Below, piece by piece: positions 1 through 64,000 of a DNA stretch of 64,000 nt. The notes beneath the pieces are model-generated. The model worked only from the letters and a program-made list of their open reading frames with translations, had not been told where the DNA came from and ran no database searches. How positions within the stretch are numbered: position 1 is the stretch's first letter; the number at the start of each line of letters is the position of its first letter. Position numbers and translations under genes: made by a program. Where the stretch lies: contig JAPLDB010000110.1 in assembly GCA_026391975.1 (NCBI GenBank), positions 3,535 through 67,534 of the forward strand, read 5' to 3'. Source of the stretch: Bacteroidota bacterium (lineage in GTDB: Bacteria; Bacteroidota; Bacteroidia; AKYH767-A; 2013-40CM-41-45).

Positions 1-501
1 GCCAATCAGGAAATGGTTCGCTGGATTATGGACCTGCGTAACTATTACGATGGCGGTTTGCCTTCACGGGAACAGATCAAAGAATATGTAATAAAAACTA
101 TTGGAGAAGGAAAAGTTGTTCCGGGTTATGGCCATGCTGTACTCCGCAAAACTGATCCCCGCTTCCTTGCACAAATGGATTTTGCGAAAACATACATGCC
201 TGATGATGAAAATTGTAAAATTGTCCACATGCTGTATGAAGAGGTACCACCGATCCTTGAAGGGTTCAAGAAGATAAAAAATCCATGGCCAAATGTGGAT
301 GCTCACAGTGGTGCATTGTTAATTCATTATGGCCTGGTTGAGTATGATTTTTATACCGTGCTCTTTGGTGTTTCCCGTTCTCTTGGTGTATTGGCCTCTC
401 TGCTCTGGGATCGCGCTCTTGGTCACCCACTAGAACGCCCGGGGTCTGTAACAACAGGCTGGATGAAAGCCCAGGCCGCTAAAGCACATGCAAATCTTTA
501 A
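1..501 (+). CDS. gltA: Citrate synthase, C-terminal part. The reading frame is open to position 1, so the gene begins upstream of the window.
   Basis: Translation contains the citrate synthase hallmarks [13 protein letters not shown] and [19 protein letters not shown]. There is no stop codon between position 1 and the first Met at 13. Confidence 0.85.
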
Positions 502-509
502 AAGCATTC

Positions 510-1337
510 ATGAAAAATATTCTGACCGTTGTTGCGATTGCACTTTTTGCTTTCACCGGTAAAGCTCAACCGTTTGAAACATTTCATGATTTCCGTCAGG
601 TAACCATCCTGCATGACACTTTAGACCTCAGCATTTACGCGGGAAAAAAAGTGCTCGTGGTGAATACAGCTTCTTTCTGTGGTTATACTTATGAGTTGGG
701 CGACCTCAGGGTACTTGATTCTTTGTATGGCGGACCGAACTTCGCAATCATCTGTTTTCCCTGCAATGATTTTGGCGGCCAGGAACCTTACAATGACAGT
801 ATTTTATATCAGTTTTACCTAGGCAATTACCATGTTGGCTTTCAGGTCATGTCAAAAATTGCAATAACATCTCCCGATACTGCAGAAGTTTACAAATGGC
901 TTCAATTACAAAATCGAAATGGCGTTGCCAATGCAAACGTGACCTGGAATTTCAATAAATTCTGCATTGATGAAGCCGGTCACTGGATCCGGCATTTTTC
1001 ACAAACAGTTAATCCCCTTGACACTGCTATTACCAACTGGATATTGTCACCCAATACCACAGGCGTTATTCCGAAGGACAATACCTCAGGCATTGTGCTG
1101 CAGGGGAATCCTTCATTCGGAAAAATAGATCTTTCAATAAGATCAAGTGCTTTAGAAAATTTCACTATTGAACTTTTTGATCTGCAAGGGAAACAACAGG
1201 CAAAATTATTTTCAGGCCGCATCAAAGGTGATCAGCACCTCAGCTTCCATCCGGAAAATCTCAAAGCAGGAATCTACTTCCTCAGGGTTTATAGCGCATC
1301 AACATCCAAGGTGATGAAGGTTTGTTATATCAATTGA
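510..1337 (+). CDS. Glutathione-peroxidase-family thiol peroxidase fused to a type-A T9SS C-terminal sorting domain. The predicted product is a secreted or surface peroxidase.
   Basis: Signal peptide MKNILTVVAIALFAFTGKAQ. GPx motifs VVNTASFCGYT (peroxidatic Cys) and FPCNDFGGQEP. The C-terminal ~75 aa (..FTIELFDLQGKQQAKLF..GIYFLRVYSASTSKVMKV) match the T9SS CTD pattern. Confidence 0.75.
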   Translation: MKNILTVVAIALFAFTGKAQPFETFHDFRQVTILHDTLDLSIYAGKKVLVVNTASFCGYTYELGDLRVLDSLYGGPNFAIICFPCNDFGGQEPYNDSILYQFYLGNYHVGFQVMSKIAITSPDTAEVYKWLQLQNRNGVANANVTWNFNKFCIDEAGHWIRHFSQTVNPLDTAITNWILSPNTTGVIPKDNTSGIVLQGNPSFGKIDLSIRSSALENFTIELFDLQGKQQAKLFSGRIKGDQHLSFHPENLKAGIYFLRVYSASTSKVMKVCYIN

Positions 1338-1418
1338 ACTTTGATTCGGATTTTTTCTATCGCTTTGAATTCCTTTCGCTTCCAATTCTAACCACAATTC
1401 TGAAATTCCAACCCATAC

Positions 1419-2447
1419 ATGAAACTCGTTTCCTATTCTGTCAATTCAATAGAACACCTGGGTATTTTTCAGGAAGAAAAAATTTATAACCTTTCTGAGG
1501 CAGCAAAAGCCCTCGGTAAAAAAGCCCTTCCTGATGACATGCTTGCTTTTTTGCGGCTCGGGGAAGAAGCTATGAATGAAGCGAAGAGCATTGACAGTGC
1601 AATTAAAGAACAATCTATAATTCCGATTGCTATCGGGATCAAACCGGAAGCTGATTTCGCATTGCTTGCCCCTGTTCCCCACCCTACTTCATGCCGCGAC
1701 GGATATGCCTTTCGCCAGCACGTGGCATCGGCAAGGAGAAACAGAAAAGTGGACATGATCAAGGAGTTTGACCAATACCCTATTTTTTATTTTACCAACC
1801 ACAATGCCATTCAGGGACCGGGAGAGATCTTCTGTATGCCTGATCACTTTCAGAAACTGGATTTTGAACTGGAGGCATCAATTGTTATCGGAAAAAAAGG
1901 AAGAAACATCCGTGCCGCGGAAGCAGATGAATACATTGCAGGGTACATGATCATGAACGACATGAGTGCTCGCACGTTGCAGATGGAAGAAATGCTCCTG
2001 AACCTGGGTCCCGCGAAAGGAAAAGATTTTTCAACGGTGATTGGTCCATGGCTGGTTACCCCGGATGAACTGGAACCGTATAAAATCCCTGCCAAGGAAA
2101 ATCATGTTGGCAATCGTTACAATCTCTCTATGAAGTGTTTTGTGAACGGGAAACAAGTCAGCACAGGAAATCTCGGTGACATGGACTGGACATTTGCAGA
2201 AATCATTGAGCGTTGTGCTTATGGCGTAGACGTTCTTCCCGGTGATGTGATCGGTAGTGGCACAGTTGGTACCGGTTGTTTTCTCGAATTGAACGGAACA
2301 GGATTATTGAACGATCCGAACTTCAAACCACAATGGCTTCAGCCGAATGATGTGGTTGAAATGGAGATTGAAGGACTGGGAAGACTGTCTAATACGATCC
2401 GGAAAGAAGATACAGATTTTTCTATTCTTGCATTGAAGAAAAGTTGA
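1419..2447 (+). CDS. Fumarylacetoacetate hydrolase (FAH) family protein
   Basis: 342 aa. FAH-fold-like C-terminal half (GDVIGSGTVGTGCFLELNG, metal-binding acidic residues). Start is typical for the family. Confidence 0.75.
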   Translation: MKLVSYSVNSIEHLGIFQEEKIYNLSEAAKALGKKALPDDMLAFLRLGEEAMNEAKSIDSAIKEQSIIPIAIGIKPEADFALLAPVPHPTSCRDGYAFRQHVASARRNRKVDMIKEFDQYPIFYFTNHNAIQGPGEIFCMPDHFQKLDFELEASIVIGKKGRNIRAAEADEYIAGYMIMNDMSARTLQMEEMLLNLGPAKGKDFSTVIGPWLVTPDELEPYKIPAKENHVGNRYNLSMKCFVNGKQVSTGNLGDMDWTFAEIIERCAYGVDVLPGDVIGSGTVGTGCFLELNGTGLLNDPNFKPQWLQPNDVVEMEIEGLGRLSNTIRKEDTDFSILALKKS

Positions 2448-2512
2448 ATGGATGAATGGTTTAATAGTTAATTGGCTAATTGGTTGATTAGTTTATTGGT
2501 TGCTTAGTAAAC
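2448..2512. repeat. Degenerate 8-bp tandem repeat (TWATTGGY-like) immediately 3' of the FAH gene stop
   Basis: The repeat begins right after the stop at 2445-2447: ..atggatgaatggtttaatagttaattggctaattggttgattagtttattggttgcttagt. Confidence 0.6.
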
Positions 2513-2613
2513 ATTCCTCACCGATAAATTGTAACAGGATTTATAATTGTTCAACTAATAAGCCAGCCAACAAAGCAACCGCTGTTCCCTCTCTGTTTGT
2601 TTCTGATACATTT

Positions 2614-2688
2614 CATTCGTAAATTCGTACAAATTAGTATATGGTATTTGTACATTCGTACTTATTAGTATTTAGTATTCGTATTTTC
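2614..2688. repeat. Degenerate heptamer tandem array (ATTCGTA / TTAGTAT units) overlapping the 5' end of the relA/spoT ORF
   Basis: ttcgtaaattcgtacaaattagtatatggtatttgtacattcgtacttattagtatttagtattcgtatttt. An in-frame stop at 2635-2637 prevents any longer N-terminus. Confidence 0.5.
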
Positions 2689-4764
2689 ATGTCTCTTGAG
2701 GCACACAAGGACATGCGACGGAAAAGCGGACTGCCATATATCATGCACCCGCTGGCAGTTGCACAGATCGTTGCTGAAGAAATCGGTCTTGGAACAATGG
2801 CCATCATCGCAGCGCTATTACACGATACGGTAGAAGACACACACCTCACTTTAAACGACATTGAAAAAAACTTCGGAAAGAAAGTCGGAACTATTGTCGA
2901 CGGTCTCACGAAGATTTCAGGCGTATTCGAACAAGGCACCTCACTTCAGGCAGAAAATTTCAGAAAGGTGTTGCTCACCCTCAGTGATGACATTCGCGTT
3001 ATCCTGATCAAACTTGCTGATCGCCTGCACAACATGCGCACGCTCGATCACATGGCGCGTGAGAAACAGTTGAAGATCGCAAGTGAAACGGCTTACCTCT
3101 ATGCTCCGCTTGCGCACCGGCTGGGATTGTATGCCATCAAGGTTGAGATGGACGACCTTGCAATGAAATACACTGACCCTGAAATTTATGAAAGTATCAA
3201 TACCAAACTTCAGGAAACCAAACGCGAACGGCAACGGTTCATCAGTGAATTCAGTGATCCCATCAAAGAAGAAATAGAACGCCAGGGACTGAAATGTGAG
3301 ATCAAAGGCCGACCAAAATCTGTCCATTCCATCTGGATGAAGATGAAAAAGCAAGGCGTTGAGTTTGATGAGATCTACGACATCTTTGCAATCAGGATTA
3401 TTATCGATGTAAATGAAGAAGATGAAAAAGCATTGTGCTGGCGGGTGTATTCCATCGTCACAGATTTTTACCATCCTAATCCGGACAGGTTGCGCGACTG
3501 GATCTCAACACCGAAAAGTACCGGTTACGAATCATTGCATACTACGGTAATGGGCCCTGCCGGCCGATGGGTCGAAGTACAGATCCGTTCCAGACGTATG
3601 GATGAAATAGCAGAGAAAGGCTATGCTGCACATTGGAAATACAAAGAGAGCGCCGCAGAAAGTGCCGTGGATGAATGGATCAGCAAGATCCGCGAGTTGC
3701 TTGAAAATCCGGAAAGCAACGCCCTTGATTTTATCGACGATTTTAAGCTGAACCTCTTCAATGATGAAATATTTGTGTTCACGCCAAACGGTGAATTGAA
3801 ATCATTACCCGGCGGAAGCACAGCACTCGACTTTGCCTTTGAAATTCACAGTGCAGTGGGAAGTAAATGTATCGGCGCCAAAGCAAATCACAAACTGGTT
3901 CCGCTCAGCCATAAGTTGCGCAGTGGTGATCAGGTGGAAATTCTCACATCAAGCAAACAAACACCTAAGGAAGATTGGCTCAACTTTGTTGTCACAGCCA
4001 AAGCAAAATCAAAAATTAAAAATGCGCTGAAGGAAGAAAAGAAAAGTGTGGCAGAAGACGGAAAAGAAATTCTGCAACGAAAATTCAAGCACCTTAAGAT
4101 CCACTTCAACAACGAGAACATCAACGAACTTCTCGCATTTTATAAAATTCCAAGTACACTTGAATTGTATTACCGGATCGCCAAAGGCATTCTTGATATA
4201 TACGACTTAAAAGATTTCGTTGAAGAAAAAGGCCAGATCAAAGCCAAAGCCCCACGTCCGCTGGAACAACAATCACTGGAGCATATGGTACGGAGCATCC
4301 GCGGGAATAGCGACATGCTGGTACTCGGCGAAAACCTCGACCGTATTGACTACAAACTTTCCACCTGCTGCAATCCGATTCCCGGTGATGACGTCTTCGG
4401 ATTTGTAACCGTTGGCGAGGGAATTAAGATCCACCGTGTAAGCTGCCCGAATGCCATTCAGCTCATGAGCAATTACGCCTACCGGATTGTAAAAGCGAAA
4501 TGGACGAACCAGCAGCAGATCGCATTCCTTGCTGGCATCCGCATGACAGGCATTGATGAAGTGGGCATCGTCAATAAAATCTCCAAGGTGATCAGCAGCG
4601 AATTGAAAGTAAACATGCGCAGCATCTCTATCGACAGCAACGACGGTATTTTTGACGGCACCATCATGCTATTTGTGCATGACACAGAACACCTCACGAA
4701 GTTGATGAAAAAATTAAAAGAGATACACGGGATACTGACGGTGAGTCGGGTAGATGCGGGGTAG
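2641..4764 (+). CDS. relA: Bifunctional (p)ppGpp synthetase/hydrolase of the RelA/SpoT (RSH) family. The true start may be ATG 2689 (MSLEAHK..).
   Basis: HD hydrolase motif RKSGLPYIMHPLAVA..LHDTVEDT, RelA_SpoT synthetase domain, TGS and C-terminal ACT domain. The product is 707 aa. Confidence 0.85.
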   Translation: MVFVHSYLLVFSIRIFMSLEAHKDMRRKSGLPYIMHPLAVAQIVAEEIGLGTMAIIAALLHDTVEDTHLTLNDIEKNFGKKVGTIVDGLTKISGVFEQGTSLQAENFRKVLLTLSDDIRVILIKLADRLHNMRTLDHMAREKQLKIASETAYLYAPLAHRLGLYAIKVEMDDLAMKYTDPEIYESINTKLQETKRERQRFISEFSDPIKEEIERQGLKCEIKGRPKSVHSIWMKMKKQGVEFDEIYDIFAIRIIIDVNEEDEKALCWRVYSIVTDFYHPNPDRLRDWISTPKSTGYESLHTTVMGPAGRWVEVQIRSRRMDEIAEKGYAAHWKYKESAAESAVDEWISKIRELLENPESNALDFIDDFKLNLFNDEIFVFTPNGELKSLPGGSTALDFAFEIHSAVGSKCIGAKANHKLVPLSHKLRSGDQVEILTSSKQTPKEDWLNFVVTAKAKSKIKNALKEEKKSVAEDGKEILQRKFKHLKIHFNNENINELLAFYKIPSTLELYYRIAKGILDIYDLKDFVEEKGQIKAKAPRPLEQQSLEHMVRSIRGNSDMLVLGENLDRIDYKLSTCCNPIPGDDVFGFVTVGEGIKIHRVSCPNAIQLMSNYAYRIVKAKWTNQQQIAFLAGIRMTGIDEVGIVNKISKVISSELKVNMRSISIDSNDGIFDGTIMLFVHDTEHLTKLMKKLKEIHGILTVSRVDAG

Positions 4765-4818
4765 GAAGAAGAACAGCCGGCCCCCTGGCCCCCGAAGGGG
4801 GGAATAGCAGCCGAAGAA

Positions 4819-4945
4819 AGCAGCCGTCAATAAGTCATTAGGTCAATGGTCATTCGTCATTGAGTAATTGACCTAAATGAAGTCATTGCGAGGCACGAAG
4901 TTATAAGCAAGGCCCGCTTGAAGTAGTCATTGCGAGGTACAGCCT
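4819..4945. repeat. Array of GTCATTR heptamers 3' of relA, sharing the core CAGCCGTCA with the repeat at 8254-8342
   Basis: gcagccgtcaataagtcattaggtcaatggtcattcgtcattgagtaattgacc .. gaagtcattgcgagg .. gtagtcattgcgagg. Confidence 0.5.
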
Positions 4946-5159
4946 GTCAACCGTAGCCTTGGCGAAGGTTGGAAGCAATCCCCTCAAATTAGTTGTGAAT
5001 GGATTTTGAAGCGGACAATCTCGTTCGTCAACTTCATTCCATCCCGCTACCCGCTTCGCCCTTTGGGCTTTGCTTCTATCCGGGGCTATTTTAGAAAACT
5101 TCAAACTCATAAAAATGAAGTCAAAATTATTAACCCAACTTCAAAATAAAAAATCAGAA

Positions 5160-6653
5160 TTATTCCACCACAAATTTTTGAAAATGACAGCCCCTTTCAT
5201 TTTGAATTTTTACAAAATAAATTCCAGGCAACAATTTGCCGATATCTATTTGAATAGGGAAATATGAATCACTCAATTCAAGGCAGCTTTCACCAAGCAA
5301 ATTGAAAATTTCCAAATGGCTGACACTGCTTACAGACGAACAATTTAAAGTCAGCCGTCCCTTTGCAGGATTGGGTGACAACTGAAAACCACTTTCAATA
5401 TCGCCTTCATTCGTTTGAAGCACTTGGCACAGGTCGCTGGAAGAAGAAACTGAATGAGCAGGAAAACTGATTGTCGTGTCAACCCTCAGGTAATTTACAG
5501 CGCTATATTGATACCAGGGAATATGATTTATATTAGGTATTGCTGCAACAACTTGCAATGCCGATTGCACAATTCCACATGGAGGAGTCAAAAGCGTGTC
5601 GATTACAAAGACTCCTCCATGATTGTCATTATTGTACGGGCAGAATATACGCCCATTGCTATACTTCATTCTGACGTATATAGGTATATTGAAAGAACCG
5701 GGAAGATTATTCCATTCATTTGCCGAAATGAGATTGCCCGATGAATCAACTTTCAACGAAAAGTAGGTAGTGAAGATATCGTTGTTTTTATCGCCCAAAA
5801 TATAAATATTTCCCAAACTATCAGCGCAAGCGGCATGTGTAGTTAACATAGCTGATGAAGAATAAAAACTTTTTTGCCAGATTACTGAACCATCCTCTCT
5901 GAATTTAGAAAAGCAAATTTTCCATGAAGTAGGATACCAACCCCAAAAGTTATCAGATGTACTGTTTATGACCAGATAGGTAGAATCAGTAAGTGGTAGG
6001 AGATCACAAATATTTTCATATATACCAAAATCCAGGTTAATGGCATCAATATTCGATTCAAAGTGTCCTGTGGAATCCATTCTTGCCATCCATGCATATG
6101 ACACCCCAGTCCCCTGATCCATTATCAAGAACCAGGCACCTTTTCCTATCCTGGGATATCCCTGCTCAATATAATTGTCGTTTCCGGTTTGGTCACAACT
6201 TGAATAAGTAAGCGCGCCCGCAGAGTCATAAACCAAAATTCCATTTGGCATTCCATACATACCTCCATTGGTAGAAACGTAAATATTCTCTCCATCTGTA
6301 GTCAATCCAACAATGTTGTTAAACGTACCACATTCAGGTGTCAATAAGCTTCGCCCCCAGATAAAATTACCTGCTGTATCCATTTTTACGAGTGCGGAAC
6401 CTGAATAAAAATAAATGGCTGCATCATGAAGGGTTAACATTGAAGACTGGCCACCGAGTGATCTTGACCAAATGGTGTTACCATTAAAATCCGTTTTGTC
6501 AAGAATTCCACTTGTACTCAGAAAGTAAATTGCATCCGAAGAAAACTTGCATTCATTCAAATTCCCATGACTTAAATAAAATGATGATGGCGATTGGGAA
6601 TAGGATAGCTTAACAATGAGGAAACTGGCAACAAATAGTATTTTCGATTTCAT
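5160..6653 (-). CDS. Secreted beta-propeller-like repeat protein with a type-A T9SS C-terminal domain. The ORF extends to 6719, but the signal-peptide start MKSKILF at 6653 is preferred.
   Basis: Signal peptide MKSKILFVASFLIVKLSYSQ. Repeated G(N/S)xIW..S motifs. C-terminus ..LLPGIYFVKIQNERGCHFQKFVVE is typical of the T9SS CTD. Confidence 0.6.
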   Translation of the reverse strand: MKSKILFVASFLIVKLSYSQSPSSFYLSHGNLNECKFSSDAIYFLSTSGILDKTDFNGNTIWSRSLGGQSSMLTLHDAAIYFYSGSALVKMDTAGNFIWGRSLLTPECGTFNNIVGLTTDGENIYVSTNGGMYGMPNGILVYDSAGALTYSSCDQTGNDNYIEQGYPRIGKGAWFLIMDQGTGVSYAWMARMDSTGHFESNIDAINLDFGIYENICDLLPLTDSTYLVINSTSDNFWGWYPTSWKICFSKFREDGSVIWQKSFYSSSAMLTTHAACADSLGNIYILGDKNNDIFTTYFSLKVDSSGNLISANEWNNLPGSFNIPIYVRMKYSNGRIFCPYNNDNHGGVFVIDTLLTPPCGIVQSALQVVAAIPNINHIPWYQYSAVNYLRVDTTISFPAHSVSSSSDLCQVLQTNEGDIESGFQLSPNPAKGRLTLNCSSVSSVSHLEIFNLLGESCLELSDSYFPIQIDIGKLLPGIYFVKIQNERGCHFQKFVVE

Positions 6654-6905
6654 GTATTTTGAGGTAATAATTTTCAAAACTAAAATTACAATTAATGCGC
6701 TTATTGATGTTTTGGTCAACGCAAGGAACGAATGGGTGAATCGATGTTGGAAAAGCCCAAAGCAATCTAGTACTTAAATGATAAAGATTGCCCGCCCGGA
6801 TGAACCAGTCGTACGGGCTTCGGTCGTCCCTCCCTTACAATGACTACTCATAATAAGGATTCGCAATTCGCATGTTAGTAAAAGATTCGCCATTCGATGG
6901 GATAA

Positions 6906-8195
6906 TCACCCTTTCGAAATCTTCTCCACCGCCCCAACAAAATAATCAAGGTCACTCAACGATGTATACACATGCGGCGTAACGCGCACGCCTTTGATTT
7001 CATCGTGTACAATGGGCGTTGTGTAAATTTTATAATCTCCGAAAAGCTTGTCAATGATCTGTCCGGGCTCCATGCCATCAATGCAGAAGTTGCCGATTGC
7101 ACATGAATATTCGCGCTTCAAAGAAGTATTGAGACCCACTTTCGGAAATTTAGAAACCTTTTCAGCCCAGTAATTTTTCAGATAACGCAGGCGTTCCTCT
7201 TTTCTTTTTATTCCAATGCCGCGGTGAAAGTTTATTGATACGCCAATACTTGCTTCAATCGGAAATGAACGCGTACCGAGGTTTTCAAATTTCCTGATGT
7301 CTTCACTCTGTGGTTCGGGATGCCCCAATAGTGGCCAGATATTTTTTATCTTTTCCTTTTTCATCCACAGCATTCCGGTACCAAAAGGTGCACACAGCCA
7401 CTTGTGCAGACTGGTACCGAAATAGTCACAATGCAGATCGGGAATCTTAAAATCAAGGTGTGCGAATGAATGTGCGCCATCACAAATGACTTCAATATTT
7501 TTTTCATGGGCCATGTCAGCGACCGCACGCACCGGCATAATTTGTCCGGATAGGTTTATGACATGACACATCAGTATCACTTTTGTATTCGGCGTGATTG
7601 CATTTCTGAATCGCTCTACAATAATGGATGGATCCTCGCACGGAACGGGAACTGAGATCTTCACTACTTTTATCTTATCCCGCAATTCACGCTGGTGCAA
7701 AGCGCTCATCATGTTGGGATAATCCTGATTTGTAGTAAGCACTTCATCTCCTTCCTTCAGATTCATACCGAAAATCACTGTTTCCAATGCTTCAGAAGAA
7801 TTTCTGTTGATGGCAACCTCTTCTGCACTTACGCCACCAAGTTCAGCAAGCTGCTTGCGCACATTCTCCCGTTCCATGCCGATCGTTTGCCACATGTAAT
7901 ATGCAGGTCCCTGGTTGGCAAGTCTGACATACCGGTCAAGTGCATCCTGTGTTACAATCGGCTGCGGACTTACTCCACCATTGTTCAGGTTAATGATATT
8001 TGAAGATACGGTATAGGATTGTCTCACAGTAAACCAGAAGTCCTCATCCTGTGCAGCATCCAAGGGAGACAGGTGTTCTATCTTTTTTACTGCAGCTTCA
8101 ACTTTTTCTGCCTGGAAAATATCAAGCAATGGAAGTACCGCTGCAGCCGCAGCTATCGTTCCTGCCTTTTGAAAGAATGATCGTCTGTCTGACAT
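6906..8195 (-). CDS. Class V aminotransferase-fold PLP enzyme with a twin-arginine (Tat) signal peptide, isopenicillin-N-epimerase/cysteine-desulfurase-like
   Basis: N-terminus MSDRRSFFQKAGTIAAAAAVLPLL has an S-R-R-x-F-F-K Tat motif. Class V fold with the PLP-lysine context GTSLHKWL. Confidence 0.75.
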   Translation of the reverse strand: MSDRRSFFQKAGTIAAAAAVLPLLDIFQAEKVEAAVKKIEHLSPLDAAQDEDFWFTVRQSYTVSSNIINLNNGGVSPQPIVTQDALDRYVRLANQGPAYYMWQTIGMERENVRKQLAELGGVSAEEVAINRNSSEALETVIFGMNLKEGDEVLTTNQDYPNMMSALHQRELRDKIKVVKISVPVPCEDPSIIVERFRNAITPNTKVILMCHVINLSGQIMPVRAVADMAHEKNIEVICDGAHSFAHLDFKIPDLHCDYFGTSLHKWLCAPFGTGMLWMKKEKIKNIWPLLGHPEPQSEDIRKFENLGTRSFPIEASIGVSINFHRGIGIKRKEERLRYLKNYWAEKVSKFPKVGLNTSLKREYSCAIGNFCIDGMEPGQIIDKLFGDYKIYTTPIVHDEIKGVRVTPHVYTSLSDLDYFVGAVEKISKG

Positions 8196-8253
8196 GTGTA
8201 GGGTATTTTATAAAACGAAGATATTCAAATATTATGAAGGTACATAGGAAGCG

Positions 8254-8342
8254 AAACAGCCGTCATTGAGTCATTGGTGATAAAACAGCCGTCAATGGGT
8301 CATTGGTAAGAACAGCCGTCATTAGGTCATTAAGTCAATAAG
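8254..8342. repeat. Three tandem copies of a ~28-bp unit (AACAGCCGTCAWTRRGTCATTRGT) built from GTCATTR heptamers
   Basis: aacagccgtcattgagtcattggtgataa / aacagccgtcaatgggtcattggtaag / aacagccgtcattaggtcattaagtcaataagt. Confidence 0.6.
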
Positions 8343-8397
8343 TATATACCAAATGAATAGTGAACACAAATTTGACCAATTGTCTATTGTTAATCGC

Positions 8398-8440
8398 TAC
8401 TTGCCAACTGCCAACTGCTTACTGCTTACTGCCTACTTCA
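8398..8440. repeat. Heptamer tandem repeat (GCAGTAA / GCAGTTG on the minus strand) directly 3' of the stop of the 8438-8788 gene
   Basis: ttgccaactgccaactgcttactgcttactgcctacttca. The minus-strand stop (tca at 8438-8440) lies inside the first unit. Confidence 0.5.
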
Positions 8441-8788
8441 CTCTTTCACTTTCCTGAATCTTTCCGTCCATTTCGGAATATAATGCACTGCCAGTGTAAT
8501 CAACCCTAAAGCAAAAAAGATTACTGCATATGGCCTGGTTGAATCATTGTAAAAGAATTCTCCCACCATCCATACACTGTTTGCGCAGAGCCAGAATACA
8601 ACGGCGAGATTATGTATAAATTCTTCTTTTACTTTTCGTGTTCTTATAGTCAGAAAAATCGCAACAGAAATAGTTGGTATGATCATACTTACTCCCAGCA
8701 ACTCATAACCCTGTACCCAGCATGTATCTTTAATCAGCCATAATAATATATGCAGGTTCTCGGTAGAGCGGATGCGGGGGGTGGTCAT
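8438..8788 (-). CDS. Small hypothetical integral membrane protein
   Basis: 116 aa with three hydrophobic segments. No recognisable family. Confidence 0.4.
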   Translation of the reverse strand: MTTPRIRSTENLHILLWLIKDTCWVQGYELLGVSMIIPTISVAIFLTIRTRKVKEEFIHNLAVVFWLCANSVWMVGEFFYNDSTRPYAVIFFALGLITLAVHYIPKWTERFRKVKE

Positions 8789-8978
8789 TGGGTTTATTTT
8801 AGTTAGCGAATATATGGAGGTGCCTGATACTTCGTTGATGGGCTAAATTTGTTTATTAAGTTGAATGGTTAATTGGTTAATTATGTTTATTCGGAACAGC
8901 CGCACTTACTGAATCAGCAATTAAACCAATCATTGTTTATCAATTCAAACTACCTTTACACGCTATTAAATTCAACTG

Positions 8979-9737
8979 ATGAAAAGCACTCTCACATTTT
9001 GCATGCTCCTCACATTAATTCTCGGAATAACATGCAGATTTTCCTTCGCGCAAACAGATTCCAACCTTGTTCATGTCAATGGACGGGTTTATGATCCTGC
9101 CACACCCAAACCCGATCTCAATAATTTTATGATCGTTGATATGGAAACCCAGCACGGGTTTTATGGTAAGGCAGATGGCTCTTTCAGCATTGACATCAAT
9201 AAAAATGACACACTTGTAATAGCTGTTATAGGATATGAATTTGTAAAATATTGCTTCAGGGATTCTATTCCAAAAGAACGATACGATCTCCTCGTCAGGC
9301 TAAAAAGAAAAGAAATTCAACTTCCGGAAGTCCGCGTCATTGCTCCGCGTGATCTTGAAGCCATCGAACGCGATATTCAGAAACTTGGATACAACAAACG
9401 GGATTATGAGATCAGCGGGATCAATGCACTTGAAAGTCCAATCACTTTTTTATATGAAGAATTCAGCCGTTTTGAGCAATTGCGCAGGCACAATGCACAA
9501 ATCGTGAATAATGAAAAGCGACGGAACCTGCTGAAAGAACTGCTTTCAAGGTATGTTGCTGATGACATTATTAGCCTGAGTAATGACGAATTCGAACATT
9601 TCATTGACTTCTGTGATGTCAATGAGTCATTCATGAAATCTGCTTCCCAATACGACTTCATGGTTTTTATCAAACGTAAGTTCGAGATGTTTGAAGCCAT
9701 GAATGACTATTACAGACCGAATAGGAAGTATAGGTGA
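8979..9737 (+). CDS. Hypothetical secreted protein with an N-terminal carboxypeptidase-regulatory-like (CarboxypepD_reg) beta-sandwich
   Basis: Signal peptide MKSTLTFCMLLTLILGITCRFSFAQ. Followed by ..VHVNGRVYDPATPKPDLNNFMIVD..GFYGKADGSFSI. Confidence 0.5.
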   Translation: MKSTLTFCMLLTLILGITCRFSFAQTDSNLVHVNGRVYDPATPKPDLNNFMIVDMETQHGFYGKADGSFSIDINKNDTLVIAVIGYEFVKYCFRDSIPKERYDLLVRLKRKEIQLPEVRVIAPRDLEAIERDIQKLGYNKRDYEISGINALESPITFLYEEFSRFEQLRRHNAQIVNNEKRRNLLKELLSRYVADDIISLSNDEFEHFIDFCDVNESFMKSASQYDFMVFIKRKFEMFEAMNDYYRPNRKYR

Positions 9738-9786
9738 GGAGTTGAGTAGTTGAGTAGTTGAGTGGGTGATTAGGTGATTAGGTAGC
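9733..9786. repeat. 8-bp tandem repeat (TAGTTGAG / TAGGTGAT) straddling the stop codon of the 8979-9737 gene
   Basis: ggtgaggagttgagtagttgagtagttgagtgggtgattaggtgattaggtagc. The downstream region 9811-9850 carries complementary-orientation units (tcaaccta..). Confidence 0.55.
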
Positions 9787-9854
9787 AGCCAAAAACAACA
9801 ACGAGAGGTTAATTCTTTCCCTATTCAACCTATCAACCTAATTAACCAATCAAC

Positions 9855-9862
9855 TATCTTTG
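9855..9862 (+). promoter_or_regulatory. Bacteroidota sigma-A -7 box candidate (TATCTTTG, TAnnTTTG consensus) 5 bp upstream of the ATG at 9867
   Basis: Motif match only. It implies a leaderless or very short-leader mRNA. Confidence 0.3.
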
Positions 9863-9866
9863 CATT

Positions 9867-10715
9867 ATGAAAACGATTTATTACACATCATTCGCATTGC
9901 TGTTTGCTTTGGCGATCATAACCACTGGTTGCAAAAAAGAAAAGGAAGAAGATTATGACACACAGTCTTCTCAAGACAATGCACAATCTGAAAACATCTT
10001 CAATGAGATCAATGAAATTGCTGATCAGGCAGTTGAAGATGGTCAATTGAGCACGCACCGTTTTGGGTCCGGAGAATCCGGCTTACTAACTTCCTGTGCA
10101 ATGATCACTGTCAATATTGATACTACAGACGGATCAGGCACAGCAATAATTGACTTCGGATCGCACTTCTGTCAGGGAAATGATGCCAAGTTCAGAAAAG
10201 GACAGATCAATGTCAGTTTCACCGGTGCCTATAGAAATGCAGGAACAGTGATCACCATGAATGCAATAAATTATTTTGTTGGATATGATTCGTCATATGC
10301 CACTAAAGTAAACGGACAACGGGTGGTTACAAACAACGGTTTGAACAGTTCAGGAAACCCGAATTTTTCAATACAGGCGAATGCCACTCTGGTCAACTAC
10401 CTGAGCCAGCAAATGACATGGAACAGTACGCGCAACAGGGAATGGATTGCCGGCGACAGCACTACTTCTTGGGTTGATGATGAATATCTCATTACAGGAA
10501 GTGCAAACGGAAAGAGTTTTGCAGGAGTAAACTTTAGTGCTTTAGTGACACAAGCGTTGCACGTTAAGTTAAGCTGCCGATGGATTACTGAAGGGAAGTT
10601 CACACTCACACCTGAAGGTAAACCGGAACGTTATTTAGACTACGGCAACGGAACCTGCGACGGAGATGCAACAGTAACCATCGGTGATAAAACATACCAG
10701 GTTACTTTAAGGTAG
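9867..10715 (+). CDS. Hypothetical lipoprotein
   Basis: Lipobox ..IITTGCKKEKEED after a signal peptide. 282 aa with no recognisable family. Confidence 0.55.
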   Translation: MKTIYYTSFALLFALAIITTGCKKEKEEDYDTQSSQDNAQSENIFNEINEIADQAVEDGQLSTHRFGSGESGLLTSCAMITVNIDTTDGSGTAIIDFGSHFCQGNDAKFRKGQINVSFTGAYRNAGTVITMNAINYFVGYDSSYATKVNGQRVVTNNGLNSSGNPNFSIQANATLVNYLSQQMTWNSTRNREWIAGDSTTSWVDDEYLITGSANGKSFAGVNFSALVTQALHVKLSCRWITEGKFTLTPEGKPERYLDYGNGTCDGDATVTIGDKTYQVTLR

Positions 10716-10737
10716 TATTGCCGCGCAAATTTTCTCA

Positions 10738-10950
10738 ATGAATTCCATGTATATTCTAAAGGTTAGAGGCACAGCAAAAATTCCGGACTACATTCAGTTG
10801 AGGGGTGATGACTTTACACTTATTGCGTATTTCCGTGTCGACCGCCCTGAGAAAGCACTCACCAAAGCAGGTCTGGCAGATAAGGCAGAACAAATTATGA
10901 AATCCATTGTTGAAATACCTTATGGAAAAATGCTAAAGCTGGATATATAG
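10738..10950 (+). CDS. Small hypothetical protein (70 aa)
   Basis: ORF only. Plausible spacing after the upstream gene, no family recognised. Confidence 0.3.
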   Translation: MNSMYILKVRGTAKIPDYIQLRGDDFTLIAYFRVDRPEKALTKAGLADKAEQIMKSIVEIPYGKMLKLDI

Positions 10951-10986
10951 TTGATTGGTTGAGTGGTTGAGTGGTTGATTGGTTCG
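10948..10986. repeat. 8-bp tandem repeat (TTGAKTGG) immediately after the stop at 10948-10950
   Basis: tagttgattggttgagtggttgagtggttgattggttcg. Confidence 0.55.
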
Positions 10987-11001
10987 TTATAAAAAATTTC
11001 A

Positions 11002-11682
11002 ATGTCAGAAGCAATTGTAAAACTTACAGGTATAAATATTTATCAGTCTAAAAACCTGATACTCTCCGGCGTAAACCTGCAAATTGACAAAGGTGAATTT
11101 GTTTACCTCATTGGTAAAACAGGCAGCGGGAAAAGTTCATTGTTAAAAATGATTTATGGAGACGTAGAACTGGTTGAAGGCGAAGGTCACGTTGCCGGCT
11201 TTTCTCTAAACAACCTGAAGAAAAAACAAGTCCCTTATCTCAGAAGAAGACTCGGTATCGTATTTCAGGACTTTCAGTTGCTCACCGACCGTAGCATCAA
11301 TGACAACCTTCTATTTGTACTGAAGGCAACCGGATGGAACGACAAATCAAAAATGCTGTCGCGGGTAAATGAAGTATTGGAGAAAGTACACCTGACAACG
11401 AAAGGATTTAAAATGCCGCATGAATTAAGTGGTGGAGAACAGCAACGCGTTGTCATTGCCCGTGCATTGCTGAACGACCCTGAATTGATTCTTGCCGATG
11501 AACCAACAGGAAACCTGGACCCTGAAACATCTGACAGCATCATGCGTCTTCTTTTTGAGATCAGCAATTCCGGTCGCGCAGTATTAATGGCAACACATAA
11601 TTATTCTTTGATGGATAAGTTTCCAGCACGAACGATCAAGTGCGAAAACGGAAAAATAACAGAGGAATTACAATCGGCCTGA
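11002..11682 (+). CDS. ftsE: Cell-division ABC ATPase FtsE
   Basis: Walker A GKTGSGKSS, ABC signature LSGGEQQRVVIARAL, Walker B ILADEPTGNLD. At 226 aa the size fits FtsE. Confidence 0.75.
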   Translation: MSEAIVKLTGINIYQSKNLILSGVNLQIDKGEFVYLIGKTGSGKSSLLKMIYGDVELVEGEGHVAGFSLNNLKKKQVPYLRRRLGIVFQDFQLLTDRSINDNLLFVLKATGWNDKSKMLSRVNEVLEKVHLTTKGFKMPHELSGGEQQRVVIARALLNDPELILADEPTGNLDPETSDSIMRLLFEISNSGRAVLMATHNYSLMDKFPARTIKCENGKITEELQSA

Positions 11683-11698
11683 CAAAGCCATCCATTGA

Positions 11699-12883
11699 TT
11701 ATAGAAAGAGCACCTTCAATATTTTTTTTCCATTCTCAATATTGGAGAAATCCCTGAGCAAAATCTCTTCACGCTTCTTTCGCTCTCGGTCAGTAAATTC
11801 TTTTTCGAATACTAATTTTACTTTCTCCTTCATTGCTTCAGGAGAATTTGCCATGATACATAATGGTTCGAGTCCTGTATTTTCAACCATTGGCTTGTTG
11901 ACAATGCAAAATCGTCCTGCAAAAAGTGCCGAAAGCAGCTTTAGTTTTATTCCTGTCGACTGAAACGTAGGAAGTATGTTGCAATGCGCTTCAGCAATAT
12001 ACTCCTGGATCTGATCATGTGAAAGATCGTTATGCAAAGCAACATTGGATTTTGTTCTGACAATTTTCTTAAGCTCATCAGAAGGCTTGCTCCCGGCAAT
12101 GATGAGTTGTTGATCGAGATCGTTAAATACTTTGTTTACTAAATAAAGCGCAGCTTCGTTGTTTTCCCCCACTGACAGGTTCCCATGGTAAAAAGCATAA
12201 TCCCCCTTACCTGTTTTGCATGTCACTGTTTCATGCGGATGAAATGCTGTTACATAATGGACATGCTCATACTTCGATGAAAAGTATTTTGTGTCATTCG
12301 GTGAAATGGCAAAAATTCCAGAAGCATTTTTTAGCACAGGTTCATACTTAAGTAATTTGCCGGCTTCATTGTAAAAATAATAACGCTTGAAAATATTCCC
12401 TTCAACCTTTGCGAGGTTTTCGTAATAGTCGTGTTCCACATTATGGGAGCGCACGTACATTTTCCGTTTACCAAAATCAGGATCCCCGAGCCAACGGGTA
12501 GAATGCAGGCCTTCCATGAAAATGGGAAAATTATTTTTCAGAAGGTTTTTTTTTAGCTCATCTGATTCCCTGCTAAGCACGATATACGGGTATGTATTAA
12601 AAAGCTGGCTCTTTGAAGTTCTCCGGGAATAATAATGGATAGAAGAACAGATACTTTTTAATTCATCGGCGCCCTTACGGCCATATTCGAAACAATGCAA
12701 GTGTACATTTACTCCGAGCGCATGCAACGATTTGATCTTATAGAAAACATCAATCACACCCCCATAATCAGGAGGGTAAGGAACATCAAATGCAATAAGG
12801 TTTATATTCTTTTCAGAGGACGTCACGGAAAATCTGCAGCAGCTTTTGTTCTTCTTTTTCCCAGCATAGTTCTGCGGCTGCAA
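11699..12883 (-). CDS. Glycosyltransferase, GT-B fold (GT1/GT4 family)
   Basis: 394 aa with a GT4-like C-terminal half. Overlaps the next gene by about 70 bp, so the true start may be internal or non-ATG. Confidence 0.65.
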   Translation of the reverse strand: MQPQNYAGKKKNKSCCRFSVTSSEKNINLIAFDVPYPPDYGGVIDVFYKIKSLHALGVNVHLHCFEYGRKGADELKSICSSIHYYSRRTSKSQLFNTYPYIVLSRESDELKKNLLKNNFPIFMEGLHSTRWLGDPDFGKRKMYVRSHNVEHDYYENLAKVEGNIFKRYYFYNEAGKLLKYEPVLKNASGIFAISPNDTKYFSSKYEHVHYVTAFHPHETVTCKTGKGDYAFYHGNLSVGENNEAALYLVNKVFNDLDQQLIIAGSKPSDELKKIVRTKSNVALHNDLSHDQIQEYIAEAHCNILPTFQSTGIKLKLLSALFAGRFCIVNKPMVENTGLEPLCIMANSPEAMKEKVKLVFEKEFTDRERKKREEILLRDFSNIENGKKILKVLFL

Positions 12884-13922
12884 GTTTCAGATTTTCCTTC
12901 CACGTGTCAAATCTTTTTTCATCAGAAAGCATTTCTTTAATCCGTTCTGCCAAATAAACAGGATTATGGCTTTCTGCGATCATCCCGACCTTGTATCCAT
13001 CCACTATCTTTCTCAATTCCAAAAGGTTAGAGGACAAAACAGGCAGGCCTGCATGGATATAATCAAAGATCTTATTCGGAAGGGAATACCGATAGTTGAT
13101 ATTGGTGTCTTTATCGAGCGACAATCCAATGTCTGCAAGAGCCGTATAAGACTGTAATTCATGAAAAGGAAGCCTTGCAATGAAGCGAACTTTTTCTGCC
13201 ACCTTAAACTGAACAGCCATTTCTTTCAGTCTGTTCATCACATCTCCGCCTCCAATGAAAAGCAACAGGCAATTGTCAAGGTATTGCATTGCCTCAACGG
13301 CCTCTTCTCCTCCCCTGTCAATATTGATTCCGGCGCCCTGGAACAGCAGAATTTTTTTATCGGCAGGAAGATTCAATTCTGCTCTCGTACGAACAGCCAG
13401 AGGCCTGGTAGAAAATGGTACGTTCCTGATCACACCTACTTCTTTCCTGTATTCGTCACTGTAAAGCTTTGCGATAGAATCATTCACAGTCCAGACATGC
13501 GCTAGTTTGGGAAAAATCCACCGTTCAATGCTTTTCCATATTTTCTGAATTTTCGGCCGGCTGACCAGTTCCGGTACTTCTGTAAAATACTCATGTGCAT
13601 CATAATACAACTTGGCTCCTTTAAGCTTTGAAATCAGGTAATTAGGCAGAAGGGTATCAAGGTCATTTGAGACAAGTACATCCACCTTATTAAACAGCAA
13701 AAAGAAAAAAAGCCGAAGATTATACGCCCCATAAAACAATGCTCCTTTCTCCCACCAAAGCTTAAAACGGACAGTTTTGTAGGACCTTGAAATATCCTGA
13801 CTGTCACCTTTCCTGCGGCCAACAAGGATTACTTCATGGCCCGTTCCTGAAAGCGTAGTCGCAGTGCGGTGTACCCGTTGATCGGTAACCAGGTCGCTCA
13901 CAACTGAAATAATAATCCTCAT
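12813..13922 (-). CDS. Glycosyltransferase family 4 (GT-B)
   Basis: 369 aa. The C-terminal half has the retaining GT4 nucleotide-binding Rossmann fold (..EGFGL-like region FQGAGINIDRGGEE..). Confidence 0.65.
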   Translation of the reverse strand: MRIIISVVSDLVTDQRVHRTATTLSGTGHEVILVGRRKGDSQDISRSYKTVRFKLWWEKGALFYGAYNLRLFFFLLFNKVDVLVSNDLDTLLPNYLISKLKGAKLYYDAHEYFTEVPELVSRPKIQKIWKSIERWIFPKLAHVWTVNDSIAKLYSDEYRKEVGVIRNVPFSTRPLAVRTRAELNLPADKKILLFQGAGINIDRGGEEAVEAMQYLDNCLLLFIGGGDVMNRLKEMAVQFKVAEKVRFIARLPFHELQSYTALADIGLSLDKDTNINYRYSLPNKIFDYIHAGLPVLSSNLLELRKIVDGYKVGMIAESHNPVYLAERIKEMLSDEKRFDTWKENLKLAAAELCWEKEEQKLLQIFRDVL

Positions 13923-14072
13923 AATCTGTAATCAGGGGCAATTAACTCAAAATTACCTGTAATAACGCCCTTACAAATACTTTATTGTTCAGCGGTTATT
14001 GTCTATTTTTGTTAAACAAAATGGCAGGCAATTCTTGTGATTAAAATCATATTTGCCATGGATGTATTACTT

Positions 14073-14080
14073 TATTTTTG
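14073..14080 (+). promoter_or_regulatory. -7 box candidate TATTTTTG upstream of paaA
   Basis: TAnnTTTG match located 10 bp before ATG 14090. Confidence 0.3.
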
Positions 14081-14089
14081 GCCGAAATT

Positions 14090-15046
14090 ATGAGCATAAA
14101 AAACCTTACTGAAGAAGAACTGGAAAAGAGATTTCATGACCGCATTGAGAAGGGTGAAATCATCGAACCCAAGGACTGGATGCCTGAGCGCTACCGTAAG
14201 CAGCTAATCCGTATGATGAGCCAGCATGCCCACAGCGAAGTTGTAGGGATGTTGCCCGAAGGAAATTGGATTACAAGGGCGCCCAGCCTGCGAAGAAAAG
14301 CTGTCTTGCTTGCGAAAGTGCAAGATGAAGGAGGCCACGGTCTGTATATTTATTGCGGCACAGAAACGCTTGGTATTTCAAGAGAAGAAATGCTGGACGG
14401 ATTCCTTACCGGAAAAGCAAAATATTCTTCCATCTTTAATTATCCAACCCTTAACTGGGCTGACATGGGTGCGATCGGATGGTTGGTTGATGGCGCTGCC
14501 ATTGTCAATCAGACTGTTCTTGCGAAATGTTCCTACGGCCCTTACTCTCGTGCCATGGTGCGCATCTGTAAGGAAGAAAATTTTCACCACAAGCAGGGAT
14601 ATGAAATCTTGGCAACCATGATGAAAGGCACTGATGCTCAAAAGCAAATGGCTCAGGATGCAATCAACCGTTTCTGGTGGCCTTCATTGATGATGTTTGG
14701 TCCAAGTGACAAGGATTCTCCGAACAGCGGCGACCTTTTGAAATGGAAGGTGAAACTGTTTTCAAATGATGAGTTGCGCCAGCGATTCATCGACCGCACT
14801 GTTCCTCAGGCAGAAAACATTGGCATCAAACTTCCTGACCCATTATTGAAATGGAATGAAGCAAAAGGACATTATGATCATGGAGATATTAACTGGGAAG
14901 AATTTTACAATGTGATCAATGGCCGTGGTCCATGCAATAAACAGCGCATGAAACAAAGACGTGATGCACATATAAATGGCGAATGGGTCAGGGATGCAGT
15001 AGTTGCACATGAAGAAAAGAAAAAATCAGAAAAAGTTGCTGCCTGA
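14090..15046 (+). CDS. paaA: 1,2-phenylacetyl-CoA epoxidase subunit A. The ORF track begins at TTG 14078; ATG 14090 is preferred.
   Basis: Ferritin-like di-iron oxygenase. Strong family match (..[35 protein letters not shown]..). Confidence 0.85.
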
Positions 15047-15079
15047 TCTCTTGCAGCGCTTTACCAAAGACAATATTTT

Positions 15080-15364
15080 ATGACAACAGATACACAATGG
15101 CCACTCTGGGAAGTCTTCACTCAGAAAAAACAGGGCGCTCCTCATGAGCATGCAGGCAGCGTACATGCTGTAGATAAGGAAATGGCTTTGCAGAATGCGC
15201 GCGATGTTTATTCGAGAAGAAATGAGGCCATCAGTTTATGGGTAGTTCCTACTGAGGCAATAACAGCAAGCACTCCTGAAGACATGGGCTCATTCTTTGA
15301 TCCTGCCAATGACAAAGCTTACCGCCATCCTAATTTTTTTAAAACCCCCGGAGCTAAATTTTAA
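15080..15364 (+). CDS. paaB: 1,2-phenylacetyl-CoA epoxidase subunit B
   Basis: 94 aa. WPLWEVF..HAGSVHAV..ALQNARDVYSRR is characteristic of PaaB. Confidence 0.85.
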   Translation: MTTDTQWPLWEVFTQKKQGAPHEHAGSVHAVDKEMALQNARDVYSRRNEAISLWVVPTEAITASTPEDMGSFFDPANDKAYRHPNFFKTPGAKF

Positions 15365-15429
15365 GTTTGCAATACCTAGTCCTTGTACGAAATACTTGCT
15401 TATAGCTTATTGCCTCCCGACACTTCGGG

Positions 15430-16206
15430 ATGCCAACTTTTGAAAAAATGATAAACAAAAATGATTTAGTTACATACTGCCTTCGGATCGCCGACACTTC
15501 TCTCATCCTCGGTCAGCGGCTTGGAGAGTGGTGTGGCCACGGACCCATTCTTGAAGAAGATATTGCATTGACAAATATTTCTCTTGACTGCATCGGGCAA
15601 GCGAGGGGATTTTATACTTATGCTGCAGCGCTGGAAGGAACAGGAAAAACAGAGGACGATCTTGCTTATTTGCGTGACGAACGCGAGTTTCAAAATCTGC
15701 TCATTGCAGAACAACCCAACGGAGATTTTGGCCAAACCATCATGCGCCAGTTTTTGGTAAGCGCTTTTCAGTATTATTTTTTTGAGGAACTGAAAAATTC
15801 AAAAGACAAAACCATTGCTGCACTGGCAGAAAAATCACAGAAAGAAGTTTCCTATCACCTGAGACATTCTTCAGCATGGGTGATTCGCCTTGGTGACGGA
15901 ACCGATGAAAGCAAAAAGAGAATGGAAAAAGCGATCGATGAGCTATGGATGTATACAGGAGACATGTTCGACATGGACGAAACCGATGCAACACTCATCA
16001 AAGAATCCATCGCTGTTGATACAAAAAAGATCAAACAACTTTGGGAAAATAAAATAAGGGAGGTCTTTGCTGAAGCTTCATTAACTGTCCCGGAAAATAT
16101 TTTCATGATGAGCGGAAGTCGCGAAGGAAAACACACAGAGAACCTTGGTTTTATACTGGCTGAGATGCAGTCGCTGCACAGGGCGCATCCGGGGGCGGAA
16201 TGGTAA
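15430..16206 (+). CDS. paaC: 1,2-phenylacetyl-CoA epoxidase subunit C
   Basis: 258 aa PaaC-like ferritin fold, positioned between paaB and paaD. Confidence 0.8.
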   Translation: MPTFEKMINKNDLVTYCLRIADTSLILGQRLGEWCGHGPILEEDIALTNISLDCIGQARGFYTYAAALEGTGKTEDDLAYLRDEREFQNLLIAEQPNGDFGQTIMRQFLVSAFQYYFFEELKNSKDKTIAALAEKSQKEVSYHLRHSSAWVIRLGDGTDESKKRMEKAIDELWMYTGDMFDMDETDATLIKESIAVDTKKIKQLWENKIREVFAEASLTVPENIFMMSGSREGKHTENLGFILAEMQSLHRAHPGAEW

Positions 16207-16270
16207 TGAAAAGTCAAAAGTCAAAAGTTAGAAGTTAGAAGTTAGAAGTTAGAAGTTAGAAGTTAGAAGA
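16207..16270. repeat. Perfect heptamer microsatellite (AAAAGTC)x2-(AGTTAGA)x6 filling the paaC-paaD intercistronic gap
   Basis: tgaaaagtcaaaagtcaaaagttagaagttagaagttagaagttagaagttagaagttagaag. It begins 1 bp after the paaC stop and ends at the paaD start. Confidence 0.8.
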
Positions 16271-16762
16271 TTGGCACCATCAGATATTTCCCGGATCACA
16301 TCTCAAATCTCCGACATTCCTGACCCGGAAGTTCCGGTGATCACGATTGCTGACCTCGGAATTTTGAGGGATGTGAAAGAAGATAACGGCAAAATCATTG
16401 TCACCATTACGCCTACTTATAGCGGATGCCCTGCCATGAAGGCGATAGAAAATGAGATAGCAGAGGTATTAAAGAAAAACTCCGTTAGCAATTTTGAGAT
16501 AAAGTATACATTTTCTCCTGCTTGGACTACAGACTGGCTGAATGAAAATGCAAGAGAAAAACTCAGGAAATATGGCATTGCACCTCCTGAAAAAACAACT
16601 TCAGATAAATCCGTTTTACTTGTACATACAAAAACAAAATTATGTCCAAGATGTAATTCGTCAAACACTGAAATGATCTCTGCATTCGGCTCAACAGCAT
16701 GCAAAGCTTTATACAGGTGCAAAAATTGCGGAGAACCATTTGATTATTTTAAATGTCATTAA
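16271..16762 (+). CDS. paaD: Phenylacetate-CoA oxygenase subunit PaaD. The apparent start is TTG, directly abutting the heptamer repeat.
   Basis: SUF/MIP18-like domain (..VITIADLGILRDV..TITPTYSGCPAM..) plus a C-terminal Cys4 zinc ribbon CPRCNS..CKNCGEPF. Confidence 0.8.
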   Translation: MAPSDISRITSQISDIPDPEVPVITIADLGILRDVKEDNGKIIVTITPTYSGCPAMKAIENEIAEVLKKNSVSNFEIKYTFSPAWTTDWLNENAREKLRKYGIAPPEKTTSDKSVLLVHTKTKLCPRCNSSNTEMISAFGSTACKALYRCKNCGEPFDYFKCH

Positions 16763-16763
16763 A

Positions 16764-17543
16764 ATGAGTGATTCAATAAAATACAGCGTAGAAAATTCCG
16801 TTTCGAAGATCGTACTGAACCGACCGGATAAATTCAACAGCTTCAACAGGGAGATGGCGTTTCAATTACAAAAAGCACTTGACGATGCAGCAACAAACAA
16901 ACTTGTCCGGGCTGTATATATAACCGGTGAAGGCAAAGCATTTTGTGCAGGGCAGGACCTTGCAGAAGCCATGGATCCTTCGGGGCCCGGTATCCAAAAG
17001 ATAGTTGAAGAGCATTACAATCCCATCATCAGAAAGATCCGTGCCCTCAAGAAGCCTGTCGTTTGTGGAGTGAATGGTGTTGCAGCCGGTGCAGGCGCCA
17101 ATATTGCACTTGCATGTGATGTGGTAATTGCTGCAACGTCTTCTTCTTTTCTACAGGCATTTTCAAAAATCGGATTGATACCGGACAGCAGCGGAACCTA
17201 CATCCTGCCACGATTGATAGGATGGAACCGTGCATCTGCACTCATGATGCTGGGAGATAAAGTACCGGCAGCCGATGCTTTGCAAATGGGAATGATATAC
17301 AAAGTAGCAGCAGATGACAAACTTCAGGAGGAAGCAATGAACATTGCCGTTACTCTTTCGAACATGCCAACCAAGGGAATAGCACTTACAAAAGAACTAC
17401 TCAACGAATCATTCCATAATACACTTGACATGCAGCTTGACATGGAACGCGACCTTCAGGTAGAAGCTGCCAACAGCTACGATTACAATGAAGGTGTGAA
17501 AGCTTTTCTCGAGAAACGCAAACCTGAATTCAAAGGCGAGTAA
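16764..17543 (+). CDS. Enoyl-CoA hydratase/isomerase (crotonase) family, likely PaaG-type 1,2-epoxyphenylacetyl-CoA isomerase. The ORF extends 5' to 16740; the preferred start is MSDSIKY.
   Basis: Crotonase-fold motifs (..ITGEGKAFCAGQDL.. oxyanion-hole region) and position directly after paaD. Confidence 0.7.
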   Translation: MSDSIKYSVENSVSKIVLNRPDKFNSFNREMAFQLQKALDDAATNKLVRAVYITGEGKAFCAGQDLAEAMDPSGPGIQKIVEEHYNPIIRKIRALKKPVVCGVNGVAAGAGANIALACDVVIAATSSSFLQAFSKIGLIPDSSGTYILPRLIGWNRASALMMLGDKVPAADALQMGMIYKVAADDKLQEEAMNIAVTLSNMPTKGIALTKELLNESFHNTLDMQLDMERDLQVEAANSYDYNEGVKAFLEKRKPEFKGE

Positions 17544-17549
17544 TCATTT

Positions 17550-18608
17550 ATGCAAATTTTCCTTTCAATATTCACCGCTTTCATCATTTCACTGATGATG
17601 ATTCCTGCCCTGATAAAGATCGCCGGGGAAAGAAACATCTTTGATGAACCGGGATTACGAAAGCTACATACATCTAAGACACCACTGCTTGGAGGTGTGG
17701 CCATTTTTTCAGGAACAATTATTTCATTTTTATTCTTCAGCGCAAATTATTTTGAGTCGTCTCAACTATACGTCCTCACATCTCTGATCATTTTATTCAT
17801 TGCAGGATTTATTGATGACCTGCATCCTTTACGACCCGGAGTAAAATTATTTCTGCAGGTGATAGCAGCGAAGATTACCGTATTATTTGCAGGCATTGAC
17901 TGCAGCGGACTTCATGGACTGTTTGGAATACATACGCTCACAGGCATTTACCCATCCATCGTATCAATACTACTTATTCTGGTAATCGTCAATGCGTTTA
18001 ACTTCATTGACGGCATTGACGGACTGGCGGGATCAATAGGGGTCGTTTCCACTGCTTGCTTTGGATTCCTTTTTCTTTCACTCAACGATAACCTCTCTGC
18101 ATTTTTATCTCTTGCACTCTGCGGATCATTATTGGCATTTTTGATCTACAATTTTTCTCCCGCAAAAATATTTATGGGTGATACAGGCACACTCGTCACG
18201 GGCTTCATCCTCTCGCTTCTTACCATTCAGTTGACAGAAGAAACAAGAACTACTGCTTCCACATTTCAATGGCTGAATTACCAGTCGGCGCCTGTAATTG
18301 CCCTTGCATTACTCATCATTCCTCTAATTGATTTTATACGCATAACTTCAATACGCATGCTGAAGGGGCAATCTCCAATACATGCAGACAACAACCACAT
18401 TCATCATGTTCTTTTGGATTCAGGCATGAACCACAGGAGGGCTACCCTGCTGCTGATCTTTGTAAACCTGCTGTTTATTTCTTCAGCCTTTCTGCTCAGG
18501 AGCATTGATCAATCTATTCTTTTCTTCGGATTAATTGTTTCCGGCATTCTGCTCAGTCAGTTACCATACCTGCTGATCAGGAAAAAATTGAAGAAAACAG
18601 TCGTTTAA
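17550..18608 (+). CDS. Polyprenyl-phosphate N-acetylhexosamine-1-phosphate transferase (MraY/WecA family, GT4 TM family)
   Basis: 352 aa polytopic membrane protein with D-D motifs (FIDDLHP, NFIDGIDGLA) typical of WecA/WbpL initiating transferases. Confidence 0.75.
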   Translation: MQIFLSIFTAFIISLMMIPALIKIAGERNIFDEPGLRKLHTSKTPLLGGVAIFSGTIISFLFFSANYFESSQLYVLTSLIILFIAGFIDDLHPLRPGVKLFLQVIAAKITVLFAGIDCSGLHGLFGIHTLTGIYPSIVSILLILVIVNAFNFIDGIDGLAGSIGVVSTACFGFLFLSLNDNLSAFLSLALCGSLLAFLIYNFSPAKIFMGDTGTLVTGFILSLLTIQLTEETRTTASTFQWLNYQSAPVIALALLIIPLIDFIRITSIRMLKGQSPIHADNNHIHHVLLDSGMNHRRATLLLIFVNLLFISSAFLLRSIDQSILFFGLIVSGILLSQLPYLLIRKKLKKTVV

Positions 18609-18666
18609 CAACTGCAACACATTTACCATTTTCCTGTATAACGAGGTTTATTTTGTAAGGAAATCT

Positions 18667-19794
18667 ATGACGAACAGGAAGAAGCTACTTTTCATATTTG
18701 GAACACGTCCGGAAGCAATCAAACTTGCGCCCCTTGTTCTTGAATTCAGGAAACATCCACAATTTGATGTGAAGGTATGCGTGACTGCACAGCACAGGCA
18801 AATGCTGGATCAGGTGCTTGCGTTTTTTGAGATCACCCCTGACTATGATCTTGACATCATGAAGCCCAATCAGACATTGTTCGATGTAACAGCTGATGGG
18901 CTCAAGGCAATGGAGAAAGTGCTGAAATCATTTGAGCCATCTCTTGTTTTTGTTCAGGGAGATACCACAACATCTTTCATTGGTGCATTGGGCGCGTATT
19001 ACTGCAAAATAAAAGTCGCACACATTGAAGCCGGTCTCCGCAGTGGAAATAAATACTCTCCATTCCCTGAAGAAGTGAACCGCATACTTGCAGGGCACCT
19101 CAGTGACTATCACTTCACCCCTACTCCGCAAAGCGATGCCAACCTGAAAAAAGAAAACATCACTGAAAATATATTCGGTGTAGGCAACACAGTAATAGAT
19201 GCATTATTCCTTGGACTTGATCTGTTGAAGAAACGCGGCGAAGAATCCTTTCAAGCATTTTTTAAGGAAATTGATCTTTCGAAAAGGATGGTGCTCATCA
19301 CCGGGCACCGCCGTGAAAGTTTCGGCGAACCATTTGAAAATATTTGTGAAGCAATTAAAACATGTGCGGAAAGATTTCCAGCAGTGGAATTTGTTTATCC
19401 GGTGCACCTCAACCCGAATGTACAGCAGCCGGTAAACCGCATGCTAAGCGGATTGAAGAATGTTCATCTCATTGCCCCTCTCGGCTATGAGCATTTCATC
19501 TGGCTAATGAACAAGAGTTATGTTGTTCTCACAGATTCAGGCGGCTTACAGGAAGAAGCACCGGCGCTTGGGAAACCGGTTCTCGTCATGCGCGAAGTTA
19601 CCGAGAGACAGGAAGGCGTTGATTCAGGCACGGCGAAACTGGTAGGAACCAATAAACAACTTATCATAGATGAGCTTTCGCTGCTGCTTTCTGATACCAA
19701 GGCCTATGATAAAATGGCAAAGGCTATCAACCCATACGGCGACGGCACGTCATGTAAAAAAATCGTTGACATCGTAGCAAAACTGAAATTTTGA
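18667..19794 (+). CDS. wecB: UDP-N-acetylglucosamine 2-epimerase (non-hydrolysing)
   Basis: 375 aa with a strong family match (..LLFIFGTRPEAIKLAPLV.., ..HIEAGLRS.., ..LTDSGGLQEEAPALGKPVLVMRE..). Confidence 0.85.
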   Translation: MTNRKKLLFIFGTRPEAIKLAPLVLEFRKHPQFDVKVCVTAQHRQMLDQVLAFFEITPDYDLDIMKPNQTLFDVTADGLKAMEKVLKSFEPSLVFVQGDTTTSFIGALGAYYCKIKVAHIEAGLRSGNKYSPFPEEVNRILAGHLSDYHFTPTPQSDANLKKENITENIFGVGNTVIDALFLGLDLLKKRGEESFQAFFKEIDLSKRMVLITGHRRESFGEPFENICEAIKTCAERFPAVEFVYPVHLNPNVQQPVNRMLSGLKNVHLIAPLGYEHFIWLMNKSYVVLTDSGGLQEEAPALGKPVLVMREVTERQEGVDSGTAKLVGTNKQLIIDELSLLLSDTKAYDKMAKAINPYGDGTSCKKIVDIVAKLKF

Positions 19795-20345
19795 TGTCAA
19801 GGCTCCTTTACTTGTTTTTTTTTCGGTTGGCAGGATGGAAGATCGAAGGCTTGATGCCCTCAGAAAAAAAGTACATCATTATTGTTGCACCTCATACCAG
19901 CAACTGGGATTTTATGATCGGACTTTGTGCAAGAAGCATCCTGCGTTTTGATGCAAAATTCCTTGGCAAAAAAGAACTTTTTCGTTTTCCATTTGGCGCC
20001 TTGTTCCGATGGCTGGGAGGCGTTCCTGTAGACAGAAGTAAAAATGTAAACCTTGTAGATGCCGTAGCGAATCTTTTCAATGAACGGGAAAATTTTATTG
20101 TGGCCATTGCCCCGGAGGGAACAAGAAAATATGTTGCCCAGTGGAAAACGGGTTTTTATTTCATGGCTCTCAAAGCAAAGGTTCCGATTGTAATGACAGC
20201 CTTTGACTATCCCAAAAAAACAGTAATCATCAACCAGCCCTTTTACCCTACCGGTAATCTGGCTGAGGATATGAAAACCATTTTCGGCTTTTTCAGGGAT
20301 AAGAAGGGGAAATTTCCGAAGGAATTACCGAAGCAACTAAGCTGA
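19791..20345 (+). CDS. Lysophospholipid/1-acyl-glycerol-3-phosphate acyltransferase family protein
   Basis: HX4D acyltransferase motif HTSNWDF and the PEGTR motif (IAPEGTRKY). Its start overlaps the wecB stop by 4 bp. Confidence 0.7.
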   Translation: MMSRLLYLFFFRLAGWKIEGLMPSEKKYIIIVAPHTSNWDFMIGLCARSILRFDAKFLGKKELFRFPFGALFRWLGGVPVDRSKNVNLVDAVANLFNERENFIVAIAPEGTRKYVAQWKTGFYFMALKAKVPIVMTAFDYPKKTVIINQPFYPTGNLAEDMKTIFGFFRDKKGKFPKELPKQLS

Positions 20346-20524
20346 ATTCGAATTTACTCATTACTAGCAGTAGCACCTTGTTACGTGCCGTTCTCAAAAT
20401 TCTAAGCGCTTTGAATCTTTTCCACCAACCCAAATCCCGGCTTTCCCTTGCCTCCACTCCCTCCCCCATTTTGCCCTCTCCTCTAAAAACCATACGTTTG
20501 AAAAGTAAACCCTAATCCCCATTT

Positions 20525-20780
20525 ATGCCCCTCAGATGGAATGAAATCCGTTCGCGTGCCATACGTTTTTCGAAGTAATGGGAAGATGAAACCAATGAAG
20601 ATGGCGAGGCGAAATCCTTTCTCGTTGGCTTCTTTGATGTGTTTGGCATCTCGCGCAGGAGATTGGCCACTTTTGAAAAACGAGTACGCCTTTCCCCTCG
20701 CTGGTCGTAGAAAAGTCGCTAACCGTAGCATATTGCTGTGGTCATTTGCAAAATCACAATATCTTCGCCCGCTTCGATAG
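20525..20780 (+). pseudogene. Decayed N-terminal remnant (~85 codons) of an MmeI/PglX (YeeA)-family type IIG/IIL restriction-modification or BREX methyltransferase gene
   Basis: Translation MPLRWNEIRSRAIRFSK*WEDETNEDGEAKSFLVGFFDVFGISRRRLATFEKRV matches the conserved N-terminus of MmeI/PglX-type enzymes. There is an in-frame TAA, then a frameshift, and the remaining ~800 codons are absent. Confidence 0.6.
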
Positions 20781-20810
20781 AACAGTTTGCTAACATTAAA
20801 CTGTATCTCC

Positions 20811-21596
20811 ATGAACAAACAAAACTTCGTAACGATATTTTTGCTGAATTGCATCTCCAGCTTACTATGTGCGCAAGACTCAGCAGTGCGAATTGACAAT
20901 AAGGAAATTACTCTTTTAGATAATTCGTACACTTTTAAGGATACTACTCAAAAAATATTCTTAAAGAATAACCAATCCGAAGTTTGGAACCTGAGGCAGG
21001 AAATTACAAAATTACATTTTGACCACTGCAATCACAATGAACTCAATATTCTTCTTTATTCTGATACAACCGGAGAAATTCCGTTTGTTCAAATAATCAC
21101 CGGAACAAGTTTGTTAAAAATTGATAGCACAATTATTTCAATCGAGAAAAGTTATTCTAAAAAATTGAAGCCGGTGTTATTTGAAGGCTCACTTCAACGC
21201 TCTCTGATTTACGTTAAGTATATGTTCCATTACAGAAAGAAGGAAGAAGATTTAGCAAGGACAAACGGCAATTACAATGAAACCGAGGTGATGAGAATGT
21301 TTGGCACAGCAATAGGAAATAATGAGACAAATGAATGTGATGACGATGCCATTTTCTATGATGCGGGAGTGAAATGTTTTCAACAAGAAGATTTTAGCAA
21401 AGCAATTTATAATTTCAATCAGGCAGTAGAAGCAAATCCCTGGGATTGGGATGCTGTTTACAATCTTGGACTTTCTTACCAGAAAACAGATAAATTGAAA
21501 AAGGCTTGCGACTGTTTTTCAAAGGGGATTGAAGCAGGTGATATTATTGCAGTCCAAGCGTATAATCAATTTTGTTCGGAAATGAATAACAAGTAA
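20811..21596 (+). CDS. Hypothetical secreted protein with C-terminal TPR-like repeats. The ORF starts at 20787; the signal-peptide Met at 20811 is preferred.
   Basis: Signal peptide MNKQNFVTIFLLNCISSLLCAQ. TPR-like helices ..AIYNFNQAVEANPWDWDAVYNLGLSYQKTDKLKKACDCF.. Confidence 0.5.
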   Translation: MNKQNFVTIFLLNCISSLLCAQDSAVRIDNKEITLLDNSYTFKDTTQKIFLKNNQSEVWNLRQEITKLHFDHCNHNELNILLYSDTTGEIPFVQIITGTSLLKIDSTIISIEKSYSKKLKPVLFEGSLQRSLIYVKYMFHYRKKEEDLARTNGNYNETEVMRMFGTAIGNNETNECDDDAIFYDAGVKCFQQEDFSKAIYNFNQAVEANPWDWDAVYNLGLSYQKTDKLKKACDCFSKGIEAGDIIAVQAYNQFCSEMNNK

Positions 21597-21806
21597 CTTC
21601 GATTGAAAAGAAAAACGACTACCAAGACTAAAAAAAATATGGAAACAGAAAACATGTCAATAATTCGGCATGTGTGTAGTCAGACAAATTCTGCAAACCC
21701 CGAAGAGGTTCCGTGCACTATCCTTCTTGAAAATACCAAATCTTTTCCGATTTTTACTGCGAATTATCTGGTTTAAAAAATAAATCCGCAATTCCATTTT
21801 CAAAAT

Positions 21807-21998
21807 ATGTCCCCCACCCCATCCACCAAACTCAAAGACGGCGATACCTGCAAAGTGATTGCAGGAACCCATGCCGGAAAATCAGGAACTGTCAGGGACC
21901 TGAACATCAGCAAGACCGGACACCTCACCATTACTGTGGAACAAAAAAATGGTGTACGGTTCAAGACGCTGGGCAAGAATGTAGAGGTGATGAAATAA
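21807..21998 (+). CDS. Small (63 aa) KOW/Tudor-like hypothetical protein
   Basis: KDGDTCKVIAGTHAGKSGTV resembles a KOW/Tudor-knot motif (DUF2945-like). Assignment is weak. Confidence 0.35.
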   Translation: MSPTPSTKLKDGDTCKVIAGTHAGKSGTVRDLNISKTGHLTITVEQKNGVRFKTLGKNVEVMK

Positions 21999-22043
21999 TT
22001 CTGCCGGTTTGATATTCGGATTCACAACTGACTTGCTCACAAA

Positions 22044-22880
22044 GTGCGCATTGTCCACGCAGCTGTCACAAGACAAAATCAAATGAAATTCCTGCAAAAT
22101 TTTTTCTCCAATCAAAATATTTTTATCCCGGCAGTAAGATGGGTATTGAACAGCTATCCATTTAAAAAAACAGCAACAAGATTTCCTAACTTTTCACGAT
22201 TTCTCCGAAACCGCTTCGCCACCAATAAATTTATCAGCCTGCCGCTGACATTCCTGCTCGTATCCTTCATCGCCAACCTGATGCTCCTTTTTGAAATTGC
22301 AGAAGACTTTGAAAATTCACCGGTCATGCATGCAATTGATAATTCACTTGCACAATTTCTTTTTGATCTGCGGATTACAACAGTAGCCAATATATTTTAT
22401 TATTTCTCGTTGCTGGGGTCCCTGCCGGTGGTGATTTTAGTTGCACTGGCGGCTACCATTTTATTACTAATAAAGAAAAAGTACGTTCACCTCATTGCAT
22501 TAATCACTGCATTGACCGGTACCGGCATCACCGTATTGACCGGCAAAAATTATTTTCTCCGCCTCCGTCCGAAGAATCTTGGCTTTTATAGCGAAGCCTC
22601 CTACTCTTTCCCCAGCGGACATGCGACTGTGGCAATGGCATTTTACGGTATGTTGTTTTACATATTCATTCGTTCAACGCCTACATATAAAAATAAATTT
22701 CGCCTCTTCGTGCTTGCAGTGCTGTTTATATCGTTGCTGGGTTTCAGCAGGCTTTACCTGGGCGTGCATTACCTGAGCGATGTAATTGCAGGCTTTTCCC
22801 TCGGACTGCTGTGGCTGCTTTCAGCAATCAGTATTCTGGAATGGAAGACATACTCCTTGCAAACAGGCATTCACAAATAA
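22044..22880 (+). CDS. PAP2-family (type 2 phosphatidic acid / undecaprenyl-pyrophosphate) phosphatase. The start is uncertain (internal Met at 22083 possible).
   Basis: PAP2 signature motifs KNYFLRLRP, SFPSGHA and SRLYLGVHYLSDV in a 5-6 TM protein. Confidence 0.7.
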   Translation: MRIVHAAVTRQNQMKFLQNFFSNQNIFIPAVRWVLNSYPFKKTATRFPNFSRFLRNRFATNKFISLPLTFLLVSFIANLMLLFEIAEDFENSPVMHAIDNSLAQFLFDLRITTVANIFYYFSLLGSLPVVILVALAATILLLIKKKYVHLIALITALTGTGITVLTGKNYFLRLRPKNLGFYSEASYSFPSGHATVAMAFYGMLFYIFIRSTPTYKNKFRLFVLAVLFISLLGFSRLYLGVHYLSDVIAGFSLGLLWLLSAISILEWKTYSLQTGIHK

Positions 22881-23008
22881 ACAAATCGCATGTTGGAATC
22901 TACCGGTAACCTATATCCATTGGAGCATTTCATAACATTCTCATCTCCGCATCATCCTGTATCCGGAATATTATCCGCACCTTGTCAGTTCTAAATAAAA
23001 TTCCATTT

Positions 23009-23431
23009 ATGAAAAATACACTGCTTGCTTCCTTCGTCATTCTCCTCTGCTCCACCCTCACTTTTGCCGGCGCCCCTCCTGCTGAAGTTCAAAAGACATT
23101 CACATCTAAATTTCCAACGGCATCAAAAATTTCCTGGGGAAAAGAAAATGCAACGGAATGGGAAGCTAAATTCACGATGGATGGAAATAAAATTTCTGCA
23201 AACTTCTCTGCTAATGGTTCATGGGTTGAAACAGAAAAAGAAATTCCGGTATCGCAATTACCGAAGGCAGTTGCAGAGGCAATACAGAAGCAATATCCCG
23301 GCTGGAAAATAACAGAAGCAGACAAAACAGAAACGGCAAAAAACGGTACTATTTACGAAGCTGATCTTAAATCCGGCAACATGAAAAAATCACTTGCATT
23401 CAAAGCTGATGGCACCACTGTAGTCGAATAA
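23009..23431 (+). CDS. PepSY-like/beta-lactamase-inhibitor-like (DUF2874-type) periplasmic protein. The ORF starts at 22982.
   Basis: Signal peptide MKNTLLASFVILLCSTLTFA. Two tandem PepSY-like halves (..WEAKFTMDGNKISANFSANGSW.. / ..YEADLKSGNMKKSLAFKADGT..). Confidence 0.55.
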   Translation: MKNTLLASFVILLCSTLTFAGAPPAEVQKTFTSKFPTASKISWGKENATEWEAKFTMDGNKISANFSANGSWVETEKEIPVSQLPKAVAEAIQKQYPGWKITEADKTETAKNGTIYEADLKSGNMKKSLAFKADGTTVVE

Positions 23432-23448
23432 GGTCCTGCACATCTAGA

Positions 23449-24180
23449 ATGAACAAGCTTCCTGCCATCACCTTTTCTTTCTGGGTCATGAAAATTTGCG
23501 CTACCACCCTTGGTGAAACGGCCGGTGACCTGCTTTCCATGACAATGAATGTTGGCTATGCGGTGAGTTCTCTCATACTGCTGGGTTTCTTTTTTGCAAC
23601 ACTTGCCATTCAGCTCTCCATAAAAAAATTCCACCCTGTTATTTACTGGGCTGTCATACTTTCCACCAGCACTGCCGGAACAACAATGAGCGATTACATG
23701 GACAGAACCCTGGGTCTGGGATATGCTACAGGATCAACGATCCTTGTCTCATTGCTGGTGGCAACCCTTATCACATGGAGGCTTACAGAAAAATCATTGT
23801 CTGTTACGAATATCAAATCGTTGCGCGGTGAAGTATTCTACTGGACAGCGATCTTATTCTCAAATACCCTTGGAACGGCATTGGGCGATTTTCTGGCTGA
23901 TGATTCAGGACTTGGTTTTGGCGGTGGTGCATTGCTCATCGGAGGTTTGCTGGCGTTACTTGTACTTGCTTACTATTTCACAAAACTTTCTCACGTGGTT
24001 TTGTTCTGGTCGGCATTTGTACTCACACGTCCATTCGGCGCCACTTTTGGTGACCTGCTTACGAAGACCCAAGAAAAAGGGGGATTGAATTTCGGTACGA
24101 TGGGATCATCGCTGATACTTTTTGTAATACTTGCTGTGCTTGTAACAGGCTCAATTGTTAAACTCAGGACATCGAAATAA
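23449..24180 (+). CDS. Hypothetical polytopic membrane protein with an internal two-fold repeat
   Basis: Repeated TLGETAGDLLS / LGTALGDFLAD / FGATFGDLLTK motifs each follow TM helices. No named family recognised. Confidence 0.5.
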   Translation: MNKLPAITFSFWVMKICATTLGETAGDLLSMTMNVGYAVSSLILLGFFFATLAIQLSIKKFHPVIYWAVILSTSTAGTTMSDYMDRTLGLGYATGSTILVSLLVATLITWRLTEKSLSVTNIKSLRGEVFYWTAILFSNTLGTALGDFLADDSGLGFGGGALLIGGLLALLVLAYYFTKLSHVVLFWSAFVLTRPFGATFGDLLTKTQEKGGLNFGTMGSSLILFVILAVLVTGSIVKLRTSK

Positions 24181-24203
24181 ATTGGTATAGCGCAGTAAAA
24201 ACA

Positions 24204-24317
24204 AAACCACGGAGGCACGGAGGTTCACGGAGGTGTACCTAAGTTACAACTATAAAACCAAGGAGACAATGAAATTCAACATGGTTTTACTCTGTGGTTC
24301 TCCGTGCCTCCGTGGTT
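24204..24317. repeat. Long imperfect palindrome: three direct CACGGAGG repeats on the left, and on the right an 18-bp block that is the exact inverse complement of the first two units, about 77 nt apart
   Basis: aaccacggaggcacggaggttcacggagg ... ctccgtgcctccgtggtt. The two arms form an 18-bp perfect stem, and the structure starts 24 bp after the upstream stop. Confidence 0.5.
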
Positions 24318-24406
24318 AATAACCTGGCTGTTTAATAGCCCTCTCTGAATTTTCTCTTGCTCCACAGTAAAAAAATTCATCATTCACAAATCTCATTCCC
24401 ACCCAC

Positions 24407-24414
24407 TATCTTTG
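24407..24414 (+). promoter_or_regulatory. -7 box candidate TATCTTTG 5 bp upstream of ATG 24419
   Basis: TAnnTTTG match. Confidence 0.3.
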
Positions 24415-24418
24415 CTCC

Positions 24419-24718
24419 ATGGCAAACAACACCTCCCCAAACATCTTAAACACAGCCGCAAACCTGCTCGGGTTTTGCCTTTTCGTTTTTACTTCATTGC
24501 ACATCAGCAACAATGCCGAGAATAGCATCATGGATGAACTCACCTCAATCATTGCAATCTTGCTTTCAATATCCTGTATGTTTTCCTTTCTCTCTATTAG
24601 AACAATTAAACCGGAAAGAGAAAAGCGTTATGAAACCATTGCTGATTATTTATTCTTCACGTCGCTATCCGGAATACTCATTGTTATCCTTTTGATTAGT
24701 CTTAACTTTATTAAGTAG
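24419..24718 (+). CDS. Small hypothetical membrane protein (99 aa)
   Basis: Three hydrophobic helices. The promoter-like motif directly upstream supports expression. Confidence 0.35.
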   Translation: MANNTSPNILNTAANLLGFCLFVFTSLHISNNAENSIMDELTSIIAILLSISCMFSFLSIRTIKPEREKRYETIADYLFFTSLSGILIVILLISLNFIK

Positions 24719-24751
24719 ATCATTGTCTATTTATTATTCACTTCACCGGAA

Positions 24752-25474
24752 ATGCAACACAAGATCATTCACCTCTGGAGCGGCCCCAGAAACATCTCCA
24801 CTGCTTTCATGTATTCATTCGCACAAAGGAATGACACAAAGGTTATAGATGAACCATTGTATGCACACTACTTAAAAGTTACAGACATTGACCATCCCGG
24901 CAAAGAAGAAATTCTGAAAAGTCAGGAGCAGGATGGCAATAATGTAATGAAAGCCATTGCTGCATATAAAGGGGAGAAATCAGTACTATTCTGCAAACAA
25001 ATGACACATCATCTGGTATATATTGATTTGTCATTGATAAAAAATGCCATCAATATTCTCCTTATCAGGAATCCGAAACAGGTATTGCATTCTTATGCCA
25101 AAGTGATCACACAACCGCAGCTGAGCGACATCGGCATCAAACAGAATTATGACCTTTATCATTACCTCAAAGAAAATAATTTGCATTGCCTTGTGATTGA
25201 CTCAAACGAACTTTTGAAAAATCCTGAAAAATTACTCAGCACCATTTGTAAGGATGCCGGTATTGAATTCCAACAGGCAATGCTCAACTGGCAATCCGGA
25301 CCGAAAAAGGAGGACGGCGTCTGGGCGAAATACTGGTATGAAAATGTTCATCGTTCCACCGGCTTTCATCCCTTTCAGGAAAAAGAAACAAAGCTGCCCG
25401 AACACCTTGAAAAAATATTTCTTGAATCAAAACCTTTTTACGATTTCCTTTACAGCTATTCCATAAAATCATAA
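24752..25474 (+). CDS. Sulfotransferase-like P-loop protein (HxWSGPRNxST family)
   Basis: N-terminal IHLWSGPRNISTAFMYSF resembles the PAPS-binding loop of the sulfotransferase-fold domain. In plant BCAT-like proteins this domain is fused to a class IV aminotransferase domain, and the adjacent gene here is class IV. Confidence 0.5.
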   Translation: MQHKIIHLWSGPRNISTAFMYSFAQRNDTKVIDEPLYAHYLKVTDIDHPGKEEILKSQEQDGNNVMKAIAAYKGEKSVLFCKQMTHHLVYIDLSLIKNAINILLIRNPKQVLHSYAKVITQPQLSDIGIKQNYDLYHYLKENNLHCLVIDSNELLKNPEKLLSTICKDAGIEFQQAMLNWQSGPKKEDGVWAKYWYENVHRSTGFHPFQEKETKLPEHLEKIFLESKPFYDFLYSYSIKS

Positions 25475-25477
25475 ATC

Positions 25478-26380
25478 ATGTTACAATCATTCAATCCTAA
25501 AAATGAAAATATATTCGTGAGCATTAACGGCAAACTGTTACCACGCAATGAAGCCAGGATTTCTGTATTCGACAGCACTGTGCAGGGTGGTGATGCAGTG
25601 TGGGAAGGTTTGCGCATTTATGACGGCAGGATATTTTGCCTGGAAGAACACCTGAACAGAATGATCGAATCGGCGCATGCACTTGCATTTCAGAATGTGC
25701 CCGCCAAAGAGGAAATCAAGAAAGCTATTTTCGAAACGCTGAAAGCAAATGGCATGAGGGATGAGTCGCACATCCGCCTGACTCTTTCCCGCGGAGAGAA
25801 AATCACCAGCGGCATGGACCCACGCCTGAATACAAAAGGCTGCACGCTCATCGTACTTGCCGAATGGAAAAAACCGGTGTATGGATCAAAGGGCATAAAA
25901 TTGACAACAAGCTCAGTGAGAAGAAATTCTCCGATGAATCTGGACTCAAAAATCCATCACAACAACTTGCTCAATAATATCCTTGCAAAGATAGAAGCCA
26001 ATGTTGCCGGTGCTGATGATGCTCTCATGCTCGACAATCATGGCTTTGTATCAGAGACCAATGCCTGTAACATTTTTCATTGCAAGAACGGAAAACTATA
26101 TACACCTCATGCCGATGCCTGTCTGCCGGGCATTACAAGAAAAAAAGTAATTGACATTGCATTGTCTGAGAAAATTTCCATTACTGAAAAAAATATTTCA
26201 CTCACCGAAATATACAATGCCGATGAAGTATTTACAACCGGCACAATGGGTGAACTGGTATTGGCGGATGAAATTGACGGAAGAAAGATCATTAACCGTT
26301 CAGGAGAAAAATTATTCGATAAACTATTTTCGGTGTATCGTAAGATGACCGATTCAGAGGGAGAAAAATTGCCGTTTTGA
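25478..26380 (+). CDS. Class IV (fold-type IV) PLP-dependent aminotransferase/lyase: branched-chain/D-amino-acid aminotransferase or aminodeoxychorismate-lyase-like
   Basis: 300 aa with fold-type IV motifs (..EGLRIYDGRIFCLEEHLNRM.., ..TTGTMGELVLADEIDGR..). Starts 4 bp after the upstream gene. Confidence 0.7.
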   Translation: MLQSFNPKNENIFVSINGKLLPRNEARISVFDSTVQGGDAVWEGLRIYDGRIFCLEEHLNRMIESAHALAFQNVPAKEEIKKAIFETLKANGMRDESHIRLTLSRGEKITSGMDPRLNTKGCTLIVLAEWKKPVYGSKGIKLTTSSVRRNSPMNLDSKIHHNNLLNNILAKIEANVAGADDALMLDNHGFVSETNACNIFHCKNGKLYTPHADACLPGITRKKVIDIALSEKISITEKNISLTEIYNADEVFTTGTMGELVLADEIDGRKIINRSGEKLFDKLFSVYRKMTDSEGEKLPF

Positions 26381-26570
26381 TAATTTAATTTTAACAGCTA
26401 CAAGAAAAAAACTGCAGGCAGGTATATTCACAATGGTTTTTGTGACCGCAGATCAAAACATTCCGATTGCTATGTTAAAAAGTAGTTAAGAGAAATTGAT
26501 GCAAATCACTACAACTAGTGAAATCTGCTCACTTGATATTTAATCAAGAAATAGTTTCTTCCATATCAGC

Positions 26571-26578
26571 TATCTTTG
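26571..26578 (+). promoter_or_regulatory. -7 box candidate TATCTTTG upstream of the 26606 start
   Basis: TAnnTTTG match about 28 bp before ATG 26606. Confidence 0.3.
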
Positions 26579-26605
26579 CATGCAATCGTATTAATCAAAC
26601 ATCAA

Positions 26606-27964
26606 ATGAAAAAAGCCTTACTCACCTTCGCAGTTATCATTGCTTCTCACACTTTCACCAATGCACAATTCCTGATTAAACCTGTTTCGTTTTCCCCAAC
26701 AGGATTGTCCAATCAGGGCAATGTTGCAGGATATGAAGCACAGGCAGGTCCATATACGATCTGGAAACCGGATTCAGCGATAACGATAAGCATCGGTGGA
26801 CTTGCTCCCGGACAGGGAATTGGCGGACAAGCACGATTTTCTGATGATGGAAATTTTCTTTGTGGAACCAGTCATGGAAATCAATTTGCTGAAATGTCAC
26901 GCTACGATGTATCAACAGGACAATGGACTACGCTGGGAAGCCTTGGATTTATGATCGACAGTACGCTGAGCGGCGGATTTGGAATTTCAGGAGACGGTAA
27001 TACAATCGTAGGACTTTCCTGGGCTGATACTACAGGAGGATATGCTTATGCTCATGGTGTTGCATGGAACCCCGCAGAAGGCATAATGGACCTGGGCAGT
27101 CTTCATGACAGTATCCAGAGAAGCACGCGTGCAAATGCAGTCAGCTATGACGGAAGTATTGTTGTCGGATGGCAGGACTACAATGGCCCCTGGAAATCGG
27201 CCGTATGGAAAAAAAATCCTGCAGGCGGATATTACCCCAATGAATATCTATTGATCGATACAACAGGAAGCGCCACAGATGAATACAACCAGCTTGGAGA
27301 ATGCAGTTGCATTTCCGTAGATGGCATCTGGATCGGTGGTTACGGCGATTATGCAAACAATGGACAGCCTTGGATATGGAGCAGACCAACAGGTGTTGTT
27401 AACCTGGGAACATTACCCAATGCCGGACAAGGATTTGTATCAGGCATCAATACTGATGGTACAATGGCGGTGGGTTGGTTTGATGGCCAGCTCTGGGGCG
27501 ATCCGCAAATCCCTTTCATCTGGACATCTGCTTCAGGCATTCAGAATCTGAATGACTATATCCACAATGTCCTGGGATTGTCTACCGGTCCTGTCATAGT
27601 AAATGCCGCCGGCTGTCTGTCTTCCAACGGACAATATATTGCCGGCTACGGCATTGATACCATGTCATTCTTTTATGCAACGTACAGGGTGAATGCAATC
27701 CCTTCAGGAGTAAGCGAACTGAGCATTTTAAACGAAATGAAAATATATCCGAATCCGGTTACATCACAATTGACAGTCAGATTTGCGTCTGATGAATTTC
27801 ATCAGATAAAAATAACTGACCTTGCGGGTAAAGAAATCAGGAGTGCCGAATTTACAGGAAAGCAAATCACGATTGAAAGAGAAACACTGAATGCGGGAAT
27901 TTATTTCTTACAGGCAACGGATCATCAGCAGCATATTGTCAATGCAAAAGTGATCGTTCAATGA
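26606..27964 (+). CDS. Secreted repeat protein (HAF-type extracellular-repeat-like) with a type-A T9SS C-terminal domain. The ORF track begins at TTG 26576.
   Basis: Signal peptide MKKALLTFAVIIASHTFTNAQ. Repeated ..G.S.DG..IVG/G.. motifs. C-terminus KIYPNPVTSQLTVRF..GIYFLQATDHQQHIVNAKVIVQ. Confidence 0.6.
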   Translation: MKKALLTFAVIIASHTFTNAQFLIKPVSFSPTGLSNQGNVAGYEAQAGPYTIWKPDSAITISIGGLAPGQGIGGQARFSDDGNFLCGTSHGNQFAEMSRYDVSTGQWTTLGSLGFMIDSTLSGGFGISGDGNTIVGLSWADTTGGYAYAHGVAWNPAEGIMDLGSLHDSIQRSTRANAVSYDGSIVVGWQDYNGPWKSAVWKKNPAGGYYPNEYLLIDTTGSATDEYNQLGECSCISVDGIWIGGYGDYANNGQPWIWSRPTGVVNLGTLPNAGQGFVSGINTDGTMAVGWFDGQLWGDPQIPFIWTSASGIQNLNDYIHNVLGLSTGPVIVNAAGCLSSNGQYIAGYGIDTMSFFYATYRVNAIPSGVSELSILNEMKIYPNPVTSQLTVRFASDEFHQIKITDLAGKEIRSAEFTGKQITIERETLNAGIYFLQATDHQQHIVNAKVIVQ

Positions 27965-27989
27965 TAAAAGAACCTGCAATTACGAAAGT

Positions 27990-30035
27990 TTAATTCTGCG
28001 CAAGATTTTTTCCTTCACTCTTCCGTTTTTCGTAGCGGCATAAACCTTCATCGAGGTAAGAGAGGTACTTCTTTATGTCAGGCGTATAACCACGTGGCTT
28101 AGCCAGTTCCTTTCCTTTGTTGTCAAGGAGGATGTAATAAGGTTGGGAGTTTGTATTGTACACGCTTGCTTGCAAATCACTCCATTTATTACCGGTTGTA
28201 CGGATCTTCTTTCCTGTGGTAGTTGAAATAGACTGCTGTGATTCCGGAAGCGATTCCTTGTCATCAACGTACAATGAGATGAGAACATAATCACTACTCA
28301 GCCGCTTCAATACTTTTGGATCACTCCACACATTGTCTTCCATTTTGCGGCAGTTCACACAACTCCATCCTGTAAAGTCAACCAATACCGGTTTGCCTTG
28401 CGCCTTGGCATAACGCATCCCTTCGTCAAAGTCATGAAAGCAGGCAAGGTCATGAGGACATTCTCCTGCAGTTCCTGTTTTCCATTCTTTGTAAAACTCA
28501 GGAGGAGGAAAACCACTGATCAGTTTCAGCGGAGCGCCCCAAATGCCGGGCGTGAGGTACAATGCGAAAGAAAGAGACAGGATAGCAGAAAGTAACCTGC
28601 CTATTCCGATATGAGTTACTTCACTGTCATGATTGAAACGCAGCTTTCCCAATAAATAAAAACCCATCATTGCAAAAATAATGATCCACAATACAATGAA
28701 TACTTCCCTCTGTAAAATTCCCCAGTGATAAGCCAAATCAACATTACTGAGAAACTTCAGTGCCAGTGCCAGCTCCACAAAACCCAGGCAAACCTTAACT
28801 GTGTTCAGCCAACCGCCTGATTTAGGAAGTGAATTCAACCAGCCGGGGAACATGGCGAACAAAGCAAACGGTACTGCCAGTGCAAATGAAAATCCAAACA
28901 TGCCGGCAACCGGTCCGATGTAACTTCTGCCATGCGCCGCTTCTACCAGCAAGGTTCCGATGATCGGACCTGTGCAGGAAAAAGAGACGAGCGATAAAGT
29001 AAATGCCATGAAGAAAATTCCAATCAGTCCTCCCCTGTCGCTGGCCTGATCAGCTTTATTTACCAGTGAACTTGGTAATGTTATCTCGAAGGCGCCGAAA
29101 AATGAAATGGCGAAGATGATGAAGATAACAAAGAAGAGCATATTGAAGAACCCGTTACTGGCAAGGTCATTCAGGGCATCACTGCCAAATGAAACGGTAA
29201 CAAGCAATCCCAGCACGACATATATCACGATGATTGAAGATGCATATATCAATGCATTGACAATTCCTCTTTTTCTACTGCCGCTGCGTTTTGTAAAAAA
29301 ACTGACCGTCATCGGAATCATCGGGAAAACGCATGGCGTCAGCAATGCAAGCAATCCCCCAAGCATTCCTGCAAGAAAAATTCCCCAGAAAGATTTGTCT
29401 GTCGTTGTTCCCGAACCATCTTCAGAAATACCGCATCCCGGTTCAAGGTTATCACTGGTTGCAGATGCAGGGTAAACGATTGCCGATGATGTATCAACAG
29501 GAGCCTGTTCAGCTTTCACCGGAAGCGTATCCTGAACTACCGGTGTAATCTCTGACTTACCGCTCTCATCCTTTTTTTCCTCATGCTTTACAGTTCCGAT
29601 CTTAAATTCGAATGTAGTATCAAACATGATACAGGACTCTTTACATACCTGACCGAAGATGGTACCCTTGATTGAAAAACCGGATCCTTTGAGCTTGACT
29701 TTCTGCGTAAATGTCTGCTTGCCTTCAAATGTAATCACGTCAACTTTGAATGTCTCATCAAAAGAGCGGTGTCCTTTTGGTTCTTCTACTTTTCCAACCC
29801 GTTCGTAGTTGTTGTCTTTATCAAAAGTAAACTCCATAGGCAGCGGGCCTCCATCGGGAGTGAACTGTGAATAGATATGCCACTCCTCCTGGATATTCGC
29901 TTTGAATACCAATGTTGCTTCATCATTCCCCTTCTGCTCTACGCTGTACGTCCATTTTACCGGATTGAGCAATTGTGCACGTGAAAAATTGGCAAAGGAA
30001 AATATTGCCAGAAAGAGGATTAAGGATTTTCTCAT
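27990..30035 (-). CDS. dsbD: Thiol:disulfide interchange protein DsbD (protein-disulfide reductase). The ORF extends to 30089; MRKSLILF at 30035 is the preferred start.
   Basis: N-terminal DsbD-alpha domain, central cytochrome-c-biogenesis-type TM core (CVFPMIPMT), C-terminal thioredoxin domain with WSCVNCRKME. Confidence 0.8.
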   Translation of the reverse strand: MRKSLILFLAIFSFANFSRAQLLNPVKWTYSVEQKGNDEATLVFKANIQEEWHIYSQFTPDGGPLPMEFTFDKDNNYERVGKVEEPKGHRSFDETFKVDVITFEGKQTFTQKVKLKGSGFSIKGTIFGQVCKESCIMFDTTFEFKIGTVKHEEKKDESGKSEITPVVQDTLPVKAEQAPVDTSSAIVYPASATSDNLEPGCGISEDGSGTTTDKSFWGIFLAGMLGGLLALLTPCVFPMIPMTVSFFTKRSGSRKRGIVNALIYASSIIVIYVVLGLLVTVSFGSDALNDLASNGFFNMLFFVIFIIFAISFFGAFEITLPSSLVNKADQASDRGGLIGIFFMAFTLSLVSFSCTGPIIGTLLVEAAHGRSYIGPVAGMFGFSFALAVPFALFAMFPGWLNSLPKSGGWLNTVKVCLGFVELALALKFLSNVDLAYHWGILQREVFIVLWIIIFAMMGFYLLGKLRFNHDSEVTHIGIGRLLSAILSLSFALYLTPGIWGAPLKLISGFPPPEFYKEWKTGTAGECPHDLACFHDFDEGMRYAKAQGKPVLVDFTGWSCVNCRKMEDNVWSDPKVLKRLSSDYVLISLYVDDKESLPESQQSISTTTGKKIRTTGNKWSDLQASVYNTNSQPYYILLDNKGKELAKPRGYTPDIKKYLSYLDEGLCRYEKRKSEGKNLAQN

Positions 30036-30125
30036 CAAAATTATCCGGTGAAATAGTCTGCAAATTAAAGAAATTTCATGAAGAATCAATGCAATAATAG
30101 TCAGTTTAACGCATTTGTAACGTTT

Positions 30126-30893
30126 TCATTCAAACCACCCATACAATTCGGGAATGGTGAGTTTAATTTTGGATTGATATGCAAGGTCCCTGGTTACTTT
30201 TCCTCCTTCCATTGAAAGAATGCGGTCCCCGTATCTCAAGGCATCTTTTAATTGATGGGTTACAAATATTACCGTCAGATTAAATTCCTTAATGATCTTA
30301 TCTGCCAGTTCAAGGATCAATGCAGATGTCTTCGGATCAAGTGCCGCCGTAGGCTCATCCATCAATAGTATTTTTGCTTCTTCTTTTCCTGTATGCACCG
30401 GCATCACAGCCATAAGTAACGTCAATGCCTGTCTTTGTCCTCCCGATAAAGTTCCCATTGGCTGGTCAAGTTTGCTTTCAAGTCCCAATCCCAACATCGT
30501 GATTTTTTCCTTCACCAATTTTCTGAATGCCTCCCCTGTTCCAATCCTGAATTTCTTTTTTTCCATTCTTAAAGAAGCCAGCCGGAAATTTTCCAGCACT
30601 GAAAGTTCCGGCGATGTTCCCATCATAGGATTTTGAAAGATGCGTGCAATCCATTTGCTGCGTTCAAAATCGCTGACGTGCGTAATGTCTTTTCCATTGA
30701 TCATGATTTGTCCATCATCAGGTTTTGCTGTTCCTGCCAGTATATTGAGCAAAGTAGATTTGCCCGAGCCGTTGGAGCCTACAACAACAACAAAACTTTT
30801 TTCAGGGATTACAAGACTCACATCATCCAAAGCAACCACTGCATTCGGTGAACTTCTATTGTACGTCTTGCTGATATGCCTTAGTTCAATCAT
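30126..30893 (-). CDS. ABC transporter ATP-binding protein (BMP/uncharacterised ABC system)
   Basis: Walker A GSNGSGKST, signature LSGGQRQALTLLMA, Walker B LLMDEPTAALD. Confidence 0.8.
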   Translation of the reverse strand: MIELRHISKTYNRSSPNAVVALDDVSLVIPEKSFVVVVGSNGSGKSTLLNILAGTAKPDDGQIMINGKDITHVSDFERSKWIARIFQNPMMGTSPELSVLENFRLASLRMEKKKFRIGTGEAFRKLVKEKITMLGLGLESKLDQPMGTLSGGQRQALTLLMAVMPVHTGKEEAKILLMDEPTAALDPKTSALILELADKIIKEFNLTVIFVTHQLKDALRYGDRILSMEGGKVTRDLAYQSKIKLTIPELYGWFE

Positions 30894-31752
30894 TCGCTTT
30901 TTTCAGATTTGGAATACTTACAACTAACAAAACAAAAGCAGCGACTACAAGTTTCAGATAGAGTGGATCAATTCCGATGCTTAAAGCAAAAGCAAGTATG
31001 AGACGGAAAATGACGCTGCCTGCTATTACGGCAATGAGTTGCACGTAAATGCTTTTCACACTGAACGTCTTTGAAAATATTTCACCTATCATCACAGACC
31101 CCAATCCCAGTATGACAATTCCAATGCCCATGTTGATGTCTGCAAACCCTTGTATCTGCGTGATGAGAAAACCGCTCAATGCTGTCAGACCATTCGCAAG
31201 CCCAAGGCCGATTATTTTCATGCGGTTCGTATTGACACCTAAAGCACGTATCATACTTTCATTGTTTCCTGTTGCACGCATGGCCAGGCCAAAATCAGTT
31301 TTCAATACCCATCCCATCAACTGCCAAAGCAGAAGAACAAATAAAACCAACACAAATGCCTGTTGCGCAACTTCTCCGTGAATAAAATTCGCCAGAGAAA
31401 AAATTGTGGGGATGTCAATCAGAGGGATGTTTGACCTGCCCATCAATGCCAGATTCACGCTGTACAATGCCGTCATCACCAATATCCCGGCAAGCAGTGC
31501 ATTAACCTTTAGCCTGGTATGAATGAAGCCGGTCATCGCTCCTGCGATAGCACCTGATAAAAATGCAGCAACAAAAATAACGGGCATTGATACATGTTGT
31601 GACAGGAGCACTGCCGTTACTGCTCCGCCGAGGGTGAAACTTCCATCGGTGGTGATATCAGGAATATTGAAAATGCGCATGGAAATAAAAATGCCCAGCG
31701 CAAGCGATGCAAAACCCAATCCCAGTAAAACCGCAGTGAGGTAGAAGTTCAT
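30886..31752 (-). CDS. ABC transporter permease (BPD_transp_2 / BMP-family type)
   Basis: 288 aa, 8-9 TM segments. Overlaps the ATPase gene by 8 bp, consistent with an operon. Confidence 0.7.
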   Translation of the reverse strand: MNFYLTAVLLGLGFASLALGIFISMRIFNIPDITTDGSFTLGGAVTAVLLSQHVSMPVIFVAAFLSGAIAGAMTGFIHTRLKVNALLAGILVMTALYSVNLALMGRSNIPLIDIPTIFSLANFIHGEVAQQAFVLVLFVLLLWQLMGWVLKTDFGLAMRATGNNESMIRALGVNTNRMKIIGLGLANGLTALSGFLITQIQGFADINMGIGIVILGLGSVMIGEIFSKTFSVKSIYVQLIAVIAGSVIFRLILAFALSIGIDPLYLKLVVAAFVLLVVSIPNLKKAND

Positions 31753-31757
31753 TGCCT

Positions 31758-32720
31758 TTATTTTACACTTATATAGGTTGAGTCAAAAGTCAGTTTGAAC
31801 TCTTCAGCTTTCAGCGCATTAAAAACTTTTCTCCTCACCAAAACAGCCTCAGGCTGCAACCCTTCAGTTGATCTTGTCTTCAAAAAAGTCGCCGCCTGTG
31901 CCCCGCTCTGGTATCCCCATTGGTACATATCCGCCCCGAAAGCCGCTACAGCACCGCGTTTTACCAATCCTTCCTCGCTGGTGAAAACAGGAACTTTTGC
32001 ATCATCACAGCTTTTCACGATCACTTCCATACCGGCAAAAACGGTATTGTCGGGCAAAGCAAAAAAAGCATCTATTTTTTTTCTGAGCAATGCCTGAACT
32101 ACTAGCTGTGCTTCATTGCTGTTGTTCACCGGTAATTTTTCGAGTTGAAGTCCGAGCATACCACACACTTTTTCAATCCTGTTCATGGCATCCACGCTCT
32201 GCGGCTCCGACTGATTAAAAATGGTGCCGATTTTTTTTGCATTGGGCAATATGTTTCTGATAAGCATCACTGCCGTATCAATGTATTCCAGCGTTTCATA
32301 AGTCCCGAAGAGGTTTCTTGGAGGCCGCCCGAATTCATTGGTGAGCTTTGCAAGGTCAGGGCGCGGAGATACGGTCATAAAAATCGGAACCTCAGTGGTT
32401 CGTTTCACTGCAGTGATGGTTGCCAGCGTCGGACATGTGGCAATGAGATCAGGTTTTTGTGAAAGAAGATAATCACAGGCCTGTAAAAGCGTTGGTTGAT
32501 CACCTTGGGCATTGCGGTAAATGATCTGCATCGACTGGTTATTTTCCCTGAAACCACTATCACTGAGTGCCATAAAAAAACCCTTCTTTGCCTCTGCAAG
32601 CGTTTCATCCTGAAGCAAATCCAAAAAAGCAACCACAGGAATTTTTGATTCCTCCCTTTTTTGCGGGGCAGAATTACATGCGCCGACGACCAGCAGAATG
32701 GCAACACCAAGTTTTTTCAT
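31758..32720 (-). CDS. ABC transporter substrate-binding lipoprotein (ABC_sub_bind / BMP family)
   Basis: Lipobox MKKLGVAILLVVGACNSAP and a periplasmic-binding-protein fold. It is the first gene of the three-gene transporter operon. Confidence 0.65.
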   Translation of the reverse strand: MKKLGVAILLVVGACNSAPQKREESKIPVVAFLDLLQDETLAEAKKGFFMALSDSGFRENNQSMQIIYRNAQGDQPTLLQACDYLLSQKPDLIATCPTLATITAVKRTTEVPIFMTVSPRPDLAKLTNEFGRPPRNLFGTYETLEYIDTAVMLIRNILPNAKKIGTIFNQSEPQSVDAMNRIEKVCGMLGLQLEKLPVNNSNEAQLVVQALLRKKIDAFFALPDNTVFAGMEVIVKSCDDAKVPVFTSEEGLVKRGAVAAFGADMYQWGYQSGAQAATFLKTRSTEGLQPEAVLVRRKVFNALKAEEFKLTFDSTYISVK

Positions 32721-32930
32721 GAAAGTATTTTGCCGGCAAGATACAGCATTGAAACAAAGTGTTTAGCCAAATAAACAGCCGGAAATAGCAGACATATTTT
32801 TTGAAAAGTGTTGCATTTTGGACAAGGAAACCCGCTCGTAATAAAACAACTAAATTGGTGAGAATTCCCCACATAATTGATGCTGAAAACTGTCAATGAT
32901 TTTCTATCTTCGCGTTCTTTTTATAGAAAT

Positions 32931-34076
32931 ATGGGAAAAATTCAAATGGTTGACCTGATCGGTCAGTATTCGAAAATTCAGGCTGAAATCGACAAGGCTA
33001 TAATGGATGTAGTACGGTCTTCGGCTTACATCAACGGACCTGAAGTTAAGTCATTCCAGGCCGAGCTTGAGAATTACCTTGGCGTGAAGCATGTGATTCC
33101 CTGTGCCAACGGAACCGATGCCCTCCAGATCGCAATGATGGCCTTGGGTTTGAAGCCGGGTGATGAAGTGATCACAGCGAGTTTTACATATGTTGCAACG
33201 GCAGAAGTAATTGCATTGCTGCAACTCAAACCTGTTCTGGTTGATGTCCTTCCTGATACTTTTTTGATTGATCCGAAAGCCGTTGAACGCGCCATCACGC
33301 CGAAAACAAAGGCCATTGTGCCTGTTCATCTCTTCGGACATTGTGCTGATATGGATGCCCTGATGGACATTGCAAAACGCAACAACCTTTATGTAATTGA
33401 AGATACTGCTCAGGCTATTGGCTCCAACTACAATCTGAAAAACGGAACCAAACAGAAAGCCGGAACCATCGGAACAATCGGATGCACTTCCTTCTTCCCG
33501 TCCAAAAATCTTGGTTGTTATGGTGATGGCGGCGCCATTTTTACCAATGATGATGAACTGGCAAAGAAAATGCGAATGATCGCCAACCACGGACAAAGCA
33601 CGCTTTACTATCATGACGAGATCGGTGTGAATTCCCGCCTCGACAGCATTCAGGCGGCTATCCTAAGGATCAAACTCAGGCACCTGGATGAGTATGCTGC
33701 TGCCCGCAGAGCCGTTGCCGATTATTATGACAAAGCATTTGCAGGAAACAACAATATCACCACGCCTGCACGCACAAAAAACTCTGACCATGTATTTCAT
33801 CAGTATACCCTTTTAATAAAAAATGCTGACAGGAATAAAGTGCGTGAACAACTTGCAGCTAAAGAAATCCCTTCTATGATCTACTATCCCGTGCCTCTGC
33901 ATATGCAAAAAGCATATCGCGATGACCGGTACAAGCCGGGAGATTTTCCTGTTACAGAACAACTTTGCGCACATGTGCTGTCATTGCCAATACATACTGA
34001 GATGAAAGAAGAAACGCTGAAGTACATTACCGATGCCGTTCTTGAAATTTTGAAACCTGAAGTTGCTGCTGTCTAA
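32931..34076 (+). CDS. DegT/DnrJ/EryC1/StrS-family sugar aminotransferase (WbpE-like, acting on UDP-3-keto sugar). The ORF starts at 32877.
   Basis: PLP fold with ..SFFPSKNLGCYGDGGAI.. and a DegT-family N-terminus (..DLIGQY..). Confidence 0.8.
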   Translation: MGKIQMVDLIGQYSKIQAEIDKAIMDVVRSSAYINGPEVKSFQAELENYLGVKHVIPCANGTDALQIAMMALGLKPGDEVITASFTYVATAEVIALLQLKPVLVDVLPDTFLIDPKAVERAITPKTKAIVPVHLFGHCADMDALMDIAKRNNLYVIEDTAQAIGSNYNLKNGTKQKAGTIGTIGCTSFFPSKNLGCYGDGGAIFTNDDELAKKMRMIANHGQSTLYYHDEIGVNSRLDSIQAAILRIKLRHLDEYAAARRAVADYYDKAFAGNNNITTPARTKNSDHVFHQYTLLIKNADRNKVREQLAAKEIPSMIYYPVPLHMQKAYRDDRYKPGDFPVTEQLCAHVLSLPIHTEMKEETLKYITDAVLEILKPEVAAV

Positions 34077-34094
34077 TCAGCCGAAAAGTATTTT

Positions 34095-35414
34095 ATGAAA
34101 ATAGCAGTCGTTGGAACAGGATATGTTGGTCTGGTTACCGGTACCTGTTTTGCTGAAACAGGAAACCATGTTACCTGCGTAGATATCAATGAAGCCAAGG
34201 TGGCTCAGCTAAAGAAAGGTGAAGTTCCTATTTATGAACCCCATCTTGACTTGCTTTTTGATCGTAACATCAAACAGGGAAGGCTGACATTTACAACCAA
34301 TCTTGCCGAAGGAATTGCAGATGCCAAAATCATTTTTCTCGCCCTGCCAACGCCGCCGGGAGAAGACGGTTCTGCTGACCTAAAATATATTTTAAAGGTC
34401 GCTGAAGAACTTGGCCATCTCATCACAGACTATAAAATAGTCATTAATAAAAGTACCGTTCCTGTTGGCACAGCAGAAAAAGTACGTGACATGATCTCCA
34501 AAAACTGCAAAGCAGAATTTGACGTGGTCAGTAATCCCGAATTTTTGCGTGAAGGATTTGCAGTAGATGATTTCATGAAACCCGACCGCGTGGTGATCGG
34601 CACATCTTCCGAACGCGCGAAGAAACTGTTGAATGAATTGTATGCACCGTTTGTCCGCTCCGGAAACCCAATCTATTTCATGGATGAACGTTCCAGCGAA
34701 CTCACAAAGTATGCTGCCAACTCATTTCTGGCAATGAAAATTACTTTCATGAATGAGATCGCCAATCTCTGCGAACGCACCGGAGCAAATGTTGACAGCG
34801 TTAGAATTGGTATCGGCTCTGACGCCCGCATCGGCAAAAGGTTTCTCTTTGCCGGAATAGGATATGGCGGTAGTTGCTTCCCTAAAGACGTACAGGCGCT
34901 TGTAAAAACTTCTTCCGATTACAAATACGATTTCTCCACATTGAAGAGTGTGATGGGCGTCAACGATAAACAAAAGCACATCATCGTGGAGAAGCTGAAA
35001 GATTATTTCAAAGGAAACCTTTCCGGAAAAAAAATTGCATTGTGGGGTCTTGCATTCAAACCAGATACAGATGACATCCGCGAAGCGCCTGCATTGAATA
35101 TTATCGATGACCTTATAAGTGCCGGCGCATCCGTTTCTGCATTTGATCCTGAGGCAATGAAAAATGTAAAACAACTGATCGGGGAGAAAATACAATATGG
35201 CACCAATGAATATTCAATATTGAAAGATGCTGATGCCCTCATTATAGCAACTGAGTGGAGCTTGTTCCGCACACCGGAATTTGAAAAAATGAAATCGCTG
35301 ATGAAACAGCCGGTAATTTTTGATGGCAGAAATCTCTATGATCTGAAACAAATGGAAGAGCTTGGATTTTATTACAATAGTATCGGACGGGCAGTTGTGA
35401 ATTTAAAAGGATAA
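34095..35414 (+). CDS. ugd: UDP-glucose 6-dehydrogenase
   Basis: [21 protein letters not shown].. Rossmann start, catalytic GGSCFPKD motif, 439 aa. Confidence 0.85.
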
Positions 35415-35431
35415 TTCTAAAACAAAAAATT

Positions 35432-36394
35432 GTGAAACGAATTTTAATAACCGGTGCCGCCGGATTTCTCGGTTCAAATCTTTGCGACAGATTTATCAGC
35501 GCCGGATACCACGTGATAGGAATGGACAACCTGATCACGGGCTCTATGAAGAACATCGAACATTTATTCAAGCTGAAAGAATTTGAATTCTACCATCATG
35601 ATGTTTCGAAATTTGTAAGCGTGCCCGGTCCGCTTGACTACATCCTCCACTTTGCTTCTCCTGCAAGTCCGATCGATTATCTGAAAATTCCGATCCCAAC
35701 ACTAAAGGTGGGTTCTCTTGGAACACACAATCTCCTTGGTTTGGCAGTGGCAAAGAAATCACGTATTCTCGTTGCCTCTACAAGCGAAGTATATGGCGAT
35801 CCACAAGTACATCCGCAAAACGAAGACTACTGGGGAAACGTAAATCCCGTTGGCCCACGTGGTGTGTATGATGAAGCAAAAAGATTTCAGGAAGCAATGA
35901 CCATGGCCTACCACAATGTACATCTCATCGAAACACGGATCATCAGAATATTCAATACCTATGGACCTCGCATGCGGCTGAATGACGGGCGTGCATTGCC
36001 GGCATTCATCGGACAAGCGCTGCGCGGAGAAGATCTCACTGTTTTCGGCGATGGAAGCCAGACACGTTCTTTCTGTTATGTTGATGATCTCGTCGAAGGA
36101 ATTTACAGACTGCTCCTGAGTGATTACTTTATGCCAATGAATATCGGCAACCCTGATGAGATAACCATCAAAGAATTTGCAGAAGAAATTATCAAGTTAA
36201 CAGGCACCAGTCAGAAGATAGTCTACAAACCATTACCTCAGGATGATCCAAAGCAACGGCAACCGGATATCACCAGGGCAAAAAAGATCCTGGGGTGGGA
36301 ACCCAAAGTTTCCCGCGAAGAAGGTTTGAAAAAGACACTGGAATATTTCAAGAGTTTACCGAAAGACGAATTGTATAAATCAACGCACCTCTGA
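35432..36394 (+). CDS. UDP-glucuronate decarboxylase (UDP-xylose synthase), SDR family
   Basis: [18 protein letters not shown].., catalytic YDEAKR, 320 aa UXS-like. Confidence 0.8.
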
Positions 36395-36396
36395 TT

Positions 36397-36981
36397 ATGG
36401 AAAACGAAAAAGGATTTTCTGCAGACAAGACTGCCGTTATAGACGAAGGCTGTAAGATCGGCAAAGGCACCAAGGTTTGGCATTTCACTCACATCATGAG
36501 CGATGCAGAACTCGGTGAAAATTGCAACATAGGGCAAAATTGTGTGATCTCTCCAAATGTAATACTTGGCAAGAATGTTAAAGTTCAGAATAACGTTAGC
36601 ATTTACACCGGCGTTATCTGTGAAGACGATGTTTTTCTCGGACCATCAATGGTATTCACCAACATCAACAACCCGCGAAGTGCCGTTATCCGGAAAGGCC
36701 AATACCTGAAAACACTTGTAAAACGCGGAGCAACTATTGGCGCCAATGCAACAGTTGTTTGCGGACATACCATCGGTGAATATGCTTTCATCGGCGCCGG
36801 AGCGGTGGTTACCAAAGACGTTCCTCCTTTTGCTTTGCTGGTTGGCAATCCTGCCAGACAAACAGGATGGATGAGCGAATATGGCCACCGCCTGAAGTTT
36901 GATGCAAACGGAATTGCAATATGCCCTGAAAGCAAACAAGAATATAAGCTGGAAGGCAAAAAAGTTACAAGGATCAAATAA
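36397..36981 (+). CDS. Left-handed beta-helix sugar N-acetyltransferase (WbpD-like UDP-2-acetamido-3-amino-2,3-dideoxyglucuronate N-acetyltransferase)
   Basis: Hexapeptide repeats. 194 aa. Lies between DegT- and WbpB-type genes. Confidence 0.7.
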
Positions 36982-36995
36982 AGGAGATAAAAAAA

Positions 36996-38036
36996 GTGGC
37001 TGAATCGCAGGATAAAATAATTAAGATGGCTGTGGTTGGAGCAGGTCATATCGGCAAGAGACATGCTGAAATGATCCGCAGAAATCCGGAAGCACAACTG
37101 GTGGCTATTTGTGACATCAGGCCGAAAGAATTACTCGGACTGGAAGACGATGTTCCGTTCTTTTCATCTATTGATGAGATGCTTGCTTCAGGCATTGAAA
37201 TCGATGTGGTAAATATCTGCACACCGAATGGATTGCATGCAGAACATGCGCTGAAAGCCCTTGAACATAAAAAACACGTCGTCGTTGAAAAGCCGATGGC
37301 ACTGAAGGTTGCCGACTGCGAGAAAATTATCTTTAAAGCACTGCAGGCATCACGCCATGTTTTTTGTGTAATGCAGAACAGGTACTCTCCTCCATCTGCA
37401 TGGATAAAAGAAGTCATTGAAAAAAAACTGCTCGGAAAAATATTCATGGTTCAGCTGAACTGCTACTGGAACCGCGACGAAAGATATTACAACGGAAAAA
37501 ACTGGAAAGGCAGTGCCGACCTCGATGGTGGTACATTGTTCACACAATTTTCCCATTTCATTGATATCATGTACTGGCTGTTTGGTGACATCAATGACCT
37601 GCAGGGAAAATTTGCAGACTTCAACCATCATGCACTAACGACCTTCGAAGATTCAGGATTTGTTTCATTCAATTTTACAAACGGAGGAATGGGAAGCCTG
37701 AATTATTCAACCTCTGTCTGCGATAAAAACCTTGAAAGCAGCATTACCATCATCGGGGAAAACGGCAGCGTAAAGATCGGCGGACAATACATGAATGATG
37801 TGGAGTATTGCCATATCAGAAACTACACGATGCCACAACTTGCTGAATCAAGTCCGGCAAATGATTACGGAGGATACAAGGGCTCCGCAGCCAATCACCA
37901 CTTTGTAATGGAGAATGTGATCGATACGCTGAAAGGAAGAACCAGTGCCACTACGAATGCGATGGAAGGAATGAAGGTGGTGGATATTATTGAACGGATA
38001 TATGCGATGAGGGATTTGGGGGAAATCAAAAGTTAG
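36996..38036 (+). CDS. Gfo/Idh/MocA-family oxidoreductase (WbpB-like UDP-GlcNAcA 3-dehydrogenase)
   Basis: N-terminal Rossmann MAVVGAGHIGKRHAEMI.. and C-terminal GFO_IDH_MocA domain. Confidence 0.7.
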   Translation: MAESQDKIIKMAVVGAGHIGKRHAEMIRRNPEAQLVAICDIRPKELLGLEDDVPFFSSIDEMLASGIEIDVVNICTPNGLHAEHALKALEHKKHVVVEKPMALKVADCEKIIFKALQASRHVFCVMQNRYSPPSAWIKEVIEKKLLGKIFMVQLNCYWNRDERYYNGKNWKGSADLDGGTLFTQFSHFIDIMYWLFGDINDLQGKFADFNHHALTTFEDSGFVSFNFTNGGMGSLNYSTSVCDKNLESSITIIGENGSVKIGGQYMNDVEYCHIRNYTMPQLAESSPANDYGGYKGSAANHHFVMENVIDTLKGRTSATTNAMEGMKVVDIIERIYAMRDLGEIKS

Positions 38037-38123
38037 AAGTCACAAGTTAAAAGGCAAAAGTCATAAGTCATAAGTCATAAGTCATAAGTCAAAAGTTAAA
38101 AGTTATAAGTAATAAGTTAAAAG
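38027..38123. repeat. Heptamer microsatellite (AGTTAGA / AGTCATA x4 / AGTTAAA) starting inside the last codons of the oxidoreductase gene and filling the gap to the next gene
   Basis: caaaagttagaagtcacaagttaaaaggcaaaagtcataagtcataagtcataagtcataagtcaaaagttaaaagttataagtaataagttaaaag. The gene's TAG stop is part of the first unit. Confidence 0.8.
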
Positions 38124-38166
38124 CCTGCCCGAATCACGAAGTGAGGCGGGTTAAAAGATTAGGAAT

Positions 38167-39456
38167 ATGTATCAGGAATTAATAGACAAGAAAAGCAAAC
38201 TCGCAGTATTGGGATTGGGTTATGTAGGACTGCCCATTGCACTGGAATTTGCAAAGAATATAAAGGTGATCGGATTTGACATCAGTGAGCCGCGCATTCA
38301 GAAGATGCAGAACAAGATTGATCCGAGCGGAGAACTCTTGCCTGAGGCATTTGAAGGGTGCGATATTGAATTTAGCTCGGATAAGGAAAAGCTTCGTGAA
38401 GCAAATTTTTACATCGTTACTGTCCCTACACCCATCGACGAACACAACCTCCCCGACCTGAAACCCATCCTCGGCGCAACACGCTTCATCGGCAGTGTTT
38501 TGAAAAAAGGCGACTACATTGTTTATGAGTCTACAGTTTATCCGGGATGTACGGAAGAAGACTGCATACCCGTTCTTGAAGAGTTGTCAGGTTTGAAATT
38601 TATCAAAGACTTTAAAGTGGGCTATTCACCTGAGCGTATCAATCCCGGAGACCATGAGCATACCATTTCAAAAATATTAAAAGTGGTTTCAGGGTGTGAC
38701 GAAGATTCATTGAATCAGATCGCGCAGACGTATGAGATCATCGTTAAAGCAGGCGTTCACAAAGCACAATCGATTAAGGTAGCAGAAGCTGCAAAGATCA
38801 TTGAGAACACGCAACGCGATGTGAACATTGCATTGATGAATGAGTTGTCCATCATTTTTAACAAGATGGGGATCAATACTTACGATGTACTTGCCGCCGC
38901 CGGAACAAAATGGAATTTCATGCGCTTCCAGCCCGGACTTGTAGGCGGACATTGCATTGGCGTGGATCCATACTACCTTACCTACAAAGCGCAGGAACTC
39001 GGCTACCACGCACAGGTGATCAACAGCGGGCGTTATGTGAACGACAGCATGGGATTTTATGTGGCCAAACAGACCGTAAAAAAAATGGTGGCTGTGGGAA
39101 AAGATCTTTCCAAGGCAAAAGTATTGGTGATGGGTGCTACGTTTAAAGAGAATGTAGAAGACATCCGCAATTCAAAAGTAGCCGATGTGGTGAAGGAACT
39201 TCTATCTTACGGAGTAAACGTAGAAGTTACCGATCCGAAAGCTGACAGCGCCGAACTCAAGCATGAATATGGATTTGAACTGGTTTCAGAAATTGGAAAA
39301 AATTATGATGCAGTGATCGTGGCAGTGAACCACAATGAATTTACCGGATATGATGAAGCATACTTTAAATCCATTACAAGCAAGGACGCACTGATCGTTG
39401 ACCTGAAAGGGATTTATAAGGGGAAGTTTAAGGATATTGCTTATTGGAGTTTGTAG
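38167..39456 (+). CDS. UDP-N-acetyl-D-glucosamine/mannosamine 6-dehydrogenase (WbpA/WecC/TviB family nucleotide-sugar dehydrogenase)
   Basis: KLAVLGLGYVGLPIALEFAK.., catalytic GGHCIGVDPYY, 429 aa. Confidence 0.8.
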   Translation: MYQELIDKKSKLAVLGLGYVGLPIALEFAKNIKVIGFDISEPRIQKMQNKIDPSGELLPEAFEGCDIEFSSDKEKLREANFYIVTVPTPIDEHNLPDLKPILGATRFIGSVLKKGDYIVYESTVYPGCTEEDCIPVLEELSGLKFIKDFKVGYSPERINPGDHEHTISKILKVVSGCDEDSLNQIAQTYEIIVKAGVHKAQSIKVAEAAKIIENTQRDVNIALMNELSIIFNKMGINTYDVLAAAGTKWNFMRFQPGLVGGHCIGVDPYYLTYKAQELGYHAQVINSGRYVNDSMGFYVAKQTVKKMVAVGKDLSKAKVLVMGATFKENVEDIRNSKVADVVKELLSYGVNVEVTDPKADSAELKHEYGFELVSEIGKNYDAVIVAVNHNEFTGYDEAYFKSITSKDALIVDLKGIYKGKFKDIAYWSL

Positions 39457-39585
39457 AATTCCCATCAAATAACAAGAGAAAAATCAAATATTTGAATTGC
39501 ATTTAGAAATCAATTAATCACAAGTTGATATATAGCATATTCGGATGAATTTGGATATTTGAAAGGATGATAAATAAATTAATTT

Positions 39586-40608
39586 GTGAAGAACATTCTC
39601 GTCACAGGCGGCACCGGATACATCGGCTCTCACACAACAGTTGAGTTGCTGAACAAAGGCTATGATGTATTCATCATTGACAACCTGAGCAATTCACGCA
39701 AGGAGGTATTGAATTCCATTGAAAAAATCACGGGCAGGATGCCGCATTTCCTGCAACTGGATCTTTGTGACAGGGAAAAAGTCATGGCATTCTTTGCAAA
39801 TAACAGGATTGACGCCACCATCCATTTTGCAGCTTATAAGGCCGTCGGCGAATCCGTAGAACATCCTTTGACCTATTACAGAAACAACCTCGTTTCGCTT
39901 GTAAATCTGCTGGAAGCATACGAAAAATACAACTTAGACAATTTCCTGTTTTCTTCAAGCTGCTCTGTGTATGGGGATCAGTCGGTTCTTCCAATTGATG
40001 AATCGGCGAAGCTTTCAAAGCCGGAATCCCCTTACGGAAACACCAAACAGATCGGAGAGGAAATTTTGTCTGATACAATCCGTGTAAATAAATTTTCAGG
40101 CATTGCGTTACGGTACTTCAACCCCGGCGGCGCGCATGAAAGTGCTTTGATAGGAGAATATCCGCTAAGTCCTCCGAATAACCTTGTGCCTGTAATCACC
40201 CAGACTGCCATTGGCAAACGGGAATCCATGACTGTCTTCGGAAATGACTATGATACACCTGACGGAACCTGCATCCGCGATTACATTCACGTAGTGGATA
40301 TTGCAAAGGCACACATCGCTGCCGTAGAACGCCTGCTGAATAAAAAGAACAAGAATAAGTTCGAGATCTTCAACCTGGGAACAGGAAAAGGGAATACAGT
40401 TCTGCAGGCAATACAGGCATTTGAATCTGTGAGTGGTGTTAAGCTAAACTATAAAATTGGCGAAAGAAGAGCCGGTGATGTGGTGAAGATCTGGGCCGAT
40501 ACAAAACTGGCCAACACGGAACTTGGCTGGAAAGCCGAACTTTCATTGGATGAAATTATGCGCAGCGCATGGAAATGGGAAAATCAATTAATGAATGACC
40601 CCTCTTAG
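39586..40608 (+). CDS. galE: UDP-glucose 4-epimerase
   Basis: ILVTGGTGYIGSHTTVEL.., YGNTKQ catalytic region, NLGTGKGNTVLQ. Confidence 0.85.
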   Translation: MKNILVTGGTGYIGSHTTVELLNKGYDVFIIDNLSNSRKEVLNSIEKITGRMPHFLQLDLCDREKVMAFFANNRIDATIHFAAYKAVGESVEHPLTYYRNNLVSLVNLLEAYEKYNLDNFLFSSSCSVYGDQSVLPIDESAKLSKPESPYGNTKQIGEEILSDTIRVNKFSGIALRYFNPGGAHESALIGEYPLSPPNNLVPVITQTAIGKRESMTVFGNDYDTPDGTCIRDYIHVVDIAKAHIAAVERLLNKKNKNKFEIFNLGTGKGNTVLQAIQAFESVSGVKLNYKIGERRAGDVVKIWADTKLANTELGWKAELSLDEIMRSAWKWENQLMNDPS

Positions 40609-40784
40609 CCCAAGGCTCGACGAGGTATCTTGCCACGAATTCCTCGAATTATCACAAATCGAAACTTGTAAGGCAATAATGTTTCGTGTTAATTAGTGAA
40701 ATTCGTGGCTAATATTTTAATTCATCCCTGCCTTGCCTGAGGCGCGATGAGGAATTCTTTAGATTAAAAATGCTGCCCTAAAAT

Positions 40785-41873
40785 ATGGAAATGAAAAAGA
40801 AAATACTAATTACCGGTGGAGCAGGATTTATCGGCTCGCATGTCGTCAGGTTATTTGTGACAAAATATCCTGATTACAATATCGTCAACCTCGACGCCCT
40901 TACCTATGCAGGAAACCTTGCCAACCTTAGTGACATAGAAGACAAACCGAATTACAGTTTTGTAAAAGGAAATATCGTTGACGGTGACTTCATTCACAAC
41001 CTTTTTACTGAACATAAATTTGATGCAGTGATTCACCTTGCTGCTGAATCACACGTGGACCGCAGCATCTCCAATCCGATTGAATTCGTGATGACAAATG
41101 TGATCGGAACTGTGAATTTATTGAACGCAGCAAAACAACTCTGGAAAACCTCAAACAACCAACCTCATCCCGATAGTCATCGGGATTCAAACCTGTTTTA
41201 CCACGTCTCCACAGATGAGGTATATGGCTCACTCGGAAATGAAGGTCTGTTTACTGAGAAAACCGCTTACGATCCGCACAGCCCCTACTCTGCTTCCAAA
41301 GCAAGCAGCGATCATTTTGTAAGGGCTTACAATGATACCTATGGATTGCCAGCCATCATTTCTAACTGCTCAAACAACTACGGCTCCAACCATTTCCCCG
41401 AAAAACTGATACCGCTGGCCATTCACAACATCCTGCATTCTAAACCGGTTCCTGTTTACGGCAAAGGCGAGAACATACGCGACTGGCTCTTTGTGGAAGA
41501 CCATGCCCGTGCCATTGATACCATTTTCCACAAAGGAAAGCCGGGCGATACTTACAACATCGGCGGACACAACGAATGGAAAAACATCGACCTGATCATG
41601 TTACTCTGTAAGATCATGGATAAAAAGCTGCAACGGGAAGACGGAACTTCCGTAAAACTCATCACCTTTGTAAAAGACAGGGCCGGGCATGACCTCCGTT
41701 ATGCCATTGATTCTTCAAAATTGCAAAATGAACTTGGCTGGACTCCTTCCCTTCAGTTTGAAGAAGGACTGGAAAAAACCGTTGACTGGTACCTTGCAAA
41801 TCAGGAATGGCTGAAGCAGGTAACGTCAGGAGACTATTTGCACTACTATGAAAAACAATACATCAGCAGGTAA
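40785..41873 (+). CDS. rfbB: dTDP-glucose 4,6-dehydratase
   Basis: ILITGGAGFIGSHVVR.., YSASKASSDHFVRAY, NCSNNYGSNHFPEKLIPL. Confidence 0.85.
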   Translation: MEMKKKILITGGAGFIGSHVVRLFVTKYPDYNIVNLDALTYAGNLANLSDIEDKPNYSFVKGNIVDGDFIHNLFTEHKFDAVIHLAAESHVDRSISNPIEFVMTNVIGTVNLLNAAKQLWKTSNNQPHPDSHRDSNLFYHVSTDEVYGSLGNEGLFTEKTAYDPHSPYSASKASSDHFVRAYNDTYGLPAIISNCSNNYGSNHFPEKLIPLAIHNILHSKPVPVYGKGENIRDWLFVEDHARAIDTIFHKGKPGDTYNIGGHNEWKNIDLIMLLCKIMDKKLQREDGTSVKLITFVKDRAGHDLRYAIDSSKLQNELGWTPSLQFEEGLEKTVDWYLANQEWLKQVTSGDYLHYYEKQYISR

Positions 41874-41909
41874 TTTCAACTGAAAAATACCGGCGAGGAA
41901 GATTATACT

Positions 41910-42899
41910 ATGTACGACATACCTTTTCATAAAACAGACATTTCAAAACTTTCATTCCTGATTACGGGAGGGTGCGGCTTCATTGGAAGCAACATCGTTG
42001 AATACCTGTTGAAATACAATGCAGGAAAAGTGGTTGTACTCGATAACGTTTCCACCGGTTTTAAAAAAAATATTGAGCCGTTCTTGTCAAATTCAAATTT
42101 CAGTTTTATCGAGGGAGACATCACCGACTTTCAAACGTGCAAAAAAGCCTGTGAAGGAATTGACTATGTAACCCACCAGGCTGCACTGGGCTCTGTTCCG
42201 CGGTCTGTGAAAGACCCGATTGCCACCCATGCTGTAAATGCCACCGGCTTTCTCAACATGCTGGTTGCGGCAAAAGATGCAATGGTGAAACGGGTGGTAT
42301 ATGCAAGTTCATCTTCTGTTTATGGTGATCATCCCGTGCTTCCCAAGAAAGAAGATGAAACAGGAAACCCGCTGTCTCCTTATGCAGTCACAAAAAAGAC
42401 GAATGAGTTGTATGCAAATGTTTTTGCATCAACATATCAGATGGAGATCATAGGACTACGATACTTCAATGTTTTCGGACCGAATCAGAGTCCGGAAGGC
42501 GCTTATGCTGCAGTGATACCCCTATTTATGCAAGCCGTGATCAACAAGACAGCTCCATTCATAGATGGTGACGGAGAGCAAACCCGGGATTTCACTTTTG
42601 TGGAAAACGCAGTACAGGCCAACATCAAATCCTTTTTTGCTGAGAGGAAAGATGCAGTGAACCAGATCTACAATGTTGCGGTGGGTGAAAAAATTTCCGT
42701 TAATTCCTTATACAGCATGATAGCCGAACTCGGTGGATCAAGTGTAAAACCCGTTCATCGCGAAACGCGTGCGGGAGATATTCGAAATTCTCTTGCTGAT
42801 ATTTCAAAGATCCACGACCTGGTCGGTTATGAACCCGGCATTAAAGTAAATGCAGGATTAAAAATTGCCTTCGACTGGTACAGGAAAAATTTTGGCTAG
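41910..42899 (+). CDS. NAD-dependent nucleotide-sugar 4-epimerase of the WbpP/TviC type (UDP-GlcNAc/GlcNAcA 4-epimerase)
   Basis: LITGGCGFIGSNIVEYLL, YASSSSVYGD, YAVTKK. Confidence 0.75.
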   Translation: MYDIPFHKTDISKLSFLITGGCGFIGSNIVEYLLKYNAGKVVVLDNVSTGFKKNIEPFLSNSNFSFIEGDITDFQTCKKACEGIDYVTHQAALGSVPRSVKDPIATHAVNATGFLNMLVAAKDAMVKRVVYASSSSVYGDHPVLPKKEDETGNPLSPYAVTKKTNELYANVFASTYQMEIIGLRYFNVFGPNQSPEGAYAAVIPLFMQAVINKTAPFIDGDGEQTRDFTFVENAVQANIKSFFAERKDAVNQIYNVAVGEKISVNSLYSMIAELGGSSVKPVHRETRAGDIRNSLADISKIHDLVGYEPGIKVNAGLKIAFDWYRKNFG

Positions 42900-42921
42900 T
42901 CCTTCTTGGTAAAAACCTAAC

Positions 42922-43674
42922 ATGGCTTTTCTTAAAAATATTTTTCGCAGAAAGGAAGAGATCAAATATCCTCCTGTCACCGATTATTCTTCATTTATTA
43001 CCGACATCCATTCACACCTTATTCCGGGAATTGATGATGGCAGTAAAACAATGGAAGAATCTATTGACCTGATCAAAAGATACAAAGCACTTGGCTTCAG
43101 GAAACTGGTCACCACGCCCCATATCATGAGCGATGCATTCAGAAATACGCCTGATATTATCCTTGGTGGACTGGACAAGCTCAGGGAAGCTGTCAGACAG
43201 GAAGGTTTGGATATTGAAATCGATGCTGCTGCAGAATATTATTTTGACGAAGACTTCGTAAAACTGATAAAACAGAAAAACCTGCTCACCATCGGTGGAA
43301 AATACGTGCTTTTTGAAGTTTCGTATATGAATGCACCTGACAATATACTCCAGGTAATTTTTGACATTCAGATAGCCGGCTATACGCCCATTCTTGCACA
43401 TCCCGAACGCTATCCTTTTTGGTACAACAAGTTCGAAGAATACCATAAGCTGAAAGAATCCGGCTCGTTGCTTCAACTGAATACCAATTCACTTAATGGA
43501 TATTACGGTCCGGAAGCAAAAAAAATTGCTGAAAAAATGGTCGATGCAAACATGATCGATTTTATCGGCAGCGACATGCATGGGGTTCGTCACATGGCAG
43601 CACTGGAACGTACCGCCAATGAAAAATACCTCTGGAAACTTGCTGCCAGCGGAATGAAAAACGCCACGCTCTGA
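42922..43674 (+). CDS. PHP-family protein-tyrosine phosphatase CpsB/YwqE type (capsular polysaccharide biosynthesis regulator)
   Basis: ITDIHSHLIPGIDDGSKTMEESI.. and HPERYPF motifs. Confidence 0.75.
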   Translation: MAFLKNIFRRKEEIKYPPVTDYSSFITDIHSHLIPGIDDGSKTMEESIDLIKRYKALGFRKLVTTPHIMSDAFRNTPDIILGGLDKLREAVRQEGLDIEIDAAAEYYFDEDFVKLIKQKNLLTIGGKYVLFEVSYMNAPDNILQVIFDIQIAGYTPILAHPERYPFWYNKFEEYHKLKESGSLLQLNTNSLNGYYGPEAKKIAEKMVDANMIDFIGSDMHGVRHMAALERTANEKYLWKLAASGMKNATL

Positions 43675-43677
43675 TTT

Positions 43678-44913
43678 TTAGACAAGGGTCCAGTTGAATT
43701 CCTTTTTCAAAGAAACATGCGACCTCTTCGCCAGCGAAAAAAAGAGCATACTTACAACAGTGATGGCCAAACCGGGAATCAGAATTAGGTATTCACTCCC
43801 CTGCAAAAAAATGTATCCATAATTTTCCCTGATCATGCCGCCCCAGGATGGCAAATTGTTCCTGAAACCAATACCAAGAAAATTCAAGCTGCTCTCAACT
43901 AGAATGGCGGCATAAAAAATCGCAATGACGGAAGCAAACACCGGACTGAAAAGATCAGTCAGATAGTAGTTTTTAAGAATCTGCATTCTTGTTATGCCAA
44001 GCGCCGATGCCGACTCCATGAATTTCTTTTCCCTCTTCAAGAAAATTCCGGAAATAATAACCTGCGCTATCTGAAAGCTAAGTATCAATCCTGAAACGAA
44101 ACAAACATGCCAAAATCCGTTGCCAATTATAAACATCACGGCAATTATCAGGAGCATGGCCGGAGTTGAAGATAGCGACCTGATCAGCCACAATCCCAAA
44201 AGCCTCATCTTTCCCTTCAGAAGTCCTACAAGAATCCCGAGTATAAACCCTGACACAAGCGATATGAATGTCACTATAAATGCTGCCCATAAGGTACCTC
44301 TTGTGGCTGAAAGAATCTGGCTCATCACATCTCGTCCCATATGGTCTGTTCCAAGAATAAATTTTTGAATAACAATATTTTGACCATCAATAATACCCTG
44401 TAAAACACTGATCGATTCCTCAGCAGTAGAGCCATCATTTTTTTCAAAAGAGAGTGCTCCATTGTTTTCAATGATCTTCTTGCTCTGATTCAGCGGATAA
44501 ACAACATCAGCAATATTAAACCTGCTTTCGTAGGATGAATCTCCGGACGCAGAGAATTCCTTAACGACAATATCCGTCCCATCAAAATGAGAGCTGATGA
44601 TTGGAATGTAGTTGTCATTGGATGGCCTGCCGAATTTCAATGCTGAAAAGAAGTCCTGTACCGGTTGCGGCTTATTCTCTGCCATTCTCAACATCTTAAC
44701 TGAAAAGCCCGGAGGCTGGTTGCCAATTGGCAGACAGGTTGTTTCGGAGAAATGCGCGCTATCAGGAAATATCAGGAAAAGAAGAAATGAAAACAATAAT
44801 AGAAAGGCAATAATTCCTGCATACACTTTTGTGAATTTATCCTTCCATAGCAAAGCAAATGCCTTCTTAATGGCACCGAAATATTTAAATAAAATTGCTA
44901 AATATTTTCTCAC
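43678..44913 (-). CDS. OppC/DppC-like ABC permease domain with a long N-terminal extracytoplasmic region. No ATPase or binding-protein partner is adjacent.
   Basis: GTDHMGRDVMSQILSATRGTLWAAF.. is the OppC-type N-terminal motif, within a BPD_transp_1 TM core. About 170 aa lie outside the membrane after the first TM helix. Confidence 0.55.
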   Translation of the reverse strand: MRKYLAILFKYFGAIKKAFALLWKDKFTKVYAGIIAFLLLFSFLLFLIFPDSAHFSETTCLPIGNQPPGFSVKMLRMAENKPQPVQDFFSALKFGRPSNDNYIPIISSHFDGTDIVVKEFSASGDSSYESRFNIADVVYPLNQSKKIIENNGALSFEKNDGSTAEESISVLQGIIDGQNIVIQKFILGTDHMGRDVMSQILSATRGTLWAAFIVTFISLVSGFILGILVGLLKGKMRLLGLWLIRSLSSTPAMLLIIAVMFIIGNGFWHVCFVSGLILSFQIAQVIISGIFLKREKKFMESASALGITRMQILKNYYLTDLFSPVFASVIAIFYAAILVESSLNFLGIGFRNNLPSWGGMIRENYGYIFLQGSEYLILIPGLAITVVSMLFFSLAKRSHVSLKKEFNWTLV

Positions 44914-46082
44914 TTAGCTTTTCTGCCCTTCCATTGGTAATCTCCCGTCATCGATGCCAGGCCGACTATTGAAATATAAACAGGATATATTATTTGTGCC
45001 GGCAAAAATAAAAATAAGAGCGAGGTTTTCTTAAAGAAAGAAGATACCCCAGACAATAAAATAAATTCAGGTATCATCTTAATGATAAGCGGAATCAGAA
45101 AAAATAAAATATTTCCGGTATAGCACATCAAAATTCCCGACAATAACAATCCTGCATGAAGGAGGTATGCAATTACAGCAATGAAAATGGTAAAAGCACT
45201 CATTTGAACGGGAATTTTGGAAGCCCACCTTTTTCTCTGATTCAGGAGCGCCTGAAGCGAGTGCTGTGCTCTTGTTGTTACCATTGCTTCAGTAGATTTC
45301 ACGAAATGAATTGCTTCCTTTCCACGTGAAGCGGATGCTCCTTCTTTATTCATTCCTGCTATTTTTTGCATGAGCTGTGTATCATCACCTGAAGAAATAT
45401 TTTTTGCGGAACTGTATCCTCCAGCCTCAATAAATGCTGCTTTGGTAAAAGCGAGGTTGGCACCATTGCAAAGAAAAGGCTTTTTATTTTTAATGGCTGC
45501 AGCACCAATGGCAATCAACCCAAGAAATTCAAGGGATTGTATTTTCTCAAACCAGCTTTTTTCGTTACTAAAAATAACCGGAGCACTCATCATTTCCGGT
45601 TTGAATTGCCGGTAGTATTGCGTCAATGTGGCGAGCCATTCAGGGCCCCGGCGACAGTCTGCATCAGTAGTAATAATAAGTTCGCCTGATGAAATGCTTA
45701 TTGCTTCAGTGATCGCATGTTTCTTAAATAAATTCGTTTTCTCCCTTTCATGCATTTTCAATAATCGAATGCGGAGGGATGGATTCTCCCGGATAAATCT
45801 TTCAACAATGTCGGCAGAATAGTCCTCAGAATGGTCGTCAGCAACGATCAGTTCAAATAAATCCCGGGGATAATCCTGATGTAAAAAATCAGAAAGGCAT
45901 GCGGAAATATTTTCAGCCTCATTTCTGGCCGGAATAATTACCGCCACAAAAATCTTTGGTAGATCGTGTGAAGGTGTTGCCCGGAATCTTGCTGACCTCA
46001 ACCATCCAAAGATGCACCAGGATATGAAAGCAGCATAAGAAATGGACAGAAATAATGTAAAAAGAAAAAGTATGTTTTCCAT
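44910..46082 (-). CDS. Family-2 glycosyltransferase (processive or membrane GT2 type)
   Basis: DxD context (VADDHSEDYS), GT-A fold and C-terminal TM helices. The stop overlaps the downstream gene start by 4 bp. Confidence 0.7.
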   Translation of the reverse strand: MENILFLFTLFLSISYAAFISWCIFGWLRSARFRATPSHDLPKIFVAVIIPARNEAENISACLSDFLHQDYPRDLFELIVADDHSEDYSADIVERFIRENPSLRIRLLKMHEREKTNLFKKHAITEAISISSGELIITTDADCRRGPEWLATLTQYYRQFKPEMMSAPVIFSNEKSWFEKIQSLEFLGLIAIGAAAIKNKKPFLCNGANLAFTKAAFIEAGGYSSAKNISSGDDTQLMQKIAGMNKEGASASRGKEAIHFVKSTEAMVTTRAQHSLQALLNQRKRWASKIPVQMSAFTIFIAVIAYLLHAGLLLSGILMCYTGNILFFLIPLIIKMIPEFILLSGVSSFFKKTSLLFLFLPAQIIYPVYISIVGLASMTGDYQWKGRKAK

Positions 46083-46084
46083 TT

Positions 46085-47122
46085 TTATGGCTTATCACTT
46101 CGGAAACGGAACTGAAAAATAAATACGATCCCCAAAAGCGCCGGCGTAACAAGGTTGATAAGCCACAATGAAACTGATGCATTCAGGATTGCCAGCGAAT
46201 CCGGCGTTACCCTTGAAAGGAAATACGTTGCAATGGCGCCGCGAACACCAATTTCAGTGAGTGCAAAAGTCGGAACAAGTGTCATTACGAAAAATATCAT
46301 GTTGATCAGCAATATGAGGGTCTTGGCCGGCGCTTCAATCCCGAAAATTTTCAACAGAAGAAAAAACTGTAAGCTGAATACCATATAACGCATAAATGCC
46401 AGACCCAGCAATACCATCAACTCCGATTTTTTATATTCAGATAGCACCTCAAGATATTTACTTAGCTTCTTAAGTTTTTCTATTTTTAGTATTGACCTGT
46501 CGAGCAATGGAAGTTCCAGAAACAAAAACAGAATGGCCGCTGAAAACACAATCATCAGAATGCCTGTTACCCAGAGAATATATGCATGTAGTCCGCTAAA
46601 CTTTATCAAAAATGCCACAAGGCAGAGGGAGCCAATAATGATGGTAACAATTAGCTGACTCAGGTTTTCGAGGATGGTAACCAGCGTGCCTTTGATCCTG
46701 TTCGCTGAACGAAGGTGAAAAATGCGTCCGGCATACTCCCCGATCCTGTTGGGTGTAAAAAAACTGACCGTCAGTCCTGAGAATACGGCCGCCAGCGCCC
46801 GCAGAAATGGTATCTCTTCCAGTCTTCGCATCATCATCTTCCACTTCAACGCTTCAAGAGACCAGTTCACAAGCATAAGCGAAACCACCAAAAGTATCAT
46901 TGAGCGGCTCCCTTGATTTAGAAAAAGTTCCCTGTACACGGACAGAATTTCAGAAAAATTTTCCTTGCTGATCACCTGCCTGTAGATAAATATAAATGCA
47001 GCAGCAGCTATCAATAACTTGATGCTGCCAAACCAGAAACGGTTGCTCTTATTTGCTTTACTTTGCTCCACAGGGAAGAATGAACAAGGATAATACAAAG
47101 TTTTTCTCGATCTGTATCGCAA
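46085..47122 (-). CDS. Flippase-like/LPG_synthase_TM (UPF0104) family polytopic membrane protein
   Basis: 345 aa, about 8 TM segments. A commonly conserved partner of GT2 enzymes. Confidence 0.5.
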   Translation of the reverse strand: MRYRSRKTLYYPCSFFPVEQSKANKSNRFWFGSIKLLIAAAAFIFIYRQVISKENFSEILSVYRELFLNQGSRSMILLVVSLMLVNWSLEALKWKMMMRRLEEIPFLRALAAVFSGLTVSFFTPNRIGEYAGRIFHLRSANRIKGTLVTILENLSQLIVTIIIGSLCLVAFLIKFSGLHAYILWVTGILMIVFSAAILFLFLELPLLDRSILKIEKLKKLSKYLEVLSEYKKSELMVLLGLAFMRYMVFSLQFFLLLKIFGIEAPAKTLILLINMIFFVMTLVPTFALTEIGVRGAIATYFLSRVTPDSLAILNASVSLWLINLVTPALLGIVFIFQFRFRSDKP

Positions 47123-47158
47123 GACACGATTTTAAACACATAATCAATTCATAAAAAA

Positions 47159-47797
47159 GTGAAAACCCGTGCGGACAAAATAATTCTTGGAATTGATCCC
47201 GGCACAACCATTATGGGCTATGGCCTGATTTCAGTGGCGGGAAGCAAAATGGACGCGGTAGACCTCGGCGTTTTACAGCTCGGCAAGCTGAATGACCATG
47301 CCCTGAAACTGAAAACGATTTTCGAATTCACCCTTTCGCTTATCGATAAATACCATCCCGATGACCTCGCCATCGAAGCACCTTTCTTTGGGAAGAATGT
47401 ACAGAGTATGTTGAAATTAGGAAGGGCTCAGGGGGTTGCAATGGCCGCCGGACTGTTCCGCTCCATTCCGATCTTTGAATATTCGCCTAAAAAGATCAAA
47501 CAATCGATCACAGGAAATGGCAATGCCTCCAAAGAGCAGGTGGCAGCCATGCTTCAAACGCTTCTGACACTAAAGGAACTCCCCCAAAAAATGGACGCTA
47601 CAGATGGTCTTGCAGCGGCAGTTTGTCATTTTTTTCAGCAGAATACATCAGGTGGAAGTAAAAAGAAATTGTCAGGAGGATGGAAATCTTTTCTCTCAGA
47701 AAATCCTGAACGTCAGCTTACTTTGAAGGGCTTGAAAATACTGCAAAGTGATGTATCGTCAAGGTGTCCCTGTTGTATTTTAGCAAAGTTCCATTAG
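47159..47797 (+). CDS. ruvC: Crossover junction endodeoxyribonuclease RuvC. The last ~28 codons are read into an inserted repeat element, giving a non-canonical C-terminus.
   Basis: [16 protein letters not shown].. RNase-H-fold catalytic start, 212 aa. Canonical RuvC C-terminal codons (..GGWKSFLTENPERLLKR*) are found displaced at 48444-48500. Confidence 0.8.
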
Positions 47798-48443
47798 TGT
47801 CCCAAGCTTAAAAACACGAGCTCCAGAGGAGCGACCTGTTTGTAGAATGTGGAGATCTTTCAGTTTTTTCAGCTCCATAGGAGCGGCCTGTAATTTAACA
47901 TCTCGGATTTGAAAAATAATCAACGGCTCATGTTGATTATTTTAAGGACAAATAAATACCAGCAATTTCACTCTCATATTTGGTGCGCGATATAAAGACC
48001 GGGTCTTCCAAATTTATCAATGACATTCATTGGTTAAAAGGGAAATTTAACTTTCAGAATGGATTTGGAGTATTTTCTTATTCAAGAAACCAGATTGATT
48101 CTGTTGTAAGATAAATACTGAATCAGGAAGAACATCATAAAAATCAAATATTCCGGGAGGAATATCATAGTCTCCTTGTGAAATTTGGAATTGAATACGA
48201 TGAAAAATATCTCTTTACCTGTATTGAATAAACAGGCCGCTCCTACGGAGCTCAAACTAATCGAATGGATATTTTCTACAAACAGGCCGCTCCCACGGAG
48301 CTTGAAAAAATTCAATGGGTGTTTTCTAAAATATCGCTTACGACCTCAAATGATTAATAATTGAGCCGGAATTTTTAATTGGGAAATTTTTTAATTGGTT
48401 TGACTATGATACCATATGACCAGCAGGTTTCCCATTGTCGAAA
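47713..48443. mobile_element. About 0.73-kb non-coding palindromic (MITE-like) insertion, flanked by an imperfect 40-bp direct duplication of ruvC 3' sequence
   Basis: Each arm has two tandem ~50-bp units. The left units (47818-47845, 47870-47892) are inverse-complementary to the right units (48231-48253, 48276-48303). There is an internal 11-bp perfect hairpin (aaataatcaac..gttgattattt) at 47916-47944. The flank duplicates are 47674-47713 and 48445-48484 (3 mismatches in 40). Confidence 0.45.
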
Positions 48444-48489
48444 ACAGGAGGATGGAAATCTTTTCTGACAGAAAATCCGGAACGGCTTC

Positions 48490-48888
48490 TTAAAAGGTAA
48501 TATTTTTACGGATAGCCTCAGCTGTAGCTTCCATGTCTTCTTTGGAAAAGGAAAGTTTGGGCATTGCAAAGTTCATGTCACTGACCTTGTTCATAGGAAT
48601 GAGGTGAATATGTGCATGTGGTACTTCAAGCCCGATAACTGCTACGCCTATTCTTTTGCATGGCACTCCTGCTTTTACTGCGATGGAAATCTTTTTTGCA
48701 AACTGCCAGAGATCTGCATGCAGTTCATCTTCAATATCAAAAATATAATCCTTTTCAAGTTTAGGAACTACCAGCGTATGTCCTTTGGCAAGCGGACTGA
48801 CATCGAGAAAAGCAAAGCAGGTTGCGCTCTCTGCGATTTTATAGCAGGGAATTTCTCCTGAAATTATTTTTGAGAAGATCGTTGACAT
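48490..48888 (-). CDS. HIT-family (histidine triad) nucleotide hydrolase
   Basis: HxHxHxx motif HAHIHLIP and ..LDVSPLAKGHTLVVPK.. Confidence 0.8.
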   Translation of the reverse strand: MSTIFSKIISGEIPCYKIAESATCFAFLDVSPLAKGHTLVVPKLEKDYIFDIEDELHADLWQFAKKISIAVKAGVPCKRIGVAVIGLEVPHAHIHLIPMNKVSDMNFAMPKLSFSKEDMEATAEAIRKNITF

Positions 48889-48923
48889 TGTCGGCTAAAA
48901 ATACAAAAGGAACTATTATCCTT

Positions 48924-49394
48924 TTATCTGCTGATAGAAACAATTTCAAATTTCATTTTTCCGGACGGGACTTCAATCACCGCTACTTCACCGACTTTTT
49001 TTCCAAGCAATCCTTTGCCTATTGGTGAGCTAACAGAAATTTTTCCGGATTTAAGGTCAGCCTCGTTTTCGGCAACAAGGGTATAGGTCATCGACTGACC
49101 ATTGCCTTTGTTCTTGATCTTCACTTTTGAAAGGACCATCGCTTTGGAATTATCCATCTTGCTTTCATCCACGAGGCGGGCATTTGCAATAACCGTCTCT
49201 AATTTGGAAATACGGAGCTCAAGCATGCCCTGGGCATCTTTAGCCGCGTCGTATTCCGCATTCTCTGATAAGTCGCCTTTATCGCGGGCCTCGGCAATTT
49301 GTGCGGATATGCGTGGGCGCTCTACGTTCCTTAATTGAGCTAATTCTTCCTGAAGCCTCTTCAGGCCATCTTCAGTGTAATAGGAAACTGACAT
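48924..49394 (-). CDS. greA: Transcription elongation factor GreA
   Basis: N-terminal coiled coil with the acidic tip DLSENAEYDAAKDAQ, and a C-terminal FKBP-like domain. Confidence 0.9.
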   Translation of the reverse strand: MSVSYYTEDGLKRLQEELAQLRNVERPRISAQIAEARDKGDLSENAEYDAAKDAQGMLELRISKLETVIANARLVDESKMDNSKAMVLSKVKIKNKGNGQSMTYTLVAENEADLKSGKISVSSPIGKGLLGKKVGEVAVIEVPSGKMKFEIVSISR

Positions 49395-49472
49395 AGTATA
49401 ATAGGTATTAAAAGCAAAACAATCCCGATTGACATCGGGATTGTTTTGCTGCGCAAAGATAAAGAGGATTTT

Positions 49473-50528
49473 TTACAATATAAAATACGCCCCGAAAGTA
49501 TGGGATCCGTCAAACGGATTGGTGGCGCGGTATGAGTAGTCAATACCAAACTTAGTATTGCTTTTCCCCAGTGGAACCTGAATTGTGAGTCCTGCACAAG
49601 GGCCTGTAAATACAGTTGTACGAAGCTTGTCATCGGCAATATTCTCTTCGTAGACATATCCTCCGCGAAGCATGAAATACTCTTTGAATGAATACTCAAG
49701 GCCGCCCTGATATGTATCCTGGGTGAATGAGTTGGAAGTAAATCCAAGTCCGAAACTCAGGCGATGATCCTTGGCAAGCTTGGCATCATAAGAAAGTCCG
49801 ATATTCAGCAATGAAGGGATCTCAAAACCATTGGCACGTTGTTCAACTGTATATTCGTAAGAAGGAGATACGTTTGTTACAAGTACACGTGAAGAAAGTC
49901 CGTCACCGCCAAACTTCATCGGCGTGCCAACATTTTTCAATGCGATACCAACTTTGAAATTATCGCGGTCTGCATTGAATCCGGTTACATATTGTATTCC
50001 TGCATCAAGGGCAACTCCTGTTGCATTTACATTGGAAATACTTTCGTTTACAACTTTCAGATTAAGTCCTCCATAAATGCTGTTAGAAAATGCTTTCGCA
50101 TAGCATAAAGAGATGTTCAGAAACTGCGGGCTGAAATCACCAAGACCACCTTCGGGCTGGTCAACGGTTGTTATCGGAATATCACCGAAGCTGAATGACA
50201 TCAGCGAAAGTCCCATTACACTTCCTTCTCCAACTTTAAAGGTTCCGCCAAGAGAATTGATGCTCATGCCGCTTCCTTTCAACCAGATAGAATGTGCAAA
50301 TGCGATTTCAACTTTTTTGGTTAGTGCAATACCGGCTACATTGCCAAAGATGGCTTCAACGCCGCTTACACTTCCTGTATTTACGCCTCCCCAGCCTGAC
50401 GACTTAGCCCAGGGGTTCAGCAAAAGTTCTGTTGCTCCTGCCTGTCCGGCACGATCCGGATTTCCTCCTTTACTCATGAAAGGAACTGAGAGGGCAATGA
50501 TCAGTAATGTCTTAAGTGTCTTTCTCAT
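49473..50528 (-). CDS. FadL-like outer-membrane beta-barrel of the PorP/SprF or PorV/PorQ type. Context favours a PorP/SprF-like cognate partner of the upstream type-B-CTD protein.
   Basis: Signal peptide. N-terminal ..NPDRAGQAGATELLLNPWAKSSG.. carries the Arg...NPA signature shared by FadL/PorV/SprF-type barrels. Glycine/aromatic-rich beta-strand periodicity. 351 aa, starting 22 bp after the upstream gene. Confidence 0.5.
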   Translation of the reverse strand: MRKTLKTLLIIALSVPFMSKGGNPDRAGQAGATELLLNPWAKSSGWGGVNTGSVSGVEAIFGNVAGIALTKKVEIAFAHSIWLKGSGMSINSLGGTFKVGEGSVMGLSLMSFSFGDIPITTVDQPEGGLGDFSPQFLNISLCYAKAFSNSIYGGLNLKVVNESISNVNATGVALDAGIQYVTGFNADRDNFKVGIALKNVGTPMKFGGDGLSSRVLVTNVSPSYEYTVEQRANGFEIPSLLNIGLSYDAKLAKDHRLSFGLGFTSNSFTQDTYQGGLEYSFKEYFMLRGGYVYEENIADDKLRTTVFTGPCAGLTIQVPLGKSNTKFGIDYSYRATNPFDGSHTFGAYFIL

Positions 50529-50549
50529 AATTTCTTTTTTGTTGTTCGA

Positions 50550-53500
50550 TTAGAAAGTATCAAGGTCAATCGGACGAAGCACGCCGAAGAATTTAATGGT
50601 CTTCTCTCCAACGCCAGGTGCCTCCACATGGATAATATACAAGCCACTGGCAACCGGAATTCCTGCTGAGTTTTTCAGATCCCAATCTATCGAACTTTCA
50701 AGGTTCAGGTCGGCCTTCGGATCATAGATTCCGCCTGCGGTGTTATCGCCTGCAACATCACGATTGTACTTTCTGATGAGTGTTCCGCTTGGTGTAAATA
50801 TGCTGACGGTACACTTTGGAGGCAGGTTCACAATTTTCACGCGGTAATCCAGCTGGTTCTTCTCATATTGAGAATATGCATAGTATGGATTTGGAACTAC
50901 ATTAATGTTGTCAAGCGCGGACTTCGCTTTTTCACCGTTCCTTGTTTTAGGAACCAGGTCATTTGTTGAAAACTGATAGAGCGGGAAACTGTCATTTAAA
51001 GCAACTGCATTCGGATTGAATTTAGCGTATGGCTTAGCAACACGAATACGAATCGTTACGTCATTCTTATAGCCGCTGCCTGTTCCATAAAAATCAGGAA
51101 GCTGTTCACCTGAAGCTAATAACGGATATCCTACCCACATGCAATTGCCCCAGGTTCTGTTCCATGTAGATGTTTTGGTTATTGAATCCCCCAATGCCTT
51201 TGTCCCATCATAGGCTCCAACATAGGCGGTATGCGAAAATACGTAAATCACATGGCGTCCGCCAAGGATGTATTTTCCATAGGCATCAGTATCGGTAAGA
51301 AGTGAGTTTGGATTCCATTTCATATCTTCTCCATTACCATTAGAATAACCATGTGTCGGCCCATAATAGCTGTTTTCGCCGAAAGCAATATTCAGTCGTT
51401 CACCTGTTTCTACATTCACAGCATAACCCGGGAACCAGCTATAACCTGTGTCACCCGCAACTGTATTTCCATTTTTGTCAATGGAGAAACTCCGCCTCAG
51501 TTTCATGCGCTTGGCATCGGAAGTAGTAACACTGACTGTCAGCGTATCAGAATATGATTGTTCAATTACGGGGCAATAACTCCACTTGGACTTGTCTGTA
51601 GTAATCACCACATCGATGCTGGCCTGATTAAAAAATCTGTTCTGACCGAAAGCATTGCTATTGTTAGCCGGTCCGTTATTGAGATAATCATAAGAAGTGA
51701 AACGGTAAGGCGCCCATGAACCCCCGATAATTTTCTCATAAACCTGCTGGCCGTCAAATTCACCACTATTGAATTTATAGTCGGTAGAAGTTTCCTTACC
51801 GCTGCGAATCCAGTTTAAGCCGGGATCTCCGTCAAAATCATAAACTCCTCCCCACCACCTTTGTGTAGGACTTTCATAGGTAATTGATGAGTTGATGAAT
51901 CCTGCGCCACCTGTTGCATCATCTCCTGGCTGGTAAGCCTTCTGAGGTGTTTGTGCCATGTTGATCGAGAATCCATAATTCGGGAACAACTGATCATAAG
52001 GCGATAAAATACTCTTCAAAGAAGTATCAGTGGTTCCGGCTGCAGGATTGCTCAATACCCAGAGTGTATCAACTGCTATATAATGTGGAATTGTATCAGT
52101 ATAGGTGCCTAAGTACTTGTCATGGTTGATCGTGTCAGAAGCATCTTCAAAAGTGTCAACTTTTGCAATTTCCTTTAATTGAAATACACCGCCTTCAACA
52201 GAAATAGGATCATAAATTCTGATATCCACAGGACCTTTCGCCCTTTCATAGGTTGGATGACTGATCATGTAAGGTGCAGCAAATAAATTATTGTAGTCTG
52301 CATCCCTCTTCAAATCAAGTGCGAGGCGGTCTCCTCCAAGCTGATGTCCGTTTCCTGTTCCTTCAAGGCGGGTAATTTCAGGTCCGTCACCATAAGACGC
52401 GCTCAAAACAGTACCATAGATTTCAGGATCCGGTGAATGCGGAATGGCTGTGTAGATCTTGATGTTTTTTCGGCCTGACAGGTAAGGCTTATTTCTGCCT
52501 GTTGGAACATAAGGATCTGATGCTGATTCCCCCGGATTATATGCATAGGCTACAGCAAGGAAATAATACGTTTTGTGGTTCACCATTGTTGGATCACCTG
52601 AAGCGAACAAATCGTTTGTAACCCTGAAAGTATGTTTCAAGCCATTGTCACTGCCATTCACTTCTTCAACAGGTGTCCATCCCTGTGTGGTCTGATCAAA
52701 TGTATTATTAACGATTTGAGAAATACCATCCTTGACGTCACACTGAACTACCAGTCGTGCCTTATCAGGATTGTGAACATCTGAAACAGTAACAAACGGA
52801 TCTACGGTTTGAAAGATCTGGTAACCCTGGAAATTATAGTAACTGGCAATTGTGGTATTCGGATCAACTTCGCTGTATTTCTCCTTGTAGTTATTAGAGA
52901 GTTTTGAGTTGTCAATAGATAAAATAATCCCCTTGTCCAATTCCCTGATCGTCATTTCAGGTGCATCAGGTCCGTCAACAACTTTGAAGCAATTATTAAA
53001 CAGTGCCTGTGCATAGTCGTCTGCCTGACGCACAAGACGAACTGATGCAAGTGGTCCGCCATTGGTTGCCCTGGCCCATACCGCACCTGTTGTAATATAA
53101 TTTACAGCTCCCGGCAATAAGGTGAATGGACCTGAAGATTGTAAGAACCTTCTGTCGTCAGGAAGATTCTCAGCAGTAACTTCATCCCAATCAGCTTCCG
53201 GAAGTCCGTTCGTTCCCCAATGATTTGGATCTGAATTCCCCGGGAACATAAAGTCACAAAGGTCATTTGTTCCACCTACTCCGCCCCCATGACCGTCGCC
53301 ACCATAAGTCATCCGGTTTCCATTACGCCAGATACCCTGAAGGTATCCATAATAATCTTCAGCACCATTTGGGTTACCTACGATTGGATCATTATTGTTA
53401 TTGTAATACACAAATTTTGACATGATGATGTTCTCACGCAGTATCGAATCAGAGATTGTGTCGATAGTACCCTGTGCATTTGGTACGAACGTACAATCAA

Positions 53501-54599
53501 TACAACTGTCACGGTCATTATCACGGTTATCATTAATGTCTGCAACAGGACCCTGGAAAAAATCCACACCCACAGCTGGAGGATTGAATCCATAACCTGC
53601 AATACCTTCATCATTGGCATCACCGTTATAGCAATACCCAAATCCGCGCTTCACATCACAACCAACATAGTCATCAAGGTAATTACCCAGATCAGGATCA
53701 ACCCATGCTCCGAAATAGCAACTGTCAATATTTGTAGTTGTATTCCTGTTGATGATCTTGTATTTATAAAAACTCATGTTGTTGATCTCATCGTTTGTTG
53801 CAAAAGCAAATGCCTGTGCCTGGATCTCGAGACCAATAGGATACTGGCTGTCTGTTTCGCGGTGGACATTTCCTACATCATTAAATACCCACCACAATGA
53901 CTGGTCACCCAGCATTCTGTCATCGCAAACGGGAGCGCTTGAATTGAATTCGAAATAAGGGTAATCGCCATCTTCCCAGTTATAGATACCATCCACATTT
54001 CTGTCAAAGAAAGGAGCGAGGAAATGAACGTAACCTGCACCTGCACCATGTTCAGGATCATCGCCATTTCCGGGCCAGTCCTGCATCACCTGTGGTGGCA
54101 GATAGCCGGCAGGATAACCGCCCGCATTTGCATCAAAATTGGCAATTGCCTGCTGAACTTCATCTCTTGTTACCCTGAAGTGCCTGTCGAATTTGGTACA
54201 AACATCAGGCGTAACATCTGTTGTTGTAAGATTCACCGGACCGGGCCAGAAATCATCTCCTGACTGTCGGTATGTTTGTGCTGCTACGCGCAGATTTTGA
54301 GAATTATCATATCCTCCAACCCAGACAGCACCGGCAAACAATGAATGTTTTCCTGAACCCTTGGGTACTTCATAGGTTGCTGTCCCAACAAGATCCCACC
54401 ACATATCACCATTGATAAAGATCCTGGTCCTGATGTTGTTGATGTCAAGATCCGTTTGTGCAGTTGACTTATTGCAGGAAGCAAGCACATGGTCACCGCC
54501 AATAGGTCCGTTGCGATGCCCTGAGTTTACATTTTCCTTTGCAGATAATAAACTGACTGAAAGGACTGTGAAAAGTGATGTTAAGATAATTTTTCTCAT
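50550..54599 (-). CDS. Large (~1350 aa) secreted cell-surface protein ending in a type-B-like T9SS C-terminal domain. The ORF extends to 54632; MRKIILTSLF at 54599 is the preferred start.
   Basis: Signal peptide MRKIILTSLFTVLSVSLLSA. Asn/Gly/Trp/Tyr-rich beta-rich body. The C-terminal ~110 aa (VVPNPYYAY..PKCTVSIFTPSGTLIRKY..WDLKNSAGIPVASGLYIIHVEA..KTIKFFGVLRP) match the pattern of the gliding-motility-associated (type B) CTD (..CTVSIFNRWG..WDG.n.G..lp.GtYfY....G.v.L.R). Confidence 0.55.
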   Translation of the reverse strand: MRKIILTSLFTVLSVSLLSAKENVNSGHRNGPIGGDHVLASCNKSTAQTDLDINNIRTRIFINGDMWWDLVGTATYEVPKGSGKHSLFAGAVWVGGYDNSQNLRVAAQTYRQSGDDFWPGPVNLTTTDVTPDVCTKFDRHFRVTRDEVQQAIANFDANAGGYPAGYLPPQVMQDWPGNGDDPEHGAGAGYVHFLAPFFDRNVDGIYNWEDGDYPYFEFNSSAPVCDDRMLGDQSLWWVFNDVGNVHRETDSQYPIGLEIQAQAFAFATNDEINNMSFYKYKIINRNTTTNIDSCYFGAWVDPDLGNYLDDYVGCDVKRGFGYCYNGDANDEGIAGYGFNPPAVGVDFFQGPVADINDNRDNDRDSCIDCTFVPNAQGTIDTISDSILRENIIMSKFVYYNNNNDPIVGNPNGAEDYYGYLQGIWRNGNRMTYGGDGHGGGVGGTNDLCDFMFPGNSDPNHWGTNGLPEADWDEVTAENLPDDRRFLQSSGPFTLLPGAVNYITTGAVWARATNGGPLASVRLVRQADDYAQALFNNCFKVVDGPDAPEMTIRELDKGIILSIDNSKLSNNYKEKYSEVDPNTTIASYYNFQGYQIFQTVDPFVTVSDVHNPDKARLVVQCDVKDGISQIVNNTFDQTTQGWTPVEEVNGSDNGLKHTFRVTNDLFASGDPTMVNHKTYYFLAVAYAYNPGESASDPYVPTGRNKPYLSGRKNIKIYTAIPHSPDPEIYGTVLSASYGDGPEITRLEGTGNGHQLGGDRLALDLKRDADYNNLFAAPYMISHPTYERAKGPVDIRIYDPISVEGGVFQLKEIAKVDTFEDASDTINHDKYLGTYTDTIPHYIAVDTLWVLSNPAAGTTDTSLKSILSPYDQLFPNYGFSINMAQTPQKAYQPGDDATGGAGFINSSITYESPTQRWWGGVYDFDGDPGLNWIRSGKETSTDYKFNSGEFDGQQVYEKIIGGSWAPYRFTSYDYLNNGPANNSNAFGQNRFFNQASIDVVITTDKSKWSYCPVIEQSYSDTLTVSVTTSDAKRMKLRRSFSIDKNGNTVAGDTGYSWFPGYAVNVETGERLNIAFGENSYYGPTHGYSNGNGEDMKWNPNSLLTDTDAYGKYILGGRHVIYVFSHTAYVGAYDGTKALGDSITKTSTWNRTWGNCMWVGYPLLASGEQLPDFYGTGSGYKNDVTIRIRVAKPYAKFNPNAVALNDSFPLYQFSTNDLVPKTRNGEKAKSALDNINVVPNPYYAYSQYEKNQLDYRVKIVNLPPKCTVSIFTPSGTLIRKYNRDVAGDNTAGGIYDPKADLNLESSIDWDLKNSAGIPVASGLYIIHVEAPGVGEKTIKFFGVLRPIDLDTF

Positions 54600-54640
54600 A
54601 ATGATATGAATAGAATTCTTAGCTGTTGTCAAATATTTAA

Positions 54641-57600
54641 TTAAAAGTCAAGTTGCAATCCAAGACGGATACGCCTTGGCAGACTGTAATTACCCTGGTT
54701 GTTTTCTGCGATTTCATACTGTGTAATATAAGCATCCGTACTCAGCTTGCTGCTAATGTCATTTTGTGCTGCTGCTGACGAAAGGTATCCGTCGTCTGTC
54801 GGACTACCGGTTGCAGAATAAACAGATATTACGTTACGCGCATCGAACACATTCAGCACTTGTAAATACACTCCGAGGAAATAGGCCCTTCTCTTTTCGC
54901 CATTTGCTTTCTTGCCCATCTTCAGCTCAAACTGTTTGTCAATTTTTGCATCAACACGATACTGCCATGGTAAACGAGAACCATTCACTGAACCATCCAG
55001 CTGGAAGCGGCCATTGGCTGCTGTTGTGAAATCTGACTCAGGTGTAATGTTCTTTTTGCGTGTATAAGGTGTACCTGATCCTGAACGGAATGTAAAGTTC
55101 AATCCGGCATTTGCGAAAACCTGTTTGTCAAACCACACAGGACCGTCGTAATCTTTGCCTTTTCCATAATGGTAATCAAAAGAAGCAGTAAGCTGGTGGC
55201 GCTGATCAAAATCCAGTGGCTTAGGCTCTCTCAGATTTGTTTGTCCCTGCTGGGCGATCAGTCGTCCGTTAGAACCGGCATTCGAACCTGTACCTTCAGC
55301 AAACTGTAGCGTATAGCTGGCAGTCATTCTGATGTTACCTGTTCTTCTCAGGTCATAACTTAATGTAAGACCTTTAACTGTACCTATATCTATGTTACCA
55401 TAAGTATAATAGTCGATCGGATAAGCATATTGAACGCTGATCACCTGGATCATATCACGTAACTCCTTATAGAAAGCAGAGAGCGACAACGCTGAACTCC
55501 TTGTCAGTTTTTGCTGGAAGGTAATTTCATAGTCAGTTGTCTTTTCCGGTTTCAGGGAAGGATTGGAATTGGTAAGTGAAGATCCCTGTGCAAGTGCATA
55601 ATATAGATCCGGGCGGAACTGGATCAGGCCTGCAGCTTGCGGACGTTGAGTAAGCACATCATAATGGGCGGAGAAGAATGCCTCGTCGGAAATCGGGAAT
55701 GAGAAAGCGATACGCGGCATAAATGTCGTTTGAGGCTCATAATCTCCGAATGCATCCGGCGTGAGAAGTCCCTTATCCATTAAATCAAAATATTTCTCCT
55801 GAACGAATGGCGCAATGCCGGTTCCACTTTGATTGGCAAGCGTATTTACATCCGTGATGCTGTTACCCTGTGCGTCAAACCATTTGTCACCTTCACGGAA
55901 ACCAATTGGTCCTGAACCGGAAGGATTTTTCACATCGTTCACGTAAACAACTGCATCAGAAGAAATATTGGTTGGCAGGTTGTAATAAGGGAACCTGTTT
56001 TTCAAAGCTTCTGAACCGGCTGTATAAGCAGGGTACAACAAATATTTGTCTTTCAATACAGGCTGGTTTGCATCGAAACGATCCACACGCACACCAATAT
56101 TAAACTGAATGTCATTAAAGATAAACTTATCAGCTATATAACCTGCTACATAGATCGGACGGAAAGCACCCATCGGACGGGTGAAATTGTTTGTCTTGTC
56201 TTTGTTGTTGATGAAGTCCGTGATACTCGGATTTTCCGTGGTTTTATTTCCCAGGTAATCATATCCATAGTATCCGACAAATCCGAAGTTCAGCAATTCA
56301 TCAGTAGTGAACATGTCAAGAGAAAAATCTTCCGGCGTGTAGTTGTCAATGTCTACATAGCGGTGATAATTGATACCGAACTTATCGCGTACGTTTTCAT
56401 AAAAACCATTCGCTGCTTCGTCTGCAAGATTTCGGGTCTGATTATAGAGGAATTGAAAATTAGCAACGGTATCCTGATTGTCAATTGTAATGTAAGGATT
56501 GGCTTCAAAATTGATGAGTCTTGAATTAGCCAGTCCACGCATCAATGACCACAATCCGCTTGGAGAAACGCTGTATCCCCTGTCTTCCCGCTGCTCATAT
56601 TCAAAACCAAGCACAACGTTGTGATTCTTGATATCTGCAGAGCCCGAAGCAACAATTCGGAACTGGTTGTTTTCTGATTTACCATAAAAAGTTCTTGTCC
56701 GGCCCGGTAACGCCCACAAGCCGTATGTATTCAACGTAAGACGGTTATCACCATTGATGATACCATTGTTAGAAACAACCTGACCAAGCGTAAAGTCTCC
56801 CGGATTCAATTCAAAATACTGAGAAGCAAAAGCAGAAGTATAAGGACTTCCGGCATAAGGCTCATAGTCAAGCGGAGCAGTTATTGCAACATCCTGAAAA
56901 ATGGCATCAATGAAGGAAGTGTCATTTCCCTGAATGTACTCATATGAATTAGGCAATCTGAAATCAGCAAGGTGTGTGGTAAATTTTCCTACATAACCAT
57001 AACGGAAAATCTTATCCATGTGCACATCATTTCCGTCTTCGCTTGAATTCTTTGTGTAGTCAGCCTGCAAAGTATAAAAAGCATGTTTCACAACTGATGC
57101 GCTGGTCTTTTGCGCTTCGTCATCACCAAAACGTTGCTGGATCTTTGCAAATACACGGTAAGACTGATCTGTAACCTGATTATTGTAATAAGAATTCATC
57201 AATGAATAAATGTCGATGAAATCATGTCTTTTCTCGTGTTCATACGTTCCACCCAGTGTTATGTAGAAGTTTTTTATCGGCCTGAAATCAAGTTTTCCAT
57301 TGATCACATAATTATGCCTTGCTACATTTTTTCTTTCCTTTTGATGATCAAGGCTATCATAGGTAAGATACTCACCGCGCCTGTCAAAACCTTCACCTGT
57401 CGGAGATTTAACCAGTGGAGAACTCTCCAGCCTTTTCTGAACATCATCTTTCACTACATATTGTCCGATTGCTGAAGGACTCGGACCTTTGTCATACAAC
57501 CAGTCTGCAGAAATAAAATACCCTGCTACTGTGGTCTTCTTACCTACTGAATCATGAGATGAAATAATAGGTCCTGAAAAAGATGCAGACAACCGGTTAT

Positions 57601-58339
57601 TGTCATACGCATCGATGAAATGAGATGACTCTCCTTCCAGTCCGTAATGAAACTGTGGAGAAGGTCCCCTTGTAGTAATTGAAACGATACCACCTGTTGC
57701 ATCCCCATATTGTGCCGGAACACCACCTGTAATCACAGTGATCTGCTCTGCGCCTTTGGCAGTAATATTTGAACCTCCTCTTACTTTAATACCATCAACA
57801 TAATATGCTGTACCATCAGAACGCGAACCACGAACGTTCAACTCCTTGCCATCATCACGTTGAAAAACGCCTGCAGACTGGGAAGCAATTGAATTTACGT
57901 CACGCGTAGGAGCCGCCTGGATTTCTTCAAATGTCATTGTCTTCTGAACAGATGTTTGACCCTTATCCAACAACGGAACCTTGTAATCCACGATCTGGAC
58001 TTCGCCGATGTCAATACCCTTACCCATCTCCATGTTTACAAAAGAGATTTTGTCAACTGTAATCAGTACACCATTCGTTTGTGCCGGACTGTAACCCACG
58101 CAGGTTGCCTTGAGGTCATACTTTCCCGGTCCGAGTGGCTTCAGGGTATAATTTCCATCAAGGTCAGTAACAGTCGCAATGATCTGTTGCCCACCTTGTG
58201 TAGCTGCAACACTTGCAAAAGGAACTCCGTCCTTTCCACCTCTTTCTTTGATCTGCCCGCGGATTTCGCCGGATTGCGCAATTGCATTGGAAAAGATGAA
58301 GCTGAAAAGAAAAAGCGATAGGTAAAAATTACGTCCCAT
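54641..58339 (-). CDS. Giant (1232 aa) TonB-dependent-receptor-like outer-membrane protein with an N-terminal CarboxypepD_reg domain and plug
   Basis: Signal peptide MGRNFYLSLFLFSFIFSNAIAQ. CarboxypepD_reg (..IRGQIKE..GVPFASVAA..TDLDGNYTL..). Plug motif ELNVRGSRSDGTAYYVDGIKV. Long beta-barrel ending ..LQLDF. Followed 9 bp later by the next gene. Confidence 0.65.
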   Translation of the reverse strand: MGRNFYLSLFLFSFIFSNAIAQSGEIRGQIKERGGKDGVPFASVAATQGGQQIIATVTDLDGNYTLKPLGPGKYDLKATCVGYSPAQTNGVLITVDKISFVNMEMGKGIDIGEVQIVDYKVPLLDKGQTSVQKTMTFEEIQAAPTRDVNSIASQSAGVFQRDDGKELNVRGSRSDGTAYYVDGIKVRGGSNITAKGAEQITVITGGVPAQYGDATGGIVSITTRGPSPQFHYGLEGESSHFIDAYDNNRLSASFSGPIISSHDSVGKKTTVAGYFISADWLYDKGPSPSAIGQYVVKDDVQKRLESSPLVKSPTGEGFDRRGEYLTYDSLDHQKERKNVARHNYVINGKLDFRPIKNFYITLGGTYEHEKRHDFIDIYSLMNSYYNNQVTDQSYRVFAKIQQRFGDDEAQKTSASVVKHAFYTLQADYTKNSSEDGNDVHMDKIFRYGYVGKFTTHLADFRLPNSYEYIQGNDTSFIDAIFQDVAITAPLDYEPYAGSPYTSAFASQYFELNPGDFTLGQVVSNNGIINGDNRLTLNTYGLWALPGRTRTFYGKSENNQFRIVASGSADIKNHNVVLGFEYEQREDRGYSVSPSGLWSLMRGLANSRLINFEANPYITIDNQDTVANFQFLYNQTRNLADEAANGFYENVRDKFGINYHRYVDIDNYTPEDFSLDMFTTDELLNFGFVGYYGYDYLGNKTTENPSITDFINNKDKTNNFTRPMGAFRPIYVAGYIADKFIFNDIQFNIGVRVDRFDANQPVLKDKYLLYPAYTAGSEALKNRFPYYNLPTNISSDAVVYVNDVKNPSGSGPIGFREGDKWFDAQGNSITDVNTLANQSGTGIAPFVQEKYFDLMDKGLLTPDAFGDYEPQTTFMPRIAFSFPISDEAFFSAHYDVLTQRPQAAGLIQFRPDLYYALAQGSSLTNSNPSLKPEKTTDYEITFQQKLTRSSALSLSAFYKELRDMIQVISVQYAYPIDYYTYGNIDIGTVKGLTLSYDLRRTGNIRMTASYTLQFAEGTGSNAGSNGRLIAQQGQTNLREPKPLDFDQRHQLTASFDYHYGKGKDYDGPVWFDKQVFANAGLNFTFRSGSGTPYTRKKNITPESDFTTAANGRFQLDGSVNGSRLPWQYRVDAKIDKQFELKMGKKANGEKRRAYFLGVYLQVLNVFDARNVISVYSATGSPTDDGYLSSAAAQNDISSKLSTDAYITQYEIAENNQGNYSLPRRIRLGLQLDF

Positions 58340-58785
58340 AATGTTAGGTTAAATTAAGTTAACTTTTTTTGGAGGCGGTAAAAGTATAAATCCAATAATA
58401 AAAAACAAAAATTGTTTTTTACGTCGCCAAATGCCTGATTCGTAGCACCATTTGGAGTATTCGATTTTACAATCATGCCTTTTTCTAATAATTCGGTTAC
58501 CTAACTTCAACACCAATTCATGAATTTCATGCTGTAAAGATTTCATGATTTATCTGCATTTACAAATCAACTTTGTTGAATTGTATACATCTCTACACAA
58601 TGCAGAACTTTTCATTATCTTCGGTGCTTCAGTAAGGATATTTCATTAGGCTAAGGTGATCAGCGTTCATAAGTTTTTTGTCAGCGTTTCGTCAATTAAG
58701 ATTTGGGGGGTTATCTTGGGAACTTATCAACAATCCGTGCCACTGTAATTAAAAAATTATTTTTGCGCACGATAAAATTGAAACT

Positions 58786-61700
58786 ATGCGTTTAACATCA
58801 CTTGAGATCAAAGGATTTAAAAGTTTTGGCGAAAAGACCGTCATTCATTTTGACAAAGGCGTGACGGCCATTGTGGGCCCGAACGGCAGCGGAAAGAGCA
58901 ATGTGGTAGATGCCATGCGTTGGGTGCTTGGTGAGCAGAAGACCAGAATGCTCCGGAGTGAGAAGATGGAAAATATCATCTTTAACGGTACAAAAACCCG
59001 CAAACAGGCCAGTGTGGCTGAAGTGAGCATTTCATTTGACAACACCAAAAACATACTCCCGACAGAATACACCAGCGTTACCATTACCCGCAGACTATAC
59101 CGCAGTGGCGAAAGCGAATACCTTCTGAACAATGTAACCTGCCGCCTGAAAGACATTACAGATCTTTTCATGGACACAGGTATCGGTTCTGATTCTTATG
59201 CAATCATTGAACTGAAGATGGTGGATGAGATCCTGAATGACAAGAATAATTCAATCAAGCTTTTGTTTGAGGAAGCTGCCGGGATTTCAAAGTACAAAGT
59301 GCGGAAGAAGCAAACGCTGAACAAACTCGAGGAGACAGATGCAGACCTGAGCCGTGTGAATGACCTCTTGTTCGAGATCGAAAAAAACCTGAAGACTTTG
59401 GAGTCGCAGGCAAGGAAAACAGAACGATATTATAAATTAAAAGAACAATACAAGGAACTTAGTACTGAACTCGCATTGTTTACCATTTCTTCGAACAAGA
59501 CCACCTACGAAGAACTTCAGTCGCAGGAAACAAATCAGATCGAGGAACGCATTGCGCTGGAAGCACAGATCGCTGAAACAGAAGCAAGACTTCAGGCTGA
59601 TAAACTGGTGAATCTTGATCTTGAAAAAGAACTGGGTGATGCACAAAAACAACTTAACGAAAAAATTTCCCACATCCGTCAGCAGGAAAACGACAAGAAG
59701 ATCAGCAACGAAAAGCTGAAATACCTGCAGGACAAAGAAGCACAACTCAGCCAGCAATTAAGTGCAGACAAGAACAACCTTGTTCAGACGCAGGATCAGA
59801 TCAGCCTTCTTGAAGAAGAAAAATTTGCAGAAGAAAATCTATTAACACAACTCCAGCAGCAGCTTGAAGATTTACGCGGAGTGCTTGATGCCGCTAAACT
59901 CAATCACGACTCTTTAAAGAGTGAAGTCAACCTTGTTTCTCATGAAGTGAAAGCGATCCAGCTTTCCATGCATGAGTCAGAGAAAAGCTATGCTGTTGCT
60001 CAGGCAAGGAAAGAATCCCTTCACAAAGAGATCGACCGCCTGAAAAATGATACTGAACTCAAATCAACAGAGCACGAACCTCTTGCTGTAAAAACAACTG
60101 AAGCAAAAGCTGAAAAAGAACTGAAAGAAACAGAACTTCAGTCATTGGTTGAAAGCGAAGAACAAATGGCAGAAAGCATCATCTACATGGATGATGAGTT
60201 GAAGCGCCTCACCGATGAATTGATGGCTGAAGGCCGGAAACTTGACGCAAAAGAAAATGAATACAAACTCACTAAGAGCCTTGTAGACAATCTTGAAGGT
60301 TACCCTGAATCTCTGCGATACATCAAGAAGAGTGCATCGAAAGCCTCACAGGCACCTTTGTTCAGTGATGTATTGTCGGCAGGAAATGAATTCAAATCAG
60401 CGCTTGAAATTTACCTCGAGCCTTACATGAATTATTTTGTGATCGAGGATATTGAAGAGGCGAGCAAAGCAGTAAACCTGTTGAGCGAAGCTTCAAAGGG
60501 ACGTGCGAATTTCTTCATCCTGAAAAATTTCGAGGATGAAAACACCACCACTCCCGGACCGATCGCAGGATGTATCCATGCAATGGACATTCTCGAAGTG
60601 GAAGAGAAATACAGACCGTTGTGCAGTTACCTGCTTCGGAATGTTTACATCGTTACTGAAAATCAGGACAACACTCCTTCTTTACAAAATGAAAACAGGT
60701 CATCTGTATTCATTTCCCAAAATGGAAAATATTGCCGCACAAAGCATGCACTGAGCGGTGGATCTGTGGGACTATTTGATGGCAAAAGGATCGGACGCGC
60801 CAAACATATGGAGCAGCTCAGCAAAGAAATTGAAGAGCTTTCTGTTTCTCTTTCTAAAGTAAAAGCCCTCCGCGACAATATGCAGCGTGATCTTTCGGAG
60901 ACAAAGCTTCGCAAAGAGAAAATGGTATCAGGAAAAAACAGACTGCAACAGGAACTGAACAAGATCAACCATGAATTCTCTTCTCTCAGCAGCAAGGCAG
61001 AACATTTATTTGCCGCCATGGAGAATAACAAAACGATTCTCAATGACCTGGAAAGCCAGCTTTCAGCGCTGGAAGGTTCACTCAACCAAAACAGTCTGAG
61101 CCACCAGGAACACCTGGACCAGATGAAGGCAACCTTCAATACCCTGAACGAACGACTTACTTTATTACAGTCTCAGTTCAATGATGCTACACATGAACTC
61201 GACAAACAAAGCAATGAATACAACCAGCATCATATCAAGTGTATTCAGCAACAGAATAAGCTTGCAACTACTGTAAGGGACCTTACTTACAAAGTTACGC
61301 TGCTGGAAACACTGCAGAAAAACATTACATCGAATACTACAGATTACGAAGGTGTACAAGTCCAGATTGCTGAACTGATAAGCACCAGCGAGGATTTTGA
61401 TACACAGTTGATCGCATTGTATGCCGACAAAGAAGCATTTGAGCAGACTGTGAATGTGCTTGAAACAAATTATTTCAAAGCACGCGGCGCCATTGATGAG
61501 CTGGAAACTGCAATTCGTCAGATCCGTCACCGCAAAGAGCAAAGCGACCAGCTTGCACAGGCCGTGAAAGACAAAACCATGGAACTGAAAATGCAACTGA
61601 ACGGTTTGAAAGAACGCCTGAGTGTGGAGTTCGGACTTGACATCAATGAGCTGCTTGATAAAGATCCTTCACCTGACTGGACTGAAGAAACGCTGCGCGA

Positions 61701-62346
61701 AAAAGTGACCAAACAAAAATCGCAGCTTGACAATTACGGTCCGATCAACCCGATGGCTGTTGAAGCGTTCAATGAGATCAAAGAACGCCATACATTTATA
61801 ATTGAACAGAAAGATGACCTTGCACGTGCAAAAGAATCGTTGCTTCAGACTATCAGCGAAATTGAAATGACTGCGAAAGAGAATTTCATGAAAGCATTTG
61901 TTGAGATCCGCACAAACTTCATGAAGGTATTCAGGTCATTGTTTACAGAAGATGATGATTGCGATCTCATCCTCCTCGATCCGTCAAATCCGACTGAAAG
62001 TGATGTGCAGATCATAGCCAAGCCAAAAGGAAAACGACCGCTGAGTATTTCTCAGTTGAGCGGTGGAGAAAAAACGCTGACTGCAATTGCGCTTCTGTTT
62101 GGTATTTACCTGATCAAGCCGGCTCCGTTCTGTATTTTTGATGAGGTAGATGCACCGCTGGATGATACCAACATTGACAAGTTCAATAACATCATCAAGA
62201 AATTTTCCGGTGATTCTCAGTTCATCATCATCACGCACAACAAGCGCACGATGACTTCCACTGATATCATTTATGGTATCACGATGGCAGAACCGGGTGT
62301 AACGCAGGTTGTACCGGTGGATCTGACTGAAGTGGTGGAAAATTAA
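58786..62346 (+). CDS. smc: Chromosome segregation protein SMC
   Basis: N-terminal Walker A GPNGSGKSN, long coiled coils, hinge, C-terminal signature LSGGEKTLTAIALLF and Walker B IFDEVDAPLD. 1186 aa. Confidence 0.9.
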   Translation: MRLTSLEIKGFKSFGEKTVIHFDKGVTAIVGPNGSGKSNVVDAMRWVLGEQKTRMLRSEKMENIIFNGTKTRKQASVAEVSISFDNTKNILPTEYTSVTITRRLYRSGESEYLLNNVTCRLKDITDLFMDTGIGSDSYAIIELKMVDEILNDKNNSIKLLFEEAAGISKYKVRKKQTLNKLEETDADLSRVNDLLFEIEKNLKTLESQARKTERYYKLKEQYKELSTELALFTISSNKTTYEELQSQETNQIEERIALEAQIAETEARLQADKLVNLDLEKELGDAQKQLNEKISHIRQQENDKKISNEKLKYLQDKEAQLSQQLSADKNNLVQTQDQISLLEEEKFAEENLLTQLQQQLEDLRGVLDAAKLNHDSLKSEVNLVSHEVKAIQLSMHESEKSYAVAQARKESLHKEIDRLKNDTELKSTEHEPLAVKTTEAKAEKELKETELQSLVESEEQMAESIIYMDDELKRLTDELMAEGRKLDAKENEYKLTKSLVDNLEGYPESLRYIKKSASKASQAPLFSDVLSAGNEFKSALEIYLEPYMNYFVIEDIEEASKAVNLLSEASKGRANFFILKNFEDENTTTPGPIAGCIHAMDILEVEEKYRPLCSYLLRNVYIVTENQDNTPSLQNENRSSVFISQNGKYCRTKHALSGGSVGLFDGKRIGRAKHMEQLSKEIEELSVSLSKVKALRDNMQRDLSETKLRKEKMVSGKNRLQQELNKINHEFSSLSSKAEHLFAAMENNKTILNDLESQLSALEGSLNQNSLSHQEHLDQMKATFNTLNERLTLLQSQFNDATHELDKQSNEYNQHHIKCIQQQNKLATTVRDLTYKVTLLETLQKNITSNTTDYEGVQVQIAELISTSEDFDTQLIALYADKEAFEQTVNVLETNYFKARGAIDELETAIRQIRHRKEQSDQLAQAVKDKTMELKMQLNGLKERLSVEFGLDINELLDKDPSPDWTEETLREKVTKQKSQLDNYGPINPMAVEAFNEIKERHTFIIEQKDDLARAKESLLQTISEIEMTAKENFMKAFVEIRTNFMKVFRSLFTEDDDCDLILLDPSNPTESDVQIIAKPKGKRPLSISQLSGGEKTLTAIALLFGIYLIKPAPFCIFDEVDAPLDDTNIDKFNNIIKKFSGDSQFIIITHNKRTMTSTDIIYGITMAEPGVTQVVPVDLTEVVEN

Positions 62347-62396
62347 TCACTGAACTCCATACACAAAACCACTTTGATATTTTCAGAGCGGTTTTT

Positions 62397-63164
62397 TTAT
62401 TGCTGTGCCTTAATTAAAGCTTCAGCAACAGCAAGGTCAACAGGAAAAGTAATTTTGATATTCTCTTCTTCCCCTTCTGTAAGGTTGATCTTTTCTCCCA
62501 GGGCTTCAACTACGGATGCATCATCTGTAAAAGAGCTTTTGTAATCCGTGAGGTAACCCTTCTTTAAAGTGGCAACTGAAAAACATTGCGGTGTTTGAAT
62601 GGAGACAAGTTCATTTCTGTTCATTGCCTGGTTTTCCGAACCGCTCACCCTTCTTACAGATTCCCTAAGTGGCATACAAGGAACAGCATTTCCTTTTTTT
62701 GCGGCTTCTGAAAAACAATTGTTAATCATTGAAACTGATAACAAAGGACGAACACCATCGTGTACGCCAACCACACCATGCTCCCCTACCCTTTCAAGAC
62801 CGTTCTTCACAGAATGAAAACGTGTTTCACCGCCTTTCACAATTTCATGTTCAATTGAAAAATTGTGTTTCGCACAAAGATTTTTCCATTCGCTGATTTC
62901 ATTTTCAGGAAGAACCAGAATTATTTTCATCGCACGATCTGCAACGAAGAATTTCTCTATGGTATGCATAAGGATGGGTTTCCCTGCAAGAGAAATGAAC
63001 TGCTTGGGCATTCCCGCATTCATCCGGGTTCCGGTTCCACCGGCAACGATGATGATGTAATAAGCCCCTCCTTCCAGATAACTATCGGGACTCCCCGAAG
63101 GGGAGGAACCGGATTCCAGTACATTGATAATTTCTTTCATTACTTTTTGTTTTGTTGTGTTCAA
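62397..63164 (-). CDS. ispD: 2-C-methyl-D-erythritol 4-phosphate cytidylyltransferase. The true start may be the internal Met at 63140.
   Basis: IIIVAGGTGTRMNAGMPKQFISLAGKPIL.. is the IspD nucleotide-binding signature. Confidence 0.8.
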   Translation of the reverse strand: MNTTKQKVMKEIINVLESGSSPSGSPDSYLEGGAYYIIIVAGGTGTRMNAGMPKQFISLAGKPILMHTIEKFFVADRAMKIILVLPENEISEWKNLCAKHNFSIEHEIVKGGETRFHSVKNGLERVGEHGVVGVHDGVRPLLSVSMINNCFSEAAKKGNAVPCMPLRESVRRVSGSENQAMNRNELVSIQTPQCFSVATLKKGYLTDYKSSFTDDASVVEALGEKINLTEGEEENIKITFPVDLAVAEALIKAQQ

Positions 63165-63201
63165 ACAAAAAGCCCCTCCTCTGGAGGGGTTGGGGAGGCC
63201 T

Positions 63202-64000
63202 TTAGATAATCAGCATGGCATCTCCATAGCTGTAGAATTTATACTTTTCTTTTACGGCAACTTTGTAAGCATTCATCACGTGATCGTATCCGCCAAAGGC
63301 AGCCACCATCATCAACAAAGTACTTTCAGGCATATGAAAATTCGTGATCATGCAATTGGCCACGCTGAAATCGTATGGAGGAAAAATAAACTTGTTAGTC
63401 CAGCCGTCGAATGGTTTTACGTCACCTTGTGTAGAAACGGAAGTTTCAATGGAGCGCATCACTGTAGTACCAACAGCACAAACCCTTTTCTTTTTTGCAC
63501 GCGCTTTGTTAACGATCTCACAACACTGAGGCGGAATGATCACCTGCTCGCTGTCCATCTTATGCTTTGTAAGGTCCTCCACTTCTACAGGGCGGAAAGT
63601 ACCAAGCCCGACGTGCAGCGTAAGTTCAGCAAACGTTACACCTTTCAGCTCGAGTCTTTTCATCATTTCCATGCTCAGGTGCAAACCTGCTGTGGGAGCA
63701 GCAACGGCGCCTTCATGCTTTGCAAAAACCGTTTGGTAACGTTCAGCATCTTCAGGTTCTGCTTTGCGCTTGATGTATTTTGGAAGCGGCGTATTGCCCA
63801 ATACTGTGATCGCATTTTTAAAATCTTCATAAGGTCCGTCGAAGAGGAATCGAAGCGTACGGCCGCGGGAAGTAGTATTGTCAATTACTTCAGCAACCAA
63901 TAAATCGTCATCACCGAAATAAAGCTTGTTACCGATTCTGATCTTACGGGCAGGATCAACAAGCACATCCCAAAGGCGGCTTTCGCGGTTGAGTTCGCGC
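63202..64000 (-). CDS. queA: S-adenosylmethionine:tRNA ribosyltransferase-isomerase QueA. The C-terminal ~254 codons are in the window; the N-terminus lies beyond the window end.
   Basis: ..[21 protein letters not shown].., ..VGLGTFRPV.. QueA motifs. The frame is open to position 64000. Confidence 0.85.

Follow-up and report, generated by a model that had tools for sequence, protein, structure and literature searches.

Tandem heptamer and octamer arrays at gene boundaries of an uncultured Bacteroidota lineage are probably slippage-generated microsatellites

Short tandem arrays of 7- or 8-bp units lie at gene boundaries, including boundaries inside operons, in a 64,000-nucleotide stretch of DNA from an uncultured Bacteroidota lineage (this whole stretch is referred to as the window), with a density of approximately 11 sites per 64 kb. 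The question raised by these repeats is why they should be lodged between genes, and in particular whether they are tied to stop codons, next to which a sequence-only reading of the same DNA had placed every one of them. Por_Secre_tail was found in the window DNA, and the nearest genomes carry the labels Flavobacteriales or Bacteroidia.

TRF analysis of the window returned eight merged arrays of period 7 or 8, all within its 5,149 bp of intergenic DNA, while shuffling within each gap (100 rounds) yielded a mean of 0.06 such arrays and a maximum of one. The period-7/8 arrays of the window are not a chance product, and the arrays that had been claimed at the gene gaps are thus confirmed as tandem repeats by both TRF and gap shuffles, those at 2448-2512 and 8845-8890 being degenerate or weak. 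With 3-14 copies by TRF, they exhibit the head-to-tail iteration of a 5-11-bp unit beyond chance that marks the LSSR5-11 class of repeats. A search of the window against Rfam returned no family match. The arrays and the elements that adjoin them are as follows:

2442..2512, plus strand: degenerate octamer array (GTTGAATG GATGAATG GTTTAATA GTTAATTG GCTAATTG GTTGATTA and so on; 21 of 28 period-8 matches at the gap start), the first unit of which holds the TGA stop (2445-2447) of an FAA-hydrolase gene (Pfam assignment).
2614..2688, plus strand: array of ATTCGTA/ATTAGTA type with a 31-bp superperiod (TRF 2615-2683), ending at ATG 2689.
4818..4870, plus strand: AGCAGCCG followed by GTCAWTR units spaced 7-8 bp (TRF 4826-4852, period 8, 3.5 copies), 55 nt 3' of the relA/spoT-like stop and behind a GC-rich hairpin at approximately 4780-4803.
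8254..8343, plus strand: 2.8 (about three) 29-bp superunits by TRF, then octamers (AAACAGCCG + TCATTGR + GTCATTGG and so on), built from GTCATTG units; mid-gap, with minus-strand genes on both sides.
8397..8437, minus strand: heptamer array (period 7, 5.7 copies) reading AGTAGGC, AGTAAGC, AGTAAGC, AGTTGGC, AGTTGGC on the minus strand and adjoining the TGA stop of a 116-aa gene (8438-8788, minus strand).
8845..8890, plus strand: weak octamer array (TTGAATGG TTAATTGG TTAATTAT; 2.1 copies by TRF, 18 of 28 period-8 matches) in a divergent promoter region, with no real stop codon adjacent.
9731..9783, plus strand: octamer array (TAGGTGAG / TAGTTGAG / TAGGTGAT; period 8, 6.6 copies), with the TGA stop (9735-9737) of a 252-aa gene in its first unit.
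9820..9858, plus strand: C/A-rich octamer array (CCTATCAA / CCTAATTAA / CCAATCAA; period 8, 4.8 copies), of the reverse-complement family of the 9731 array.
9855-9862: TATCTTTG box, which we take to be the Bacteroidetes -7 promoter box, entered by the 9820 array and located 4 nt 5' of ATG 9867.
10948..10984, plus strand: octamer array (TAGTTGAT TGGTTGAG TGGTTGAG TGGTTGAT TGGTT; period 8, 4.4 copies), opening with the TAG stop of a 70-aa ORF.
16207..16270, plus strand: paaC-paaD array (TRF 16209-16269), AAAAGTC x3 and then a perfect AAGTTAG x6.4.
38026..38123, plus strand: heptamer array AGTYANA x14 by TRF (AGTTAGA, AGTCACA, AGTTAAA, AGTCATA x4, AGTCAAA and so on), which takes in the final codons and TAG stop (38034-38036) of a GFO/IDH/MocA (WbpB-like) gene.
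Approximately 38122-38151: GC hairpin 3' of the 38026 array, the next gene starting at 38167.

The proposal that every array starts inside a stop codon or 1-2 bp past it is borne out at six of the eleven sites (2442/2448, 8397-8437, 9731, 10948, 16207 and 38026), the last of which does begin, as had been stated for 38027-38123, in the final codons of the WbpB-like gene. It fails at 2614-2688 (before the relA/spoT-like start), 4819-4945 (55 nt past a stop), 8254-8342 (mid-gap), 8845-8890 (divergent promoter region) and 9811-9850 (at the TATCTTTG box, with ATG 9867). To judge from the sequence, ATG 2689 is likely to be the relA/spoT-like start, which would make the 2614-2688 array start-proximal rather than stop-proximal; homology to Rel proteins begins at approximately residue 14-20 of the ORF from 2641, and three-frame translation revealed no hidden relA/spoT N-terminal exon 5' of the array. 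ORF callers are misled on start codons by the arrays, as is the case for relA/spoT (2641 vs 2689) and for the TTG start of paaD.

The placement was further analyzed in 1.38 Mb of related Bacteroidota DNA (paa loci), in which 49 arrays of period 7, 34 of period 8, 17 of period 9, 10 of period 6 and 6 of period 10 were found. Of the 83 period-7/8 arrays, 62 are intergenic, as compared to approximately 10% of the DNA lying outside called ORFs, in line with the LSSR5-11 pattern in which period 7 is the commonest and units that are not multiples of three are confined to non-coding DNA. Among the 52 arrays in stop-bounded gaps, the stop is no more than 6 nt away in 22, where 8.9 are expected (p < 2e-5); about half of the stop-side arrays have the stop codon of the gene itself within their first unit; and of 60 arrays, 43 are no farther than 9 nt from an ORF boundary (20 expected), although the start-proximal class is inflated because gene starts were taken from a crude ORF caller. 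Systematic stop proximity therefore stands as a statistical tendency, but it covers only some half of the arrays; roughly as many are located at starts or promoters. An agreement in phase between the gene stop and the stop triplets of its array was only suggestive (5 of 16 by crude count, p = 0.07; approximately 7 of 16 with ties resolved by eye). Nor is stop-codon placement the unusual feature for which it had been taken, since it has already been published for the heptamer repeats of Xanthomonas and Nostoc (PMC4692102).

The arrays of the window possess stop codons in all frames and are non-coding. The broader statement that a 7-bp period cannot be coding is too strong as a general rule: the part of paaD that codes for the N-terminus consists of heptamer-like DNA in the relatives L004 (10910-10942) and L006 (10787-10818), and 27 AGTYANA arrays are located inside ORFs of metagenome contigs. 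Unit families recur within the window, for example the octamer GGTTGAKT at 5-6 sites, AGTYANA at two and GTCATTR at 2-3, and the description of the arrays as non-coding, slippage-prone and related in sequence is supported.

Comparison with relatives revealed how the arrays change. Between the window and its closest relative, L004 (85-100% amino-acid identity), the gap flanks are nearly identical and the arrays differ by indels of 8, 4+4 and 16+8 nt, while the split alignment gaps in gap A total approximately 29 nt (one superunit) and 21 nt (three heptamers), all inside arrays; this is the whole-unit length change with preserved flanks that is characteristic of LSSR5-11 repeats. For example, the 8254 array has one superunit fewer in L004, the 8397 array has 5.7 copies in the window and approximately 3 in L004, the 9731 site has 6.6 units in the window, approximately 4 in L004 and approximately 2 in L005, and the 10948 site is occupied in L004 by (TAGTTGAA)n with one unit more than in the window. 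Turnover of whole units in the arrays, by gain and loss, was thus shown to be much more rapid than change in the adjoining non-coding DNA, and unit variants were shown to displace one another within an array. Despite this unit turnover, the window, L004 and L005 all keep arrays at shared junctions, whereas in L006 (approximately 83% amino-acid identity) several of these junctions lack arrays while the genes are intact. The C/A-rich 9820 array, which precedes gene 9867, is shared by three species (those of the window, L004 and L005), and this conservation hints at constraint. In a comparison of gene spacing, Logan contig L084 exhibits the same distance across the 38026 array as the window (130 nt).

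A clear evolutionary example is provided by the paaC-paaD junction, where a translationally coupled junction appears to have been taken over by arrays, with a different unit in each of three sister species. It was confirmed that the array at 16207-16270 fills the paaC-paaD gap and adjoins TTG 16271. A remnant ATG (16205-16207) overlaps the paaC TAA and opens a mini-ORF (MKSQKSKVRS, then a stop), and the overlapping TAATG stop/start junction is retained in L007; this overlap would seem to be the ancestral paaC/paaD junction, replaced by an array in the window. The gap is occupied by AAGTTAG units in the window, AGGCAGT in L004 and ATGCACG-like units in L005, while L006 possesses no array there and L007, L008 and L011 have overlapping or abutting junctions. 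As an array has replaced the TAATG overlap, intercistronic coupling is predicted to be altered: the overlap would have given way to a 64-nt unstructured A-rich spacer with stops in three frames and then a TTG start, which should uncouple paaD translation from that of paaC. At this junction, the suggestion that the arrays affect intercistronic coupling is supported. Short-k-mer assemblies break at arrays; three metagenome contigs (Logan, k=31) end inside the paaC-paaD array.

The reading that we favor, with a probability of roughly 0.6, is that the arrays represent slippage-generated 7/8-bp microsatellites of the LSSR5-11 class that are kept in the scarce free DNA at ORF boundaries. Slipped-strand events would duplicate a 7-8-nt segment wherever an extra copy does no damage: at the end of a gene, the stop codon in the first copy would still end the protein, while 5' of a start the Bacteroidetes leader would need only to be A-rich, G-poor and without a Shine-Dalgarno sequence. 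A 7- or 8-bp insertion in an ORF would shift the frame, and other spacer DNA would be removed by deletion bias, so that the arrays left over would be confined to the interval from a stop or start codon to whatever functional element comes next. The direct effect would be the lengthening and re-composition of untranslated spacers, and paired inverted octamer arrays may form hairpins; such effects probably accompany the arrays as by-products instead of accounting for their existence. Arrays adjoin stops even in long gaps, in which uniform nucleation would scatter them, and this counts against purely local slippage.

A second feature, strand asymmetry, is not accounted for by neutral slippage. 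The sense strand of stop-side arrays contains 28% G and 9% C, as compared to 15.7% G and 16.6% C in ordinary 3' flanks, and G exceeds C on the sense strand in 17 of 21 stop-side arrays; start-side arrays, with 7 G>C vs 13 C>G, have the composition of ordinary 5' flanks. Stop triplets number about one per unit on the sense strand of stop-side arrays (12.2 per 100 nt, vs 4.0 on the antisense strand), and a frequency of at least 0.8 per unit is reached on the sense strand in 12 of 21 stop-side arrays and on the antisense strand in one of 21. In metagenome contigs, AGTYANA arrays located within 12 nt of a stop lie on the coding strand in 24 cases and on the other strand in six, and those that are nearest a stop are sense in 36 cases and antisense in 15, even though the antisense unit always has a stop triplet too. 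The arrays thus follow, with a weaker orientation bias in viral contigs (29 vs 21), the rule of Rehm 2015 that, near ORF ends, the coding strand is the G-rich one where the array follows a stop.

Several simple origins of this asymmetry were considered and rejected. The G>C skew is not a by-product of stop triplets (185 G vs 82 C outside these triplets), nor a general property of 3' flanks (G is approximately equal to C in array-free 3' flanks), nor a consequence of replication strand, since the window has a negative cumulative GC skew and its arrays are rich in G on the plus strand. An orientation set by the need to keep start codons out of leaders is contradicted by the density of NTG triplets in stop-side arrays (8.6 sense vs 4.3 antisense per 100 nt); furthermore, an antisense AGTCATA or AGTCAAA unit would introduce an ATG or TTG codon into a leader, and near starts antisense arrays nevertheless outnumber sense ones.

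The asymmetry is the principal argument for an alternative that we consider unlikely, albeit not negligible, namely that the arrays are selected cis-elements in which composition and orientation matter rather than exact sequence. C-poor, stop-rich, unstructured spacers would insulate or uncouple cistrons and stop read-through and frameshifted ribosomes in all frames, without a C-rich Rho site (C-poor arrays, we infer, would offer no Rho loading site), while A/C-rich arrays would serve as leaders or promoter spacers and inverted pairs as terminator or stabiliser hairpins. The sense G>C skew and dense stop triplets, absent from ordinary 3' flanks, are consistent with such selection, as are the orientation bias in the independent metagenome data, the retention of arrays at corresponding junctions of the window, L004 and L005 while units turn over, and the occurrence of the same rule across three phyla (PMC4692102). 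The weak bias in viral contigs and the intact genes of L006 at junctions that lack arrays argue against it, and back-up stop codons are as a rule under very weak selection.

Structure predictions bear on the same alternative. The 9731-9783 and 9820-9858 arrays are predicted to form an imperfect hairpin (-36.8 kcal/mol, z = -2.76), and the 9820 array is conserved beside the TATCTTTG box; in contrast, heptamer array RNA is unstructured (paaC-paaD, z = +0.93; 38026 array, z = -0.43), and the inverted pairs 2440-2615 and 8830-8960 fold no better than shuffles. As candidates for hairpin terminators, only the 9731/9820 inverted octamer pair among the arrays folds beyond shuffles, those at 16209 and 38026 failing to do so. 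A sigma-70 promoter and terminator scan, with models that are not designed for Bacteroidetes, performed no better than shuffles (17 terminator hits vs 18.3). The stable GC-rich hairpin with U tract of an intrinsic terminator was not found in the arrays, and the proposal that these constitute a termination signal is not upheld, heptamer arrays being unstructured and devoid of terminator features. Of note, the CACGGAGG element, which is separate from the arrays, folds with z = -8.1.

It is rather doubtful that a general mechanism acts on 7-8-nt periodic DNA at ORF boundaries such that the G-rich, C-poor strand is sense after stops and its complement is sense before starts. Such a mechanism might consist of an oligomeric factor that recognizes or generates arrays, or of uncoupled transcription and translation at the stop driving oriented expansion (e.g., via R-loops), and the arrays would then act as all-frame stop or insulator elements between cistrons. 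The placement and strand rule now extends to A/T-rich units that cannot form G-quadruplexes and to a third phylum.

It is improbable that the arrays are multi-site platforms for an oligomeric RNA-, ssDNA- or DNA-binding protein that would contact a short core per subunit at 7-8-nt spacing. HutP binds UAG-N4 repeats and TRAP binds GAG/UAG repeats, and UAGAAGU repeats presumably fit the UAG-N4 spacing of HutP sites. Positions 1, 2, 5 and 7 of the unit are invariant in the 38026 array, with position 3 varying once and positions 4 and 6 free (AGTYANA), which favors such a reading. However, the triplet core common to all sites at fixed spacing that is typical of HutP or TRAP targets was not found, since orthologous sites carry unrelated units (AAGTTAG, AGGCAGT, ATGCACG). 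No core trinucleotide was clearly enriched, and heptamer units across lineages were no more alike than composition-matched shuffles, while octamer units across lineages were more alike than expected (13 vs 4.3 pairs at distance <=1). An AGT core shared with STRR and TAACTGA repeats was rejected, as AGT/ACT fell outside the top ten enriched trinucleotides among 34 intergenic heptamer units, the best being TCA/TGA (15 vs 8.5). A binding partner has been proposed by MacGregor 2015 (PMC4679880) and in the Nostoc recO/recF preprint (10.1101/2022.06.06.494920). Cold-shock and S1 proteins have been put forward for TAACTGA repeats.

Spread or synthesis of the arrays by a dedicated mechanism, be it a MITE/REP-like mobile element or a repeat-adding enzyme, is very improbable. 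The same unit families are present at several window sites, inverted array pairs exist, identical units occur at >120 metagenome and >120 viral loci, and it is a noted puzzle that each genome has its own dominant heptamer (PMC4679880). Furthermore, a 29-bp composite unit is found once at 4818 and three times at 8254, and the ACAGCCG motif occurs in 10 copies (3.8 expected), six of them intergenic and five of these beside arrays. A-rich heptamers are simple, so that chance recurrence in very large databases is possible. REP/BIME or MITE elements are discrete copies with conserved ends or palindromes and unique insertion boundaries; the composite unit and ACAGCCG recur, and no terminal inverted repeats or target-site duplications were noticed on reading arrays and flanks in these 64 kb of genome, nor did an associated transposase come to notice; array edges fall on stop codons rather than element ends, and relatives differ by whole-unit indels rather than by presence or absence of discrete elements. 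The notion of a genome-specific selfish repeat is unsupported, as heptamer units between lineages resemble shuffles.

That the arrays are contingency loci, in which reversible copy-number change would switch or tune adjacent genes in the manner of the H. influenzae hmw genes, whose expression is tuned by heptanucleotide repeats, is hardly credible: perfect repeats such as (AAGTTAG)x6.4 are slippage-prone and copy number differs between species, but approximately 11 sites in 64 kb is far denser than contingency loci, most arrays lie after stops and unit number therefore cannot alter reading frame or promoter spacing, only 9820-9858 is located in a putative promoter region, and the earlier suggestion of slippage-prone phase modulators is rendered unlikely by metabolic or housekeeping neighbors (paa operon, relA/spoT, aminotransferase, ABC ATPase, sugar-nucleotide enzymes) and by the metagenome contigs with this sequence from three related SRA runs, three of which cover the paaC region and one the 38 kb region: these show no variation, being identical to the window, equal to it in gene spacing across the array or broken inside the perfect array.

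Slippage-generated microsatellites retained at ORF boundaries, the reading favored here, have precedents. Heptamer repeats in intergenic DNA have been on record since 1990, and several phyla carry them in abundance. The cyanobacterial STRR units, said to have been described by Mazel et al. in 1990, reportedly include CCCCAGT, TTGGTCA and CAACAGT, and the GTCATTG unit of the window (4826, 8254-8343) is presumably a rotation of TTGGTCA. STRR sequences resemble the window arrays in that they are tandem heptamers spread through intergenic DNA, yet they belong to heterocystous cyanobacteria, whereas the window host is a member of the Bacteroidota and most of its units differ; the one correspondence to an STRR unit, by rotation, is that of the GTCATTG sites, and a single simple heptamer in common may be a coincidence. 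GTCATTG is also the reverse complement of GACCAAT, a form of the GAC(C/T)AAT repeats located 5' of Nostoc recO (10.1101/2022.06.06.494920).

The LSSR5-11 repeats of Mrazek, Guo and Shah 2007 are alike in that heptamers are commonest, the hosts are free-living bacteria and the repeats are non-coding, because unit lengths not divisible by three are excluded from ORFs. As that survey is represented in PMC4679880 and PMC4692102, heptanucleotides are the most abundant long SSR class and slippage is proposed as their origin; it covers cultured genomes, and stop-codon placement and the strand rule do not figure in it as so represented. The GGGAATC (Xanthomonas) and GGGGA(C/T)T (Nostoc) heptamers of Rehm 2015, approximately 90% of which are intergenic, share with the window arrays a period of 7, a position nearer to the upstream than to the downstream ORF, inverted pairs and neighbors of all functional classes, while the G-rich strand is coding after stops (which it may overlap) and non-coding before starts, and array length and sequence vary at conserved positions between Xanthomonas species (PMC4692102). 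They differ in that their units form G-quadruplexes, in terms of which the rule has been discussed, whereas the A/T-rich window units (AGTTAGA, AGTCATA, GGTTGATT) cannot do so; that the placement and strand rule holds for units without this capacity weakens a quadruplex-based reading of it. In the window, moreover, octamers are as common as heptamers, nearly every stop-side unit contains a stop triplet, and the host is a member of the Bacteroidota.

TAACTGA and other heptamers were reported from Beggiatoaceae, cyanobacteria and five Bacteroidetes by MacGregor 2015 (PMC4679880). These repeats, too, are intergenic, some just 5' of starts and some just after stops; assemblies break there, 7-nt-step indels occur between Cyanothece strains, the repeats are found in Gramella, Aequorivita, Elizabethkingia, Flexibacter and Paludibacter, and repeats are missing from orthologous gaps of close relatives (PMC4679880). 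The Beggiatoaceae genome is dominated by one unit (169 sets), mostly just 5' of starts and in forward orientation, whereas the window contains several families, and about half of the arrays are stop-side. The window arrays belong to this already described, heptamer-dominated class of repeats from cyanobacteria, Xanthomonas and some Bacteroidetes, to which an uncultured Bacteroidota lineage with both heptamers and octamers is now added.

Tandem arrays with 7-8-bp units, which the sequence-only reading had placed at no fewer than eleven intergenic sites of the window (from an uncultured Bacteroidota genome; G+C content 42%), are real and far beyond chance, because all eight merged period-7/8 arrays lie inside its 5,149 bp of intergenic DNA, whereas gap-internal shuffles yield 0.06 arrays on average and never more than one. 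That each array starts at a stop codon proved correct for six sites, which lie on a real stop or only a few nucleotides from it, and incorrect for the other five, as judged from gene positions based on ORFs, Pfam matches and the genes called on a metagenome contig of identical sequence (TRF marks arrays returned by that program):

2448-2512: degenerate octamer array; TGA stop within the first unit (2442/2448)
2614-2688: composite array (TRF 2615-2683); its end is the probable start of a relA/spoT-like gene
4819: array (TRF 4826-4852) 55 nt past a stop, behind a hairpin
8254-8343: composite array (TRF) of 29-bp superunits made of GTCATTG units; mid-gap
8397-8437: array (TRF) at the stop of a minus-strand gene
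8845-8890: weak array between divergent genes
9731-9783: array (TRF); TGA in the first unit
9820-9858: array (TRF) merging into a TATCTTTG box that precedes ATG 9867 by 4 nt
10948: array (TRF 10950-10984); first triplet of the first unit is a TAG stop
16207: at the paaC stop; AAAAGTC x3, then perfect AAGTTAG x6.4 (TRF 16209-16269)
38026-38123: array (TRF) of 14 copies which, as originally read, begins inside the last codons of the WbpB-like (GFO/IDH/MocA) gene; the TAG stop also lies within it

The longest relA/spoT-like ORF opens at ATG 2641, within the repeat array, which would add 16 residues (MVFVHSYLLVFSIRIF); since homology to solved Rel proteins begins at about residue 14-20 of this ORF, ATG 2689 is the likelier start, and the resulting N-terminus is likely to be much shorter than theirs. 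The TATCTTTG box, which matches the Bacteroidetes -7 promoter motif TAnnTTTG, is found at 9855-9862, at 24407-24414 (again only 4 nt before an ATG, 24419), at 26571-26578 and, on the minus strand, upstream of 48924-49394; the spacing of this putative -7 box suggests leaderless or very-short-leader mRNAs at genes 9867 and 24419. The motif ACAGCCG occurs ten times in the window (3.8 expected), six of these being intergenic (4773, 8256, 8285, 8312, 8896 and 32775), and all but the last, which has no array nearby, adjoin 7/8-bp arrays, as does the motif, in some cases reverse-complemented, in the related loci L005 and L006. In the convergent gap 4765-5159, downstream of a GTCATTR array, GTCATTGCGAGG[CT]AC occurs twice, 43 nt apart (4884-4900 and 4927-4943), a pair that could belong to some larger dispersed element.

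The intergenic confinement and boundary enrichment of the arrays are also evident in a wider sample comprising the window and 80 listed paaC loci of other Bacteroidota (1.38 Mb in total), in which arrays of at least three copies were counted. Period 7 was represented by 49 arrays, period 8 by 34, and periods 9, 6 and 10 by 17, ten and six, respectively; 62 of the 83 period-7/8 arrays were intergenic, although called ORFs cover all but roughly 10% of the DNA. A distance of at most 9 nt to a gene boundary was seen for 43 of 60 intergenic arrays, against 20 expected under uniform placement in the same gaps. When stop codons only were considered, a test free of the crude, ORF-based start calls, 22 of 52 arrays had a stop no more than 6 nt away, against 8.9 expected (p < 2e-5). 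Arrays against called starts were about as numerous; ORF-based start calling makes this class look larger than it is.

On the sense strand, G makes up 28% and C 9% of stop-side arrays (G exceeding C in 17 of 21), and stop triplets number 12.2 per 100 nt, against 4.0 in antisense orientation; almost all units contain a stop triplet in 12/21 arrays in sense and in 1/21 in antisense. The G>C skew persists with stop triplets excluded; in array-free ordinary 3' flanks G about equals C, and start-side arrays are, like ordinary 5' flanks, G-poor and A-rich. Furthermore, metagenome contigs were scanned for AGTYANA, the consensus heptamer of the 38026-38123 array, repeated at least 3.4 times, yielding at least 120 loci. 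Among the matches listed, arrays nearest a stop had the unit on the coding strand in 36 cases and on the other in 15 (24 and 6 within 12 nt), those nearest a start in 17 and 29, and all 27 inside ORFs were on the coding strand. Among the matches listed from IMG/VR viral contigs, boundary placement was seen again, with a weak strand bias (29 vs 21 and 18 vs 21).

Unit-wise turnover is apparent from the nearest species-representative genome, L004, a MAG labelled 'uncultured Flavobacteriales bacterium', which shares 85-100% amino-acid identity and gene order with the window over about 15 kb. DNA outside the arrays is nearly identical in orthologous gaps, while the arrays show indels (8 nt, 4+4 nt and 16+8 nt) and differences in the predominant unit variant; in the gap holding the 29-bp superunits, split gaps total about one superunit plus about three heptamers. 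Copy number at one site is 6.6 in the window, about 4 in L004 and about 2 in L005, although MAG assembly may collapse such numbers or make them unreliable. Arrays do fragment short-k-mer assemblies: the three Logan contigs (k=31; L001-L003) that carry paaC all stop at window position 16238, which is 32 nt past the gene and lies in the perfect (AAGTTAG)n tract. In L006 several of these arrays are missing, yet others occur nearby. Between lineages, heptamer units showed no likeness beyond composition-matched shuffles, GGTTGATT-type octamers were somewhat more alike than such shuffles, and no core trinucleotide was clearly enriched among units.

At the paaC-paaD junction of more distant relatives (L007, L008 and L011), the paaC stop and paaD start overlap or abut, for example as TAATG in L007 (positions 3670-3680 of that locus). 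The window retains TAATGAAAA, and the array then closes the frame (MKSQKSKVRS*), so that paaD apparently must start at TTG 16271, which is orthologous to the paaD ATG of L004, L005 and L006; judged from sequence, the ancestral ATG overlapping the paaC stop appears to have been lost as a start. This old ATG (16205-16273 region) opens a 10-codon mini-ORF ending within the array. The gap contains AAGTTAG in the window, AGGCAGT x6.9 and a hairpin in L004, ATGCACG-like units x12.4 in L005 and no array in L006. The assertion that a 7-bp period cannot be coding goes too far: in this clade, heptamer-like periodic (ATCTCAN)n DNA encodes the N-terminal PaaD residues, SHISHLKSQIS or similar (window ~16296-16318; L004 10910-10942; L006 10787-10818; L009 ~10790-10810), and thus a stop-free 7-bp periodic array can belong to a coding region.

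As RNA, the heptamer arrays are unstructured. In the gap of the 9731-9783 and 9820-9858 arrays, G/T-rich and C/A-rich octamer arrays are reverse complements that can pair as a hairpin with imperfections (-36.8 kcal/mol, z = -2.76); two further candidate inverted pairs folded no better than shuffles. Rfam showed no family in the window, and a sigma-70 promoter/terminator scan did no better than shuffles. Inverted array pairs within one gap, such as (TTGATTRR)n...(YYAATCAA)n, (AGTTCAAT)n...(ATTGAACT)n and (ACGGATTTC)n...(AAAATCCGT)n, also occur in other Bacteroidota (L006 5356-5446; L009 4836-4912 and 9048-9215; L073 982-1084). Upstream of gene 24419, inverted arrays of CACGGAGG (x3; 24205-24232 and 24290-24317) form a distinct, G+C-rich, repeat-built and very stable stem-loop (-58.8 kcal/mol, z = -8.1). 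The stretches 47819-47891 and 48230-48329 hold a 50-bp unit, AAACAGGCCGCTCC[CT]ACGGAGCT..., of a family different from the 7/8-bp arrays, in two tandem copies along with inverted copies 340-430 nt off (arms 25-29 nt, 86-92% complementary).

The likeliest explanation, to which we assign a probability of roughly 0.6, is that the arrays are microsatellites made by slippage, arising and surviving where it is harmless to duplicate 7-8 bp. Such sites would be the stop codon, since its first copy would still terminate the protein, and leaders without a Shine-Dalgarno sequence; the arrays would then be boxed in, with an ORF on one side and the next functional element on the other. We infer how arrays nucleate, how deletion bias contributes and how coupling is affected; changes in spacing and translational coupling, e.g., at paaC-paaD, are probably side effects. 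Slippage accounts neither for the excess of G over C on the sense strand of stop-side arrays nor for the AGTYANA orientation bias, and these two features may point to a functional or mechanistic alternative.

According to summaries of Mrazek et al. 2007 (PMC4679880, PMC4692102), no class of long SSR is more abundant than the heptanucleotides, with polymerase slippage as the proposed cause. Rehm et al. 2015 (PMC4692102) described GGGAATC repeats in Xanthomonas and GGGGAYT in Nostoc, about 90% intergenic, with mean distances of 28 nt to the upstream and 160 nt to the downstream ORF; their G-rich strand is coding just after stops (overlap with the stop included) and non-coding just before starts; inverted pairs occur, positions are conserved with varying length and sequence, and a function was not found in that study. 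MacGregor 2015 (PMC4679880) reported heptamer arrays, among them TAACTGA, from Beggiatoaceae, cyanobacteria and five Bacteroidetes, with between-strain indels in 7-nt steps and assemblies breaking in arrays. A Nostoc preprint (10.1101/2022.06.06.494920) reports GAC(C/T)AAT x8 upstream of recO, which after rotation is the reverse complement of GTCATTG of the window. Every defining feature of this published class that was tested is found in the window arrays, which are a newly found case of a known repeat class and not a new kind.

Follow-up and report, generated by a model that had tools for sequence, protein, structure and literature searches.

The closest described counterparts of the sequence analyzed here are the enzymes of the MmeI family, in which the nuclease domain of MmeI itself comprises residues 1-155 (Callahan et al. 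2016, PMC4833311). The catalytic residues D70, E80 and K82 of this domain were defined by Morgan et al. 2009 (PMC2731913), who also highlighted the residues E25 and E51 and divided the MmeI homologues into two groups. One of these groups carries an N-terminal PD-ExK domain, whereas the proteins of the YeeA-like group are unlike MmeI in their first 100 residues and are encoded by genes flanked by helicase genes (Morgan et al. 2009, PMC2731913). The YeeA-type homologues are devoid of the nuclease, and GIY-YIG genes belong to their flanks as well. Disrupted open reading frames of the MmeI family have moreover been described in natural isolates (Morgan et al. 2009, PMC2731913).

The window, i.e. 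the whole stretch of 64 kb of DNA from an uncultured Bacteroidota bacterium to whose positions all coordinates refer, contains a gap of 465 bp between an acyltransferase gene (19791-20345, PF01553) and a gene encoding a TPR protein (start at 20811). The remnant of an MmeI-family gene is located in this gap, exactly between the two genes named by an earlier sequence-only reading of this DNA. The frame starting with the ATG at position 20525 reads MPLRWNEIRSRAIRFSK, a TAA stop codon (20576-20578), WEDETNEDGEAKSFLVGFFDVFGISRRRLATFEKRV, RLSPRWS and a further stop, and the peptide MPLRWNEIRSRAIRFSK-stop-WEDETNEDGEAKSFLVGFFDVFGISRRRLATFEKRV that had been noted earlier is thus correct. The part of this frame with homology to the MmeI family is a pseudogene stub of 161 bases on the forward strand (20525-20685), corresponding to codons 1 to approximately 54 of a Type IIG/IIL restriction-modification (RM) gene. 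The in-frame TAA on the same strand replaces codon 18, which is a Glu codon in 47 of the 49 intact relatives; the TAA can therefore be deduced to represent a single G-to-T change from GAA. The stub is separated from the acyltransferase stop codon by a spacer of 179 bp (20346-20524) with a C/T-rich run at about 20440-20485, and a Bacteroidota-type promoter-like motif, TTTG-N19-TAcgTTTG (20470-20500, forward strand), ends 24 nt 5' of the ATG. On the other side, the stub is followed by 84 bp (20686-20769) that are not MmeI-derived in any frame and by the TPR gene's own leader (20770-20810, forward strand), which is conserved with the locus L174 of a TPR homologue (30/37 identities over bases 20770-20805, E=0.002).

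The similarity to the N-terminus of MmeI that had been read from the letters was confirmed by four types of searches. A phmmer search against all PDB chains yielded one strong match, an ungapped alignment to residues 1-55 of MmeI (5HR4) with an E-value of 1.4e-16. The Pfam model MmeI_N aligned over its positions 2-47 (of 181) and scored 28.8 bits, above the gathering threshold of 27, and the single PADLOC family matched by the stub was REase_MTase_IIG, with PDLC03598 aligned over 3-55 of its 912 positions at an E-value of 2.1e-9. Intact relatives were collected by searching metagenome contigs at the DNA level for the stub peptide, which provided 80 loci, and a custom profile of 49 distinct intact relatives was run on all inter-stop segments of the six-frame translation of the window. 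This profile detected both halves of the stub at 20516-20575 (positions 1-17, E=2.6e-4) and 20579-20707 (positions 19-55, E=1.5e-14); beyond these, nothing better than an E-value of about 4 was obtained in the six frames of the 64 kb.

The 3' limit of the stub was determined by DNA alignment, in which the homology with the closest locus, L094, and with other relatives extends from the ATG to TTTGAAAAACGAGT (CGAGT), ending at position 20685. A tblastn search of the 64 kb with the full-length relatives P0037, P0084 and P0055 matched 20525-20692 and nothing else. Both the upstream spacer (20346-20524) and the sequence downstream of the stub (20686-20769) resembled nothing in the related loci compared (2.27 Mb) or in the rest of the window. 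The comparisons show that the MmeI-derived stretch ends at about 20685/20686, where a deletion or rearrangement has cut the gene after codon 54. A subsequent frameshift had been assumed in the sequence-only reading; since no downstream frame carries profile positions beyond 55 and the gene therefore continues in no frame, the end of the similarity represents a truncation breakpoint rather than a frameshift. Likewise, the end coordinate 20780 assigned to the relic belongs to an unrelated, mechanically called ORF in another frame (20541-20780) without a Pfam match.

Several other interpretations of the gap were rejected. An internal deletion that had kept the 3' end of the gene was discarded, as profiles of the last 40 and last 80 residues of the 49 relatives missed the region among their 12 best matches in the window. 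The +1 frame just 3' of the stub reads LLKNEYAFPLAGRRKV, which is weakly similar to the last residues of P0084 (E=2 with a database of 470 bp), and a continuation in another frame (ILLW versus GYIDLLW, 20730-20741) was without profile support. The idea that a T9SS-cargo gene had left its 3' end in front of the TPR gene, as in L174, was not retained because the significant similarity is limited to the last 37 nt before the TPR start. A 13-nt direct repeat that brackets the TPR gene, GAAAAACGAGTAC (20675) and GAAAAACGACTAC (21610), was considered as a target-site duplication, although a repeat of this kind is at chance level in 2 kb, and the MmeI sequence does not resume after the second copy. 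A structured RNA in the gap was not detected by Rfam up to E=1. An antisense ORF of 149 aa (20483-20932) and an ORF of 79 aa (20541-20780) are without Pfam matches and were regarded as mechanical. Gene callers applied to the identical contig from a Logan assembly (L012, 4052-4691, reverse strand) likewise reported antisense ORFs of 149 and 66 aa across the stub and the gap; since the antisense ORFs have no Pfam match and overlap the start of the TPR gene, they are probably spurious calls provoked by an unannotated pseudogene region.

The stub represents about 6% of an MmeI-family gene and comprises the first third of the PD-(D/E)XK nuclease domain, located 5' of the catalytic residues. As the similarity ends at codon 54-55, the residues equivalent to D70, E80 and K82 of MmeI are absent, and the helical spacer, the gamma-class N6-adenine methyltransferase, the target recognition domain (TRD) and the C-terminal domain are missing from the whole 64-kb window according to the profile and tblastn searches. 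The reading frame of the remaining part is interrupted by the TAA at codon 18. The stub encodes nothing functional and confers neither restriction nor modification. In terms of the MmeI family as defined by the structure 5HR4, the Pfam domains MmeI_N, MmeI_hel, MmeI_Mtase, MmeI_TRD and MmeI_C and the PADLOC family PDLC03598, codons 1-54 align without gaps to residues 1-55, but the sequence is the relic of a family member and not a working one. The interpretation as a non-functional relic of an RM gene, put forward in the sequence-only reading on account of the in-frame stop and the missing remainder, is therefore retained.

The intact relatives provide information on the size of the lost part. 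Of 56 ORFs whose stop codon lies inside the contig, 52 encode proteins of 898-979 aa, and the other four are truncated at 550, 185, 92 and 88 aa. With relatives of this length, about 870 codons are missing from the stub; the sequence-only reading had given some 800. The closest locus over the stub, L094 (87% identical amino acids, 74% identical nucleotides), encodes a 927-aa protein with the complete series MmeI_N, MmeI_hel, MmeI_Mtase, MmeI_TRD and MmeI_C, which matches PDLC03598 end to end with 1215 bits. In L094, the MmeI gene is preceded by a gene for a DUF4145 protein with a weak PD-T7-4 match and directly followed by a gene for an Mrr-type restriction endonuclease (Mrr_N and Mrr_cat; PADLOC PDC-S02, mREase_IV); together, these genes (8865-13700) make up a small group of defence genes on a contig from Bacteroidota.

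The comparison with the 49 intact relatives also revealed the degree of decay. Codons 1-54 of the stub retain every residue that is invariant in these relatives, whereas four states are unseen among them: R4 (normally S), the stop at codon 18 (E), G27 (A) and V34 (D), each of which is one base change away from the common codon. These four changes indicate a modest neutral decay. With respect to L094, the stub differs at the first, second and third codon positions in 3, 5 and 34 cases, respectively, corresponding to 27 codons with exclusively synonymous differences and eight amino-acid-changing codons. This pattern suggests that most of the divergence accumulated under protein-level selection while the gene was functional, and therefore that the inactivation was comparatively recent and the period of neutral decay comparatively short.

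The region is most probably the dead remnant of a single-polypeptide MmeI-type RM gene that was lost by deletion or rearrangement and afterwards drifted neutrally. According to this model, the acyltransferase gene would once have been followed by an MmeI-family gene of a Bacteroidota lineage with approximately 900-980 codons. One end of a deletion or rearrangement would have fallen immediately 3' of codon 54; this event would have removed the remaining gene and possibly neighbouring DNA, so that the stub came to be joined to DNA located about 125 bp in front of the TPR gene. Neutral drift would then have introduced the stop at codon 18 and altered three further residues that are otherwise conserved. 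The identity and limits of the stub, the lack of the remainder, the reproducibility of the sequence and the break in synteny are observed, whereas the presence of the full gene at this site, its loss there and the order of these events are the conjectural part of the model. The nearest intact homologue, L094, has a DNA identity of 74%, and hence no direct progenitor is known.

The genomic context of the stub was compared with that of related loci on both flanks. A genome-collection scan with the acyltransferase yielded 80 loci for the left flank, of which L014 to L017, all from MAGs of Bacteroidota/Flavobacteriales, encode acyltransferases with 80-92% identity. These four loci keep the block of hydratase, family 4 glycosyltransferase, epimerase and acyltransferase genes, and the similarity stops exactly at the acyltransferase stop codon. 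The gene content 3' of the acyltransferase differs in L014, L016 and L017. In L014, it includes what we take, from the ORF translation, to be a fasciclin-like secreted protein along with others, and in L017 it consists of large secreted proteins. In L016, three ORFs of 497, 132 and 96 aa (11462-13661) presumably constitute an IS66-like transposase cluster, as assumed from their translations; this cluster is located about 0.9 kb 3' of the orthologous acyltransferase gene, which fits a rearrangement hotspot. Since synteny ends at the acyltransferase stop codon in each of L014 to L017, the position of the stub is a synteny breakpoint, and the region around it is fluid. The right flank is variable as well: homologues of the TPR protein (P0158, P0159 and P0160; 68-84% identity) occur in three further contexts, L174, L175 and L178, and this difference in neighbourhood suggests that the TPR gene moves or occupies variable regions. 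At the syntenic position, whose inspection had been suggested earlier, an MmeI gene, be it intact or partial, was found neither in the 80 acyltransferase loci nor at the three loci of TPR homologues. Since none of the sampled relatives carries an intact MmeI gene on either flank, we infer rather than demonstrate a full-length ancestor in situ.

The same observations bear on an alternative origin, in which the stub arrived in truncated form by recombination or horizontal transfer, for instance along with the low-GC segment of the TPR gene, and was never complete at this locus. Such an origin would be in line with the failure of both stub flanks to match other sequences, with the different contexts of the TPR gene in each relative, with the lack of an MmeI gene on either flank of the relatives, and with the GC content of the TPR gene (20811-21596; TPR_1, TPR_2, TPR_11), which amounts to 0.31-0.36 as compared with about 0.41-0.46 nearby. 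On the other hand, the loci L174, L175 and L178 do not contain an MmeI fragment upstream of the TPR homologue, and the stub starts exactly at its own ATG, with the promoter-like motif suitably spaced in front of it, which is what a resident gene would leave behind if its 5' end were kept. An arrival in truncated form is consequently regarded as unlikely, although it retains some probability.

The surroundings had also been taken as a hint at a former defence island, a proposal that found no support. The ten nearest neighbours encode an enoyl-CoA hydratase, a family 4 glycosyltransferase, a UDP-GlcNAc 2-epimerase, the acyltransferase, the TPR protein, a KOW protein, a PAP2 protein, a PepSY-like protein, a DUF347 protein and a sulfotransferase, that is to say housekeeping proteins with metabolic or cell-envelope functions, and a PADLOC search of these ten proteins gave 0 matches. 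According to Pfam, paa genes and genes for glycosyltransferases, a class IV aminotransferase and DsbD are also located nearby, and genes for an SMC protein and a TonB-dependent receptor are found further away. The locus shows no sign of a present-day defence island. Elsewhere in the window, an ORF of 1360 aa (50550-54632, reverse strand) without a Pfam match at E<=1e-5 is positioned directly 3' of a gene for a TonB-dependent-receptor-like protein of 1232 aa (54641-58339; CarboxypepD_reg, Plug and beta-barrel).

N-terminal fragments of MmeI-family genes are not restricted to this locus. A first protein search retrieved solely short proteins with MmeI_N, among them two from unrelated contexts that end near codon 53-64. 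P0001 (66 aa; L001, 5495-5695, also in L002-L006) is uninterrupted, located between Rce1-like and ATPase_2 genes and present in nine contigs from several samples, and P0004 (83 aa; L007, 8001-8252, also in L008-L010) is uninterrupted as well and follows a different gene set. Both are encoded by Bacteroidota metagenome contigs in contexts unlike that of the window, with no remainder of the gene nearby. An exhaustive HMMER search resulted in 1482 matches, mostly to short proteins with scattered end points. A recurrent breakpoint, in the sense of a specific integration or recombination site, was rejected in view of these scattered end points and of the 52 full-length ORFs among 56 in the DNA-based sample; the codon-position patterns likewise show that the stubs diverged while the genes were still functional and that each truncation was an independent event. 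As merely four of 56 ORFs are truncated in this length-unbiased sample, the excess of short matches is best explained by contig-end fragments that form their own clusters. Most of the other truncated metagenome copies (P0001, P0004, L101, L120 and L139) are longer or still uninterrupted, whereas the stub of the window is cut after codon 54, contains a nonsense codon in addition, has housekeeping flanks and lies at a synteny breakpoint. Five large proteins of 2579-3755 aa (P0009, P0012, P0027, P0058 and P0069) matched residues ~10-40 of the stub (WEDETNEDGE...) repeatedly; the PDB search gave a weak match of this stretch to repeats of the collagen adhesin Cna as well. The similarity is one of composition or repeats and has nothing to do with MmeI.

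The motif TTTG-N19-TAcgTTTG follows the promoter consensus of Bacteroidetes and occurs five times in the window, compared with 2.6 matches expected by chance. Two of the other matches are located near ORF starts according to the ORF table, at 13948-13977 before the start at 13922 and at 14052-14080 across the start at 14078. The motif at 20470-20500 may once have served the lost gene as its own promoter and, more speculatively, the surviving element may read toward the TPR gene. If 5' stubs of MmeI genes were preferentially kept because a downstream gene, here that of the TPR protein, captured their active promoter, they would be small regulatory fossils with a function instead of pure junk, and the occurrence of N-terminal-only MmeI ORFs in several unrelated Bacteroidota contexts would be explained; this idea is nevertheless considered to be quite improbable.

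A direct function under selection, either as a short ORF whose N-terminal MmeI peptide acts on a related enzyme or as a regulatory leader of the TPR gene, is even less credible and has very little probability. The N-terminal-only MmeI ORFs in unrelated contexts of other metagenomes (P0001 in nine contigs, and P0004) and the preserved promoter-like motif could be quoted in its favour, but the TAA at codon 18 leaves a peptide of 17 residues, four states are unseen among the intact relatives, none of the relatives compared at either flank carries the stub, and an Rfam match is lacking. Moreover, the end points of stubs elsewhere vary widely (53, 57, 58, 60, 64, 68, 75, 78, 83, 97, 185 and 550 codons), and the four truncated ORFs among 56 complete ones attribute the excess of short protein matches to clustering and contig-end bias.

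The nature of the lost enzyme was assessed with respect to the described groups of homologues. The sequence-only reading had assumed a consensus common to MmeI, YeeA and PglX and had left a BREX system as an option; the N-terminal sequence turned out to be specific to the nuclease-bearing MmeI group, as deduced from PADLOC and from Morgan et al. 2009 (PMC2731913). The stub aligns to residues 1-55 of MmeI and keeps both E25 and E51, which assigns it to the nuclease-bearing group on the basis of that study, and the intact relatives inspected carry the nuclease motif D-x9-E-x-K, for example GYIDLLWKGQILVEMKS. A remnant of a BREX PglX or of a nuclease-less YeeA-type homologue, implying the loss of a BREX or helicase-linked system, could be argued from the gamma-class N6-adenine methyltransferase core that PglX has in common with MmeI, yet this region, which both PglX and YeeA-type proteins share with the MmeI family, is absent from the stub. 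The PglX models of PADLOC match the intact relatives weakly, with 15-20 bits over the methyltransferase motifs at residues ~336-429, and the NCBIfam search of these proteins returned exclusively BREX-6 PglX with 24 bits as opposed to a cut-off of 900, whereas the Type IIG model PDLC03598 covers them end to end with 1190-1215 bits. The stub itself matches PDLC03598 and none of the PglX models of PADLOC, and no NCBIfam model was matched. Furthermore, BREX genes (PglZ, BrxC/PglY, BrxL and others) were not found nearby, where Pfam assigned housekeeping domains to the neighbours and PADLOC was applied to the ten nearest proteins, and a helicase gene is missing among the neighbours annotated by Pfam. 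The lost gene is therefore predicted to have encoded a stand-alone, nuclease-bearing Type IIG/IIL enzyme of the MmeI type and not a BREX PglX, and it would not have been of the YeeA type as judged by the literature description alone (PMC2731913); a PglX or YeeA ancestry is accordingly seen as extremely improbable.

An assembly artefact or a chance similarity has a practically negligible probability in view of E-values from 1e-14 to 1e-16 and of 476 bp across the gap, including the TAA, that are 100% identical in the Logan assemblies L011 (SRR20698652) and L012 (SRR20698643) from different sequencing runs. The sequence of the epimerase protein of the window was also identical in Logan assemblies of other runs. 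The agreement of three assemblies argues against a sequencing error in the stub, and the recovery of an intact gene by error correction, mentioned as a caveat to the sequence-only reading, is thus unlikely.

Taken together, the stub between the acyltransferase and TPR genes is a pseudogene fragment of the ordinary kind, derived from a well-known family. For the annotation, this means that the region should be labelled as a Type IIG/IIL MmeI-family pseudogene fragment and not as a hypothetical ORF, and little beyond that. With respect to the organism, it means that an MmeI-type enzyme is currently lacking. Moreover, the locus provides one small example of how restriction genes are gained and lost at positions where the gene order differs between related genomes.

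Follow-up and report, generated by a model that had tools for sequence, protein, structure and literature searches.

A defective IS200-like Y1 element with terminal inverted repeats in a probable att-like cassette at the ruvC 3′ end of a Bacteroidota bacterium

Y1 transposase genes of TnpA_Y1 subclass 1.2 encode a Y---Q--HH motif, occur at low copy in Bacteroidetes and Cyanobacteria, and do not behave as insertion sequences (Quentin et al. 2018, BMC Genomics 19:475, PMC6006769). The same survey found no IS properties for the subclass and, in general, none of the typical terminal secondary structures of IS200 (PMC6006769). These genes are so far regarded as immobile and domesticated, without DNA substrates. 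REPtrons, made up of a RAYT (TnpA_REP) gene and REP sequences, consist of a single Y1 gene bracketed by inverted palindromic units and are usually single-copy and syntenic (Nunvar 2010; Ton-Hoang 2012; Bertels & Rainey 2011, PMC3116915); the unit normally does not move as a whole (PMC6006769). Elements of the IS200/IS605 group, such as IS608 and ISDra2, have their end hairpins on one strand, lack terminal inverted repeats, and insert next to a short sequence that does not vary; no true target duplication is made. CIMEs are decayed derivatives of ICEs or IMEs that are found at gene 3′ ends, are flanked by att sites and are non-autonomous. The locus described below shares features with each of these systems and departs from each of them.

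The locus lies within the window, by which we mean the whole 64,000-nt stretch of DNA analysed, where two convergent genes meet. The current ruvC ORF (47159–47797, plus strand; Pfam PF02075, E 1e-43) encodes a 212-aa protein identical to NCBI MCX6275285.1 and to P0241 from an NCBI MAG. Its RuvC domain and the conserved 13-residue tail ending in NPER are intact; beyond NPER, however, it reads 27 cassette-encoded residues, versus 4 residues in relatives, in which RuvC is 189–190 aa long. A sequence-only reading of the window had recognized this extension and put it at ~28 foreign codons. The convergent HIT-family gene (48490–48888, minus strand; 132 aa; PF01230, E 1.5e-15) is intact and is present in all relatives compared. 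The ancestral ruvC end is also still in place, as that reading had seen: a second copy of the ruvC 3′ end runs in frame to ...GGWKSFLTENPERLLKR and a stop at 48498–48500, overlapping the HIT ORF by 11 bp. That this is an insertion into the ruvC 3′ end is supported by empty sites in the related loci L086, L087, L091 and L092, where a 189-aa RuvC ending in NPERLLKR overlaps the convergent HIT gene by the same 11 bp. An Rfam search of 47000–49200 returned only a chance match to 5.8S (E 0.67).

The interior of the insert had been taken for a non-coding MITE with no convincing ORF. Both views have to be given up: the frame from 47956 reads the remnant of a Y1 transposase, 80% identical to the 155-aa protein P0001 (phmmer, E 3.5e-39), and what remains is an internally deleted, transposase-bearing element. 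The IS200-like pseudogene (47956–48231, plus strand; tblastn match 47959–48228) covers residues ~65–155 of 155 and ends at its natural stop, 48229–48231. It represents the 3′ two-thirds of the gene, the HUH motif and ~62 N-terminal codons having been deleted; relative to the intact element in L095, ~240 nt are missing. A TAA codon at 48112–48114 replaces the catalytic Tyr, a near-invariant position of the sequence KYILNQEEHH. The remnant accounts for positions 60–121 of 121 in Pfam PF01797 only and scores 19.3 bits, under the cut-off of 23, and the pseudogenes of the window and of L003 differ by 6 nonsynonymous changes and 1 synonymous change. Judged from its sequence, the window gene is a dead homologue of the Y1 family. 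The element is non-autonomous now, in agreement with the sequence-only interpretation of a MITE-like element. Against GTDB representative genomes the remnant found no close relative (best match 73% at the amino acid level); an insert-specific 22-mer gave only two unrelated chance matches in metagenomes, insert-specific 23–25-mers had no match in two scans of viral contigs, and plasmids (blastn) and phages (tblastn) yielded one distant IS200 match each.

Intact relatives of the protein carry PF01797 and exceed the cut-off of the IS200-like profile NF033573 (58.6 and 66.1 bits; cut-off 55), while they fall far below that of the REP_Tyr_transpos profile NF047646 (32.7 and 35.1 bits; cut-off 80). 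By profile, the family is nearer to IS200 than to RAYT. Membership in the RAYTs (class 2), considered as a candidate assignment, was rejected on that score and on motif, since Y---NP is lacking. The transposase family is the one to which the IS200/IS605 enzymes belong, and the nearest solved structure is that of ISDra2 TnpA (2xm3, E 1.9e-4). On motif and properties, the family can be assigned to TnpA_Y1 subclass 1.2: it shares the Y---Q--HH signature (KYILNQEEHH), a length of 153–155 aa, a Bacteroidota range, an apparently low copy number and the absence of IS-like behaviour. Its loci come from Bacteroidota and relatives. Among the best 80 of 532 loci, 78 of 79 genomes have one locus listed and 44 of the 80 loci have an upstream neighbour in common; the window holds one copy in 64 kb.

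The pseudogene is bracketed by hairpin units. A 21-nt sequence, AGCTCCATAGGAGCGGCCTGT, occurs four times when up to 2 mismatches are allowed, at 47819 and 47871 on the plus strand and at 48232 and 48282 on the minus strand; there is no further copy in 64 kb, and none arose in 100 shuffles. Nested inverted repeats with tandem ~50-bp units had been described here, and that description stands, with two units on each side spaced 52 and 50 nt apart. On the left, the outer unit (47818–47848, plus strand) consists of GCTCC-AGA-GGAGC followed by the tail GACCTGTTTGTAG, and the inner unit (47870–47893, plus strand), which abuts the gene start in intact loci, of GCTCC-ATA-GGAGC followed by GGCCTGT. The units on the right are reverse complements of those on the left: the inner unit (48232–48256, minus strand), an inverse of its left counterpart, begins 1 nt after the transposase gene stop, and the outer unit (48274–48304) carries the tail CCTGTTTGTAG on the minus strand. 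A terminator-like site is present on the minus strand at 47832–47820. A further hairpin (47913–47943, plus strand; –9.7 kcal/mol, z = –6.6) is native to the region upstream of the gene in this element subfamily; L095 retains it, and L096 has another hairpin in its place. It had been reported as a perfect 11-bp hairpin; the structure is real, with a stem of 12–13 bp.

Intact genes have this arrangement as well: two units on each side, in inverted orientation, flank the gene in L002 and in ~75 of the best 80 of 532 loci, from Bacteroidota; the left outer unit itself recurs in these 80 related loci, with a covarying stem. Within 300 nt of the genes we counted 267 units, versus 40 in the remaining 517 kb of related loci, most of these 40 lying within 1 kb of a gene, and versus 1 in shuffled loci. 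When units were chosen by their tail alone, 97.6% of cells paired, and double-change cells numbered 96, compared with 35.5 ± 7.8 in shuffles (0 of 500 reached this value) and at most 8 in slid controls. The ~50-bp units belong to the gene family itself, as the hairpins that flank its members. This sets the family apart from subclass 1.2 as described, since nearly every member among the best 80 of 532 loci has covarying inverted hairpin pairs. The bracketing of a single Y1 gene by inverted palindromic units resembles a REPtron, as does the usually single-copy, syntenic occurrence; unlike REPs, however, the units cluster at the gene and are not scattered in high copy number (64-kb window and 517 kb of related loci), and the hairpin has only a 5-bp stem and a 3-nt loop, with the conserved GTAG lying 3′ of it.

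The insert is palindromic, as had been noticed, with a 12-nt terminal inverted repeat tip and imperfect inverted arms of ~210 nt; arm and inverted arm align with a score of 86, versus –9.8 ± 10.9 in shuffles. The right arm (48305–48447, plus strand) ends in the tip TGTCGAAAACAG (48436–48447); reverse-complemented, this tip matches the left tip of L003, L090 and L095 exactly. What remains of the left arm (47722–47817, plus strand) is ~80% identical to L095 from the tip inward. Homology to L095 starts exactly at the tip, the upstream flank of L095 being unrelated, and a sub-lineage represented by the window, L003 and L095 carries inverted-repeat tips in different genomic contexts, a second departure from subclass 1.2 as described. 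The ends are mirror images, in contrast to the same-strand hairpins of IS200/IS605 elements, whose architecture the insert does not share; insertion of the IS200/IS605 type would be formally compatible with the junction.

In its full form the element measures 764 nt and the cassette that contains it ~0.88 kb, versus 0.77 kb in the window. The difference is a 110-nt deletion specific to this assembly, with its junction at 47721–47722. The deleted segment is kept in L090, whose flanks are 100% identical over 3568 nt, and in L003; it comprises the substitute ruvC stop, a HIT-3′-like relic and the left tip (CTGTTTTCGACA). The deletion begins just past ...CTTAC. Neither hairpins nor microhomology pointing to Y1-type cleavage were found at the deletion, and one of the two assemblies, this one or that of L090, could be in error here.

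In the window the insert is bracketed by direct repeats of 48 nt with 88% identity (47673–47720 and 48445–48492), ~0.73 kb apart. The sequence-only reading had described a 40-mer with 3 mismatches; the mismatch count is right, but the repeat starts at 47673 and not at 47674. The left copy (47673–47720, plus strand), which serves as the substitute ruvC end in the window, is attL-like, with its first ~13 nt host-derived and the remainder cassette-derived. The right copy (48445–48500, plus strand) is attR-like, with its first ~13 nt cassette-derived, and is the host's original ruvC 3′ end. In the undeleted alleles L003 and L090, the repeat extends over ~105 nt of the ruvC/HIT junction, running through the HIT-3′-like relic, and the two copies are ~80% identical with a 25-nt indel. 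The right copy of the window differs at one site from the functional empty allele L091 and is therefore undecayed, so that decay in situ of a local duplication is ruled out. The distal part of the left copy is the same in two hosts whose own junctions differ and moves with the insert across lineages; it was therefore imported, not copied from the target. A target-site duplication, the earlier interpretation of the repeat, does not fit these observations; among the earlier remarks, the suggestion that the element may capture flanking sequence fits the data best.

The insert and its flanks have different histories. Over ruvC and HIT, the window is 95.7% identical to the empty allele L091 and L003 is 98.7% identical to the empty allele L092, whereas the window and L003 are 89.8% identical to each other. 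A comparison of the window with L003 gives 17 differences in 723 sites for the inserts and 948 in 7707 for the flanks (binomial p = 2e-22), that is, 97.6% identity for the insert versus 87.7% for the flanks, in two host lineages ~12% apart in DNA. These comparisons indicate that the cassette crossed recently between two related host lineages. Because the moved block includes ~108 nt beyond the left tip and ~10 nt beyond the right tip, the move between lineages was not tip-to-tip transposition, and that route was discarded. Neither lineage shows decay of the right copy, and the insertion is therefore not old in either sampled host.

The point of entry can be mapped in one of the two filled host lineages compared, that of L003: there, the SNP pattern relative to L092 places both exchange points within GGATGGAA(N)TCTTT. 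The left copy of L003 has L092-type markers (T, T, G) and then cassette-type sequence, and the right copy has cassette-type markers (A, A) at positions 2 and 5 and is of the L092/host type from position 14. The position 14 marker is host-type in both L003 copies, for which a single exchange point is insufficient unless heteroduplex repair took place or the incoming cassette carried a variant. Hybrid host/element repeats around a common core, together with an attB-like empty site in relatives, are what defines an att-flanked, CIME-like structure. The likeness to CIMEs extends to the location at the 3′ end of a housekeeping gene, the replacement 3′ end and the lack of a recombinase gene inside. 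In contrast to CIMEs, there is no trace of an integrase, conjugation or phage gene, a single Y1 element makes up the entire interior, and the stretch of att-like homology (~105 nt) is longer and more diverged than usual.

Based on these results, we favour, with a probability of about 0.6, a reading in which a defective element with terminal inverted repeats sits inside a laterally spread att-like cassette that entered the ruvC 3′ end by one reciprocal exchange; the repeats would then probably be att-like and not a target-site duplication. The element would be a terminal-inverted-repeat copy built around an IS200-like Y1 (HUH) gene of the subclass 1.2 type, and the cassette would carry its own diverged ruvC-3′/HIT-3′ junction at the left and ~13 nt of ruvC sequence at the right. 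A single reciprocal exchange within the interval mapped in L003 would yield a host/cassette repeat on the left, whose substitute tail retains the 13 conserved RuvC residues, and a cassette/host repeat on the right, with the displaced original end still overlapping HIT. The exchange may have been carried out in trans by a recombinase or by an intact Y1 homologue; alternatively, host recombination might act on a circle that arose when the left and right repeats recombined. In a circular or excised form, ...TGTCGAAAACAGGAGGATGGAA would be joined to (A/G)TCTTTTCTCTCAGAAAATCC. The later 110-nt deletion in the window would have removed the left tip and the substitute stop, giving the 212-aa RuvC. 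The 0.77–0.88 kb cassette encodes no recombinase gene, and the assemblies compared showed neither a circular junction nor the whole cassette at a second site.

Ordinary homologous recombination is the alternative that we take most seriously, although we consider it unlikely. One old insertion would have been imported by introgression through flanking homology, with exchange points near the insert by chance or with donor markers erased by mismatch repair. No special enzyme is needed to explain why insert and flanks differ in identity, and heteroduplex repair readily accounts for the finding that both L003 copies are host-type at position 14. The exchange points nevertheless fall within ~14 nt of each other, in a stretch where identity between donor and recipient is limited to blocks of 8 and 5 nt, and much better-conserved ruvC and HIT sequence was available farther out; the undecayed right copy also speaks against an old insertion in the sampled hosts. 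A second account seems to us quite improbable: an ancient insertion under selection, perhaps because it serves as a terminator or spacer for the convergent ruvC and HIT genes, that has repeatedly been lost through recombination of its repeats. Recombination between the repeats would restore exactly the empty-site sequence of L092, and the hairpins could terminate transcription, for which the terminator-like site mentioned above might be cited. But the pseudogene is neutral by its ratio of changes, so that the 2.4% divergence tells when the two copies split and is no mark of constraint, and the proximal markers of the L003 right copy are of the other lineage's type.

The earlier interpretation, in which a transposase inserted a MITE and the long target-site duplication has since diverged, is improbable, if a little less so. 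Direct repeats do adjoin a non-autonomous element with terminal inverted repeats. Against this, the flanking repeat is no short local duplication but extends over ~105 nt with its 25-nt indel; the right copy is one site off the local host, while the distal part of the left copy is ~20% diverged despite recent insertion and is the same in two hosts with different junctions of their own. The interior is a coding relic, a transposase pseudogene, no further MITE-like copy exists elsewhere in the 64-kb window, and Y1 transposases of the IS200/IS605 type make no target duplications (PMC6006769). Least probable of all is an artefact of metagenome assembly, be it a chimeric contig or a collapsed repeat. 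The Logan contigs L090 and L001 do break at hairpin units (L001 exactly at the right inner unit), and the 110-nt indel separates the window from L090 despite identical flanks. However, independent assemblies recovered the filled structure: the NCBI MAG (P0241), L003 and, as halves, L090 and L001; L003 has 17 SNPs of its own, and its junction mixes host- and cassette-specific bases in <31 nt, leaving no shared 31-mer for a strain switch.

If the att-like cassette is the correct reading, a dead transposon can spread between species in a structure that repairs the gene it interrupts, and such a structure can mimic a long target duplication and mislead annotation. The 212-aa and 196-aa RuvC entries in databases are fusion products, and the ancestral end of the 189-aa RuvC persists 0.8 kb downstream of the current one. 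Movement after the death of its own transposase would imply mobilisation in trans. We extend this to the family only tentatively, and with more doubt than belief: the substrate of subclass 1.2 may be the covarying 5-bp hairpin with its tail CTGTTTGTAG in an inverted two-plus-two array, and at least one sub-lineage may be mobile with terminal inverted repeats, site-specific at the ruvC 3′ end through a decoy ruvC/HIT junction, and movable between species after its own transposase has died. For the HUH/Y1 proteins of this widespread, uncharacterised clade in Bacteroidota, the results offer a candidate DNA substrate and an instance of mobility in nature.

A 48-nt direct repeat with 88% identity brackets the ruvC insert in the window, at 47673–47720 and 48445–48492. 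The 3 mismatches counted in a 40-mer by the sequence-only reading hold, with the start moved to 47673. As that reading proposed, the second copy is the in-frame ruvC end GGWKSFLTENPERLLKR, with a stop at 48498–48500 and an 11-bp overlap with the convergent, intact HIT gene (48490–48888, minus strand). RuvC homologues at 85–97% identity are 189–190 aa long and end in ...NP.R(L/V)xx(R/K), while the current ruvC (47159–47797) encodes 212 aa; it does run into foreign codons, with the count corrected to 27 residues past the conserved ...NPER, versus four in relatives. The left copy retains all conserved residues of the Bacteroidota RuvC tail (G173, G174, W175, K176, F178, L179, N182, P183, R185), which probably accounts for the tolerance of the insertion. 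A terminator-like site on the minus strand occupies the same place as the left outer hairpin of the insert. At the greA/HIT boundary (48883–49026, minus strand), a weak Rfam match to 5.8S rRNA (14.7 bits, gathering score 42; E 0.67) was judged to be due to chance.

The core of the insert, previously said to hold no convincing ORF, contains a Y1 transposase remnant in the frame from 47956, which translates as IPAISLSYLVRDIKTGSSKFINDIHWLKGKFNFQNGFGVFSYSRNQIDSVVR*ILNQEEHHKNQIFREEYHSLLVKFGIEYDEKYLFTCIE*. Pfam gives a Y1_Tnp match below threshold, restricted to profile positions 60–121, and a protein search with the remnant returned 803 matches (best E 3.5e-39 at 80% identity), all of them IS200/IS605-family proteins of 150–157 aa. 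The aligned remnant lacks the HUH motif (PDHxHL) and begins directly after its position. An in-frame TAA (48112–48114) takes the place of the near-invariant Tyr in KYILNQEEHH, and the natural transposase stop (48229–48231) is still present. Relative to the intact element in L095, a locus with a complete Y1 gene, about 240 nt are absent, comprising the 5′ leader and approximately 62 codons. Since the two available alleles differ by 6 nonsynonymous changes and 1 synonymous change, the remnant evolves neutrally. The core is a dead transposase gene.

The repeat units around this core number two per strand, as first described: a 21-nt unit lies at 47819 and 47871 (plus) and at 48232 and 48282 (minus), with no further copies elsewhere in the 64-kb window and none in 100 shuffles. 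The central hairpin (47913–47943, z = −6.6) is also present, although its length is 12–13 bp and not 11. The intact gene of L002 has an outer unit and an inner unit on its left side, the latter 5 nt upstream of the ATG; the right side carries their inverse complements, of which the inner lies 3 nt past the stop. In a survey of species-representative genomes from Chryseobacterium, Flavobacterium, Cytophagales, Chitinophagales, Ignavibacteria and Chlorobi, this inverted two-plus-two arrangement was found in about 75 of 80 loci (the best 80 of 532). A unit consists of a 5-bp stem with a 3-nt loop, plus the tail xxxCTGT. Units cluster at the gene and are not dispersed: 267 lie within 300 nt of the genes and 40 in the other 517 kb, mostly less than 1 kb away, versus 1 in shuffled loci. 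Among 93 distinct units picked by their tail alone (CTGTTNNTAG), ignoring pairing, the stem pairs in 97.6% of cells, and changes on both sides occur in 96 cells, compared with 35.5 ± 7.8 after shuffling (0/500) and at most 8 with a slid partner. The hairpin structure is thus conserved, and the repeat units are the Y1 gene family's own flanks.

Unit arrangement varies at some loci. In L096, at least 4 tandem units at a spacing of about 48 nt, plus inverted copies, lie 3′ of the intact gene P0003 (690–1000 and 1150–1230), a local expansion in one lineage; comparable arrays lie upstream in L051 and L074. L018 (Belliella marina), one of few such loci, has units including a doublet 1.6–3.3 kb from its Y1 gene (483–560 and 2214), which hints that dispersal is possible in some genomes. 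Directly preceding the Y1 gene and its hairpin pairs in Chryseobacterium, Flavobacterium, Epilithonimonas and Bergeyella is a fadB-like gene (670+ aa). This neighbour, located about 70–160 nt upstream, is common to 44 of the 80 loci (best 80 of 532; L007, L011, L016, L017 and L022–L024 among them), indicating vertical, syntenic inheritance in Flavobacteriales. A thiolase gene comes next in seven loci from Flavobacterium and relatives (including L028, Epilithonimonas), placing the Y1 gene within an apparent fatty-acid oxidation operon that is conserved between genera.

The NCBIfam IS200/IS605 model recognises the intact members (58.6 and 66.1 bits against a cut-off of 55), and the model for REP-associated tyrosine transposases does not (32.7 and 35.1 bits against 80); a RAYT identity was rejected on this profile result and on the motif. 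The closest solved structure is ISDra2 TnpA. TnpA_Y1 subclass 1.2 (Quentin et al. 2018, PMC6006769) is alike in its Y---Q--HH motif, size, taxa and low copy number; that survey described the clade as showing no IS properties and, in general, as lacking the terminal secondary structures typical of IS200. By architecture the locus resembles a REPtron.

Homology between the insert and L095 extends past the hairpin units and begins exactly at CTGTTTTCGACAC, upstream of which L095 is unrelated. The right end of the insert (48436–48447, TGTCGAAAACAG) is the exact reverse complement of the left tip, and an alignment of the whole left arm to the right arm in inverted orientation scores 86, versus −9.8 ± 10.9 in shuffles. 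Terminal inverted repeats thus bound the element, which measures 764 nt in L003 and about 1 kb in its intact form. An open frame in the left arm encodes similar peptides in the window (47722–47797) and L095 (65–238; LKGLKILHPDTYLWCPCCVLARF); because in L095 it amounts to just a 57-aa ORF, it is probably conserved non-coding sequence, with coding a possibility.

Comparison of relatives' ruvC 3′ ends supplied the anticipated empty site, in L086, L087–L089, L091 and L092, where ruvC and HIT overlap by 11 bp. Filled sites are those of the window, L090 with L001, and L003. L090 and L001 belong to the window's strain (flanks of 3568 and 4140 nt, 100% identical), L003 to a different lineage; the window RuvC is identical to NCBI MCX6275285.1. 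Immediately after the left repeat, the window is missing 110 nt present in L003 and L090, a segment containing the end of a 196-aa RuvC (...ERQLTRTNLKNIY*), a minus-strand relic of the HIT 3′ end (QEMEATTEVIRKNIN* versus KEDMEATAEAIRKNITF*) and the left inverted-repeat tip. Because this segment carries both the RuvC end and the HIT relic, the full repeat spans about 105 nt of the ruvC/HIT junction, at roughly 80% identity with a 25-nt indel. A putative 110-nt deletion in the window would join ruvC to the 27 cassette codons.

The 110-nt segment (window 47721/47722, L090 5564–5673) and one SNP (47806 G/T) distinguish the window from L090 and L001 (SRR20698640) despite 100% identical 7.7-kb flanks, reflecting either within-population polymorphism or an assembly difference. 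Logan contigs end inside the hairpin units, L090 at 5798 (left outer) and L001 at 4656 (right inner), corresponding to about 47846 and 48233 in the window. Because short-read graph assemblies fragment at the inverted units, intact contigs with filled alleles are probably under-represented in public assemblies. In L084 (3071–4688; also L085), a relative whose RuvC (P0127) is 83% identical in aa, an unrelated 1.6-kb insert lies between ruvC and HIT; it has a 257-aa ORF with no Pfam match and no flanking duplication. Insertions seem to recur at the convergent ruvC/HIT junction.

Across ruvC and HIT (913 nt), the window is 95.7% and 93.0% identical to the empty alleles L091 and L087, and L003 98.7% identical to empty L092, versus 89.8% between the window and L003, so the two filled lineages do not pair as sisters on the host tree. 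Their flanks differ at 12.3% of sites over 7.7 kb, while the inserts differ at 17 of 723 (2.4%; binomial p = 2e-22), which, as the insert evolves neutrally, makes it several-fold younger than the host split. The right copies are close to the hosts' own functional sequence (one site differs between the window and L091), which marks the insertion as recent in either host. Between the hosts, the left distal segment is the same (2 differences in 110 nt, L003 versus L090) and was therefore imported, which contradicts the proposed target-site duplication. Because this segment lies outside the inverted-repeat tips, tip-to-tip transposition was rejected as the route between lineages.

Exchange points can be located with the ruvC-end markers of the L003 lineage, TCTGGTGGATGGAAGTCTTTCC in empty L092. 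The left copy of L003 reads host-type TCTGGTGGATGGAAG then cassette-type TCTTTTCTCTCAGAAAATCCTGAACGTCAG..., and the right copy cassette-type ...CGAAAACAGGAGGATGGAA then host-type GTCTTTCCTGACAGAG..., so that both exchanges fall within GGATGGAA(N)TCTTT; repeat position 14 carries the host-type marker in both copies. The main rival, ordinary homologous introgression whose exchange points adjoin the insert by chance, appears unlikely on the two filled lineages available, because the local identity blocks there are just 8 and 5 nt. Entry of the cassette probably occurred by a single reciprocal (Campbell-type) exchange in GGATGGAA(N)TCTTT. Candidates for carrying it out are a recombinase or an intact Y1 homologue, either acting in trans, and the host's own recombination machinery working on a circle that arose between the repeats.

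In place of the MITE with a target duplication suggested from sequence alone, we favour, at a probability of about 0.6, a defective element that bears a Y1 gene between terminal inverted repeats and sits in an att-like cassette at the 3′ end of ruvC, with recent spread between two species-level lineages. Its kin are the IS200-like Y1 transposases of subclass 1.2, in a REPtron-like architecture and as an att-flanked, non-autonomous insert.

Follow-up and report, generated by a model that had tools for sequence, protein, structure and literature searches.

Three adjacent minus-strand genes in a 64,000-nucleotide stretch of DNA from a Bacteroidota bacterium (the window) are real and form a single operon, A-B-C, that is conserved in many uncultured Bacteroidota. 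The operon encodes a TonB-dependent transporter (TBDT), a secreted protein with a distinctive C-terminal domain (CTD) and an outer-membrane barrel, and it probably builds a unit for capturing nutrients, in which the surface partner would arrive by type IX secretion and would not be a lipoprotein. [quoted passage not shown] The overall idea of an original prediction, a conserved operon of a TBDT, a T9SS-type cargo and a PorV-like barrel that might be an analogue of SusC/SusD, stands, but the mechanism it proposed, a type-B CTD on a SprF-type anchor, does not.

The three open reading frames (ORFs) lie in a row, as had been described, and we recovered them at the same positions, the middle one as a 1360-aa ORF (50550-54632) that opens at TTG. 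Orthologue alignments place the start of gene B at an ATG at 54599 (MRKIIL...). With the start moved to this ATG, the A-B and B-C gaps are 41 nt and 21 nt, replacing the 9 and 22 bp originally given. The features of the locus are collected in Table 1.

Table 1. Coordinates of the A-B-C operon and its flanking elements in the window
Feature	Position	Strand	Evidence
Gene A: TonB-dependent transporter, 1232 aa	54641..58339	-	Pfam domains, AF2 model, Foldseek
Gene B: predicted Sec-exported all-beta multidomain protein, 1349 aa, unannotated family	50550..54599	-	
CTD of gene B, last ~125 aa	50550..50927	-	PorZ/PorU model matches, motifs, tail
Gene C: PorV/PorQ-family (FadL-superfamily) outer-membrane barrel, 351 aa	49473..50528	-	NF033709
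Hairpin: perfect 17 bp, then T-run, between C and greA; probable terminator	49407..49450	-	Sequence inspection
Intergenic region 5' of gene A, 446 nt, divergent from smc; presumed promoter region	58340..58785	-	

The hairpin 3' of gene C is probably the intrinsic terminator that closes the operon. It was missed by a generic terminator scan; of 59 orthologous spacers between C and greA, 46 have a strong hairpin followed by a T-run, and the stem sequences differ. The intergenic region 5' of gene A presumably holds the operon promoter. By eye, we identified a candidate Bacteroidota-type promoter consisting of TTTG (58409-58406), a 19-nt spacer and TACTTTTA (58386-58379), which has one mismatch to TAnnTTTG. 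Sigma-70-type sites were not enriched in this region in a generic promoter scan, and an Rfam search returned no family (rli61 scored 27 bits versus a gathering score of 50). The window neighbors of the operon are smc, greA and a HIT-family gene. None of the adjoining genes encodes a SusD, CAZyme, sensor or regulator, and siderophore and haem genes are likewise absent from among them.

We observed deep synteny. Conservation of the trio in relatives, which the original prediction had named as a check, held in 67 of 81 related loci, where the genes are contiguous and in the same order and orientation, with median gaps of 48 and 52 nt; the arrangement is therefore not due to chance. Gene A lies directly 5' of B wherever C follows B and the upstream flank is present. 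Across loci, identity to the window protein rises and falls together for A and B (r = 0.90), for which shared descent alone could suffice. Past gene C, the usual order is the terminator hairpin, greA and the HIT-family gene. These housekeeping surroundings, with smc 5' in some loci and ruvC also 3', are kept across orders: the trio travels with greA, the HIT-family gene and ruvC in Bacteroidales, Flavobacteriales and Chitinophagales-like metagenome-assembled genomes (MAGs), with no regulator or CAZyme nearby. Such surroundings look more like those of a core envelope function than of a substrate-specific polysaccharide utilization locus (PUL). The lineages that carry the trio are known mostly from metagenomes, as freshwater, soil, wastewater and marine MAGs.

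Gene A encodes a genuine, complete TBDT. Its CarboxypepD_reg (PF13620, residues 26-105), Plug (PF07715, residues 133-218, which include ELNVRGSRSDGTAYYVDGIKV; 38.6 bits versus a cut-off of 23.9) and TonB_dep_Rec barrel (PF00593, residues 595-1106; 50 bits versus 27) domains all exceed the Pfam gathering scores. The protein has a signal peptide at its N terminus and Phe as its last residue, so that every feature first read from the sequence, including the plug motif, was found. In the AF2 model (pLDDT 87.2, pTM 0.83), the barrel has 22 strands and about 500 additional residues on its extracellular side. When this model was compared with the PDB using Foldseek, classic TBDTs were recovered (E 1e-25 to 1e-20, TMt 0.6-0.79); PhuR, FhuA, BtuB and XusA are among the structures that superpose on it, and the best matches are importers. 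A PDB search with the sequence of A gave zero matches. Between its N-terminal domain and its plug, gene A also contains a TonB-box-like strand, GEVQIVDYKVPLLDKG, which is kept in 110 homologues in the form [ED]V.[IV].[ED]Y.[VI]PLIDKG. The SusC/RagA model (TIGR04056) was absent from the NCBIfam matches of A at E≤0.1, and Pfam detected no SusD domain in gene B, the gene directly 3' of A. With neither a SusC/RagA match nor a SusD neighbor beside the operon, we rejected gene A as an ordinary SusC, the outcome that would have undercut the original prediction.

The signal peptide of gene B is of type I and lacks a lipobox, and we predict from its sequence that the protein is Sec-exported and not a lipoprotein. 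It had been described as rich in Asn, Gly and Trp; this is correct for Asn (8.0%) and Gly (9.7%) but not for Trp (1.9%), and the protein is also rich in Asp (8.8%). No Pfam or NCBIfam model covers the gene B family, which comprises about 7,400 clusters at 50% identity. A Pfam search of 35 relatives found zero domains, and PDB sequence searches with gene B and with a profile of its family gave zero matches. The modeled protein has several domains, all of them beta, and one part superposes on the galactose-mutarotase-like supersandwich, a fold typical of carbohydrate-binding domains. Its Asp-rich loops look Ca-binding. In family alignments, numerous Asp, Glu, His and Ser positions are invariant, and no catalytic-domain fold match was found for gene B. 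The body has no propellers, and gene B resembles PorZ in its CTD only. Paralogues have expanded within the family, and orphan copies of B exist that lack an adjacent TBDT. The contexts of six orphans revealed no consistent partner: two are near unrelated ~800-aa TBDTs and the rest are beside metabolic or regulatory genes. Separately, the supersandwich matches of gene B include the YidC P1 domain; such domains are not always glycan binders.

The C-terminal peptides quoted in the original prediction are present in the translation of gene B, but the class assigned to them did not survive comparison with hidden Markov models (HMMs). Both type-B models (TIGR04131 and PF13585) were silent at E≤10 for gene B and for all 35 family members. 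The type-A models (TIGR04183 and PF18962) also failed to match gene B even at E≤10, with weak matches in 3 of 35 relatives (best 4.6e-4). What matched were the CTD regions of two other models. The PorZ model (NF052228) aligns to gene B over positions 665-741 of 757 (22-28 bits versus a cut-off of 260; 6.7e-7), and the PorU model (NF033707) over positions 991-1076 of 1095 (17.9 bits versus 420; 4.9e-4). In both cases the alignment covers the CTD only; gene B has no full-length equivalog match to PorZ, with its two beta-propellers, or to PorU, with its peptidase domain. Among the 35 family members, 31 matched PorZ, 6 PorU, 3 type A and 0 type B. The best PDB matches of the CTD profile, though weak, were PorZ (5m11 residues 686-757, E 0.0046) and PorU (6za2, E 0.038).

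The CTD contains PNP, G.Y..H and K.FG motifs, inserts and an 8-residue tail, RP.DLD.[FY]-COOH. Its PNP, G.Y and K motifs can be aligned to the true type-A CTDs in the window, and NCBI names some gene B homologues T9SS type A or C-terminal target domain proteins. From these matches, we classify the CTD as a divergent type-A-like domain whose nearest relatives appear to be the CTDs that PorZ and PorU retain. The tail RP.DLD.F is kept in every B paralogue examined, orphan copies included, which fits a single cognate anchor. As the same window encodes genuine type-A cargos, the T9SS is present in this host.

Gene C matches the PorV/PorQ family model (NF033709) with 141.7 bits against a cut-off of 90, over residues 31-347 and model positions 3-322 of 326. 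It falls below the equivalog cut-offs for PorV (NF033710, 66.1 versus 250), PorQ (NF033711, 62.6 versus 220) and PorV2 (NF052325, 46.2 versus 325), and the PorP/SprF model (TIGR03519) was absent from its NCBIfam matches at E≤0.1. Its sequence thus places gene C in a putative PorV/PorQ subfamily distinct from PorV, PorQ, PorV2 and PorP/SprF. Against the PDB, the gene C family profile matched Flavobacterium johnsoniae PorV (6h3i_F, 1.1e-14). A generic FadL/TodX channel was rejected: TodX trailed in this search (E 0.02-0.03) and neither Pfam Toluene_X nor FadL matched at E≤0.1. We likewise rejected BamG/BamH, of the Bacteroidota BAM, as the identity of C and B, as the profile misses BamG among the PDB chains. 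The original prediction was thus right that gene C encodes a 351-aa PorV/PorQ-type barrel and not a generic FadL protein, but wrong in calling it SprF-like and in quoting an N-terminal Arg...NPA signature, which actually reads R...NPW. Its pairing of a type-B cargo with a cognate PorP/SprF-like anchor failed on both sides, since both HMM tests were negative.

How might these parts work together? We infer that B depends on the T9SS, that its CTD is neither cleaved nor joined to lipopolysaccharide, and that A and B cooperate. The retained CTD would dock B non-covalently onto C as a dedicated PorV/PorQ-family barrel, by analogy with PorZ-PorQ and PorU-PorV. The all-beta body of B, with its supersandwich, would be displayed on the cell surface beside or over the transporter, where it could capture a ligand and pass it to A for TonB-powered import; a glycan or glycoconjugate is the most likely ligand. 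In sum, the operon would work as a SusC/SusD-type pair does, except that the partner on the surface would be a T9SS cargo seated on a barrel anchor and not a lipoprotein.

We favor this machine because gene A has all the parts of a TBDT, because B ends in a CTD akin to the retained ones of PorZ and PorU, for which anchoring has a precedent, and because C belongs to the PorV/PorQ family outside the named equivalogs. It is further favored by the synteny of the trio, the terminator after C, the absence of a lipobox from B, the CTD tail kept in every paralogue examined, a fold typical of carbohydrate binding and a similar gene row in a Rhodothermus marinus PUL. Our estimate is lowered because the CTD matches are weak (22-28 bits; PDB E 0.005) and do not reach the type-A model, because no SusD, CAZyme, sensor or regulator adjoins the operon in its housekeeping surroundings, because supersandwiches do not always bind glycans, and because orphan B paralogues have no consistent TBDT neighbor.

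Some of this evidence could also be explained by a core module for envelope or surface biogenesis that does not import nutrients. B on C might handle a surface polymer, as in LPS/glycan binding by PorZ, or A might act outward like Oar. The constant company of greA, the HIT-family gene and ruvC, with no regulator or CAZyme nearby, would suit such a role, as would a CTD most like that of PorZ, an A-LPS delivery protein, and the CarboxypepD_reg plus TBDT architecture of A, which lacks a SusC signature; a secretion-linked TBDT also has precedent (PMC6434023). However, the likeness to PorZ does not extend to the propeller-free body of B, the best structural matches of A are importers, and an expansion of paralogues would be expected of diverse ligand binders more than of a core machine. 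We consider a biogenesis role unlikely. It seems similarly improbable that B and C make up a surface module of their own, either an adhesin or an enzyme, and that A is an independent transporter merely sharing the promoter. PorZ-PorQ and SprB-SprF are direct precedents for such a module, the invariant Asp, Glu, His and Ser residues of B could form an active or metal site, and orphan copies of B do lack an adjacent TBDT. Yet A is directly 5' of B, with tight gaps, wherever C follows and the flank is present, the identities of A and B co-vary (although descent may account for this), the R. marinus PUL shows the same association with a TBDT, and B has no catalytic-domain fold match.

The other two readings fare worse. 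JGI labels homologues of gene A "outer membrane receptor protein involved in Fe transport", and in its fold A is like transporters of siderophores, haem and B12; it is nevertheless very unlikely that the locus is an ordinary SusC/SusD-type PUL or a generic iron-receptor operon, given the absence of a SusC/RagA match, SusD, lipoprotein partner or nearby siderophore or haem genes and the presence, 3' of A in 67 loci, of a T9SS-CTD protein and a PorV-family barrel. We give almost no weight to a gliding-type module in which a type-B-CTD cargo is secreted and anchored by a PorP/SprF-like barrel. Only the gene order, cargo and then small barrel, and the unusual length of the CTD speak for it; the type-B models are silent in B and its relatives, and C matches PorV/PorQ models and not TIGR03519. 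These HMM results rule out the combination of type-B CTD and SprF anchor.

Extending the three-part machine beyond this locus, we suggest more tentatively that many environmental Bacteroidota may carry a second, T9SS-based design for TonB-dependent capture, in which a cargo of an unannotated family sits on a dedicated PorV/PorQ paralogue through a PorZ-like CTD with a unique RP.DLD.F tail. If so, this design would be a lipoprotein-free counterpart of SusCD, and TonB-dependent uptake and type IX secretion, both hallmarks of the outer membrane in Bacteroidota, would meet in a single machine. PorV-family anchors would gain a new class and retained CTDs a new variant, a very large family that lacks a Pfam or NCBIfam model would receive its first functional clue, and uninterpreted rows of TBDT, CTD-protein and PorV-family genes in Rhodothermus PULs would be explained. 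Annotation centered on SusCD would overlook the trio in lineages known from metagenomes.

Among known systems, retained-CTD anchoring on PorV-like barrels is established (PMC10202324). In PorZ-PorQ and PorU-PorV of the Porphyromonas gingivalis attachment complex, the protein that the T9SS exports retains its CTD, and a 14-strand barrel of the PorV family holds it at the cell surface. As type-B CTD and PorP/SprF are both ruled out, these pairs, and not SprB-SprF, are the precedent for B-C. The CTD of gene B is nearest to those of PorZ and PorU and gene C is in the PorV/PorQ family; unlike in these systems, the body of B is unrelated, C is under the PorV and PorQ equivalog cut-offs, the B and C genes are adjacent and in an operon with a TBDT, and the CTD has an extra invariant 8-residue tail. 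SprB-SprF and PG1035-PorP share with B-C a gene order in which the cargo comes first and its cognate anchor barrel second, and their CTDs are thought to be retained, but both the CTD family and the barrel family differ.

Oar of Myxococcus xanthus resembles gene A by description: it is a long TBDT whose N terminus carries a CarboxypepD_reg domain, and it lacks a SusD partner. Oar is not known to be linked to the T9SS or to a PorV-like barrel. It is needed for PopC secretion (PMC6434023), showing that a TBDT can serve protein export. In BamG-BamH, the extracellular loops of a 14-strand, FadL-like barrel hold a large protein at the surface (PMC12578637, PMC12611786); this pair differs from B-C in that BamH is a lipoprotein, and the gene C profile matches PorV, not BamG, among PDB chains. 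The atypical PUL chu_1276-1280 of Cytophaga hutchinsonii was rejected as the same system, as it has no T9SS or PorV element.

The SusC/SusD, BtuB-BtuG and XusA-XusB pairs resemble A-B in that a large CarboxypepD_reg-type TBDT is encoded beside a presumed surface partner, and XusA is among the fold matches of A. Unlike in these pairs, A is outside SusC/RagA, B is neither SusD-like nor a predicted lipoprotein and has a T9SS CTD and a barrel anchor, and no PUL enzymes or regulators adjoin the operon. The original prediction held that the architecture belongs to no described module. It is indeed not an ordinary Sus, gliding or T9SS module, but the same row, a TonB-dependent receptor, hypA with a T9SS type A sorting domain and hypB of the PorV/PorQ family, is drawn without interpretation in the R. 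marinus alginate PUL (PMC9530828). In the literature on PorV-like and PorQ-like paralogues beside TBDTs, we found no description beyond that figure legend. The R. marinus row lies inside a true PUL with PL6, PL17 and PL39 lyases, and its TBDT (935 aa) and hypA (727 aa) are much smaller than A and B; by annotation, it nonetheless has the same three parts in the same order as A-B-C, and hypB, at 352 aa, is nearly identical in length to the 351-aa gene C protein.

Three minus-strand ORFs occupy 49473-58339, as originally predicted, and are flanked by divergent smc and by greA. In order of transcription, they encode a giant TonB-dependent transporter (A), a secreted protein with a type IX secretion (T9SS)-type C-terminal domain (CTD) (B) and a PorV/PorQ-family barrel (C). 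A mechanical ORF list places B at 50550-54632 (1360 aa) from a TTG 11 codons 5′ of a conserved ATG, making the A-B gap appear to be 8-9 nt instead of 41 nt. Since more than 100 aligned homologues begin at this internal ATG (MRKIIL...), we used it as the start of B. The B-C and C-greA spacers are 21 and 78 nt.

Coordinates of the trio and other features in the window
Feature	Position	Strand	Description
A	54641-58339	-	1232 aa
B	50550-54599	-	1,349 aa, start at conserved internal ATG
C	49473-50528	-	351 aa
smc	58786-62346	+	divergent neighbour on A side
greA	48924-49394	-	neighbour on C side, then HIT-family gene
Hairpin	stem 49413-49450, T-run to 49407	-	perfect 17-bp stem
Type-A T9SS cargo	5160-6719	-	TIGR04183, 38.8 bits; SBBP/beta-propeller-like region
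Type-A T9SS cargo	26576-27964	+	TIGR04183, 42.1 bits
Surface-polysaccharide genes	11699-13922	-	
Surface-polysaccharide genes	34095-39456	+	

A genome scan with B recovered at least 596 related stretches. The best 80 of these all lie in Bacteroidota MAGs, under the labels Bacteroidales, Flavobacteriales, Lentimicrobium, Parvicellaceae, Sphingobacteriia, and Chitinophaga; all homologues found carry MAG or metagenome names. When one further metagenome locus was added, A, B, and C were contiguous on one strand in 67 of the 81 loci (median gaps 48 and 52 nt), confirming a conserved trio. The remaining 14 comprise six cut by contig ends, seven orphan B paralogues outside the trio and one A-B pair without C. 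Downstream of C, greA is present in 62 loci and a HIT-family gene in 58; ruvC, together with LPG-synthase-like and GT2 genes, is frequently found further along. In the window (44910-49394) and related loci (L001-L083), the order past C is greA, HIT-family gene, ruvC (opposite strand), LPG-synthase-TM-like gene, GT2 glycosyltransferase, and ABC-type permease. MAGs that bear the labels of different orders share this arrangement, an unusually deep synteny for Bacteroidota.

The B family also has paralogues. In one genome, C is followed in tandem by another copy of B (A-B-C-B′; L025, 2346-11984), and one MAG carries the trio plus an orphan B (L029 and L073). Orphan copies occupy unrelated contexts in six loci (paralogue loci include L014, L019, L026, L034, L058, and L073). 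In L073, the gene directly after the orphan (12139-13896, +) encodes a protein of 585 aa that bears a canonical Por_Secre_tail (PF18962).

A strong hairpin with a T-run after it forms in 46 of 59 C-greA spacers, with differing stem sequences (in the window, the perfect 17-bp stem), which makes A-B-C a delimited operon. The hairpin region matched no Rfam family. In the window, a Bacteroidota-type -7 box, TATCTTTG (49461-49454, -), lies just past the C stop codon, followed by the hairpin and TTTTAA, ending 13 nt before the greA ATG. With the box upstream, the hairpin would also sit in the greA leader and, judged from sequence, could serve both to terminate A-B-C and to attenuate greA. The leader of E. 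coli greA (GraL) offers a comparison. In most related loci a TAnnTTTG box is downstream of the hairpin; it is upstream in only nine of 25 spacers containing both.

The predicted architecture of A held up: a signal peptide, a terminal Phe and, above Pfam gathering scores, CarboxypepD_reg (26-105), Plug (133-218, containing ELNVRGSRSDGTAYYVDGIKV), and TonB-dependent receptor barrel (595-1106) domains. Among NCBIfam models there was no SusC/RagA match and other matches were only weak; no SusD, CAZyme, or regulator gene adjoins the trio in the window or related loci. In line with the original prediction, the locus is not a SusCD pair. The AlphaFold model (pLDDT 87.2, pTM 0.83) superposes in Foldseek on the classic 22-strand transporters PhuR, PirA, FpvA, FhuA, XusA, and BtuB (E 1e-25 to 1e-20; target-normalised TM-scores 0.6-0.79), with about 500 further residues as extracellular additions. 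Between the N-terminal domain and plug, a strand conserved among 110 homologues, [ED]V.[IV].[ED]Y.[VI]PLIDKG, occupies the position of the TonB box in SusC-type proteins.

B carries a type I signal peptide without a lipobox. Neither B nor 35 relatives contain Pfam domains, and PDB searches, including a profile search, yielded no sequence relatives of B. With residues 36-1235 as query, phmmer found 7,380 clusters (50% identity) at E<=1e-3 and 2,438 at E<=1e-30. The AlphaFold model of these residues is confident (pLDDT 87, pTM 0.78) and almost all beta; Foldseek gave no convincing match.

The original prediction gave B a type-B CTD and paired it with a SprF/PorP-like anchor; model matches for the two proteins show both assignments to be wrong. 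The last ~130 residues of B match the CTD parts alone of the NCBIfam PorZ (6.7e-7) and PorU (4.9e-4) models and, weakly, FlgD_ig; neither type A nor type B models matched even at E<=10. Among 35 family members, PorZ matched 31, PorU six, type A three, and type B none. A profile of 20 CTDs found P. gingivalis PorZ (5m11, 686-757, E 0.0046) and PorU (6za2, E 0.038) as best PDB matches. The PorZ/PorU-like scores are weak but consistent. PorZ stops right after the last strand, whereas B extends for eight invariant residues, RP.DLD.[FY]-COOH, a tail kept in all orthologues and paralogues examined, tandem and orphan copies included. C scored 141.7 bits on NF033709 (PorV/PorQ family; cut-off 90), falling under the equivalog cut-offs for PorV (66 vs 250), PorQ (63 vs 220), and PorV2 (46 vs 325). 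It lacked PorP/SprF and FadL Pfam matches, and a profile of 25 orthologues found F. johnsoniae PorV in the PDB (1.1e-14), with TodX at only 0.02-0.03. In line with the original prediction, C is not a generic FadL.

Two true type-A cargos lie elsewhere in the window, showing that the host has a T9SS; the PNP, G.Y..., and K.. type-A motifs of the B CTD align with theirs. The surface-polysaccharide regions include two glycosyltransferases weakly matching PEP-CTERM/XrtA-system and teichuronic-acid-type models, and TuaD-like and TviB-like nucleotide-sugar dehydrogenases.

The trio may form a three-part outer-membrane unit, in which A is the TonB-dependent transporter, B would be a T9SS-exported surface protein, and C would be its dedicated PorV-family anchor. 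That C holds B through a retained CTD is probable, since the genes are adjacent in about 90% of informative loci and there is precedent: the retained CTDs of PorZ and PorU bind PorQ and PorV, respectively, and cognate PorV-like barrels may shield CTDs from cleavage (review PMC10202324). B and C could possibly form a module independent of A. The trio could also have a core envelope role, such as handling a polymer in the manner of PorZ or, like Oar, serving export (PMC6434023), and here the housekeeping neighbourhood and absence of PUL features around the trio are in its favor.

A T9SS-delivered transporter partner on a barrel anchor, the idea in the original prediction, is plausible; we give the whole mechanism, with anchored B working with A, a tentative probability of about 0.4. 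Searches of the literature outside subscription journals returned no description of an A-B-C-type module. Several points argue for A and B as a capture-and-import pair: their coupling is invariant, B has a carbohydrate-domain-like fold, and a matching gene row occurs in Rhodothermus (R.) marinus. The R. marinus alginate PUL lists, as hypothetical genes, a TonB-dependent receptor, a T9SS type-A protein, and a PorV/PorQ family protein (PMC9530828), by annotation an independent occurrence of the same three-part row.
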